Positions 1 through 32,000 of a DNA stretch of 32,000 nt are shown one piece after another. Position numbers and translations under genes: made by a program. The first letter of the stretch is position 1; the number at the start of each line of letters is the position of its first letter. The stretch is taken from assembly GCF_000527175.1 (NCBI RefSeq), contig NZ_AZUR01000001.1, positions 2,170,921 through 2,202,920 on the forward strand, written 5' to 3'. The notes under the pieces were generated by a model that saw nothing but the letters and a program-made list of their open reading frames with translations, was not told the origin of the DNA and ran no database searches. The stretch comes from Pseudogulbenkiania sp. MAI-1. GTDB taxonomy: Bacteria > Pseudomonadota > Gammaproteobacteria > Burkholderiales > Chromobacteriaceae.

Positions 1-1
1 C

Positions 2-280
2 GACCTGCGCGTGCTACGTCCGCTGGACGACGCAACACTGGTCGCGTCGGTCGGCAAGACGCACCGCGTGGTGATTGTCGACGAAGGCTGGAGGAGCGGC
101 AGTCTGGCCGCCGAGGTAATGGCACGTCTGACCGAGCAGGCGTTCTATGAGCTGGATGCGCCACCCGCCCGCGTCTGCTGCGCCGAAGTACCCATCCCGT
201 ATGCCAAACATTTGGAAGACGCGGCGCTGCCGCAGGTGACGACAATCGTCGCCGCGGCGCGCGCCGTGTGTGGAAAATAG
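2..280 (+). CDS. 2-oxoacid (pyruvate/acetoin-type) dehydrogenase E1 component beta subunit, C-terminal fragment (5' end off window)
   Basis: The translation ...[74 protein letters not shown]... is the transketolase-C-like C-terminal domain of E1beta subunits. The frame is open to the window edge. Confidence 0.85.
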
Positions 281-294
281 CACTGGAGATCAGC

Positions 295-747
295 ATGGAC
301 GACACCGCCCGCCAGAAGGTGCTGGAAGTGATGAATACCCACAATATCTGCACCCTCGCCACCGTTCGCGAGGACGGCTACCCCCAGGCGACCACGGTCG
401 CCTACGTCAACGATGGGCTCACTATCTATCTGTGCTGCGACGTGCACGCCCAGAAGCTGCGCAACATCCGGCTCAACAACAAGGTCTCGCTCGCCATCGA
501 CCACGACTACGCCGACTGGCGCGAGATACGCGGGTTGTCGCTAGGCGGCATCGCGGAAGAAGTGCAAGACCCGGACGAGATCGAACAGGCCCTCGACCTG
601 ATGCAGGCCAAGTTCCCGGAAATCACCAGCATGGGGCCGGTGGAAACCATGGCGAGCGTCCTCGCGGTGATCAAGGTCACGCCCCAGGTCATCTCGCTGC
701 TCGATTACCGCCAGGGATTCGGCTACACGGAATATCTGGAGGTCTAG
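295..747 (+). CDS. Pyridoxamine-5'-phosphate-oxidase-like (FMN-binding split-barrel) family protein
   Basis: ATG at 295 is preceded by GGAG (285-288). The sequence MDDTARQKVLEVMNTHNICTLATVREDGYPQATTVAYV...VSLAIDHDY...LSLGGIAEEV resembles general-stress-protein-26 / PNPOx-like proteins. The track start at 268 (GTG) would overlap the E1beta stop. Confidence 0.7.
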   Translation: MDDTARQKVLEVMNTHNICTLATVREDGYPQATTVAYVNDGLTIYLCCDVHAQKLRNIRLNNKVSLAIDHDYADWREIRGLSLGGIAEEVQDPDEIEQALDLMQAKFPEITSMGPVETMASVLAVIKVTPQVISLLDYRQGFGYTEYLEV

Positions 748-886
748 CCCACGCTTGCGCCATGGGATGGGACGGAACGGCTCTATCGGGGCGGGCTCGC
801 CATCATGCCCCGGCAACATGACGTGTTTCCCCCTGCGGGAAACATGAAACGGACCGCCATCGTCGATGCGCACCCGCCGAGAAGGA

Positions 887-1978
887 ATGGCGATGATTGA
901 ATTCAGGCTTCCCGCTCTGGGCCCCGACATGGACGAAGGCACGCTGCTGGAGTGGAAGATTCAGCCCGGTGCAGCGCTGAAGCGGGGCGATATTGTCGCG
1001 GTGGTCGATACCGCCAAGGCGGCGGTGGACGTGGAAAGCTGGGTCGAGGGTACCGTGCATGAACTCCTGATCGGTGTTGGCGACAAGGTGCCGACCGGTA
1101 CGCCGATCGCCCTGATCCGGGCGCCCGGCGAATCCGAGGAAACCGCCCGTCGCCCGGCCACCGAGCGGCGCCGTGTTTCGCCTGCGGCGCGCAAACGCGC
1201 AACCGAGCTGGGGGTCAACATCGCCGCCGTAGCCGGATCGGGACCAGAGGGGACGATTACCTTAGAGGACATCGAGGCGGCCGCCCAGCACGCCGCGGCG
1301 CCGGCACCGGACCGCGGTTCCGAAATGCGCCATGCGATTGCAGCGGCGATGAGCCGTTCCAAACGCGAGATCCCGCACTACTATCTGGCCGAGACCATCC
1401 CGATGCAGTTGGCGCTCAACTGGCTCGAACAACACAATGCCGAGCGCCCCGTGACCGAACGCCTGTTGCCGGCAGTGCTCCTGTTGAAGGCCGTTGCCCT
1501 CGCCACTCGGCGCTTTCCGGAAATGAATGGCCACTGGATCGACGGCGCCTTCCAGGCGGCCGCAGCGGCTCATGTCGGCGTGGCGATTTCATTGCGGCAG
1601 GGTGGACTGATCGCACCGGCGATCCATGATGTGGCTGCCAAATCACTGGACGTGCTGATGCACGAACTGACCGATTTGGTGAAGAGGACGCGAGCCGGCT
1701 CGCTGCGCAGTTCCGAGCTGGCCGATCCCACGTTGACCGTTACCAATCTGGGCGAGCAGGGCGTCGAGTCGGTATTTGGCGTGATCTATCCGCCACAGGT
1801 AGCGCTGATCGGGTTCGGGCGGGTGATGGAGCGACCGTGGGTGGAGCAGGGCACGCTGGTGGCGATGCCTACCGTCATTGCCAGCCTGTCAGGCGACCAC
1901 CGCGCGAGCGACGGCCACCGCGGCGCACGGTTCCTGGCGGAAATCCGCGCGCTGCTGCAACAACCAGACGCACTGTGA
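887..1978 (+). CDS. Dihydrolipoamide acyltransferase (E2) with lipoyl domain, E1/E3-binding domain and catalytic domain
   Basis: The lipoyl domain is LPALGPDMDEGTLLEWK...VVDTAKAAVDVES, with the lipoyl-Lys in DTAKA. The subunit-binding domain is RVSPAARKRATELGVNIAAVAGSGPEGTITLEDIE. The catalytic motif is SGDHRASDGHRGARFL. Start is ATG 887 (GAAGGA upstream) or ATG 893; the track start at 866 is less likely. Confidence 0.9.
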   Translation: MAMIEFRLPALGPDMDEGTLLEWKIQPGAALKRGDIVAVVDTAKAAVDVESWVEGTVHELLIGVGDKVPTGTPIALIRAPGESEETARRPATERRRVSPAARKRATELGVNIAAVAGSGPEGTITLEDIEAAAQHAAAPAPDRGSEMRHAIAAAMSRSKREIPHYYLAETIPMQLALNWLEQHNAERPVTERLLPAVLLLKAVALATRRFPEMNGHWIDGAFQAAAAAHVGVAISLRQGGLIAPAIHDVAAKSLDVLMHELTDLVKRTRAGSLRSSELADPTLTVTNLGEQGVESVFGVIYPPQVALIGFGRVMERPWVEQGTLVAMPTVIASLSGDHRASDGHRGARFLAEIRALLQQPDAL

Positions 1979-2006
1979 CGTACTACCGTTGAGCGGAGAG
2001 GCCATC

Positions 2007-2267
2007 ATGGACCGAGCAAACCTTCGTGCCGCCGTCATCGATACACTGCGAGTCATTGCGCCGGAAGTGGAAGAGGGCGAATTGCGTGACGACCGCCCTC
2101 TGCGGGAGCAAGTCGACCTCGACTCGATGGATTGGCTCAATTTCATCATCGGCCTGCACGAACGGTTGGACGTCGACATTCCTGAGGCCGACTACCGGCA
2201 GTTGGCATCGCTGAACGCCGTGGTCGACTATCTGGCAGCCCGGCTTCAGGGCGCACCAAGCGAATAA
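2007..2267 (+). CDS. Stand-alone acyl carrier protein (phosphopantetheine attachment Ser in DLDSMD)
   Basis: ATG 2007 lies in frame inside track ORF 1878-2267, 28 nt after the E2 stop, with GGAGAGG upstream. The 86-aa product MDRANLRAAVIDTLRVIAPE...QVDLDSMDWLNFIIGLHERL... has a typical ACP helix II. Confidence 0.8.
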   Translation: MDRANLRAAVIDTLRVIAPEVEEGELRDDRPLREQVDLDSMDWLNFIIGLHERLDVDIPEADYRQLASLNAVVDYLAARLQGAPSE

Positions 2268-2327
2268 GTATGCCATCGCCGATGGTCCCCCCCTCGATAG
2301 CGCCCATCCTCCTGGCGGCCATGCACG

Positions 2328-5123
2328 ATGACCACTCCCGACCCTTCCTTTACCCCACCGCAACAGGCTGAACGCCTGTTGGCGGTAGTGCGCCAGCTTG
2401 AGCGTGAAATGCACCCGGCCCACCCCGAAGACGTCACGCTGGACAGTGCGCTGGAGCGCGACCTGGGCTTCGATAGCCTGGCTCGGGTCGAGTTGGTGCA
2501 GAGGGTGGGCAAGGCCTTCGGCGTGCACCTGCCGGACGATGCTCTAGCGCAGGCAGAAACGCCGCGCGACCTGCTGAACTTCCTCGGCCAGCCGGCCCAT
2601 GCCGCACCCCAGCCCTTCGCCACACCACTGGGCGGTGCCAGCGCAGTCGCACCACCTCGCCAAGCGCACACCTTGCCCGAGGTACTGGCCTGGCATACAG
2701 AGCGCCAGCCGGAGCGAGTCCATGTGTTGCTGTATGGTGAACGGCAGGAAGTACAGCCCATCAGTTACCGTCAATTGTTCGAGGCGGGGAGGGCTGTTGC
2801 TGGTGGCCTGGCAGCACGCGGCCTGATGCCCGGCCAGACCATCACCCTGATGCTGCCAACCGGCCTCGGCTACCTGAAAAGCTTTATCGGCGTGTTGATG
2901 GCCGGCTGCGTGCCGGTGCCAATCTACCCGCCGGCACGGTTGGCGCAGATCGAAGAGCACCTGCGCCGCCATGCACGCATCCTGTCGAATGCCGGCACCT
3001 CCCTAATGATCACCGTGGAGGAGGCAAAACCGGTCGCACGGATACTGCGCACCAAGGTCAGCAGCCTCACGGCGGTGCTGACGCCAGAAGAACTGAGTGA
3101 TGCCCCAGCGGCCACCATCTTCCCTGCGCAAGCTTCCGACTTAGCCTTGCTGCAATACACCTCTGGCAGTACCGGTGACCCGAAGGGCGTCACGCTCACC
3201 CACACCAACCTGCTCGCCAATATCCGCGCAATGGGCCAGATCATCGGCATCACGGCAGAGGACATCGGCGTATCCTGGCTGCCGCTTTACCACGACATGG
3301 GTTTGATTGGGGCCTGGCTCGGGTCGCTCTACCATGGCTTCCCTTTGGTGCTGATGTCGCCACTGGCCTTCCTCTCCCAGCCGGCGCGCTGGCTGCAGGC
3401 GATCTCGCGTCACCATGCAACATTGTCGGGCGCACCCAACTTCGCTTATGAGCTGTGCGTCCACAAGATCGACGACAGCGAACTGGAGGGGGTCGATCTG
3501 TCGAGCTGGCGTTTCGCCTTCAACGGTGCCGAGCCGGTCAGTCCAGCTACCCTGGACGGTTTTGTCGATCGCTTTGCGGCGCACGGCTTCAGACGGGAAG
3601 CCATGACACCCGTATACGGTTTGGCTGAGTCTTCGGTCGCGCTAGCGTTTCCACCGGTCGGCCGCGGGCCGCTCATCGATGTCATTGCGCAGGAGCCGTT
3701 CGCCACCGCGGGGATGGCAGTGGCCTCCGTCGATCAAGCCGACGTTCTGCGCATCCCTTCCTGCGGCCGGCCCTTGCCTGGCCATGAGATACGCATCGTG
3801 GGCGAAGACGGCAAGGAACTGCCGGAACGCAGGGTCGGGCGGCTCGAGTTCCGTGGCGTCTCGGTCACCCGCGGTTACTATCGGAACCCCGAGGCAACCG
3901 ACTCGCTGTTCCACGATGACTGGCTGGACTCCGGCGACAACGCCTACATGGCCGATGGAGAGGTCTATCTGACAGGCCGGGTCAAGGATCTGATCATCCG
4001 TGGCGGACGCAACTTTTATCCGTACGATCTGGAGGAGGCGATCGGCAACCTGCCGGGCATCCGAAAAGGTCTCGTGGCGGCATTCGCCAGTCCCGACCTG
4101 ACAAAAGGCACCGAGCGCCTGATCGTGCTTGCCGAAACCCGGACGCGAGACCCTGTTGTGCTGGAGACGCTCCGGCAGCACATCAGAAAAACCGCTACCG
4201 ACGTGACGGGATCGCCGGTGGACGACATCGTGCTGGCCCCACCGCACACTGTGCTGAAGACATCCAGCGGCAAGATCCGGCGACTGGCCTGTCGGCAGGC
4301 TTATGAACGAGGCGAGTTGGGCGTGGCACAGCTCCCGTCGTGGCGGCACGCCCTGAAGCTATGGGCCGGGGCTGGGCTTGCGCGTCTTCATATCGCCTAC
4401 AGGCAGTTTGCGGCGTGGTGCTATGGCGTTTACACGTGGATGATACTGTTGGCACTGATGTTGCCGGCAGGCGTGCTGACGATCGCCCTGCATCGGCCTG
4501 CGCTGGGACGACGCATCGTTCGTGCCGCGGCACGCGTCGGCCTGCACCTTATCGGCTTGCCGGTGACGACCGCCGGGCTCGAACGCTTGCCGGCACAGCC
4601 GCACGTGCTGCTGATCAACCATGCCAGTTACCTGGACGTGCTGCTGCTGACCGCCTTGCTACCTGCCACGCCCGGCTACACCTTCACCGCCAAGCGTGAA
4701 CTGCAGTCCCGGCCAGTGCTCAGAGCCTTGCTGACCAGCCTGGGTACCTGCTTCATCGAGCGCTTCGATGTTCGCCAAAGCAGGGAAGGCGTCGACGCGA
4801 TGGTCGAAGCGTTGCGGGCAGGTGAAAACCTGCTGGTGTTTCCGGAGGGTACCTTCACTCGTGAGGCGGGGCTGCGGCCATTTCACTTGGGCGGATTCAT
4901 CGCCGCCGCCGTGGCCAACGTACCGGTGGTCGTCGCGGCCCTGCGCGGTACCCGTATCGTGCTGCGCGATGGCACGTGGCTGCCGCGACGCGGTCCGGTC
5001 GACTTCGTGGTTGGCCCGAGCCTGATGCCACGCGGAGTGGGGTGGCCGGCGGCGATGGCGTTGAGCCAGGAAATACGACGCATCATGCTGCCGCTCTGCG
5101 GTGAGCACGATGCATCGCCATGA
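2328..5123 (+). CDS. Multidomain lipid enzyme: N-terminal carrier (PP-binding) domain, fatty-acyl-AMP-ligase-like adenylation domain, transmembrane segment(s), and C-terminal PlsC/LPLAT acyltransferase domain
   Basis: Carrier motif is DLGFDSLARVELV. Adenylation motifs are LQYTSGSTGDPKGV, WLPLYHDMGLIG, FNGAEPV, VYGLAESSVAL, SGDNAYM, IIRGGRNFYPYDLE and KTSSGKIRR. The hydrophobic stretch is YGVYTWMILLALMLPAGVLTIAL. Acyltransferase motifs are NHASYLD (HX4D), CFIERF, VFPEGTFT and VPVVVAAL. Confidence 0.85.
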   Translation: MTTPDPSFTPPQQAERLLAVVRQLEREMHPAHPEDVTLDSALERDLGFDSLARVELVQRVGKAFGVHLPDDALAQAETPRDLLNFLGQPAHAAPQPFATPLGGASAVAPPRQAHTLPEVLAWHTERQPERVHVLLYGERQEVQPISYRQLFEAGRAVAGGLAARGLMPGQTITLMLPTGLGYLKSFIGVLMAGCVPVPIYPPARLAQIEEHLRRHARILSNAGTSLMITVEEAKPVARILRTKVSSLTAVLTPEELSDAPAATIFPAQASDLALLQYTSGSTGDPKGVTLTHTNLLANIRAMGQIIGITAEDIGVSWLPLYHDMGLIGAWLGSLYHGFPLVLMSPLAFLSQPARWLQAISRHHATLSGAPNFAYELCVHKIDDSELEGVDLSSWRFAFNGAEPVSPATLDGFVDRFAAHGFRREAMTPVYGLAESSVALAFPPVGRGPLIDVIAQEPFATAGMAVASVDQADVLRIPSCGRPLPGHEIRIVGEDGKELPERRVGRLEFRGVSVTRGYYRNPEATDSLFHDDWLDSGDNAYMADGEVYLTGRVKDLIIRGGRNFYPYDLEEAIGNLPGIRKGLVAAFASPDLTKGTERLIVLAETRTRDPVVLETLRQHIRKTATDVTGSPVDDIVLAPPHTVLKTSSGKIRRLACRQAYERGELGVAQLPSWRHALKLWAGAGLARLHIAYRQFAAWCYGVYTWMILLALMLPAGVLTIALHRPALGRRIVRAAARVGLHLIGLPVTTAGLERLPAQPHVLLINHASYLDVLLLTALLPATPGYTFTAKRELQSRPVLRALLTSLGTCFIERFDVRQSREGVDAMVEALRAGENLLVFPEGTFTREAGLRPFHLGGFIAAAVANVPVVVAALRGTRIVLRDGTWLPRRGPVDFVVGPSLMPRGVGWPAAMALSQEIRRIMLPLCGEHDASP

Positions 5124-5192
5124 CATGATATGTCGACTTCAAACACATCGAATCGTGCGGCCGGTCTCAGACAAGAAAAGCTTTGCTGTCAG

Positions 5193-6119
5193 TCACTCCG
5201 CTCGACGCTCCGTCGGGCTGGCCCCGCAGACATCCCGGATCGCCTCCGCCAACCAGCGCTCCAGCGATATCGCATTGCTGGGATGCGCTATCGTATTGCA
5301 ACTCACCACCCGGGCCGCGCCACTGGAAGTCAGCCTCGCCACCGCATCCTCGGCGAAAACGGCATGCACTGCGATGCACACCGCCGGCTTGGCCCCCATC
5401 TGTTGCAAATGGCGCAAGGTCTCGGCCATGGTATGGGCCGTCGAAACGATATCATCCACCAGTACCGGAGTACGCCCGAGAAGTTGCGCCATCTCGGGCC
5501 GCGACACCTCCACCTGGTGATCACCATGCCGGATCTTGTCAAGCACGGCGTATGGCACCTTGGCCAAGGAGGCGACTTCCGCGACCCACTGCTCGCTTTC
5601 GGAATCGGGTCCGATCAGGATCGGTGCCGGCACGTTGGCGGCCACCCATTCCGCCATGGCCGGAGCGGCATGCACCACACGGGTAGGGCAGTCGTACACC
5701 TGATCCAGAGCGGTGATGCGGTGTAGATGGGGATCGACGGTGACCAGCCAGTCGAGATGGGATGACAACAGCTTGGCAAAATAGCGCGCCGTCACCCCCT
5801 CGCCAGGAGCGAAGCGGGCATCCTGTCGCATGTAAGCCAGGTAGGGCGCCAGCAGCCCGACTTCGACCGCGCCATAGTCACGCACCAGCGACGCGGCAAA
5901 CAGCAAGGGGAGCAGCTTGGCGTCCGGGCGGTCCAACGTTGCCGCCAGCACCACCCGAGCCCCCTCCACCTTGCTCAACAGGCGCAGGTGGGTTTCGCCA
6001 TCGGGGAAAACGCGCACGGCCAACTCGCCCCGCTCCGCCGGCCTCGGCAAAGCGGGTTGCTTCAGCAACGCGTCGGCCAACGCCTCATTGCCGGGCAAGG
6101 GTAGAACGACCGTATTCAT
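5193..6119 (-). CDS. Ribose-phosphate pyrophosphokinase (PRPP synthetase) family protein
   Basis: 308 aa with a Prs-like N-terminal domain (VRVFPDGETHLRL...VVLAATLDRPDAKLLPLLFAA) and a PRTase-type ribose-P loop (PVLVDDIVSTAHTM). Its start overlaps the stop of the upstream gene by 4 nt (6116-6119). Confidence 0.8.
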   Translation of the reverse strand: MNTVVLPLPGNEALADALLKQPALPRPAERGELAVRVFPDGETHLRLLSKVEGARVVLAATLDRPDAKLLPLLFAASLVRDYGAVEVGLLAPYLAYMRQDARFAPGEGVTARYFAKLLSSHLDWLVTVDPHLHRITALDQVYDCPTRVVHAAPAMAEWVAANVPAPILIGPDSESEQWVAEVASLAKVPYAVLDKIRHGDHQVEVSRPEMAQLLGRTPVLVDDIVSTAHTMAETLRHLQQMGAKPAVCIAVHAVFAEDAVARLTSSGAARVVSCNTIAHPSNAISLERWLAEAIRDVCGASPTERRAE

Positions 6120-7621
6120 GGTTCGTTTATCACCACAATCTCGGGGTGCGTTTCCAGATAGCCGAGGGCATACTCCAGTTCGCCGGGCGTCTCGGCATGG
6201 ACGGTGAACAACGGCATGCCTGGCTCGACGACGCTGCCGACCCTGACATGCAGGTCCAAGCCGGCGGCAGGAGCGCGGGGAGCGCCTGCCAACTTGGCAG
6301 CCCGGCTGACCAGACGGTTATCGACAGCGCCGACCAGGCCAGAGACAGCCGCGCAGACCGGATGGGTGTAAGGCGCAACCGGAGGCTGGCGCAGCCCCCC
6401 TTGGGCGTTGGCGATGGCAAGAAACTTATGCCATGCCCGACCGGAATCCAGCAACTGCCGGGCCAGGACAGTGCCGGTACCGTCTGCCGCCTTGCCGCAA
6501 AACTCCAGCAAACCACCGGCCAGCATCAGTGCACGTTCACGCAAATCTTCCGGAGCCGTGGGTTCATTTCGCAATACTGTCAACAAATCGCGGGCCTCCA
6601 AGGCCGGCCCGACGCCCCGGCCAACCGGTTGGCTGCCGTCGGTGAACACAATACGGACATCCAGGCCCACGCCCTTGGCCACATGCTTCATCAAGGTTTC
6701 CAGCAAGGCGGCCGCTTGCGGCGAACGAACCTTGGCCGTGCGTCCGACCGGGATATCGATCAGGACATGACTCGAACCGGCTGCCGCTTTCTTTGAAAGC
6801 ACGGAGGCGACCAGCTGGCCTTCGCTATCGAGGTCCATCGGCCGTTCCACACGAATCAGGATATCGTCCGCAGGGCTCAGGTTGACCGCGCCACCCCAGA
6901 CAATGCAGCCTCCCTCTTGCTCGACGACCCGACGGATTGTAAGCAAGTCCAAATCCACCGGCGCCAAGGTTTCCATCGTGTCGGCGGTTCCCGCCGGAGA
7001 GGTGATGGCTCGGGAAGAGGTCTTGGGCATGATAAGCCCCGCAGCCGTGGCGATCGCCACCACGATGGGCGTGGTGCGATTGCCAGGCAAGCCTCCGACG
7101 CAGTGTTTGTCCGCAATCGGGGCACTCCCCCAGTCCAGACGTTGGCCCGCATTCACCATGGCACGGGTCAATGCCACGGTTTCTTCCACATCCAACCGTC
7201 CGCCGGCGCAAGCAGCGACAAAAGCCGCCAGATAGATGTTGGGATAACGCCCCTTCGCCACGTCGTTGATGATGCACTGGATTTGCGACTCGTCCAGACG
7301 GTTCCCATAGATTTTGCGCCGTAGCGCCACCAGGGATTCCAGTGGCGGCATCGGCAGCACCCGAATGGTTTCACCTTCGCGCCCGCCCAGCTGATTCCAC
7401 GCCGCCGAAGACAGGCCCGCCTCGTGCGGCGCGAGAATCGACGAATCGACCACGTTCAACGTCGCCACGATCTCTACGCCGTTGCGGGTCACCCGCACGC
7501 GCGATTGCGCTTCAAAGCCTTCGGAGCGGCAGACCTCGCAATCGCGCCTCATATAGATCACCGCCTCCTGATAGGTATCGATTCCGAGCCACTTCAAGTG
7601 CAATTCATGACCAGCGCCCAC
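6116..7621 (-). CDS. Thymidine phosphorylase family protein, long 'putative thymidine phosphorylase / AMP-phosphorylase-like' form
   Basis: 501 aa. An N-terminal extension (LKWLGIDTYQEAVIYMRRDCEVCRSEGF...) precedes the glycosyl-transferase family 3 core (DKHCVGGLPGNRTTPIVVAIATAAGLIMPKTSSRAITSPAGTADTME) and the C-terminal PYNP domain. Confidence 0.85.
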   Translation of the reverse strand: MGAGHELHLKWLGIDTYQEAVIYMRRDCEVCRSEGFEAQSRVRVTRNGVEIVATLNVVDSSILAPHEAGLSSAAWNQLGGREGETIRVLPMPPLESLVALRRKIYGNRLDESQIQCIINDVAKGRYPNIYLAAFVAACAGGRLDVEETVALTRAMVNAGQRLDWGSAPIADKHCVGGLPGNRTTPIVVAIATAAGLIMPKTSSRAITSPAGTADTMETLAPVDLDLLTIRRVVEQEGGCIVWGGAVNLSPADDILIRVERPMDLDSEGQLVASVLSKKAAAGSSHVLIDIPVGRTAKVRSPQAAALLETLMKHVAKGVGLDVRIVFTDGSQPVGRGVGPALEARDLLTVLRNEPTAPEDLRERALMLAGGLLEFCGKAADGTGTVLARQLLDSGRAWHKFLAIANAQGGLRQPPVAPYTHPVCAAVSGLVGAVDNRLVSRAAKLAGAPRAPAAGLDLHVRVGSVVEPGMPLFTVHAETPGELEYALGYLETHPEIVVINEP

Positions 7622-8283
7622 CGTCGTTCTCCTTGTAATGCAACGCTATCGCGGAAGTCCGGCACCGAGACATCCAAGACCGCCCGCCAGCTGTCACTTC
7701 TACTTTAGCCTCCCCTGAAGGAATTCGGCTGGCATTCCTTCTCGGCGCTCGTGTCAGCCTGCTGACGACGCGGAGGAGGGCGGCGAAGCAGAACAGCCCC
7801 CCTTGCAGCCCATGTCTCAACCCTGATGCCAAATAAAGCGGTTGAGAATTTCCGTACCAGCACGTCCAGCTATCTACAGCAATGTGCCGATCAAACCCGC
7901 GCGACGTTCGAACAATTGGTTGACAATCTGGTTGAGGTCACCAATCTGGATGCGCGCCATCACGACTTGGTGATTGTCGGCCAAGCCAATCGGCCAGCAG
8001 TGCGAGCGCATCCAGTCCGCCGAAGTGCGTCGCGATGAGAGCCTGGAAACACGGGCGCTGCACTTCGTGAAGCAGTACTACGGGTTGATGACTGAGTTGA
8101 TCGGGCACCACGAGCACGGTGACTGGTCGATGCTGGGCGATCTGGTGCAGCGTCTGAAGCGCGAGCTAGACGCGGGCCAGAAGCCGACGTGGACCATTAG
8201 ATCGTGCGGGCCGAAGACGAGACGTACCAGCAGTTGCAGCAGCGCTGCGAGGCCGAGTTGGCCGTGGCCGACGCGCCTTCTCA

Positions 8284-8311
8284 AGTTCGCATAATCTATA
8301 TTATGTCAAAT
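8284..8311 (+). other. dif: dif-type XerC/XerD recombination site (left prophage junction; likely the functional chromosomal dif)
   Basis: AGTTCGCATAA-TCTATA-TTATGTCAAAT aligns with E. coli dif GGTGCGCATAA-TGTATA-TTATGTTAAAT at 24 of 28 positions (hand alignment): XerC arm 9/11, centre 5/6, XerD arm 10/11. Confidence 0.8.
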
Positions 8312-8379
8312 ATTGCGTCAGATTCGGAGACGCTTGGCCGCCCTGCTTGGCATGTTGCATGCTAGCCCCTTTATGCGAC

Positions 8380-8835
8380 ATGGATAGACCCCGTTTCCCC
8401 TACGCGACGTTCAAACACGACCCGGCCGAATTGGTCCGGGTCGTTTTGTTTCCAGGTGAAGCCGATCAGGTGTGCAAGGAACTCGGCTGCACCCTCGCGC
8501 AGCTGCGCCGCTGGCAGACCGGCGCGGAGGCCGTTCCCCGGCCCGTGTTCGCGTTTCTGCGGCTGTGGCGGCGTCGGACCCTCGGGCCACAGTACGGCGC
8601 GTGGCGGGACGCCTACGTCGACGAGGACGGCACCACGCTACGCCATGCCTCCGGCGTCGGCGTCCGCATCGAGGACGTAACCAAGCTGGCGGAGTACCGC
8701 CGGCTGTCCGCCCTCTGTACTCAGCAGGCCGAGACCATCGAGCGGCTGATGGTGGAGCGCAACTTCTACCGCAACCAGTGCACGCGAGAGGCAACCTTCG
8801 GACTGATGCTGAACCGGATATTCCGCACTCCCTAA
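8380..8835 (+). CDS. Phage protein, putative DNA-binding/regulatory (HTH-like segment); function unknown
   Basis: MDRPRFPYATFKHDPAELVRVVLFPGEADQVCKELGCTLAQLRRWQTGAEAVPRPVFAFLRLW... contains the HTH-like stretch VCKELGCTLAQLRRWQTG. The start is uncertain: ATG 8380, ATG 8359 or TTG 8347. A diverged paralogous fragment lies at 15358. Confidence 0.6.
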   Translation: MDRPRFPYATFKHDPAELVRVVLFPGEADQVCKELGCTLAQLRRWQTGAEAVPRPVFAFLRLWRRRTLGPQYGAWRDAYVDEDGTTLRHASGVGVRIEDVTKLAEYRRLSALCTQQAETIERLMVERNFYRNQCTREATFGLMLNRIFRTP

Positions 8836-8865
8836 CGGGAGGCGGAAAGTCGGTCTCTGACGGGT

Positions 8866-9060
8866 CAAGAGTCTCAATATGAGACTATAGACGGGTATTA
8901 CCAGTAACCCGTCTAGGCCTGCGGCCCGAAACCACCCCACAACACCCCCTCCGTTGCGCTGCGCGCCGGAGGGTAGACCGTGGGGCTCCGCCCCACACCC
9001 CGAGCTCGCCGCTAGGCAGCCGGGCAGGCGTTAAAACCCCGCCTGCCCAGCAGCCGAAAG
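8866..9060. repeat. Phage non-coding region with clustered stem-loops (candidate packaging signal / replication origin hairpins)
   Basis: Three inverted repeats were read directly. AGTCTC-AATAT-GAGACT lies at 8870-8886. TAGACGGGT-N10-ACCCGTCTA lies at 8888-8915. GGGCAGGCG-TTAAAACC-CGCCTGCCC lies at about 9023-9048. No convincing ORF is present. Confidence 0.4.
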
Positions 9061-9162
9061 CATGGGTCACTACAAAGGCATCAAGGGCACGAATCCTCGC
9101 CCGGTCCACCGCGCAAGCGCGGCGGCTGCGGCCTCTGGTTCGACCCTTGACCCCTTTTCCGT

Positions 9163-9194
9163 TCCAAAAGCAAAGGGCGGCACGCTGGCCGCCC
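9163..9194 (-). terminator. Rho-independent terminator at the end of the phage structural/assembly operon
   Basis: On the minus strand the stem is GGGCGGC-CAGCGT-GCCGCCC (plus-strand 9175-9194). It is followed by TTTGCTTTTGG, about 30 nt after the stop of the 92-aa ORF. Confidence 0.55.
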
Positions 9195-9222
9195 TCCTCT
9201 CAGGTCGTTGCGTAGATCTAAA

Positions 9223-9501
9223 TCACAACAGATCCACAACCCGATACGTCGGCTGATTCCTGTTTTCGTCCAATGCCTGATCACGTCGATACGTGACCCA
9301 CCAGCGATACGAGTCGAGCACGAAACGGCGGTTGAAACGGCGAGCCATCCTCTGACGAACCATGTAGCGCTGGAAAACGGACTCGATCAGCCGATTGCCC
9401 AGGCGAAACAACAGCCACATCAGGTAAGGCAACATCGAGATCAAGGCCATCCACTGAAAGAACAGCTCCAGGTCGGCGCGGGTGATGACGTAGGTTTCCA
9501 T
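9223..9501 (-). CDS. Phage small membrane protein (92 aa), unknown function
   Basis: The start ATG overlaps the Zot stop (TAATG at 9499-9503). A hydrophobic segment (FFQWMALISMLPYLMWLLF) is followed by an Arg-rich tail. Confidence 0.55.
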   Translation of the reverse strand: METYVITRADLELFFQWMALISMLPYLMWLLFRLGNRLIESVFQRYMVRQRMARRFNRRFVLDSYRWWVTYRRDQALDENRNQPTYRVVDLL

Positions 9502-10643
9502 TACGAGTTGTCCTCCTTGGATGATTTCATGCCCCCGAAGGGCTGATAGGCCGGAGCCTGTTTAGAGGCCTCAAGCTGGGCGATCTGCGGGCCGCTGCCG
9601 GGCTGCTGATCAACCGGCTTGGCCTGAGCCACAACTGGCCCCGCGTACTGCGGCGCGGCCTTGTACGGGTTGTGCCGGCCGTTGGCGACGATGTCGCGGC
9701 AGGTCGGTTCGTCGACGGTCCTGATCAACGTGCCTTGCCCGCTGTAGCAGCTGCACCGGGTTGTGCTAGCAACGCAGGCGTCAGGCCATTCCATGTCTTT
9801 GACCTGGCGCTGGCTGTCGAAGATGGGAGCGGTCTCAGGACGGTTCAGGACGACCGGCTGAAAGTCGAGTGGGCGAACGCCGATCGGTGCCTGTACCGGT
9901 GCCGCGCCACCCTGCCCGCCCGCCCCCGCGCCCGGCTGCGCCGGTCTCGGGTCCGAGCTGGCGGTGGCCGCGGGCCTGTCCGGCGTCGTACGGCGTTTGA
10001 CGCTCCCGTAGACGTACCAGCCAGCAATGGACGCAAGCAGCAGACAAACCACGAAAACGATCAACGGCTTCGGGATGGAGTACTTTTGCTTGATGTGCAG
10101 GCTCGACGACTTGTACAAGTCGAAGACCTGTTTCGGGAGCTTGTACTTGCGCTTGGCCGCAATATCACGTTCGGTCTTGCTCTCAGCGTCGACCGCCTTC
10201 GGCCACTCATAGAGCTTGCGGCCGAAGAAGTTCGATTCGATGTGCAGGTGTTTGCCGGCCAGCGCCCGAACGTTGGCGTCCAGGAGAGTGGTCTTTTGCG
10301 TGATCAGCCAGAAATCGACCCCGGTATGGCGATGGGTCTCGAACGCGGCCACATAGTCCGGAACCTTGGAGCTTGTGTTGCGAGGGCGGTAAACGTTCTG
10401 CGCCTCATCAATGACGATGATCGACCCCGGTGGGAAGGTGAAAACAGGCTTCAGCAAGGACGGGTCTTCCTCGGCCGGCACCAACTTGGTCCACTCCGCC
10501 ACCGGAGGCACCAATTGATGATCGAGCTTGAGTTCAGGAATACCCATGGTGAAGATCGGGCGATTGCCTTCCAGCTCCTTCAGCAGCTTGACCGCCAGCG
10601 CGGTCTTGCCCGCCCCGGGCGTACCAGTGATCACGGTAATCAT
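9501..10643 (-). CDS. Zot / pI-like filamentous-phage assembly ATPase
   Basis: It has an N-terminal P-loop (MITVITGTPGAGKTALAVK), a Walker B-like IIVIDEAQ, a central TM helix (LIVFVVCLLLASIAGWYVY) and a Pro/Ala-rich periplasmic C-terminus. There is an ATGA overlap with the upstream gene. Confidence 0.9.
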   Translation of the reverse strand: MITVITGTPGAGKTALAVKLLKELEGNRPIFTMGIPELKLDHQLVPPVAEWTKLVPAEEDPSLLKPVFTFPPGSIIVIDEAQNVYRPRNTSSKVPDYVAAFETHRHTGVDFWLITQKTTLLDANVRALAGKHLHIESNFFGRKLYEWPKAVDAESKTERDIAAKRKYKLPKQVFDLYKSSSLHIKQKYSIPKPLIVFVVCLLLASIAGWYVYGSVKRRTTPDRPAATASSDPRPAQPGAGAGGQGGAAPVQAPIGVRPLDFQPVVLNRPETAPIFDSQRQVKDMEWPDACVASTTRCSCYSGQGTLIRTVDEPTCRDIVANGRHNPYKAAPQYAGPVVAQAKPVDQQPGSGPQIAQLEASKQAPAYQPFGGMKSSKEDNS

Positions 10644-10918
10644 GTCGTCAACACCCCGATGCGTTTCGTGACCACCAAACCAATGCGATAGGCCACCGCC
10701 CCGGAAAGAATGCCAAGGGCCTGCCCTGCCCCAGCCAGACCGAGCAGCGCAGCAACTGAGGGGATGATGCCGTTGAGGTTGTTCTGAATAAGCGTATTGA
10801 TCGCACCAAGGGCCGTACTCAGACCGGCATACGTAATAACGCCCAAGCCAATCGAGGCGAGCACCTGCTTGGCGGCGGGGGCGACCAGCGCAAACAACGC
10901 GGAAGCAAAGTTAGCCAT
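10640..10918 (-). CDS. pVI-like minor coat / membrane protein (DUF2523-like, 92 aa)
   Basis: The product is very hydrophobic and Gly/Ala-rich (MANFASALFALVAPAAKQVLASIGLGVITYAGL...). It sits in the conserved position between the pIII-like and Zot genes and overlaps both neighbours. Confidence 0.7.
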   Translation of the reverse strand: MANFASALFALVAPAAKQVLASIGLGVITYAGLSTALGAINTLIQNNLNGIIPSVAALLGLAGAGQALGILSGAVAYRIGLVVTKRIGVLTT

Positions 10919-12215
10919 CTTGTTTCATCCCAAACATGAGGTAGAGCGCCGCCAGACCGGCAAAGGCGATGACAATCGGTCGAATGCCTGTGGCGAAATC
11001 ACATGACGGCTGCCATGTCATAGCGACCGTGGCGAAATGAAGATGCAATTGCTGAGGGGCCGGGCACGTCGACGGCAGGCTGAACGGCGACCAGCTGAAC
11101 GTCGGGTTGATCTGCTGCTGGCCGATCTCGGGACCGCTGGGGGCATCGCCCCAATCCGAGCAGCCGATGCTGTTCGGCTTCTTGTCGCAGTCGGTTTTCT
11201 GTTCCTGCTGGGCGGTGCTGTTCTTGTAGGTCTGGTTGGTCTCGGTCTTGGTCGTTACCGAGTTGTCGGTGTTGTAGATATTGGTCGTCTTGGTCTGAAT
11301 GACGGATTCCTTAACCGGAGCCGGGTCTTCGGCAGGACGTTCGCCCAGGTCGATTTCCCACTTCAGCATTTCCTGTAGCTGGTAAGTCTCAGTCGAGCCG
11401 TCGGCATTCTGTTTGGTGCCGGTACCCACCAGCTTTTGCGGAGAGAGTGCGTCGGCGAGCTGCTGGATTTTGTTGGTGGCGTCCTGTAGCTCGATGTTGC
11501 GCTGAGCCAGCTCGCGCAGAACGTCGGCAGGCTGGGCATTCACGACCCCCTCAGCCTGTTGAAGAAAATCGGCATCGGTCGCCGGTTTCGGACTGGACGG
11601 ATTGATGTCATTTTCCCTGTAAACGTAAAAAGAGCCGCCGCCGACCCACGTAATGCGATGCGCCGTAGCACTATCAATCGTCTTGATCCAACAACCAGTT
11701 TTACCGTAATACGTGCAACCATAGGCCATGGCTTCATCATGAGTACCGTAAAAAATTGGATTACTCATGAAGCGCCACGTGCCAGAGTATTGCTCAGCAA
11801 CGGCAGGTTTCATCCATTGTTCGTTTGACCACTCCCAGCCCTGTTGAAGCAGCCACTGCGCCAGCACGGAGCCGGCTAATCCGACCGGTGACACGGACAT
11901 GCCTACCCGAGCGGCATTGACCACGCCGGACTTGGGTATCTTGGACAAGACGTTGACGGCCACCTGAGCCGCCGTACCGGTGGCCGCATCGCCCATCGCC
12001 TGTGACCACGAGCGGTTGACCTCGACGGTCGGGCCATTGACCGTGGCAGTAGCGCCAGCCCCCGCCGTCGCATTGCCTTGGGGAACGCGGTTCAGATTGC
12101 CGCCGCTGTGGCTGTAGCCATCGTTGACGGTCCAGCCCGCCGAGGCGTAGCCGGTCAGCAGCGTGGCAACGAAGCCGAGCAGGAAGAAAGCGAAGTTGCG
12201 GAGGTGGCGGTTCAT
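10911..12215 (-). CDS. pIII-like minor coat / host-attachment protein (434 aa)
   Basis: It has an N-terminal signal/anchor (FAFFLLGFVATLLTGYASA) and a C-terminal membrane anchor (IRPIVIAFAGLAALYLMFGM). Its size and position (after the small coat ORFs, before the pVI-like gene) fit gene III analogues. The sequence itself was not recognised. Confidence 0.65.
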   Translation of the reverse strand: MNRHLRNFAFFLLGFVATLLTGYASAGWTVNDGYSHSGGNLNRVPQGNATAGAGATATVNGPTVEVNRSWSQAMGDAATGTAAQVAVNVLSKIPKSGVVNAARVGMSVSPVGLAGSVLAQWLLQQGWEWSNEQWMKPAVAEQYSGTWRFMSNPIFYGTHDEAMAYGCTYYGKTGCWIKTIDSATAHRITWVGGGSFYVYRENDINPSSPKPATDADFLQQAEGVVNAQPADVLRELAQRNIELQDATNKIQQLADALSPQKLVGTGTKQNADGSTETYQLQEMLKWEIDLGERPAEDPAPVKESVIQTKTTNIYNTDNSVTTKTETNQTYKNSTAQQEQKTDCDKKPNSIGCSDWGDAPSGPEIGQQQINPTFSWSPFSLPSTCPAPQQLHLHFATVAMTWQPSCDFATGIRPIVIAFAGLAALYLMFGMKQDG

Positions 12216-12280
12216 CGCGTCAGCACCAGAGCGGCAAGCACCACCGAGGCGAAGCCGGCGAGGAAATAGGGATCGATCAC
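12212..12280 (-). CDS. Unlisted 22-aa hydrophobic ORF, pVII/pIX-like minor coat candidate
   Basis: The minus strand reads AGGAGGGCGCT-GTG ATC GAT CCC TAT TTC CTC GCC GGC TTC GCC TCG GTG GTG CTT GCC GCT CTG GTG CTG ACG CGA TGA, giving (M)IDPYFLAGFASVVLAALVLTR. A strong RBS precedes it. GTGA overlaps the upstream stop and ATGA overlaps the pIII-like start. Confidence 0.5.
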   Translation of the reverse strand: MIDPYFLAGFASVVLAALVLTR

Positions 12281-12588
12281 AGCGCCCTCCTAACGAGTTT
12301 GGCCGCGAAGGCAGCGAACATCACAGCAGCAACCAGCCAGCCAAGTGCCATGCCATCCAAAGTGCGGTCGAGGTTGGAACAGTCAGGAAAAGAAGAGACA
12401 GCCGTGGTGGACGACTGGAGGACCATCGAACCGCTCGCGGAGTCGTAGCGGTTCAGTTTCCAGACACCACCGTCGAGCTGGTATTGCGTGACGGTGGACC
12501 CGGAAACGGCAGGCGGTACGCCACCGAAGTAGACCGCTTCCGCCTCCGACTGCGATTCGTAGCAGGCTACCCCGACAGCGTACCCCAT
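12277..12588 (-). CDS. Phage protein with C-terminal membrane anchor (103 aa), possible minor coat protein
   Basis: It starts 3 nt after the major coat stop. The C-terminal TM segment is MALGWLVAAVMFAAFAAKLVRRAL. No family was recognised. Confidence 0.55.
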   Translation of the reverse strand: MGYAVGVACYESQSEAEAVYFGGVPPAVSGSTVTQYQLDGGVWKLNRYDSASGSMVLQSSTTAVSSFPDCSNLDRTLDGMALGWLVAAVMFAAFAAKLVRRAL

Positions 12589-12591
12589 GGC

Positions 12592-12792
12592 TTAAGCCGC
12601 CTTGCGCATGTACTTGAACGCGGCAATGCCGATGATGACCACCAGCACAGCGCCGCCGATTACGGCAGCATCGGTGCCGGCATCGTTCAGCGCGGTGGTC
12701 ACGGCAGCCGGAACAGCGGCCATGGCGGAGCCAGCAACAGCCAGGGTGGAACCGGCAACGGCAACGAGCTTGGTTTTCATGGATTTGAACAT
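12592..12792 (-). CDS. Major coat protein (pVIII-like, 66-aa precursor)
   Basis: AAGGAG lies 7 nt upstream of ATG 12792. The signal peptide is MFKSMKTKLVAVAGSTLAVAGSAMA. The ~41-aa mature part has an acidic N-terminus (NDAGTD), a hydrophobic core (AAVIGGAVLVVIIGIAAF) and a basic C-terminus (KYMRKAA). Confidence 0.85.
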   Translation of the reverse strand: MFKSMKTKLVAVAGSTLAVAGSAMAAVPAAVTTALNDAGTDAAVIGGAVLVVIIGIAAFKYMRKAA

Positions 12793-12837
12793 GGTGATAC
12801 TCCTTCAGGGTTATGCGCCGTAGCGCGGGGAAATCGG

Positions 12838-14004
12838 TTAGGCCGCTTGCTGGGCAGCTTGCTCGGCCTTCTGCACCGCTTGCAGGCTGAGCTTGCGCTG
12901 GTGGTCCCAGTACCACGCCGGGGCGTCCACCAGCGGGGTGATCTCGACCACCTTGATGACGGTGGAAAACTTGTGCAGCGTCGGCAGCGGTTCGCTGATG
13001 TCCAGGCCGTAGTCGCGCAGGCTCTTGGCGTGGCGGAAGAAGGTGGCGCGGGACATGAGGGCGCGGACGTTCTCGCCGCGCAGGAAGGCGGCGGCGGTGA
13101 CGCGCACCGGGGCCGGGAGGTCCTCCAGCTGGAAGCGGGTGACGTCGGCCTTGGTGCGGGCCAGCAGCGGGTCGACCTCACCCGCGAAGAGGTTGACGAG
13201 CTTGGTCATGGTGATGTCTCCGAGGAAACGCAGTGAGTTGTCACGCAACATGAGGCGGGAGGCTTCGAGTTCGAGCCGGACGATGCCTTGCTGATTACAG
13301 AACTGATAAACGGGGTCGGATTCAATTTCGGAACGTGGGCGCCCGTGACGGTGCACGAGCATTTCAGGGGCCTTCAGGTAGGCCTTGAGGTACTTCCGGC
13401 CTCCCTTGGTGCCCCATACGACGGTGGTCTCCCCTGCCCGGCCGCGCTTGACCTTGGAGAGCGATTGCGTGGCGAGCCAGTCAATCATGGCTTGGGCGTT
13501 GGCCGCCGAGCCGGTGGCGTAGTTGCGCGTCAGGTGCAGGGTGGAGACGCTGGCACCGGTCCATTCGGTGATCTGGCCGGTCTTGATGTCGTAGTCAGAC
13601 GGGTCTTGCTTTGCCACCTCTTCACCGGCGGTAAAAGGGGGCAAACCAAGCTCAGCCAGAATGCGGTTGATGCGGTCGAGGGTGGCGTCGAAGTCCAGGT
13701 TGAACAGGTTGTCGGGGCGACCGAAGCGGCCCACGTTGCCTTCGAACTCGACGCGTCGACCATCGCAACGGACGATGTACAGGGAGTCGAAGGAGCCCTC
13801 GAAGTGGCGGCGGCTGACGCTGATGTACTCGGGTTTCAGCGTGCCGTCCTCGAACTCCTCGAACTCGCCAGCTTCGTTGCGGGCGTATTTGCAGACCCAG
13901 CCGCTATCGACCATCGGCAGCTTTTCGAACTCGTTGGTGTCGAGGTCGAAGCGCAGCTGGTGCGACTGGCTGATGCGGATGAAGTCGACAAATACGCCTT
14001 GCAT
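12838..14004 (-). CDS. Rolling-circle replication initiation protein (gene II / Phage_CRI-like)
   Basis: 388 aa beginning MQGVFVDFIRISQSHQL...LYIVRCDGRRVEFEGNVGRFGRPDNLFNLDF..., resembling filamentous-phage/plasmid gene II/X-family initiators. ATG 14004 overlaps the upstream stop (TGATG). The track start at 14007 is TTG. Confidence 0.8.
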   Translation of the reverse strand: MQGVFVDFIRISQSHQLRFDLDTNEFEKLPMVDSGWVCKYARNEAGEFEEFEDGTLKPEYISVSRRHFEGSFDSLYIVRCDGRRVEFEGNVGRFGRPDNLFNLDFDATLDRINRILAELGLPPFTAGEEVAKQDPSDYDIKTGQITEWTGASVSTLHLTRNYATGSAANAQAMIDWLATQSLSKVKRGRAGETTVVWGTKGGRKYLKAYLKAPEMLVHRHGRPRSEIESDPVYQFCNQQGIVRLELEASRLMLRDNSLRFLGDITMTKLVNLFAGEVDPLLARTKADVTRFQLEDLPAPVRVTAAAFLRGENVRALMSRATFFRHAKSLRDYGLDISEPLPTLHKFSTVIKVVEITPLVDAPAWYWDHQRKLSLQAVQKAEQAAQQAA

Positions 14005-14333
14005 CAATGAACCCCTGCGGCCTTGTCGAGCTTGTAGGGGATGGCGACCTTGTAGTCCTGCACGTAGCCCTCGAGGCCCTTGCCGAACTTGTCCAGGCGC
14101 TGGCCGAGCACGAGCTCGACTTCGCAGGGGTACGGCAGGGTCAGGAACTTGGCGACGGCGGTTTCGTCGATCGGCAATTCGCTGATCTGGAAGCCAGCGG
14201 CCATCTTGTTGAAGGCCTCCGAGGAAACGTTCTCTTCAGGGCGCAGGACACGAACGAAGTGCATCTCGAACGGCTTGCCGGTTTTCTTGGCTTTGCCGTT
14301 CATCTTCACGACGGCGATGGCGGGGACTCTCAT
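14004..14333 (-). CDS. Phage protein (109 aa), possible ssDNA-binding/replication accessory protein
   Basis: It is translationally coupled to the replication gene, small and basic/beta-rich (MRVPAIAVVKMNGKAKKTGKPFEMHFVRVLRP...). The function is inferred only from size and position. Confidence 0.5.
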   Translation of the reverse strand: MRVPAIAVVKMNGKAKKTGKPFEMHFVRVLRPEENVSSEAFNKMAAGFQISELPIDETAVAKFLTLPYPCEVELVLGQRLDKFGKGLEGYVQDYKVAIPYKLDKAAGVH

Positions 14334-14542
14334 GACGGGGACCTTTCAGTAATGGACGAAGTCGGGACACCAACACCATCGAGGGTGAGAACGTAGGAGC
14401 CCACAACAGGGGAAAAAAACAGAAAGCACTGATGGCCGTGCCTCTGGAAAATCTGCTGGTAAGAACGGCGATAACGCGGCAACTGGAAAGACATGCCCGA
14501 AGCGGGGATGGCAAAGATGAGCTTGATCATGGCCGGGCTCAC
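14330..14542 (-). CDS. Possible small phage ORF (70 aa from GTG, or shorter from internal ATG)
   Basis: Its start overlaps the stop of the 89-aa ORF, and its stop overlaps the ATG of the 109-aa ORF (ATGA). Composition is less gene-like than its neighbours, so this is tentative. Confidence 0.3.
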   Translation of the reverse strand: MSPAMIKLIFAIPASGMSFQLPRYRRSYQQIFQRHGHQCFLFFSPVVGSYVLTLDGVGVPTSSITERSPS

Positions 14543-14808
14543 TCGGAATCCAAGGAATCATGACGAGCCATCAGGGCGTCACGCTTCGAGACAAAGGACG
14601 CGATAGACGAAACGAAGGCATCAGCGGGAACGTCCGTGTCTGTGCCATTGACAGAACGACCCAAACAGCGAGCCATCGCCGAAAGTTCATCATCCATCCG
14701 GCAAATTTTCTCGAAGAGAAGATGACCAAGCTCATGGCGGTTAGGGCCATAGGCGGAAGCATCGAACGGAACACGCGGGGACTTACAGCTGCTAACGTCG
14801 GTGGACAT
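14539..14808 (-). CDS. Phage protein (89 aa), first gene of the leftward operon
   Basis: It is divergent from the repressor gene, immediately downstream of the operator region. No family was recognised. Confidence 0.5.
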   Translation of the reverse strand: MSTDVSSCKSPRVPFDASAYGPNRHELGHLLFEKICRMDDELSAMARCLGRSVNGTDTDVPADAFVSSIASFVSKRDALMARHDSLDSE

Positions 14809-14842
14809 GCTGGCCTCCTGCTAAAATTGAAGAAACATCGAT

Positions 14843-14887
14843 GTTCTCAAGTGAGAACAAACTAATGATATGTTCCCACTTGAGAAC
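14843..14887. promoter_or_regulatory. Two palindromic operator-like sites in the divergent repressor / early-operon control region
   Basis: GTTCTCA-AG-TGAGAAC lies at 14843-14858 (perfect 7-2-7 inverted repeat). GTTCCCA-CT-TGAGAAC lies at 14872-14887 (one mismatch). Their centres are 29 bp apart, between the 89-aa ORF start (14808) and the repressor start (14903). Confidence 0.6.
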
Positions 14888-14902
14888 ACGCAAGGAGAAA
14901 AA

Positions 14903-15343
14903 ATGCTCACGTCACGGGATTACCTAGAAAAGGCACTGGCCAAGCTGGGAGATATAAGCGACCTGAAGAAAGCCGAGCTGCTCAAAGTAGGCAGATCGAG
15001 CCTGAGCCAGTATCGAAGTGGCGAGCGCATCATGGATGACTTCGCCTGCATCATGGTGGCCACCGAGCTGGGGATTGACCCGCTAGCGGTGATCTATGCC
15101 GCCAACTATGAGCGCGAAAGGAACGTCGAGAGGAAAAGCGCGTGGGAGGATTTTCGGAAAAAGCTCGGCGTGATGGGAGTGGCCGGGCTGCTGGTGATGG
15201 GGATGGCGGGAACTCCCCCCAAGGCTGAGGCGATTGTTTTAAACAAATCAATTACTTCAGTTGATAGCAAATCTATATTATGTCAAATTACGTCGCCAGA
15301 TTCGCAGGCGCTTGGCGGCCCTGTTTGGCATATTGCATCCTAA
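14903..15343 (+). CDS. XRE/Cro-CI-type phage repressor with a C-terminal hydrophobic segment
   Basis: AAGGAG lies 7 nt upstream of ATG 14903. The HTH-like segment is LKKAELLKVGRSSLSQYRSGERIM. The hydrophobic stretch is LGVMGVAGLLVMGMAG. The ORF reads through the right dif-like site, so its last ~25 codons are junction-derived. Confidence 0.7.
   Translation: MLTSRDYLEKALAKLGDISDLKKAELLKVGRSSLSQYRSGERIMDDFACIMVATELGIDPLAVIYAANYERERNVERKSAWEDFRKKLGVMGVAGLLVMGMAGTPPKAEAIVLNKSITSVDSKSILCQITSPDSQALGGPVWHIAS
15261..15288 (+). other. dif-like right prophage junction with degenerate XerC arm
   Basis: The site is TTGATAGCAAA-TCTATA-TTATGTCAAAT. The centre and XerD arm are identical to the left site. 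The XerC-arm position matches the left site and E. coli dif poorly. Confidence 0.7.
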
Positions 15344-15357
15344 TGCTTTTATGCTGC

Positions 15358-15519
15358 ATGGATAGACAGAGACTACCCTACGCCAAATTCAAGCACGACC
15401 CGGACAAGCTTCTCCGGGTCGTTTTGTTTCCGGGCGACCCCGCCGAGGTCTGCAAGGAACTGGGCTGCACGCTCGCACAGCTACGGCGCTGGCAGACCGG
15501 CGCCGAGGCCGTTCCCCGG
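15358..15519 (+). pseudogene. 5' fragment of a diverged paralogue of the 8380-8835 phage gene, interrupted by IS21 (remnant of a second related prophage)
   Basis: MDRQRLPYAKFKHDPDKLLRVVLFPGDPAEVCKELGCTLAQLRRWQTGAEAVPR aligns with the N-terminus of the 8380 ORF. The nucleotide alignment of 15289-15519 against 8312-8545 shows about 14 mismatches per ~103 nt in the stretch counted by hand. Confidence 0.8.
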
Positions 15520-15571
15520 TGTCAAGCGACACGAGGATTTGACCCCCTGGCGACATCTGGAATTGACCCCC
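15520..15571. repeat. IS21 left terminal inverted repeat with internal repeated transposase-binding-like motifs
   Basis: The sequence is TGTCAAGCGACACGAGGATTTGACCCCCTGGCGACATCTGGAATTGACCCCC. The unit GCGACA-N8/9-TGACCCCC occurs twice. Its inverted counterpart is at 17664-17715. Confidence 0.8.
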
Positions 15572-15579
15572 AGGGTTAA

Positions 15580-16368
15580 TCAACTAGTTGATGTAATCGG
15601 TTCGGCCGCCGCCTTCTGCAGCAGGCCGCTCCGTCGCTTGTCGCGTAGCCGGTAACTATCTCCCCGGATCGTGACCACCTGGCTGTGATGCAGCAGCCGA
15701 TCCAGGATGGCCGTTGCCACCACTGCGTCACCAAACACTTGGCCCCATTCCCCCACCGGGCGGTTGCTGGTGATCAGTAGGCTTGCCCGCTCATAGCGCC
15801 GCGAGACCAGCTGGAAGAACAGGTGCGCTGCCGCCGGCTCCAGCGGCAGGTAGCCCAATTCATCGACGATCAGCAGCTTGGGTTTCGATAGCTGCAACAG
15901 CTTCTCCTCCAAGCGCCCATCGGCATGCGCCTTCGTCAGTCCAGCCATCAGAGACGCAGCAGAACTGAACAGCACCGTGTAACCCCGTTCTACCGCCTCA
16001 CGCCCGAGTGCTACCGCCAAATGCGTCTTGCCGACTCCGGGCGGTCCCAGCAGCAACAACGCTTGACCGTGGCCAATCCAGCGCCCGGTGGCCAAATCCC
16101 GGACCTGGCCGGGATCAATCGACGGCTGCGCATCGAAGTCGAAGCCCTCCAGCGTGCGTACACAGGGGAATCGAGCCAGCTTCATCCCCATCTGGATGCG
16201 TCGCGTATCGCGCCGGGCCACCTCTCGCTCGGCCAGGAGCAGCAGCGCTTCGCGCAGTGTCATTTGGGCACGGCTCGCTTCGTCCAGCAGGCTATCCAGC
16301 TGATCCCGGATCGCCGTCAAGTGCAGCCGGGTCAACAGTTCTTCCAGTCGGTCGGGTTCGATCATCAC
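15580..16368 (-). CDS. istB: IS21 helper ATPase IstB
   Basis: 262 aa with LLLLGPPGVGKTHLAVALG (Walker A), LLIVDELGY (Walker B) and the typical IstB N-terminus LTRLHLTAIRDQLDSLL. There is an ATGA overlap with the istA stop. Confidence 0.92.
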   Translation of the reverse strand: MMIEPDRLEELLTRLHLTAIRDQLDSLLDEASRAQMTLREALLLLAEREVARRDTRRIQMGMKLARFPCVRTLEGFDFDAQPSIDPGQVRDLATGRWIGHGQALLLLGPPGVGKTHLAVALGREAVERGYTVLFSSAASLMAGLTKAHADGRLEEKLLQLSKPKLLIVDELGYLPLEPAAAHLFFQLVSRRYERASLLITSNRPVGEWGQVFGDAVVATAILDRLLHHSQVVTIRGDSYRLRDKRRSGLLQKAAAEPITSTS

Positions 16369-17582
16369 CAGCCCCCTCCGACCAATTCCTCATACTCTGC
16401 CAGCGGGCGCAGCAAAGCGCCGCCGTGTGGCGGGACCGGCTCGGATAGCGGCGGCACGACCCCAAGCAGATGGGCGCGGTCAATTTGCCGTCCGCGACTG
16501 CCGGCCAACTCGGCGTGATGCGCTACTTCCTGGCCGGCGTAATGGACCGTCACCGTGCCTGCTCGTACAACGACCGTGACCATCTCGCCGATCAGCCGCC
16601 AGGGCACGCTGTAGGCATTAGTATCGAGCTCGACACAGCCTTCGGCATTGACGCGACGGATCAGCTCCCGCACTTGCAGGAACGGCACTATGCCGGCAAC
16701 AGGACGCAGATGCGGACGTTCGCCGTCGAACCGCTCCTTGGGCGCCATGCCGGTCGTCCCGTGGATGCGGGTATCGGCCACCTCCCGCTGCCAGCGGGTC
16801 AAGTGAGCCTCCAATGCGGCCCAGCTCTCGAATGTGTAACCGGCGATAGCATTCTTCTTCACATAGCCAACGCCGTTCTCGGTCTTGCCCTTGGTGCGCG
16901 CACGGAACGGCGCGCAGGCCTTCACGCGCACATCCCAATGCCGGCAGAACGCCTCGAAGCGGCTATTGAAGCGGACCTGCCGGGTCTGCATGTCGTGCTC
17001 GACCACGAGGGCCTTGGCGTTATCGATCAGCAGAGTCTGCACCCGTCCACCGAAGTGCTCGAACGCCGCTTCGATACCGCCAAACCAAGCACTCTGCCGT
17101 TCGTGACGGAATGGGCAAACAAAGCCACGGCGCGAGTAGCCAAGCGTCGCCACGAACAGGTACACACGCACCAGTTCGCCACCGATCTGGATGCGCACTT
17201 GGCCGAAGTCGATCTGCATCTGCTCGCCAGGAGCAGTCTCGAACCGGATCGTCGCTCGCCGGCTGGCTTCAAGCTCCTGCCGATATGGCCGGCAGGCGCG
17301 TTCAACGGTGCGCAGGCTGGTGGCAATACCGTGTTCCTTAGCCAGCAGCTGACGCACCACGTCGCAGTTGCCCTTGTGCGTTAGAAACTGCTCACGTAGC
17401 CAGGCCTCGTGCCCGGTGAGCACGCCGCTGCGTTGCGGCTGCTGGTATGGCACCGGGCCGCCGGCACGCAAATAGTGCCGCACGGTATTTCGGGCGATTC
17501 CCAGCGTCTTGGCAATCCGCTTCGCCCCCCAGCCGGATTGCCCCAGTCGAACGATTGCCGTTACTGCTTCCGGCTCCAACAT
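16365..17582 (-). CDS. istA: IS21 transposase IstA
   Basis: It has an N-terminal HTH (SGWGAKRIAKTLGIARNTVRHYLR) and a DDE/integrase core (QMQIDFG...LFVATLGYSR...LLIDNAKALV...RTKGKTENGV). ATG 17582 is the preferred start; the track start at 17663 is an alternative. Confidence 0.9.
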   Translation of the reverse strand: MLEPEAVTAIVRLGQSGWGAKRIAKTLGIARNTVRHYLRAGGPVPYQQPQRSGVLTGHEAWLREQFLTHKGNCDVVRQLLAKEHGIATSLRTVERACRPYRQELEASRRATIRFETAPGEQMQIDFGQVRIQIGGELVRVYLFVATLGYSRRGFVCPFRHERQSAWFGGIEAAFEHFGGRVQTLLIDNAKALVVEHDMQTRQVRFNSRFEAFCRHWDVRVKACAPFRARTKGKTENGVGYVKKNAIAGYTFESWAALEAHLTRWQREVADTRIHGTTGMAPKERFDGERPHLRPVAGIVPFLQVRELIRRVNAEGCVELDTNAYSVPWRLIGEMVTVVVRAGTVTVHYAGQEVAHHAELAGSRGRQIDRAHLLGVVPPLSEPVPPHGGALLRPLAEYEELVGGGW

Positions 17583-17663
17583 CTCCCGTACTCCACAAAC
17601 CTCACGGGGTACAGGATGACTCGCTGAATACTGCGTTTCCAACGACTGCCTCCTTGCAAACAA

Positions 17664-17715
17664 GGGGGTCAGTTCTTCGTGTCGCTAGGGGGTCAATTTA
17701 CGATGTCGCCTGACA
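17664..17715. repeat. IS21 right terminal inverted repeat
   Basis: The reverse complement reads TGTCAGGCGACATCGTAAATTGACCCCCTAGCGACACGAAGAACTGACCCCC, matching the left end in overall pattern and termini. Confidence 0.8.
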
Positions 17716-17762
17716 CCCGGCCCGTGTTCGCGTTCCTGCGGCTCTGGCGGCGCGCACCATAG
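17716..17762 (+). pseudogene. 3' remnant of the IS-disrupted phage gene paralogue, ending in a premature stop
   Basis: After the duplicated CCCGG the frame continues PVFAFLRLWRRAP-stop (TAG 17760-17762), against PVFAFLRLWRRRTLGPQYGAW... in the intact copy. Nucleotide similarity fades by about 17785. Confidence 0.7.
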
Positions 17763-17806
17763 GACCGCAGTTCGGCATCCACTCAAGGGCAATGGGAATA
17801 TCTCCA

Positions 17807-18370
17807 TCAGCCACCAAAGGCTCTACACCCTTCCTTGGCGAGAGCTTCTTGAGCATCTCGCAATCGCTGCAAATCATCCTGATAGGCTTTGTTGTTGTCG
17901 AGCCGGCGCTTCACACCATCACGGATCTGGCGAAGCTGCTGGCAGTCCGGCGCTGACTTGCTGGCCGTCATCCGACGATGTCGCGAAGGTGTCTGCCGCT
18001 TCAATTGCCGCTCCCGTTCCGCCGCCGCTTGAATACTGTCAAATTGCTGGCGGGCTTCAGCTATTGTCGAGTCGGCAAAAAAGGCCGCCGCCCGAGAGCC
18101 GGGCGGGCAACTGCCATCGAATACAAAGTGAAAACGCTGAAGGCGCGAGATATGACAAACCGTGACCATCCCCCGCTCAGGATTGTCTACCCCGCCGACA
18201 TACCCTCCCCGCTCAGGCCGTTGCACTGCCAGTGAGCCTGCCGGGCAGCTGCCGGTGGTATACGTTACCGCACCGGTTTGGCCGTGCCGGCACCGCAGAA
18301 CGGCGGTTTCTCCCGCACCGAGCGCCGATTCCATGCAGAGGCACAGGATCACCAGCCATATGATTTTCAT
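17807..18370 (-). CDS. Secreted hypothetical protein (187 aa) with Cys-containing N-terminal part and charged coiled-coil-like C-terminal part
   Basis: The signal peptide is MKIIWLVILCLCMESALGA. The C-terminus is rich in R/Q/E/D (AAAERERQLKRQ...DDLQRLRDAQEALAKEG). No family was recognised. Confidence 0.5.
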   Translation of the reverse strand: MKIIWLVILCLCMESALGAGETAVLRCRHGQTGAVTYTTGSCPAGSLAVQRPERGGYVGGVDNPERGMVTVCHISRLQRFHFVFDGSCPPGSRAAAFFADSTIAEARQQFDSIQAAAERERQLKRQTPSRHRRMTASKSAPDCQQLRQIRDGVKRRLDNNKAYQDDLQRLRDAQEALAKEGCRAFGG

Positions 18371-18460
18371 GCAAACTCCCTGAGCAAACAGTCTGCGGCA
18401 CAGATTACACCATTGTCATTTTTCTGTCATACCGGCACGCCCTGCCCTGCGCATGCCCCT

Positions 18461-18490
18461 AAAACAAAAAAGCACCCCGTAGGGTGCTTT
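18461..18490 (-). terminator. Rho-independent terminator downstream of typA
   Basis: The stem is AGCACCC (18471-18477) / GGGTGCT (18482-18488) with loop CGTA. On the minus strand it is followed by TTTTTGTTTT. Confidence 0.75.
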
Positions 18491-18519
18491 GATTAAGCTT
18501 ACGTGGATTTTTCCTCCAC

Positions 18520-20328
18520 TCAGGCCTTGGACATGCGACGGCGCTCATGCTCTTGCAGGTAACGCTTGCGCAGACGGATGGTCTGCGGGGTGATCTCGAC
18601 GATTTCGTCGTCGTCGATGAATTCCACCGCAGATTCCAGCGTCAGCTTGATCGGAGTGGTCAGACGAACGGCTTCGTCGGTACCGGACGCACGCACGTTG
18701 GTCAGCTTCTTGCCCTTGAGCGGGTTGACCACCAGATCGTTGTCGCGGCTGTGAATGCCGATGATCATGCCTTCGTACAGTTTGTCACCCGGGCTCACGA
18801 ACATGCGGCCGCGATCTTCCAGGTTCCACAGGGCGTAGGCTACGGCTTCGCCGTTGTCCTGCGAGATCAGCACGCCATTGTGACGGCCCGGCATGTCCGG
18901 TTTGACCGGAGCGTAGTCGTCGAACACGTGCGACATCAGGCCGGTGCCGCGAGTCATCGTCAGGAAGTCGCCCTGAAAGCCGATCAGGCCACGCGCCGGG
19001 ATGTGGTATTCCAGGCGGGTACGACCCATGCCGTCCGATTCCATATTGGTCAGTTCGCCACGGCGGCGGCCCAGTTCTTCCATCACGGCGCCCTGGTGGC
19101 TGTCTTCCAGGTCGATGGTCAGGTTCTCGTACGGCTCGCACTTCTCGCCGTTGATCTCCTTGAACACCACGCGCGGCTTGCCCACAGCCAGCTCGAAGCC
19201 TTCGCGACGCATGTTTTCCAGCAGGATGGTCAGGTGCAGTTCACCACGACCAGAGACGCGGAACACATCGGCGTCTTCGGTGTCTTCGACGCGCAGCGCC
19301 ACGTTGGTCAGCAGTTCCTTGGTCAGGCGGTCGCGGATCTGGCGCGAGGTCACGAACTTGCCCTCGGTGCCGGCGAGCGGCGAGGTGTTGACCATGAAGT
19401 CCATGGTCAGGGTCGGTTCGTCGACCGACAATACCGGCAGGCCAATCGGGGTATCGCGATCACAGATGGTCACGCCGATACCGATGTCTTCGAGACCGGA
19501 GATGATCACGATGTCGCCAGCTTCGGCTTCCTGTACTTCGACACGCTCCAGGCCCTTGAAGCCCAGCACCTGGTTGATACGGCCTTGCGCCACTTGTTCT
19601 TCGTGGTTCATCACCACCACGACCTGGCCCGGCTTGATGCGGCCGTTCAGGATACGGCCCAAACCCAGGCGGCCGGTGTAGGTGGAATAGTCCAGCGCCG
19701 AGATCTGCAGCTGCAGCGGAGCATCCGCATCGCCGGCCGGGATCGGCACGTGCTTGAGGATGGTATCGAACAGCGGGCGCATGTTGTCGGACTCGTCTTC
19801 CAGCTCGTACTTGGCGAAACCGGACAGGCCCGAGGCGTAGATGATCGGGAAATCGAGCTGCTCGTCGGTGGCGCCCAGCTTGTCGAACAGGTCGAAGGTC
19901 TGGTCCACCACCCAGTCCGGACGGGAGCCCGGGCGGTCGATCTTGTTGATCACCACGATCGGACGCAGCCCCAAAGCCAGCGCCTTCTTGGTCACGAAGC
20001 GGGTCTGCGGCATCGGGCCTTCGACGGCGTCGACCAGCAGCACCACACCGTCCACCATGCCCAGTACGCGTTCTACTTCGCCACCGAAGTCGGCGTGCCC
20101 CGGGGTGTCGACGATGTTGATGTGGACACCTTCGTAGTTGATCGCGGTGTTCTTGGCCAGAATGGTAATGCCGCGTTCTTTTTCGAGGTCGTTGCTATCC
20201 ATCACGCGCTCAGCCACCTGCTGGTTTTCGCGGAAGGTACCGGCCTGACGCAGGAGTTGGTCGACCAGGGTGGTTTTGCCGTGGTCAACGTGGGCAATAA
20301 TGGCGATGTTGCGAATCTGTCGGGTCAT
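18520..20328 (-). CDS. typA: Translational GTPase TypA/BipA
   Basis: [26 protein letters not shown]...[14 protein letters not shown]...NKIDR... with BipA-specific C-terminal domains. ATG 20328 is preferred over the track start at 20355. Confidence 0.95.
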
Positions 20329-20455
20329 GTCTTTGGACGAGAACGGAAAAATCACAAGATTCTAGCACGACATCCCCACTCTCTCACAGGGCCAAACACG
20401 ACTTTCGGAGCGGTTTTGGCTACACTCCAGAGCAAAACGAACAAGGAGCAGGAAA

Positions 20456-21343
20456 ATGTACGATTGGGACGCTTTGTGGCACGAGCATGCGGGCTATCGC
20501 ACTGGCTATACCGGCGAGAAGAACGACCTCAACGAGCTGGCCGAAGAACTGTCGGGCTCGCTGCTGCATCCGGCCAAGGACGAGTCCGGCGTGGCGGTTT
20601 ACGACAGCGGCGACAACTATGTGCTGGTCGGCCATGGTGACGGGCTGCAGATCCTGGAGGTGCCCAAGCACGCCCTGTTCGACATCACACTACGCTTCGT
20701 CGGCGAAGACGAAGGAACGGACACACCCCTGCCCTACGTGGAAATCCTGGTCGACAACCTGGCCACCGGCGACGAGGCGGCATGGCGTGGCGTGGTGACG
20801 CAAGGCGACGATGGCGCGCCACTGGTGGCGGGCTGCCCGTTACGCAGTGCCACCCTGCCCGAGATGCCGTTTACCGAGTTGTCGTTCAGCCAGGGCGAGC
20901 GTTTCCGCGTGGCGCTGGGCCAGCTGTGGCAAGAAGACATCCCGCAGCTCAAGCCGCTGATGGAAGCCTGGTTCAAGGGCGAGAAGGCGCTGGTGATGGA
21001 GTCGGCCAGCCATCCCTTGCCGGACGACCCCCGCACCCGGGAAATGCTCGAACGCTACGCCGAGATCGTCCACCGTGAGCAGGCGGTACTGTCGCGCCTG
21101 TTCAGCGACAACGAGCTGCATCTTGTTGCCGAAGTGCTGCGCGACATCCACTTCGAAACGGCCGCCTCCTGCCGCGGCGTGTGGCTGGCGGTAGAGGCAC
21201 GCCTGATCCACGACGAACTCGATCGCAAGCTGGAGGTCGATGCGCAGTCCCTGCTCGAGCGAATGAAGGCCCTCAGCTTTGCCCAGGAAGTGGCTCTGAT
21301 CGAGGCGTTGTCGCCGCTGCGCGAGCAGCAGGACCAAGGCTGA
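20456..21343 (+). CDS. Acidic hypothetical protein (295 aa)
   Basis: Long ORF with gene-like GC3-rich codon usage, preceded by AAGGAGCAGGAAA. No family was recognised from the sequence. Confidence 0.6.
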   Translation: MYDWDALWHEHAGYRTGYTGEKNDLNELAEELSGSLLHPAKDESGVAVYDSGDNYVLVGHGDGLQILEVPKHALFDITLRFVGEDEGTDTPLPYVEILVDNLATGDEAAWRGVVTQGDDGAPLVAGCPLRSATLPEMPFTELSFSQGERFRVALGQLWQEDIPQLKPLMEAWFKGEKALVMESASHPLPDDPRTREMLERYAEIVHREQAVLSRLFSDNELHLVAEVLRDIHFETAASCRGVWLAVEARLIHDELDRKLEVDAQSLLERMKALSFAQEVALIEALSPLREQQDQG

Positions 21344-21351
21344 GCGGCACG

Positions 21352-21377
21352 AAAAAAGGGCGGCTCTCAAGCCGCCC
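21352..21377. terminator. Stem-loop between convergent genes, likely terminator (T-run on minus strand)
   Basis: The stem is GGGCGGCT-CTCA-AGCCGCCC (21358-21377), preceded on the plus strand by AAAAAA (a T-run on the minus strand). It lies between the convergent 20456-21343 (+) and 21446-22441 (-) genes. Confidence 0.55.
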
Positions 21378-21445
21378 GCAATCCCATCCGTACGAAGAAA
21401 AAGTGTTCGTGGCAAGCCCGACACGCCGCGCAGTCTAGCGTCCGA

Positions 21446-22441
21446 TCATGACGCCGCCGTGACAGGGAACAGCGTCAGCACGATCTTGCCAAGGTTGCAG
21501 TTGTTTTCCATCGCCTCGTGCGCCTCGGCCACCGCGGCGAGCGGATAAGTGGAGTCCAGCGTCAGCCGGGCCGCGCCTTGATGCAAGGCGGGAAGGATTT
21601 CGGTTTCCAGCGCCCGCGCCAGGCGGGCCTTGACGGCCTTGGGCTGACTGCGCAGGGTCGAGCCGATCAGGGATTGCCGCTTGACCAGCAAGCGCCCCAG
21701 GTTGATCTCGCTCCGTCCTCCGCCCATGATGCCGATCAACACCAGCCGGCCGTCCAGGTTGAGGCAGCTCAGGTTCTGTTCCAGGTAGGCGCCGCCGACC
21801 GGGTCGAGGATCACGTCCGCCCCACCCCAAGCCTTCACCTTGCCGCCAAAATCCGTCTCCTGGCGGGCATTGAACGCCTCGTCGGCGCCGAGGTTGTAGC
21901 AGTATTCCAACTTTTCCTCGCTGCTCGCCGTGGCCCAGACCCGCGCACCCAACAACCGTCCGAGCTGGATGGCCGCGGCGCCCACCCCGCTGGCGCCGGC
22001 ATGCACCAGCAACGACTGCCCTTCGGCCAAGCGGCCGACCTCGACCAGGTTGAGCCAAGCCGTCATCCACGCTTCAGGCAGGCTGGCCGCCTCGACCCAG
22101 GACAGGCCGTCCGGCTTGGGAATGGCCAGTTCGCTATCCAGCACCACGTATTCGGCATAACCACCGCCCTCGACCAGGCCGAACACCGCGTCGCCCGGCT
22201 GGAAGCGCGACGGGCCACGCACCGCCTCGACCACACCGGCCACCTCCAGCCCCAGGATGGCGGAGGCCCCGGCCGGCGGCGGGTATTGCCCTTCACGTTG
22301 CACGATATCGGCCCGGTTGACCCCGGCCGCCAATACTCTGACCAGGAGCTGCCCGTCACCGATAACCGGCTTTTCGACGATACCCAACTCCAGGGTTTCC
22401 CGGCCTCCCGGCCGGCTTTGAATCACCGCTTGCATAGACAT
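21446..22441 (-). CDS. NAD(P)H:quinone oxidoreductase, zinc-independent MDR superfamily (PIG3/Qor-like)
   Basis: MSMQAVIQSRPGGRETLELGIVEKPVIGDGQLLVRVLAAGVNRADIVQREGQYPPP...LLVHAGASGVGAAAIQL...GKIVL is a typical Qor/PIG3 pattern. Confidence 0.85.
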   Translation of the reverse strand: MSMQAVIQSRPGGRETLELGIVEKPVIGDGQLLVRVLAAGVNRADIVQREGQYPPPAGASAILGLEVAGVVEAVRGPSRFQPGDAVFGLVEGGGYAEYVVLDSELAIPKPDGLSWVEAASLPEAWMTAWLNLVEVGRLAEGQSLLVHAGASGVGAAAIQLGRLLGARVWATASSEEKLEYCYNLGADEAFNARQETDFGGKVKAWGGADVILDPVGGAYLEQNLSCLNLDGRLVLIGIMGGGRSEINLGRLLVKRQSLIGSTLRSQPKAVKARLARALETEILPALHQGAARLTLDSTYPLAAVAEAHEAMENNCNLGKIVLTLFPVTAAS

Positions 22442-22511
22442 GATCGTTCACCTCGTCGGTCTTTGCGCTCGCTCAAGCGCAGCAACCCTCATTTGTTTAC
22501 AATAGCACGCC

Positions 22512-24938
22512 ATGAGTGACGACTGTTTCCACTGCGGCCTTCCGGTTCCGGAGGGCGTCTCGTTCCCGGTACGCTATCGGGAAAGAACCGAATCCACCTG
22601 CTGCGCCGGCTGTCAGGCCGTGGCGCAGACCATCATCGATTCCGGACTCGACGACTATTACACCCACCGCACGCAGGGCGCCACGCAGGCCGAGGCGCTG
22701 CCGCTCGAACTCTTGGAGCGCATCCGCCTGTACGATTCGGATGAACTACAGCGAAGCTTCGTCCACCTCGAATCCGACAACGTGCGCGAGGCCGCGCTGA
22801 TTCTGGAAGGCATCACCTGTGCCGCCTGCGTCTGGCTCAACGAACAGCACCTGATGCGCCTACCCGGCGTGATCTCGGTCGACATCAACTACAGCAGCCA
22901 CCGCGCCCGGGTGCGCTGGGACAACTCGCGCCTGCAGTTGTCGCAGATCCTCGAGGCCATCGCCGCCATCGGCTACCGCGCCCACCCCTACGATGCGGCG
23001 CGCCAGGAGGCGCTGAACCAGAAGGAGCGCAAACAGGCGCTCACCCGGCTGTGGGTGGCCGGGCTGTCGATGATGCAGGTGATGATGTACGCCGTGCCGG
23101 TGTACATGGCGCCGGACGGCGAGATCGACCCGGATTTCTTGTGGATGCTGCACTGGGCCAGCCTGCTGCTGACGCTGCCGGTCATCGTCTATTCGGCGCT
23201 GCCGTTCTACCGCGCCACCTGGCGCGACCTCAGCACGCGCCGCGTCGGCATGGACACGCCGGTCACCATCGGCATCCTGGCCGCCTTCATCGCCAGCACC
23301 TGGGCGCTCATCAACAAGGTGGAACACGGCATCTATTTTGACTCGGTGTCGATGTTCGTGTTCCTGCTGTTGGGCGGTCGCTATCTCGAAGGTATCGCCC
23401 GCCGCAAGGCCGGCGAAGCGGCGGAAAGCCTGGTCAAGCTGATCCCGGCCTTCGCCCACCGCTTCAGCGGCTGGCCAGCCGAGCGCACCACACACGAGAC
23501 GCCGGTAAGCCAGCTGGCGGCGGGCGACGTGCTGCTGGTCAAGCCGGGCGAAACCATTCCGGCCGACGGCGTGGTACTGGATGGCGAGAGTGCCACCAAC
23601 GAATCGCTGCTGACCGGCGAAAGCCGGCCGGTGACTAAGACGGTGGATTCGGCCGTGATCGCCGGCAGCGTCAACCTGGCAAGCCCGCTGACGGTGCGCA
23701 TCAGCCAGACCGGGCAAGGCACCCGCCTGGCCGGCATCGTGCGCCTGCTCGATCAGGCGCTGGCGGAAAAACCGCGGCTGGCGCAACTGGCCGACCGTTT
23801 CGCCAGCGGCTTCGTCGCCGCGCTGTTGCTGGCAGCCCTGGCCACCTATCTCGGCTGGTACTTCGTCGACCCGGAACGGGCGCTGTGGATCACCGTGGCC
23901 GTATTGGTGATCTCCTGCCCGTGCGCCCTGTCGCTGGCCACGCCGGCGGCGCTGACCGCCGCCAGCGGCCACCTGGCCGGGCTGGGCGTGCTGACCACGC
24001 GCGGCCATGCACTGGAAACGCTGGCCAAGGTCAGCGACGTGGTGTTCGACAAGACCGGCACGCTGACCCATGGCGAGATGCGGCTGGTGGACACCTGGCG
24101 CTACGACGAGCAGGGAGACGTGCTCGCTCTGGCCGCCGCGCTGGAAGCCGGCTCGGAGCACCCGATTGCCCGTGCGCTGCTGGCGGCCGCTCCGGCAGAT
24201 CTCCCTCCAGCCCAATCGGTGCGCAACGTTCCGGGACAAGGCATCGAAGGGATCATTGACGGCACGGCCTGGCGACTGGGCAGCAGCGACTTCGTCGCCG
24301 AACTGGCCGGACCTTCTCCGTCTGCAGCCGGCGACTGGCAGCGCGGCCACACCCGGATCGCGTTGGGTTCGCAGCACGGCTGGGCGGCACTATTCGCCAT
24401 CGGCGACACGCGACGCGAGGACAGCGCCGCCACGGTGGCGGAACTCACCCGGCAGGGGCTGGCCGTCCACCTGCTGAGCGGCGACGAGCACGAGGCCGTG
24501 CAGCGGCTGGCCGAAGACACCGGTATCGCGCACGTCCGCGCGCGCGCCACGCCGGAGGACAAGCTGGCCTATGTCGGTGCGCTGCAACAGCAGGGAGGGC
24601 GCGTACTGATGGTGGGCGACGGCATCAACGACGCGCCGGTACTGGCGCGCGCCGACGTGTCGATGGCCATGGGTAGCGGCACCGACGTGGCCCGCGCCAG
24701 CGGCGACATGGTGCTGATCAACGACAGCCTGACGCTGGTCCCCGCCGCCATGGCCTTGTCGAGAAAGACGCTCGCCATCATCCGGCAAAACCTGATCTGG
24801 GCGGTGCTGTACAATATCGTTGCGCTACCGCTGGCGATGGCCGGTTATGTCACGCCCTGGCTGGCCAGCTTGGGGATGGCCAGCAGTTCGCTCTTGGTGG
24901 TGTGCAACGCCCTGCGTCTCGTGAAACGGAAGAACTGA
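22512..24938 (+). CDS. ccoI: Copper-translocating P1B-type ATPase of the CcoI/FixI type (cbb3 oxidase maturation)
   Basis: It has an N-terminal Cys-rich domain (CFHCGLPV...CCAGCQAV) and an HMA-like domain (GITCAACVW). P-type motifs are TGES, SCPCAL, DKTGTLT and GDGINDAP. ccoS follows immediately. Confidence 0.9.
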   Translation: MSDDCFHCGLPVPEGVSFPVRYRERTESTCCAGCQAVAQTIIDSGLDDYYTHRTQGATQAEALPLELLERIRLYDSDELQRSFVHLESDNVREAALILEGITCAACVWLNEQHLMRLPGVISVDINYSSHRARVRWDNSRLQLSQILEAIAAIGYRAHPYDAARQEALNQKERKQALTRLWVAGLSMMQVMMYAVPVYMAPDGEIDPDFLWMLHWASLLLTLPVIVYSALPFYRATWRDLSTRRVGMDTPVTIGILAAFIASTWALINKVEHGIYFDSVSMFVFLLLGGRYLEGIARRKAGEAAESLVKLIPAFAHRFSGWPAERTTHETPVSQLAAGDVLLVKPGETIPADGVVLDGESATNESLLTGESRPVTKTVDSAVIAGSVNLASPLTVRISQTGQGTRLAGIVRLLDQALAEKPRLAQLADRFASGFVAALLLAALATYLGWYFVDPERALWITVAVLVISCPCALSLATPAALTAASGHLAGLGVLTTRGHALETLAKVSDVVFDKTGTLTHGEMRLVDTWRYDEQGDVLALAAALEAGSEHPIARALLAAAPADLPPAQSVRNVPGQGIEGIIDGTAWRLGSSDFVAELAGPSPSAAGDWQRGHTRIALGSQHGWAALFAIGDTRREDSAATVAELTRQGLAVHLLSGDEHEAVQRLAEDTGIAHVRARATPEDKLAYVGALQQQGGRVLMVGDGINDAPVLARADVSMAMGSGTDVARASGDMVLINDSLTLVPAAMALSRKTLAIIRQNLIWAVLYNIVALPLAMAGYVTPWLASLGMASSSLLVVCNALRLVKRKN

Positions 24939-25114
24939 TGGAAAGCTTGTATCTGCTGATCCCGCTGAGCCTGGTGCTGGCCTTCGTGATCGGCTTCGTG
25001 TTCTGGATCGCTACTCGCGGCGGCCAGTTCGACGATCTGGAAGGGCCGGCCCACCGTATCCTGATGGATGACGACAAGCCGAAAGCAGGTCCCCACGGCC
25101 CACAGAACGAGTAA
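24938..25114 (+). CDS. ccoS: cbb3-type cytochrome oxidase assembly protein CcoS/FixS
   Basis: ATGA overlap with the ccoI stop. The 58-aa product is MESLYLLIPLSLVLAFVIGFVFWIATRGGQFDDLEGPAHRIL.... Confidence 0.85.
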   Translation: MESLYLLIPLSLVLAFVIGFVFWIATRGGQFDDLEGPAHRILMDDDKPKAGPHGPQNE

Positions 25115-25139
25115 GCTTCCCTCCCCCCGCCCTGGCCGT

Positions 25140-25982
25140 TCAACCGAGCGGCCAGGCGGAAGACAGCAGCCCATCCTGCTCGCCGCGATTCAATCCGGCC
25201 CGGCAGACCAGCCGGCAGAAAAACGACAGCACACCCCCTTCCTTCTCGCCTCCGCCATCGTTCCGCAGAGCCGGCAGCAGTGGCACCGCTTCCTCGAAGC
25301 GGACCTTGGCGGAATCGGCCACCGTGCCCGGCACCGCCACCGAAATCACATGGCACGGTTCCAGCCGCAAAGACACCCTCTGCCAGCCACTGTTCTCACC
25401 GGCCAGGGGTGAAGAAACCCCGCCATCGAGGGCAAGACAGCTCAACGGCCGTTCGAAGCCCTGCCCCGTTGCTTTCGCCACCGCCTCCTTGATGGTCCAG
25501 AGACGCAGCAGGCTCTCGGCCTGGCTGGCAGCGGGCAGTGCGCGCAAGGCCTGCATCTCGCCCGGCGCGCAGACCTGTGCCGCCACACCGAGCGGGTCTG
25601 GCCCGAGATGGCGCAGGCTTTCGACATCGGCCCCGACCTCGCCGCTTCGGCTGACCGCACAAAGCGCCAGCCCGTCCGCATGCGCCAGGCTGACGTGCAA
25701 CGGACAGGCGGACTCCGGCGCTACCGCCATCAGCCGCCCTCCAGGAGCGACTCTGAAATGCAACTGGTGCGGATCGGTGCCGGTCAACTCCGCCAGCATC
25801 GTCCGCACCAGTGCATGCGCGGCCAGATAGTCGCGTCGGGCTTCTGCCGGGTGACAGCGCACGTGGATCTCGCGCTCGTCGCTATCCAGCAACTCCAGCG
25901 CCTGCGCCGCGACGGCGGCATCCTCGAACGCCGCCGTGCGGACAAAGCGCACCAGGACGTCATACGGTGGCACGGCACGCAT
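25140..25982 (-). CDS. Sfp-type 4'-phosphopantetheinyl transferase
   Basis: Motifs are HVSLAHADG, GADVES and LWTIKEAVAKATGQG. The start is ATG 25982, or 26006 as in the track. Either one overlaps the 3' end of the upstream NRPS-like gene. Confidence 0.8.
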   Translation of the reverse strand: MRAVPPYDVLVRFVRTAAFEDAAVAAQALELLDSDEREIHVRCHPAEARRDYLAAHALVRTMLAELTGTDPHQLHFRVAPGGRLMAVAPESACPLHVSLAHADGLALCAVSRSGEVGADVESLRHLGPDPLGVAAQVCAPGEMQALRALPAASQAESLLRLWTIKEAVAKATGQGFERPLSCLALDGGVSSPLAGENSGWQRVSLRLEPCHVISVAVPGTVADSAKVRFEEAVPLLPALRNDGGGEKEGGVLSFFCRLVCRAGLNRGEQDGLLSSAWPLG

Positions 25983-28900
25983 GCTCCACCTCCTTTCGCT
26001 GATCAAGCCGGCTGCCGCGCCACGCTGCCGGAATCCCCGTCCAGGCAGTACCGGCAGGCAGCGTTTCGCCTTTCATTAGCAACGACAGCGCATCGAGCCG
26101 CGCGCCCTCTTCCATGACAGAGTCGTACAGCACAACCGAGTAGGCGCCCACCTCGGCGTCCGCGCCGACGTGCAGCGTGGAGGCCTTCAGCATCCGGTCT
26201 TCGAACAAGTGGGTCTGCATCACGCAGCTGTCGTTCAAGACGACGCGGTCGCCCAGGTTGACCAGATCGAACTCGAGAAAACCGGTGGTCGAGAGATAGA
26301 CGCGCCGGCCGATATGCACCCCGAGCAGGCGCAGATACCAGGGCAGCAAGGGCGTACCGCGCAGCGCCGCCAGCATCAGCGGCGTCGCCAGGAACTCGTA
26401 CAAGGCGTTGACCAGTTCCAGCCGCCAGACGAACAGGCTCCACAGCGGGTGCACGAACGGCCGGAAGCGTCCCATGATGCACCACTTCGCCAGCACCACC
26501 ATGCTAACCACCACGGCGCAGCAGGCCATGTAGACGAGCGGCAGCCACAGCAGCGCCACGGCCAGACCAACACTGTCGCGCAGCTGCATCATGGAAATGA
26601 CGACGCTGGCGGTGACGAGGATGAAGCCAGCCGGCGGCAACGTCACGCGCAGTATCTCGAAGCTGCCGCGCGCCCAGCGCAGCCAGGTCGGCGGATTATA
26701 CGTCCGCTGCTCGGTGAAGCCGGCACTCGGCTCACGCCGCGGCAAACGCAGCGGCGGAGAACCCAACCACGAGGCCCCGGTCTGGGCCGCCAGTTCCGGC
26801 GTCGGCGGGGAGATCGACAGCACGCCGACCAGCGAGTTGTCGCCCAGGGCCACGCCGCCCGGCACCACCGCGCTGTTGCCGATGAACACGCGCTGACCCA
26901 GGTGGGTGCGCCCCAGCGAGATCCAGCCGCCCTCGATGTGCGGCGGGCCGAGCGACACCTCGTCCGCGACAGTGCTGCCGTCGTCGAGCTGCAGCAAGTC
27001 GGGCATCGTCGAGCTGGCCGTCGACAGTTCGACCAGACGGCCGATCTTCGCGCCCAGCGCCCGGTACCACGGCGCCACGTAGAGCGTGGCGTGCAGCGGG
27101 CCGATCAGGCCGAGGCTCATCGCCATCAATTGATCGATGATCCAGTGCCGCAGATAAAAGCCGCTGTACAGCGGGTAACTGGCAGGCCGCACGCGGCCAA
27201 GCAGCAGCCACTTGAGGATGACCACTTCGGTGGTCAGCAGCAGCACGAAGGAAGCGCCGACCAGTGGTGTCGCCGCCAGATAACGAAATGGCTGTTCGAA
27301 GAGATCGATCGTGGTCAGGATCGCCATGCCCGGCACGATGGCGGCAAACATGACGAACGGCAAGATCAACACCAGCAGGCCGTAGAGCGCCAGCATCGCA
27401 GCGCGCTGCCGGCGGCGGCAGGCCGGCACCCGCCCCGGCACAGCCGGCGGATGCTCGTCCCGATGGGCAGGGGAGCCGGTCCAGGTCTCGCCCGCCGGGA
27501 TGCGTCCACCAAGAGGAAGCAGCGACAGGTCCGTCAGGCGGGAGCCATCCTCCATCACGGTGTGCTCGCGCAACACGGCGCGCGAACCGACGAAACAGCG
27601 GCGGCCGACGTTCACCGGCCCGATCACCAGTTCGTCGTCCTCGACCGTATAGCCGAGCAGCGAGGCATGGTCGTCGATGCTGGTGCCGTCCCCGATCGAG
27701 ATCAGGTCGAAGGCGGCCAGCTCGTCGCTACCAAGGTAGACGTCGCGCCCGATGCGGACCCCCAGCAGGCGGTACACCAGCGGCAGCAAGGGGGAGCCGG
27801 CAAGATGGTTGAGCGGCACCGCCCCGATCAGTCCGTGAGCGAACCACCAGCGCAGGTAGTAGCCGCCCCACAAGCGGTGACGGCCGGGGCGAATCCGTCC
27901 CAGCAGCAGCCACTTGGCGGCGATGGCGATAACGAGCAGCGCCGGGAACATCGCCACCACCGCAACGGCGGCCCAGGCTATCGACTCCGCTAGCGAATAG
28001 CCGTCCTCTTGCAGGAAGAAATACACCAGGTAAGGCGTCGCCCATTGCAGGGCACCGAAGGCAAAGTGGAAATACAGGCCGCCGCTCTGGAGCACGCCCG
28101 CCAGGAAGTGCCGCATTCCGGCCCCGGCATCCGAGCCGGGAGGCGGGGCCGTCTCGCCCAAGGTCAGCGTCTCGGTGGCGGACTCGTCGAGCATGGCGGC
28201 CAGCGAAGCAATGGTCGGATGGTGGTAGATGTCGGCCACCGAGACGTGAGCGAAGCGCGGTTCCTTGCGCAATGCCGACACCGCCCGCGCCGCCAGCAGC
28301 GAGTGGCCGCCCAGATCGAGGAAGAAGTCGTCGTCGACGCCGACCGGCTGGGGCCGGAACAGGCTTTCCCACACCACGGCCAGATATCGTTCGGTGCCGC
28401 TCTGCGGCCGCCCCGTCGCGGCGGCCAGAGGCTGGGCGCGCGGCTGCGGCGGCGGCAGGGCTGAACGATCGAGCTTACCGCTGGGCTGGCGCGGCAGCTC
28501 ATCCAGCGTCTCGATCAACGACGGTACCATGTAGGCGGGCAACTGCTGCCTCAGCGCACAGCGCAAGCCGGCTTCGTCGACCTGACACTCCATGCCGGGC
28601 ACCACGTAGCCGACCAGATGCTGGAGGCCCGGCTCGTCTTCACGTACCGCGCATGCTGCCGCGGTGATGCCATCGATTTGCAGCAACGCCGATTCGATCT
28701 CGCTCAACTCGACGCGAAAACCGCGCAGCTTGACCTGGGCATCGGCCCGGCCATGGTATTCGAGCTCGCCGTTATCGTCGAAGCGGCCCAGATCGCCGGT
28801 GCGGTACAGCTTGGCGCCAGTGCCTGCCGGGGCGAACGGGTCCGCCACGAAACGCGATGCGGTTTCGTGGGCCAGCCCGACGTAACCGCGCGCCACCCCC

Positions 28901-30027
28901 GCGCCCCCGATGCAGATCTCGCCCACCTCCCCGTGCGGCACCGGCCGCATGGCCTCGTCGAGCAGGTGCACGCGATAGCCCGGCAGCGGGCTGCCGATCA
29001 CCACCGGCTGTCCCGGCTGCAGATCGGCGCAGGTCGCGATGACCGTCGCCTCGGTCGGGCCGTAGGTATTCACCAGCCGCCGGCCGGGCCCGGCCCAGCG
29101 TTCCACCAGTTCCCGTGGGCACGCCTCGCCGCCCAGGATGAGCAGGCGCAGTGTCGGAACGTCCTCGGCGAGCATGGCCAGCAAGGTCGGCACGCACGAC
29201 AGCACGGTCACCCGGTGCTCACAGAGAAAGCCGGCCAGATCCGGGCCACCACAGGCCATCTCGGGAGGCGCACAGACCAGGGTGGCGCCGGCAAAGAATG
29301 CCAGCCACACCTCCTCGACCGACAGGTCGAAGCACAGCGAGGCGCCCTGGTAGACCCGGTCCCGCTGGTGAACCGAGAAGAGGCGCCCCTCGGCGCACAC
29401 CAGGTGCACGGCGTTGCGATGCTCGATCATCACGCCCTTGGGGCGGCCCGTCGAACCCGAGGTGTAGATGATGTAGCACAGGTCGTGCGACTCCACACCG
29501 ACCGTAGTGGCCGGCAGCCGCATCGGACTCTGCGCGGCGATCGCGGCACGCTCGGTATCGATCCGCAGCACGGCGCCATCGAACGCGCCGCACCGTGACG
29601 CCAATGCCGCTATGGTCAACAGGATGTCGGCAGACGAATCGCGCAGGATGTACAAGACCCGCTCGGCCGGATAAGCGGGGTCGAGCGGCACGTAGGCCGC
29701 CCCGGCCTTGAGGATGGCGAGCAGGGCGACATAGGCGTCCACGGAACGGGGCAGCAGCATCGCCACGCGCGAGCCGCGCCCGACGCCGTGGGCGCGCAGA
29801 TAGCGTGCCAGGCGGTTGGCGCGTCGCTCGAGGATGGCGTAACTGATGCGCTGATCGCCGGCAATCAGCGCGGTGGCGTCGGCACGATGGTCGGCCTGCC
29901 GTTCGAACAGTTCATGCAAGGCGGTGATGGAGGAGGTGCCCGTTGTATCGACACCATCAGGCCGGGTTTCAGAAGGGGTAACAGCGCGGGGAGGCGGGGT
30001 GGTCCGCAGAAGTTGTTTCAGCATCAT
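25960..30027 (-). CDS. Pls-type (epsilon-poly-L-lysine-synthetase-like) single-module NRPS: A domain, PCP, then three tandem [2 TM + soluble hexapeptide-like] units
   Basis: A-domain motifs are YIIYTSGSTGRPKGV, FDLSVEE, NTYGPTE, GEICIGGAGVARGY, YRTGDL and PSGKLDR. The PCP motif is FFLDLGGHSLLAARAV. The C-terminal half is a 3-fold internal repeat, each unit starting KW(L/C)(L/I)(L/M)GR(I/V/F)RP after two hydrophobic helices. No condensation or thioesterase domain is present. The start is ATG 30027 or 30024, after GGAGGA; the track start at 30129 is unlikely. Confidence 0.85.
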   Translation of the reverse strand: MMLKQLLRTTPPPRAVTPSETRPDGVDTTGTSSITALHELFERQADHRADATALIAGDQRISYAILERRANRLARYLRAHGVGRGSRVAMLLPRSVDAYVALLAILKAGAAYVPLDPAYPAERVLYILRDSSADILLTIAALASRCGAFDGAVLRIDTERAAIAAQSPMRLPATTVGVESHDLCYIIYTSGSTGRPKGVMIEHRNAVHLVCAEGRLFSVHQRDRVYQGASLCFDLSVEEVWLAFFAGATLVCAPPEMACGGPDLAGFLCEHRVTVLSCVPTLLAMLAEDVPTLRLLILGGEACPRELVERWAGPGRRLVNTYGPTEATVIATCADLQPGQPVVIGSPLPGYRVHLLDEAMRPVPHGEVGEICIGGAGVARGYVGLAHETASRFVADPFAPAGTGAKLYRTGDLGRFDDNGELEYHGRADAQVKLRGFRVELSEIESALLQIDGITAAACAVREDEPGLQHLVGYVVPGMECQVDEAGLRCALRQQLPAYMVPSLIETLDELPRQPSGKLDRSALPPPQPRAQPLAAATGRPQSGTERYLAVVWESLFRPQPVGVDDDFFLDLGGHSLLAARAVSALRKEPRFAHVSVADIYHHPTIASLAAMLDESATETLTLGETAPPPGSDAGAGMRHFLAGVLQSGGLYFHFAFGALQWATPYLVYFFLQEDGYSLAESIAWAAVAVVAMFPALLVIAIAAKWLLLGRIRPGRHRLWGGYYLRWWFAHGLIGAVPLNHLAGSPLLPLVYRLLGVRIGRDVYLGSDELAAFDLISIGDGTSIDDHASLLGYTVEDDELVIGPVNVGRRCFVGSRAVLREHTVMEDGSRLTDLSLLPLGGRIPAGETWTGSPAHRDEHPPAVPGRVPACRRRQRAAMLALYGLLVLILPFVMFAAIVPGMAILTTIDLFEQPFRYLAATPLVGASFVLLLTTEVVILKWLLLGRVRPASYPLYSGFYLRHWIIDQLMAMSLGLIGPLHATLYVAPWYRALGAKIGRLVELSTASSTMPDLLQLDDGSTVADEVSLGPPHIEGGWISLGRTHLGQRVFIGNSAVVPGGVALGDNSLVGVLSISPPTPELAAQTGASWLGSPPLRLPRREPSAGFTEQRTYNPPTWLRWARGSFEILRVTLPPAGFILVTASVVISMMQLRDSVGLAVALLWLPLVYMACCAVVVSMVVLAKWCIMGRFRPFVHPLWSLFVWRLELVNALYEFLATPLMLAALRGTPLLPWYLRLLGVHIGRRVYLSTTGFLEFDLVNLGDRVVLNDSCVMQTHLFEDRMLKASTLHVGADAEVGAYSVVLYDSVMEEGARLDALSLLMKGETLPAGTAWTGIPAAWRGSRLDQRKEVEHACRATV

Positions 30028-30608
30028 GCATCCTCCGTTAGCCGCCAGGGGAACGCGGCCACATATTGCACTCCCATGGGATACAAACCACGTGGAGGCA
30101 CGGATGGCTTCAAGAACGCCTGAAATCAAGAAGGCACGACGAAAGGCATAACGCCTGCCTGGGGCGGCGAATCATCAAGAATGAATAGGGACGGCGATGC
30201 CTGCATGCTCGGAAAAACCATGCGTTGCGGGCGTGGCCGCCTAGACGCCTGGCGTCCTGAAGCCGTTGGCTGACAGGGCTTCGGAAGCAGTCACCGTGAC
30301 AGCATGACCAATGGGTGCAGCCGACACGATGCACGAACTTAAAGAGACACGACAATCTGTTTGAAGTTCCTGTTACTGGTACCGTTGGCTGACAGCCAAA
30401 CGGGAATGGGCTAGCCTGCACTGTAGGCACCTGTCACCATGGCTGCTGTTTCCTATCACGTTCAAGCCTCGGCTTCTCGGTGCCTGCCAGCGAGAGTCTG
30501 CCGAAAACTGTCATCGTGGCGCGGCCACCGAATGGGCCGCGCATCGACACCCTGCCCTGCAGGGGGAGCGACTCTCTCCATCAGACACGGACCTTCATCA
30601 CGATTGCC

Positions 30609-32000
30609 ATGCCTGCTGCCCGCCGCTCTCAAGCACATCGCGCCAGACTGGATGCCCAGAACATCGGCAGGCTGACACCGGAGCAAGCCCTCACCAGCCT
30701 GCATACACGGCTGACCGGCCTGGATGAAGCCGAAGCGGCAAGACGGCACGCCGAGTATGGAGACAATACGGTCGAGCAAGTGACGGGCAAGCCGGTATGG
30801 CAGCATCTGCTGGAACAATTCGGTCATTTCTTTGCCCTCATCCTGTGGCTCGCTGCCGGTCTGGCCCTGCTGGCCCACGTGATGCAGGGCGACCCCGCCA
30901 TGGCAACCCTGGGTTTTGCGATCATCAGCGTGATCGTCATCAACGGGCTGTTCTCGTTCTGGCAGGAATACAAGGCGGAGCAGGCGCTGGCGGCATTGCG
31001 CGAGTTGCTGCCCCTGGAAGTCAAGGTCCGCCGTGATGGTCAGGTACACCAAATGCCGGCCAGTCGATTGGTGCCAGGAGACATCGTCTTGCTCACGGGC
31101 GGCGATGCCGTGCCGGCAGATTGCCGGGTGCTTTCCGCCTTCGGCTTGCGCGTCAACAATGCGATCCTGACCGGTGAATCCGTCGCCCAGTCGCACCATG
31201 CCGAGGCCGATCGCACCGCCGATGCCCAATCCGGCCGTAACTGTCTGTTCGCAGGCACCTCCGTAGTGGCCGGCGAGGCGACGGCGGCCGTCTATGCTAC
31301 CGGTATGCGCACTCGCTTCGGCCATGTCGCCCATCTCACCCAGGCGACCGAAGACACGACTTCCCCCCTGACACGCGAACTCGCACGGCTATCCCGCTGG
31401 GTGGCGGCATTCGCCACCTTGTTGGGGATCGTCTTCCTGACGATAGGCCTGGCCATCGGGCTTCCCTGGAATGACAACATGCTGTTTGCCATCGGCATCA
31501 TCGTGGCCAATGTCCCGGAAGGCCTTTTACCGACGGTGACGCTCTCGCTCGCCATGGCCACGCAGCGGATGGCCAAACGCAAGGCGCTGGTACGCCATCT
31601 GCCGGCGGTGGAAACCTTGAGCGCCGCCACCGTGATCGTGTCGGACAAGACCGGGACGCTGACCGAGAACCGCATGCGCGTGCTAAACGTGTATACACAA
31701 GGGCGTGAGTACGCCCCCGATGCCCCGGAACTGCCTCCCGTGATGAGAGACATCGCCGGCCAGTGCCACAGCCTGCTCGCTGGCGCCGCCGGCTGGATCG
31801 GCGACCCGATGGAAATCGCTCTCATGGAATTCGCCGGCCCCCATGCCGGGCAACGCAGGCCACGGCGCGCCGAGTTGCCGTTCGACAGCGAGCGCAAACG
31901 CATGGCGGTATTGCAGGAACAACCGGAGGGGTTACGCCTGTTCGTCAAGGGTGCCGCCGAGAGCGTGCTGCCACTGTGCCGCACGGCGCTGATGGCGGAG
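30609..32000 (+). CDS. P-type cation-transporting ATPase (type II/III-like, Mg2+/Ca2+/H+-family), 5' part (3' end off window)
   Basis: Hand translation from ATG 30609 gives MPAARRSQAHRARLDAQNIGRLTPEQALTSLHTRLTGLDEAEAARRHAEYGDNTVEQ...LTGESVAQ...NVPEGLLPTVTLSLA...VIVSDKTGTLTENRM.... It is not in the ORF track because the frame runs off the window without a stop. Confidence 0.85.
   Translation, partial: MPAARRSQAHRARLDAQNIGRLTPEQALTSLHTRLTGLDEAEAARRHAEYGDNTVEQVTGKPVWQHLLEQFGHFFALILWLAAGLALLAHVMQGDPAMATLGFAIISVIVINGLFSFWQEYKAEQALAALRELLPLEVKVRRDGQVHQMPASRLVPGDIVLLTGGDAVPADCRVLSAFGLRVNNAILTGESVAQSHHAEADRTADAQSGRNCLFAGTSVVAGEATAAVYATGMRTRFGHVAHLTQATEDTTSPLTRELARLSRWVAAFATLLGIVFLTIGLAIGLPWNDNMLFAIGIIVANVPEGLLPTVTLSLAMATQRMAKRKALVRHLPAVETLSAATVIVSDKTGTLTENRMRVLNVYTQGREYAPDAPELPPVMRDIAGQCHSLLAGAAGWIGDPMEIALMEFAGPHAGQRRPRRAELPFDSERKRMAVLQEQPEGLRLFVKGAAESVLPLCRTALMAE

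Follow-up and report, generated by a model that had tools for sequence, protein, structure and literature searches.

QncL and SclQ4 of the quinocarcin and scleric acid systems load a C2 unit onto the dedicated carrier proteins QncM and SclQ1 (PMC6335953). We analyzed a 32,000-nucleotide stretch of DNA from Pseudogulbenkiania sp. MAI-1, called the window here, together with about 175 related loci. The comparison showed a five-gene cassette with the conserved order AcsA (acetate--CoA-ligase type), pyruvate dehydrogenase (PDH) E1alpha, E1beta, E2, and a small carrier protein (ACP). The window shows only the end of this cassette, and the full conserved unit was hidden from the initial annotation because the window begins inside E1beta. 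In gene and domain content the cassette was similar to the Qnc and SclQ1-4 sets, with thiamine-dependent E1 parts, an E2 with lipoyl and acyltransferase domains, a small ACP, and a cluster without E3 (PMC6335953). However, the Qnc and Scl systems belong to NRPS clusters, start from ketose phosphates, and supply an assembly line, whereas no assembly line accompanies the cassette, which invariably includes an acetate-type ligase, encodes an E1alpha that passes a genuine PDH model, and is distributed across phyla, both on plasmids and within stress islands. The PdhABCD (E1alpha/beta type) and AcoABCL systems share with the cassette the E1alpha, E1beta, and E2 domains, the lipoyl-Lys, the subunit-binding domain, and the DHRxxDG motif, but the cassette differs from them in lacking E3, in having an ACP coupled to E2 and an acetate ligase as its first gene, and in an E2 that scores under all equivalog cut-offs.

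The genes listed in the initial annotation were all found on the + strand, where it had placed them and with the content it described. The first is the 3' end of the PDH-type E1beta gene (2-280, +), the third gene of the cassette, which is cut by the window edge; its C-terminus matched Transketolase_C (1e-20) and the PDH E1beta model PRK11892 (1.9e-29). It was 97% identical to the E1beta of two relatives, L166 and L167, and both carry AcsA and E1alpha upstream of E1beta. A 150-aa PNPOx-like flavoprotein (295-747, +; PF01243 at 1e-19) follows. The same gene lies between E1beta and E2 in P. subflava, Crenobacter, and L134; it is deleted in L166 and L167, although these are 92% identical to the window at the nucleotide level, and most cassettes do not have it. 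PNPOx is thus a variable insert gained or lost between close relatives and not a core cassette gene, and its inclusion in the original gene set was not upheld. The E2 dihydrolipoyl acyltransferase (longest ORF 866-1978; 893-1978, +, 361 aa from the NCBI start) contained the Biotin_lipoyl, E3_binding, and 2-oxoacid_dh domains (PF00364, PF02817, and PF00198); its lipoyl-Lys lies in the motif DTAKA, and its catalytic motif reads DHRASDG. The lipoyl-Lys, the PSBD, and DHRxSDGH were kept across 88 E2 homologues (motifs at least 90% conserved). The protein scored under every NCBIfam E2 equivalog cut-off, the top match being TIGR01349 with 219 bits against a cut-off of 445.

The cassette was found in Proteobacteria, Actinobacteria, and Desulfobulbia and was often plasmid-borne. 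In 80 metagenome loci (E2 50-65% identical) the five-gene order was identical wherever the contig permitted, and PGAP annotation showed the operon in Burkholderia, Cupriavidus, Rhodococcus, Streptomyces, Methylocystis, Leisingera, and Desulfotalea. On sequence evidence, the cassette is a widespread, horizontally mobile operon with its own small carrier protein. An E3 gene was not found in the window, in about 170 related loci, or in the annotation tables of the cassette replicons, which extends the original remark that none is visible downstream.

The ACP (86 aa; 2007-2267, +) is the last gene of the cassette and starts exactly 28 nt past the E2 stop. It matched PF00550 at 1e-6 and scored under all NCBIfam ACP cut-offs. 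The phosphopantetheine-attachment residue is Ser40 in DLDSMD (positions 2124-2126); among 80 ACP homologues the motif LRxQVDLDSMDWLNF was conserved, with the serine in at least 90%, and the family comprised 2938 clusters at 90% identity. The ACP gene directly followed E2 in 85 of 92 loci, a recurrence that places the arrangement far beyond chance. The median gap was -1 nt, which indicates translational coupling, and 49 E2-ACP pairs had overlapping stop and start codons. Among informative loci, across phyla, about 97% had the ACP coupled to E2; one locus (L111) had no ACP, and in another (L158) it had decayed. No E2-ACP fused protein was present among the best 120 matches to a concatenated query. 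The only enzymes constantly encoded with the ACP were two thioester formers, and no KS, AT, or PPTase was conserved with it. A lipoate-protein ligase gene lies 3' of the ACP in Desulfotalea, and a Zn-dependent alcohol dehydrogenase gene adjoins the ACP in Streptomyces fungicidicus. The absence of E3 and the dedicated ACP coupled to E2 across phyla bear out the view that these E1/E2 genes do not make up a pdh or acoABCL operon of the standard kind, and they fit the QncN/L/M and SclQ1-4 precedent (PMC6335953).

The cassette ligase scored 862-915 bits on PRK04319 (cut-off 729) and E1alpha 434-441 bits on TIGR03182 (cut-off 394). Since AcsA, E1alpha, and E1beta all pass curated models of ordinary CoA-linked enzymes, plain acetyl-CoA production is a possible role. 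The cassette would then be an auxiliary acetyl-CoA supply (Acs plus PDH with the housekeeping E3), the ACP would be co-expressed for some other role (it could, for example, donate octanoyl groups for the lipoylation of E2 or be a structural or regulatory subunit), and the downstream gene would be unrelated. The E3/E1-binding domain and all catalytic residues kept in E2, the position of the lipoate-protein ligase in Desulfotalea, and the annotation of all the genes as ordinary by PGAP agree with such a role. However, it leaves the coupling of a divergent ACP to E2 unexplained, it does not account for an E2 below all E2 equivalog cut-offs, and octanoyl groups already come from the housekeeping AcpP; we consider it rather unlikely. 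An E2 that is no equivalog of any named E2 could also mean that the E1/E2 pair acts on something other than pyruvate (for example acetoin, a branched-chain 2-oxoacid or, as in Qnc, a ketose phosphate) and places a non-acetyl unit on the ACP. The Qnc and Scl systems do use ketose phosphates (PMC6335953), and the alcohol dehydrogenase beside the S. fungicidicus ACP would suit such a unit, but E1alpha passes the PDH-specific equivalog TIGR03182, the constant acetate-type ligase points to C2 (acetyl) chemistry, and the cassette has no linked NRPS or PKS that could use the unit. Use of another substrate therefore appears very doubtful.

We favor an acetyl-accepting ACP. Because of its family membership, E1 would decarboxylate pyruvate and acetylate the lipoyl arm of E2. 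E2, and possibly AcsA, may then acetylate the ACP on its phosphopantetheine thiol, in place of free CoA or alongside it, and the housekeeping complex would lend its E3 via the subunit-binding domain that E2 has retained. By analogy with QncM and QncL, we infer that the ACP takes acetyl from E2 and/or AcsA.

Downstream of the ACP lies a gene for a fusion protein (2328-5123, +), which is accessory to the cassette in this lineage. E. coli Aas (2-acyl-GPE acyltransferase/acyl-ACP synthetase) works with LplT and re-acylates lysophospholipids (PMC11416262). The fusion is like Aas in combining an adenylating domain and an AGPAT-family acyltransferase in one membrane protein, with a phosphopantetheinyl carrier intermediate (PMC11416262). 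However, its domains are arranged in the opposite order, its adenylating domain belongs to the FAAL clade, and its carrier is in cis where Aas relies on a separate ACP. LplT is not adjacent, and the match to the Aas model NF006386 reached just 170 bits (cut-off 1221). Myxococcus ElbD, a multidomain enzyme of ether-lipid formation, also has ligase, carrier, and AGPAT domains in one polypeptide; the fusion differs from it in domain order and in having no reductase domain detected by Pfam. FAAL surveys have described FAAL-lysophospholipid-acyltransferase fusions as an unusual, uncharacterised domain organisation; these share the architecture of the window fusion, and the surveys gave no function, N-terminal carrier domain, or genomic context for them (PMC8460268; PMC12820801).

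The fusion has 931 aa by ORF and 904 aa in the NCBI version, and homologues span its full length. Its N-terminal PP-binding domain (residues 33-86; 2424-2585, +; PF00550 at 2e-10) carries the GFDSL serine, and D49, S50, and R53 were invariant in 35 homologues. The FAAL domain covers residues about 121-665 (2688-4322, +), with the Pfam AMP-binding domain at residues 121-518. FAALs were its top PDB matches by sequence (3KXW, 3e-90; 3PBK, 3e-79), Foldseek gave a TM of 0.87 to E. coli FAAL 3PBK, and the best NCBIfam match of the fusion was the FAAL model PRK09192. The conserved motifs in this domain were YTSGSTGxPKGV, WLPLYHDMGLIG, and KTSSGKIRR; the fusion motifs were at least 90% conserved in 75 homologues. 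Two long helices (residues about 671-742; 4338-4553, +) form a predicted membrane anchor before the acyltransferase, with a hydrophobic core at 694-724 (Kyte-Doolittle) and AF2 helices at 671-721 and 724-742; the AF2 model had a mean pLDDT of 79. The PlsC/AGPAT-type acyltransferase (residues 746-869; 4563-4934, +; PF01553 at 1.6e-24) has the HX4D (NHASYLD) and FPEGT motifs, and N764, H765, S767, D770, and F838-T842 were invariant. The same three Pfam domains were present in all but one of the 120 homologues listed. The Pfam domains, and the FAAL identity by both sequence and fold, confirmed the composition first proposed, and the protein classes by sequence as a FAAL-type, carrier-containing, PlsC-type enzyme.

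The initial annotation had joined all these genes in one pathway, in which the free ACP receives a 2-oxoacid-derived unit from E1/E2 and the fusion adds a fatty acyl group, giving a non-canonical lipid or lipid-linked metabolite. The genes are adjacent on the same strand, with no + strand terminator between ACP and fusion. The order cassette then fusion is repeated in Neptuniibacter (L050), Cupriavidus oxalaticus, and Cupriavidus KK10 and reversed in Cupriavidus USMAHM13. By a rough estimate, about 0.4 of 80 fusion loci would be expected by chance less than 10 kb from a cassette, and four were seen; FadD-like ligases also accompany the fusion. However, the fusion was missing from all 80 metagenome cassettes, was absent beside the cassette in P. 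subflava and on another contig in Crenobacter, and had no full-length homologue on the Actinobacteria and Desulfotalea replicons that carry a complete conserved cassette. Its relatives occur in at least 595 species, in most as a stand-alone gene, and no conserved neighbour was found. Furthermore, the fusion has its own carrier domain and therefore does not need the free ACP, and no enzyme able to join an ACP-bound C2 unit to a lipid is present. The expected synteny thus held for the ACP and failed for the fusion, and membership of the fusion in the cassette operon was rejected. A single unusual-lipid pathway was not established, as the conserved unit AcsA-E1alpha-E1beta-E2-ACP excludes the fusion, and we regard it as improbable; overall, the original interpretation was partly supported.

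Cassette and fusion are at most 2 kb apart in the lineage of the window, in Neptuniibacter, and on three Cupriavidus replicons; the distance is about 3 kb in a single alphaproteobacterial MAG and 6-13 kb in three further loci. The two are immediate neighbours in six or more independent loci, in some of which a FadD-like ligase separates or accompanies them, and these adjacencies exceed what island co-residence strictly requires. Since the two were joined repeatedly and in varied gene orders, co-regulation or a looser functional link is plausible.

Both the cassette and the fusion recur in islands of low-oxygen type with Usp, Hsp20, and nitroreductase genes. Stress-island markers were present in at least 13 of 29 long cassette loci and in 11 of 58 fusion loci, and Usp or Hsp20 was near the cassette in six of seven annotated cassette replicons. 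The Burkholderia JP2-270 island contains a 'BCAM0308 family protein', BON proteins, Hsp20, and nitroreductases plus both modules, and the Rhodococcus DK17 cassette has genes for a Usp, a response regulator, and a sensor kinase with a GAF domain next to it. The B. cenocepacia lxa (low-oxygen-activated) locus and the actinobacterial DosR/OsdR dormancy islands have a neighbour repertoire in common with the modules, namely Usp, Hsp20, nitroreductase, BON, phosphoribosyltransferase, Zn-ADH, cation ATPase, and a BCAM0308-family protein; neither the PDH/ACP cassette nor the fusion appears in the published account of lxa (PMC3721108). The window's own flanks contained no Usp or Hsp20, and the region upstream of the cassette in close relatives showed no FNR-type box. 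Convergent to the fusion lie a PRPP-synthetase-like gene (5193-6119, -; PRK07199, 402 bits) and an archaeal-type thymidine/AMP-phosphorylase-like gene (6116-7621, -; PRK04350, 681 bits), which are probably island neighbours outside the operon. The Cupriavidus KK10 island carries a homologue of this phosphorylase (60% identical) and a PNPOx (48% identical) alongside cassette and fusion.

We give about an even chance to the reading that the locus holds two joined modules, a mobile cassette with an acetyl-accepting ACP and an Aas-like fusion, which are shared stress-island cargo and not one biosynthetic line. The first module would comprise window positions 2-2267 plus AcsA and E1alpha just upstream. 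The second, the fusion (2328-5123), would be a self-sufficient analogue of Aas: its FAAL domain would adenylate a free fatty acid, the acyl group would be loaded onto its own N-terminal carrier domain, and the membrane-anchored PlsC-type domain would pass it to a lyso-lipid acceptor without CoA. By its domains and by analogy, the fusion is best read as a putative CoA-independent, Aas-like lysophospholipid re-acylase. Going only by their neighbour genes, the modules may be regulated by low oxygen, and the shared low-oxygen/dormancy island context (Usp, Hsp20, nitroreductase, and phosphoribosyltransferase) most likely explains why they lie side by side.

The first 5.1 kb of the window contains five co-directional genes on the + strand: the 3' end of a PDH-type E1beta gene (2-280), a gene for a PNPOx-like protein of 150 aa (295-747), a complete E2 gene (ORF 866-1978; 893-1978 with the NCBI start), an ACP gene of 86 codons (2007-2267) beginning 28 nt past the E2 stop, and a gene for a 931-aa fusion protein (2328-5123) with PP-binding (residues 33-86), AMP-binding (121-518) and PF01553 (746-869) domains. 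The lipoyl, subunit-binding and catalytic domains of the E2 all exceeded their cut-offs (PF00364, PF02817 and PF00198), and its lipoyl-Lys, PSBD and DHRxSDGH motifs were kept in 88 homologues. The ACP was recognized by PF00550 (29 bits vs. a cut-off of 20.8). It belongs to a family of 2938 clusters at 90% identity with the common motif LRxQVDLDSMDWLNF, and the Ser of DLDSMD, the predicted phosphopantetheine site, was kept in at least 90% of 80 ACP sequences. The database entry for Pseudogulbenkiania sp. MAI-1 has the same ACP without any difference in sequence. The ORFs, coordinates and domain matches confirmed the gene content given in the initial annotation (E1beta, PNPOx, E2, ACP and fusion).

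The conservation of the E2-ACP arrangement was examined by a metagenome scan with the E2 as query, which gave 80 loci with an E2 at 50-65% identity. Wherever the contig permits, these loci carry genes for an AMP-ligase of ~580 aa, E1alpha, E1beta, E2 and ACP on one strand, hereafter the cassette. The ligase matched NCBIfam PRK04319 (acetate--CoA ligase) at 862-915 bits vs. a cut-off of 729. A reading of this gene upstream of E1alpha as a stand-alone FAAL was dropped, since the PRK04319 match is of the acetate--CoA-ligase type, and it is called AcsA here. E1alpha passed the PDH equivalog TIGR03182 and E1beta passed PRK09212, so the E1 looks canonical; E2 and ACP stayed under every curated equivalog cut-off and look divergent (best E2 match, 219 bits vs. 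a cut-off of 445). The ACP gene lay directly 3' of the E2 gene in 85 of 92 loci with a median gap of -1 nt, and the stop and start codons overlapped in 49 pairs. Among the seven loci with no ACP after E2, four were contig ends and one had an annotated ACP missed by tblastn; the rare exceptions were locus L111, which has no ACP, and locus L158, in which the ACP is decayed. No fused E2+ACP protein was present among the best 120 matches of a concatenated E2+ACP query (Rosetta-stone test). The wiring of the E2 to a carrier, as initially proposed, is strongly supported by this comparative evidence.

The same operon (acsA, pdhA, E1beta, E2 and ACP) was annotated by PGAP on plasmids or chromids of many taxa, including Burkholderia savannae, Burkholderia sp. 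JP2-270, Cupriavidus sp. USMAHM13, Rhodococcus DK17, Streptomyces fungicidicus, Methylocystis rosea, Leisingera (with E1alpha and E1beta fused) and Desulfotalea psychrophila, and tblastn revealed the same gene order in the unannotated records of Cupriavidus KK10 and C. oxalaticus. No published description of an AcsA-PDH-ACP cassette was found in the literature. NfeD and Band_7 genes precede the cassette in the closest relatives of the window, L166 and L168. Because of this arrangement, the genes for AcsA and E1alpha are almost certainly located immediately before the window start, the content before position 1 being deduced from the sequence of L166, which is 92% identical. Searches for exact copies of the E2, ACP and fusion proteins matched only a 2-kb Logan contig.

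An Lpd-like (E3) gene was not found in the window, in 165 loci or in the annotation tables of cassette replicons. The probe was an approximate E. coli Lpd sequence, which matched only two distant flavoproteins, so the absence of E3 also rests on the annotation tables. On the conjugative plasmid of D. psychrophila (L172), a strict anaerobe, a gene for lipoate-protein ligase follows the ACP 3' of the cassette (10526-11536), which indicates that the E2 lipoyl arm is needed there despite no E3 nearby. Canonical PDH operons (pdhABCD or aceEF-lpd) co-encode E3 and an E2p equivalog, whereas the cassette has no E3 and its E2 is under all equivalog cut-offs. Like the quinocarcin (QncN/QncL/QncM) and scleric acid (SclQ1-4) systems, in which E1/E2 load a C2 unit on an ACP, the cassette encodes a dedicated ACP together with E1 and E2. 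However, the Qnc and Scl genes are embedded in an NRPS/PKS cluster that uses the ACP-bound unit, and the cassette is without such an assembly line. Neighbour comparison across cassette loci and annotated records revealed no NRPS/PKS gene conserved beside the cassette, and the NRPS-like gene of the window lies 21 kb off on the opposite strand, past a prophage and an IS. The match of E1alpha to TIGR03182 argues for a primary-metabolism type. The cassette falls outside the definitions of both canonical PDH and Qnc-type systems, and it may work in a Qnc-like manner.

In such a scheme, E1 would decarboxylate pyruvate and the E2 lipoyl arm would carry the acetyl group, with E3 supplied by the housekeeping complex via the retained PSBD. 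The ACP would serve as acetyl acceptor for E2 and/or AcsA, by analogy with QncM and SclQ1, which do so for QncL and SclQ4 (PMC6335953). This is the simplest role for the ACP because its only constant partners are two enzymes that form acetyl-phosphopantetheine thioesters. The cassette could also be a self-contained, CoA-independent acetyl relay from pyruvate to acetyl-S-ACP, with AcsA then running in reverse to yield ATP and acetate, but we consider this improbable. The AcsA-type ligase would in that case consume acetyl-S-ACP, AMP and PPi, and Syntrophus offers a precedent for ATP synthesis by an AMP-forming Acs working in reverse (PMC4992975). If true, the relay would be a portable module of substrate-level phosphorylation for the survival of oxygen limitation by aerobes. 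Primer supply for lipid synthesis is another option for the use of acetyl-ACP.

The surroundings of the cassette were also analyzed. The window shares the PNPOx gene with P. subflava, Crenobacter and L134; the gene is deleted in L166 and L167 and absent elsewhere. In these two contigs, which are 92% identical to the window, ~510 nt corresponding to window positions 356-865 are missing (at L166 8855-8862 and L167 2035-2042), and with them the greater part of the PNPOx gene, of which only the first 20 codons remain. Other cassettes have a PNPOx/nitroreductase pair downstream. Recurrent neighbours were Usp, Hsp20, nitroreductase, phosphoribosyltransferases, cytochrome c and a GNAT-type ADP-forming acetyl-CoA-synthetase protein, and stress-island markers occurred in at least 13 of 29 long cassette loci and in 11 of 58 fusion loci. 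The S. fungicidicus cassette is surrounded by six Usp genes, Hsp20, nitroreductase and pncB, and that of Rhodococcus DK17 by Usp, a GAF-domain sensor kinase with a response regulator, pfkB and ppsA. The island of Burkholderia JP2-270 contains a 'BCAM0308 family protein', BON proteins, Hsp20, nitroreductases, FtsH and both the cassette and the fusion; its repertoire matches that of the lxa low-oxygen locus (PMC3721108), and the cassette is not mentioned in that paper or in the OsdR paper. No FNR/Anr box (TTGAT-N4-ATCAA) was detected close to the cassette in the window, L166 or L168. A Pat-like protein of ~915 aa, in which a GNAT domain at the N terminus is joined to an ADP-forming acetyl-CoA-synthetase-like body, is encoded 5-6 kb from the cassette in L160 (16708-19446), L147, L161 and L101, and could acetylate, and hence regulate, the AcsA-type ligase.

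The adenylating domain of the fusion is, by prediction from sequence and structural model, of the FAAL type. Its best PDB sequence matches were the FAALs 3KXW, 7R7E, 3PBK (E. coli) and FadD23/32/28, a set that includes the Legionella and olefin-synthase FAALs. Residues 139-658 aligned to 530 residues of 3KXW vs. only 494 of the acyl-CoA synthetase 1ULT, and the N-terminal domain of the ligase has FAAL length, with an extra insertion relative to acyl-CoA synthetases. The AlphaFold model (mean pLDDT 79) gave a TM score of 0.87 to 3PBK in Foldseek; the match to the NCBIfam FAAL PRK09192 reached 425 bits, under its cut-off of 600. Two long helices (~671-742, hydrophobic core 694-724) lie ahead of the acyltransferase, which was assigned to PlsC/AGPAT by PF01553 (1.6e-24) and has HX4D and EGT motifs, NHxSYlD and FPEGT being invariant in 35 fusion homologues. 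The Foldseek list for the full-length model was taken up by FAAL matches, and the PlsC assignment rests on sequence.

In ElbD-type ether-lipid enzymes, the carrier and the acyltransferase are separated by a reductase (NAD-binding) domain. This domain was not found in the fusion, in which Pfam detected PP-binding, AMP-binding and Acyltransferase only, and the fusion differs from ElbD in this respect. In E. coli Aas the acyltransferase is N-terminal and the synthetase C-terminal, which is the reverse of the order in the fusion; the Aas equivalog NF006386 matched the ligase part alone, with 170 bits vs. a cut-off of 1221. By analogy, the fusion may work like Aas (PMC11416262), with the carrier in cis and a FAAL replacing the acyl-ACP synthetase, so that a fatty acid would be converted to acyl-AMP, passed to the carrier as acyl-S-carrier and transferred to a lyso-lipid. 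The FAAL-acyltransferase architecture has twice been recorded as uncharacterised (PMC8460268; PMC12820801).

Full-length relatives of the fusion were present in at least 595 species, and all but one of the best 120 database matches had the same three Pfam domains; the homologues are named only 'AMP-binding protein', 'acyl carrier protein' or 'AGPAT' in their sources. Neighbour clustering of 74 fusion loci revealed no partner in more than 10 loci. The cassette and the fusion occur together in the window and L166/L167, in Neptuniibacter (L050) in an order identical to that of the window, and in an alphaproteobacterial MAG (L062), and they are 6-8 kb apart in L036 and L080. In C. oxalaticus and KK10 the fusion comes after the cassette, with or without a FadD-like ligase in between, in Cupriavidus USMAHM13 the order is FadD-like ligase, fusion and cassette, and in Burkholderia JP2-270 the modules are ~10 kb apart (13 kb from E2). 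In P. subflava a LysR gene, not the fusion, lies 3' of the cassette, and in Crenobacter the two are on separate contigs, with a transposase fragment adjoining the fusion. The association is real but facultative, since by our own rough estimate a fusion within 10 kb of the cassette was observed four times vs. ~0.4 expected by chance among 80 fusion loci. No + strand terminator was found between the ACP and fusion genes, a result that is uninformative in GC-rich DNA, and the counts of the promoter/terminator scan were at shuffle level. The fusion is a separate gene missing from all 80 metagenome cassette loci, which speaks against the single 'unusual lipid' pathway of E1/E2, ACP and fusion proposed initially; overall, that interpretation is partly supported.

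A gene for a FadD-like long-chain acyl-CoA ligase often adjoins the fusion (L169 11203-12978, L175 10322-11923 and L062 7964-9796), overlapping the fusion start by 17 nt in L169, and in L022, L023, L040, L044, L067 and L072 the fusion is bordered by further genes for AMP-ligases. The E2-like gene beside the fusion in L005 belongs to an ordinary sucA-sucB pair and was discarded as a coincidence.

Downstream of the fusion, overlapping genes (5193-7621, -) encode a PRK07199-type ribose-phosphate diphosphokinase and an archaeal-type thymidine/AMP phosphorylase (PRK04350, 681 bits; AMP-phosphorylase model, 465 bits vs. a cut-off of 535). Homologues of the window genes in Cupriavidus KK10 include a PNPOx (48% identity) and a thymidine-phosphorylase-like protein (60%), and the presence of the latter in an island with cassette and fusion suggests that the two genes are a nucleotide-salvage pair of this island type. 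A filamentous (inovirus-like) prophage, as remnants or a copy, occupies 9501-14007 (-), where GC dips to 0.55-0.58, and includes a Zot-family ATPase (9501-10643, -) and a G2P-type replication protein (12838-14007, -). It is followed by an IS21-family element (15580-17663, -) that encodes the helper ATPase IstB (15580-16368, -) and the transposase IstA (16365-17663, -), the latter with rve and Mu-transposase C-terminal domains. A CcoI/FixI-type copper P-type ATPase with ATPase-cat_bd, HMA and E1-E2 ATPase domains is encoded at 22512-24938 (+); in L123 a homologue immediately follows the cassette ACP, and L087 and C. oxalaticus (L170) have one close to the cassette. The NRPS-like protein of 1389 aa (25960-30129, -) has adenylation, carrier and C-terminal hexapeptide-repeat regions, and directly downstream, with a 47-nt overlap, is an Sfp-type 4'-phosphopantetheinyl transferase gene (25140-26006, -). 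The window has no other PPTase, and this one could, in principle, act on both the cassette ACP and the fusion as well.

The fusion represents a very widespread, uncharacterised, predicted CoA-independent route for free fatty acids into membrane lipids, which would be relevant to membrane repair and persistence. In Burkholderia, Cupriavidus, Rhodococcus and Streptomyces the cassette is found among genes for survival of stress and low oxygen. To our knowledge, only a few antibiotic pathways are known to tie a carrier so firmly to a PDH-type E2; the E2-carrier wiring described here is shared by genomes and metagenome contigs in the thousands (2938 ACP clusters) and is plasmid-mobile. If true, a protein carrier that takes the place of CoA in a PDH-type complex would be new to primary or stress metabolism. 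Should the ACP act as acetyl acceptor, these genes, now labelled ordinary pdh by annotation pipelines, would constitute a protein-bound branch of central acetyl metabolism.

Follow-up and report, generated by a model that had tools for sequence, protein, structure and literature searches.

The 32,000-nucleotide window analysed here (Pseudogulbenkiania sp. MAI-1, contig NZ_AZUR01000001.1, positions 2,170,921 to 2,202,920) carries on its minus strand two overlapping genes, which encode a single-module NRPS of the Pls/PosA family and a 4'-phosphopantetheinyl transferase (PPTase). The features discussed below are as follows, in window coordinates:

25140..25982, minus strand: Sfp-type 4'-phosphopantetheinyl transferase gene (280 aa; WP_024302799.1; Pfam ACPS)
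25960..25995, minus strand: translational-coupling junction, read from the sequence (SD, PPTase ATG, synthetase TGA)
25960..30027, minus strand: Pls/PosA-family single-module NRPS gene (1355 aa; WP_084612662.1; ORF and TIGR02353)
26002..26670, minus strand: unit 3, aa 1120-1342 (TM5-TM6, KWCIMGRFRP, LGVHIGR, left-handed beta-helix or LbH, GTAWTGIP; from motifs, repeat alignment and AF2)
26728..27420, minus strand: unit 2, aa 870-1100 (TM3-TM4, KWLLLGRVRP, LGAKIGR, LbH with Pfam Hexapep, GASWLGSP; from Pfam, motifs, repeat alignment and AF2)
27442..28110, minus strand: unit 1, aa 640-862 (TM1-TM2, KWLLLGRIRP, LGVRIGR, LbH, GETWTGSP; from hydropathy, motifs, repeat alignment, AF2 and LbH/gamma-CA-like PDB matches)
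28168..28395, minus strand: carrier (T/PCP) domain, aa ~545-620 (Pfam PP-binding, LGGHS)
28438..29922, minus strand: adenylation (A) domain, aa 36-530 (Pfam AMP-binding and AMP-binding_C; TIGR01733, 440 bits)
30028..30608, no strand assigned: intergenic region between the synthetase gene and a divergent P-type cation ATPase gene, with the SD GGAGGA at 30031-30036

The synthetase gene runs from an ATG at 30027, which the above SD precedes, to a TGA at 25960-25962, and its 1355 codons are uninterrupted. A start at TTG 30129 was considered and rejected because it has no SD, while the ATG is preceded by one and agrees with the RefSeq start. The translation is 100% identical to WP_084612662.1, an entry that already bears the Pls/PosA family name. 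Pfam searches recover AMP-binding (aa 41-382), AMP-binding_C (443-518), PP-binding (558-613) and Hexapep (~1041-1068) domains, and detect no Condensation, Epimerase or Thioesterase domain in the protein. The A3, A5, A7, A8 and A10 motifs and the LGGHS motif of the carrier domain are all intact. Within LGGHS, G574 does not vary among 120 homologues, at least 90% of which also keep H575 and S576, with Ser576 being the predicted site of phosphopantetheine attachment.

Three observations would be compatible with an inactive relic or pseudogene left after horizontal transfer, namely the patchy-looking distribution in the genus (the matches include only MAI-1, P. subflava and two environmental sequences from Pseudogulbenkiania), the variable junction that adjoins the locus, and a GC content of the gene slightly above that of its neighbours. 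Against this stand the unbroken frame, the intact motifs, and the retention of every residue that is invariant in an alignment of 59 family members (32-64% identity, PosA included). Comparison with the P. subflava orthologue gives a dN/dS of 0.22 overall and 0.17-0.28 per domain, values that indicate that the gene is under purifying selection, and the PPTase gene is translationally coupled to it via a strong SD. A degenerate gene is hence extremely unlikely.

The C-terminal 684 residues (651-1334) match the TIGR02353 profile almost from end to end (positions 7-695 of 695) with 628.2 bits, against a curated cutoff of 423.1. This region consists of three tandem units, each with two hydrophobic helices followed by an LbH segment, and conserved motifs recur at corresponding places, the KW..GR..P motif starting at aa 705, 939 and 1181, the LG..IGR motif at 755, 991 and 1235, and the W.G.P motif (WTGSP, WLGSP and WTGIP) at 849, 1087 and 1329. 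The units are pairwise 32-39% identical and, as judged from alignment z-scores of 23-50 against shuffled sequences, their similarity is far above chance. A KD scan and an AlphaFold2 model, on which the transmembrane assignment rests, agree on six long hydrophobic helices arranged as three pairs; in the model of the C-terminal 715 residues (pLDDT 89.8, pTM 0.89) the three pairs alternate with the beta-helical segments. Unit 2 has the most family-wide invariant residues (E1000, S1002, A1021, D1022, F1048, G1050 and N1051), and unit 3 has a near-invariant QTHLFEDR motif (aa 1271-1278) that is also present in PosA. The C-terminal residues that are invariant in the 59 members and kept here include Q647, K705, W728, E1000, S1002, D1022 and N1051; taken as a proxy, this conservation suggests that the catalytic residues of C1-C3 may be intact.

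Foldseek and phmmer searches with this region recovered only trimeric LbH acyltransferases and gamma-CA-like proteins, a single subdomain matching each time. A solved Pls-type polymerisation domain was found in the PDB neither by sequence nor by fold, and up to April 2026 no PDB entry matched the region as a whole (TMq <=0.15). The fold is that of small-molecule acyltransferases and the enzyme is embedded in the membrane; furthermore, the clade is found very widely among soil bacteria, from which no polycation has been reported, and export or self-resistance genes were not found nearby. These points might be accommodated by a protein that is not a polymerase. Its LbH domain would hand over the carrier-bound aminoacyl group a single time, the acceptor being a lipid head group, a glycan or another component of the membrane or envelope, and the resulting aminoacylation of the cell surface would resemble in outcome what Dlt or MprF achieve. 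We regard such a single transfer as very improbable, given that every characterised TIGR02353 member makes a homopolymer, that the C-terminal domain exceeds the equivalog-domain cutoff by a wide margin, and that it keeps all the residues it has in common with PosA.

The downstream gene (ATG at 25980-25982, stop codon at 25140-25142) specifies a protein exactly equal to WP_024302799.1. It matches Pfam ACPS (PF01648) with 52.8 bits against a cutoff of 25 and contains GADVES and WTIKEAVAKA, which are motifs of the G-x-D and (W/F)-x-x-KE-(A/S) types. Its score against the HetI equivalog model is 84 bits, below the cutoff of 370, and it is therefore not a HetI orthologue. The gene starts 23 nt within the 3' end of the synthetase gene, and its SD (AAGGAGG, 25989-25995) likewise lies in the synthetase coding sequence. 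In related genomes a PPTase gene lies directly downstream on the same strand at 14 of 33 near-clade metagenome loci and additionally at locus L003, and when the ORFs flanking 41 related loci were clustered, it was the only recurrent neighbour of the synthetase. The other apparently recurrent flanking "families" of that clustering were discarded because they proved to be spurious, consisting of ORFs in alternative frames of the GC-rich synthetase gene itself. The two genes need not occur together, since the P. subflava orthologue has no adjacent PPTase gene.

These results bear out in every particular the architecture described in the initial annotation, which had proposed one A domain and one PCP followed by three tandem units, an absence of C, E and TE domains, and an Sfp-type PPTase gene overlapping the 3' end of the synthetase gene. 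All of the KW..GR..P, LG..IGR and W.G.P motifs quoted there were found again, and the two checks it had suggested for the C-terminal half, a TIGR02353-type HMM and a prediction of membrane topology, gave a match above the curated cutoff and six helices in three pairs, respectively.

The substrate pocket of the A domain was read from an alignment of homologues and from residue-level alignment to the crystal-structure sequences of PosA (8g95/8g97) and Pls (7wew). The best PDB matches of the A4-A5 segment are PosA (122.7 bits) and Pls (111.3 bits), all other NRPS A domains scoring at most 62 bits, and the alignment to these two yields the register D-L-E-S-I-G-T-V-I within the Stachelhaus code DLESIGTVIK, exactly the code that had earlier been extracted by hand. 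Asp and Glu at Stachelhaus positions 235 and 239, as claimed there, are present as D234 and E238 and are invariant in both the 120 and the 59 homologues. The same annotation had called the signature close to that for Lys. This holds insofar as 8 of the 10 positions, including all polar pocket residues, are common with S. albulus Pls (DAESIGTVVK, from Suppl. Table 2 of PMC10522769); it does not extend to position 2, the chain-length gate, where Leu (Leu235, codon CTG at 29323-29325) takes the place of Ala, and position 9 is Ile. The Orn code of PosA (DMEHNGTVSK) is identical at 6 of 10 positions and differs at positions 2, 4, 5 and 9.

Position 2 of the pocket has been reported to gate side-chain length, with Phe in Dap/Dab, Met in Orn, Ala in Lys and Gly in beta-Lys enzymes, and the M218A substitution in PosA raises kcat/KM for Lys about 10-fold (Patel & Gulick 2023, PMC10522769). 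Because this position is Leu and not Ala, ornithine is at least as likely as lysine. Based on the pocket residues we lean slightly towards L-ornithine over L-lysine as the monomer, albeit tentatively and at less than even odds; L-lysine is a real possibility that likewise falls somewhat short of even chances, and some other basic amino acid is a rather less likely choice.

The protein might be a plain epsilon-poly-L-lysine synthetase orthologue in which the exchange of Ala for Leu at position 2 is functionally neutral. The 120 closest homologues include 24 with DAESIGTVIK and two with the exact Pls code, most members of a more distant sister group (~39% identity) have DAESIGTVIK, and no genes for a non-proteinogenic monomer were found adjacent. 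Furthermore, Ala and Leu forms are intermixed even at >=70% identity of the C-terminal domain, and such alternation among close relatives could mean that the residue leaves the substrate unchanged, which would favour Lys. Set against these points are the experimental support for position 2 as a gate (PosA M218A, PMC10522769), the similar size of Leu and Met, and the listing of DLESIGTVIK as uncharacterised rather than Lys in the table of Patel & Gulick. The codon pattern also speaks against neutrality: Ala (GCN) and Leu (CTN/TTA) codons are at least 2 bases apart, and the intermediate residues Val, Pro and Ser occur in none of ~180 sequences. The codon gap and the lack of intermediates make the pattern look like selection between two discrete states, not drift. 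On balance, lysine incorporation with a neutral exchange is plausible at somewhat below even odds. A more speculative extension, which we hold to be doubtful, is that the widespread soil clade with DLESIGTVIK, to which this gene belongs, may make another polycation than its Ala-type sisters, either delta-poly-ornithine arrived at independently of PosA or an undescribed polymer. In that case the Ala/Leu alternation, with at least 13 switches of two base changes each among the 120 relatives, could constitute a natural two-state switch of monomer specificity.

A different basic monomer (L- or D-Dab, Arg, or a hydroxylated or beta-amino acid), leading to a polycation not yet described, is also conceivable. 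DLESIGTVIK is tabulated as an "uncharacterized binding pocket" (PMC10522769), and relatives with odd codes take unexpected substrates, a Bdellovibrionales A domain being modestly active with Arg and DGESVSVVNK specifying beta-Lys. The fourth group of the published tree joins archaeal sequences whose substrates are not known, one of them a thaumarchaeal sequence with DLESIGTVIK, with Dap, Dab and beta-Lys enzymes. Nevertheless, in the Dab, Dap and beta-Lys enzymes position 2 is Phe or Gly and positions 4-7 also differ from those seen here, and Dab synthetase clusters include monomer-supply genes (PMC8117764), none of which was found at this locus; we therefore consider such a monomer improbable.

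No monomer-supply, export or self-protection genes were found near the synthetase gene, a point that counts against the functional reading proposed below. The upstream region is 78% identical to that of P. subflava up to window position 30422, and the synthetase locus borders a variable junction. A promoter scan found no sigma-70 consensus site upstream, and the terminator-like matches of the scan were discarded as every one lies inside coding sequence. There was no match to an Rfam family across the whole window, and therefore no Lys or other riboswitch upstream to hint at the monomer. The idea that the divergent P-type ATPase (from 30609) is functionally linked to the synthetase was rejected, since the ATPase belongs to the generic type II/III cation pumps and the corresponding site in P. 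subflava is occupied by an MFS gene.

The Pls/PosA family comprises 766 clusters at 50% identity, and the closest clade found for the MAI-1 protein takes in sequences from Acidobacteriota, Verrucomicrobiota, Myxococcota and archaeal MAGs at 56-65% identity. A contig scan with the full protein returned no Pseudogulbenkiania, and about 70 of its 80 loci were ordinary NRPSs picked up via generic A-domain motifs, which made it of no use for taxonomy. The family assignment of the initial annotation is upheld by the TIGR02353 score, the A-T-(TM2-LbH)x3 layout, the 35.7% identity to PosA and the RefSeq name. PosA-type enzymes are known from beta- and gamma-proteobacteria. The novelty claimed for the system was overstated, given these proteobacterial enzymes, the existing annotation of the gene, the tabulated code and the hundreds of 50%-identity clusters. 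The synthetase is a new member of the known Pls/PosA family and no new class of system: family, architecture and mechanism had been described before, and RefSeq already gives the gene its correct name. Literature searches found no enzyme with the code DLESIGTVIK characterised in 2024-2026.

Taken together, the two genes quite probably form a functional operon whose synthetase, a member of the Pls/PosA family, produces a cationic homo-poly(amino acid); by analogy with characterised members, this product is likely to be a chain of short length. The analysis establishes the layout of the domains, the membership of the family, the integrity of the motifs, purifying selection and the recurrent PPTase linkage; the chemistry and iterative mechanism outlined here are modelled on S. 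albulus Pls and A. baumannii PosA (PMC9205021, PMC10522769), the latter study also being the source of the position-2 rule. The co-translated PPTase would convert Ser576 of the carrier domain into the holo form, and the A domain would adenylate a basic L-amino acid and load it as a thioester, with Asp234 (Stachelhaus 235) binding the alpha-amine and Glu238 (Stachelhaus 239) the side-chain amine. In the C-terminal domain the three left-handed beta-helices might form a pseudo-trimer atop a six-helix membrane bundle. This domain would first transfer the aminoacyl group to a free monomer, at its side-chain amine, and in later rounds to the growing chain. This chain would not be covalently bound, and repeated cycles would yield an isopeptide-linked polycation for release or export.

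Polycations of the Pls kind are used as antimicrobials, food preservatives and cell-penetrating agents, and the MAI-1 locus, if expressed, would be one more natural source. A cultivable betaproteobacterium with its own activating PPTase offers a convenient cassette for heterologous expression. Characterising the synthetase would give a substrate to the DLESIGTVIK pocket, which is common to many proteins of uncultured Acidobacteriota, Verrucomicrobiota and archaeal MAGs, and would also test the position-2 chain-length rule.

Among known systems, S. albulus Pls (BAG68864.1; A-domain structure 7WEW) has the same A-T-(TM2-C1)-(TM2-C2)-(TM2-C3) layout without C or TE domain, and its pocket segment aligns at 111 bits. 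Apart from Leu for Ala and Ile for Val at code positions 2 and 9, the MAI-1 system differs from it in that the host is a betaproteobacterium and not an actinomycete, the PPTase is part of the operon, and no pldII-type peptidase gene is adjacent. The delta-poly-L-ornithine synthetase PosA of A. baumannii (ATY43264.1; 8G95-8G98; PMC10522769), likewise from a proteobacterial host, is 35.7% identical over aa 37-1334, is the best PDB match of the pocket segment, has the QTHLFEDR, KW..GR and W.G.P motifs in common with the MAI-1 protein, and has a bulky aliphatic residue, Met, where the latter has Leu. In contrast, just 6 of its 10 code positions agree, it forms a single-gene operon without a PPTase, and its A domain has a reported 16-residue insertion relative to the epsilon-PL synthetase (PMC10522769). 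The identical code occurs in an uncharacterised CHPA-synthetase homologue from a Thaumarchaeota archaeon (OLE40053.1), and other uncharacterised kin include an alphaproteobacterial DLED(I/L)GTV(T/V)K group and a fungal DIESIGTVTK homologue (Suppl. Table 2, PMC10522769). At the level of the fold, each soluble domain matches LbH acyltransferases and gamma-CA-like proteins (serine acetyltransferase 4N6B, galactoside acetyltransferase 3FTT, YrdA 3TIO) both in sequence (E down to 1e-6) and in structure, and the published PosA model packs three LbHs as in the trimeric acyltransferases (PMC10522769). Unlike those trimers, the MAI-1 protein carries three non-identical LbHs (32-39%) in one chain tethered to six membrane helices, and its predicted acyl donor is a carrier-protein thioester rather than acyl-CoA.

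The C-terminal half of the synthetase is of the Pls type, as proposed in the initial annotation: the NCBIfam model TIGR02353, 'Pls/PosA family non-ribosomal peptide synthetase', matches aa 651-1334 with 628 bits, where the curated cutoff is 423 bits, and the adenylation (A) domain is recovered by TIGR01733 with 440 bits. A Shine-Dalgarno sequence, GGAGGA (30031-30036), precedes the reading frame.

Synthetase gene (window positions) and its product (aa positions)
ATG 30027 to TGA 25960-25962, minus strand: synthetase reading frame, uninterrupted, 1355 aa
aa 41-382: AMP-binding (Pfam)
aa 443-518: AMP-binding_C (Pfam)
aa 558-613: PP-binding (Pfam)
about aa 1041-1068: hexapeptide repeat (Pfam)
aa 705, 939 and 1181: KWLLLGRIRP, KWLLLGRVRP and KWCIMGRFRP, respectively (motif scan)
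aa 755, 991 and 1235: LG(V/A)(R/K/H)IGR (motif scan)
aa 849, 1087 and 1329: W(T/L)G(S/I)P (motif scan)

All motifs quoted in the initial annotation lie where it had placed them, and the Pfam search detected no condensation, epimerisation or thioesterase domain in the synthetase, just as had been claimed. The three tandem units, each headed by a pair of long hydrophobic helices, likewise stand: they are mutually 32-39% identical, and their alignments reach z-scores of 23-50 when compared with shuffled sequence. AlphaFold2, given 45 homologues as input, models the C-terminal 715 aa with confidence (pLDDT 89.8, pTM 0.89), and in this model the three helix pairs alternate with beta-helical segments. 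Searches of a PDB copy with phmmer and Foldseek found no solved Pls-type polymerisation domain; the only matches were trimeric left-handed-beta-helix (LbH) acyltransferases and gamma-carbonic-anhydrase-like proteins, which cover single subdomains and never several together. While this architecture is directly apparent, the chemistry is inferred by homology with Pls and PosA: the PPTase would convert the carrier domain to the holo form, the A domain would activate and then load a basic amino acid, and the membrane-anchored, pseudo-trimeric LbH domain would catalyse a reaction in which a free monomer or oligomer attacks the thioester through its side-chain amine.

The protein is 100% identical to RefSeq WP_084612662.1, named 'Pls/PosA family non-ribosomal peptide synthetase [Pseudogulbenkiania sp. 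MAI-1]'; hence the family assignment of the initial annotation, also upheld by the TIGR02353 score, is correct, yet already publicly annotated. Its nearest relatives are three other sequences from Pseudogulbenkiania, a betaproteobacterium of the Chromobacteriaceae, at 80-85% identity, and beyond this genus relatives of at most 65% identity come from soil and sediment metagenomes, labelled by their sources as Acidobacteriota, Verrucomicrobiota, Myxococcota and Bathyarchaeota MAGs. The family defined by the C-terminal domain is large, with 766 clusters matching at E <= 1e-30 in a search against 1.84 billion 50%-identity representatives. In six representatives (P0137, P0140, P0200, P0205, P0273 and P0275) the domain occurs in proteins of 1500-1890 aa, beginning at residue 800-1340 or being trailed by several hundred residues; these would be architectural variants carrying additional domains. 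A full-length family gene, 51% identical to the synthetase, is also present on a contig (L007, CALQJI020000013.1) of a MAG labelled Klebsiella pneumoniae; faulty binning or labelling, or a mobile copy, is the probable explanation.

The possibility raised earlier, that the gene might be an inactive relic, is disfavoured by several features. Besides the uninterrupted frame, the LGGHS attachment site is preserved, as are the core motifs A3, A5, A7, A8 and A10, and comparison with the P. subflava orthologue gives a dN/dS of 0.22 overall and 0.17-0.28 per domain. All invariant C-terminal residues of a family alignment of 59 sequences (32-64% identity, PosA among them) are kept, including Q647, K705, W728, E1000, S1002, A1021, D1022, F1048, G1050 and N1051, as is QTHLFEDR, a near-invariant motif of the third unit. 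On this evidence of conservation, the catalytic residues of C1-C3 may be retained.

Genes of the synthetase locus
ATG 25982, end 25140, minus strand: PPTase, second reading frame of the pair
22512-24938, convergent to the pair: ccoI (Cu P-type ATPase)
24938-25114, convergent to the pair: ccoS, in one unit with ccoI
from 30609, divergent from the synthetase: type II/III P-type cation ATPase

The start of the PPTase gene overlaps the 3' end of the synthetase by 23 nt, its Shine-Dalgarno sequence AAGGAGG (25989-25995) lying within the synthetase coding sequence six bases ahead of the ATG. The product, identical to RefSeq WP_024302799.1, has an ACPS domain (Pfam, 52.8 bits) and the motifs GADVES and WTIKEAVAKA, so that the overlapping PPTase of the initial annotation is confirmed. 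The flanking ccoI-ccoS unit and cation ATPase are unrelated to the pair. In P. subflava the synthetase occupies the same place beside ccoS-ccoI, without the roughly 940-bp PPTase segment, and its opposite flank holds an MFS gene. Alignment of window 25075-26013 with positions 12005-12240 of the P. subflava locus shows a clean presence/absence of the PPTase, homology returning on both sides (78% in the synthetase, 86% in ccoS-ccoI); upstream of 30422 the two genomes part, into the P-type ATPase in MAI-1 and the MFS gene in P. subflava. The two congeners therefore differ by an indel that holds the PPTase gene, and a variable junction adjoins the locus. The PPTase is the sole recurrent neighbour of the synthetase across related loci: among metagenome loci with enough downstream sequence it directly follows the synthetase, in the same orientation, in 14 of 33 near-clade and 5 of 34 more distant cases, and it recurs with one distant homologue, located on a 1.66-Mb contig, where the overlap is 17 nt. 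The synthetase has no monomer-supply gene beside it, nor a peptidase gene or one dedicated to export, and Rfam and promoter scans returned no Rfam element or consensus promoter.

Elsewhere in the window, a 931-aa fusion represents a second phosphopantetheine-dependent enzyme, which probably acts in lipid remodelling or on N-acyl lipids, and a prophage remnant and an IS21-family element are present.

Other features of the window
2328-5123, plus strand: fusion of carrier domain (aa 33-86), fatty acyl-AMP ligase (121-663) and PlsC-type acyltransferase (746-869)
about 9500-14010, minus strand: filamentous-phage (inovirus-like) prophage remnant, lower GC (0.57-0.60)
9501-10643, minus strand: Zot-family assembly ATPase of this remnant
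12838-14007, minus strand: G2P/CRI replication initiator of this remnant
15580-17663, minus strand: IS21-family element
15580-16368, minus strand: IstB of this element
16365-17663, minus strand: IstA-type transposase of this element, with rve and Mu-transposase C-terminal domains

When the 121-aa A4-A5 segment (window 28993-29355, aa 225-345) was aligned with PDB sequences, the best match was the PosA A domain (8G95/8G97, 122.7 bits), followed by that of Pls (7WEW, 111.3 bits), with no other NRPS A domain above 62 bits. The order reverses when the whole A domain is compared, ordinary NRPS A domains (5U89, 404 bits; TycA, 389) outscoring Pls (320) and PosA, which could reflect a mosaic history or a strong constraint on the pocket subdomain. 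The PosA/Pls alignment fixes the register and, in agreement with an alignment of homologues, yields the Stachelhaus code DLESIGTVIK, exactly that derived by hand in the initial annotation. The synthetase belongs to a known family as a new and uncharacterised member; it is already annotated as such, and its pocket has already been noted in the literature, where Suppl. Table 2 of PMC10522769 gives this code for a protein from Thaumarchaeota and marks it 'uncharacterized binding pocket'.

Codes among the 120 closest homologues include DLESIGTVIK (75), DLESIGTVTK (15), DAESIGTVIK (24) and the exact Pls code (2); the second position (Leu235 here; codon at 29323-29325, minus strand) is Leu in 91 and Ala in 29. 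The two forms are mixed even inside groups whose C-terminal domains share 70% identity or more, and parsimony on a neighbour-joining tree, itself crude, requires 13 or more changes, where shuffled labels need 26 on average. The codons, GCN for Ala and CTN or TTA for Leu, are at least two bases apart, and no Val, Pro or Ser intermediate occurs among about 180 sequences. This alternation could represent a recurrent, selected two-state specificity switch, or a neutral pair of alternatives.

The sequence does not fix the monomer: ornithine is tentatively placed slightly ahead of lysine, and any other monomer is less likely than either. Among characterized enzymes, the code is DAESIGTVVK in Pls (Lys), DMEHNGTVSK in PosA (Orn) and DGESVSVVNK in the beta-Lys enzyme, and begins with DFE in the Dap, Dab and D-Dab enzymes (PMC10522769 Suppl. 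Table 2). Position 2 touches the methylene groups of the side chain and acts as the gate for its length; in PosA, the mutation M218A increases kcat/KM for Lys about 10-fold (PMC10522769). The synthetase differs from Pls in having Leu instead of Ala at position 2 and Ile instead of Val at position 9, whereas PosA has at position 2 a Met, to which Leu is near in size; its pocket therefore reads as a lysine pocket with an ornithine-sized gate.
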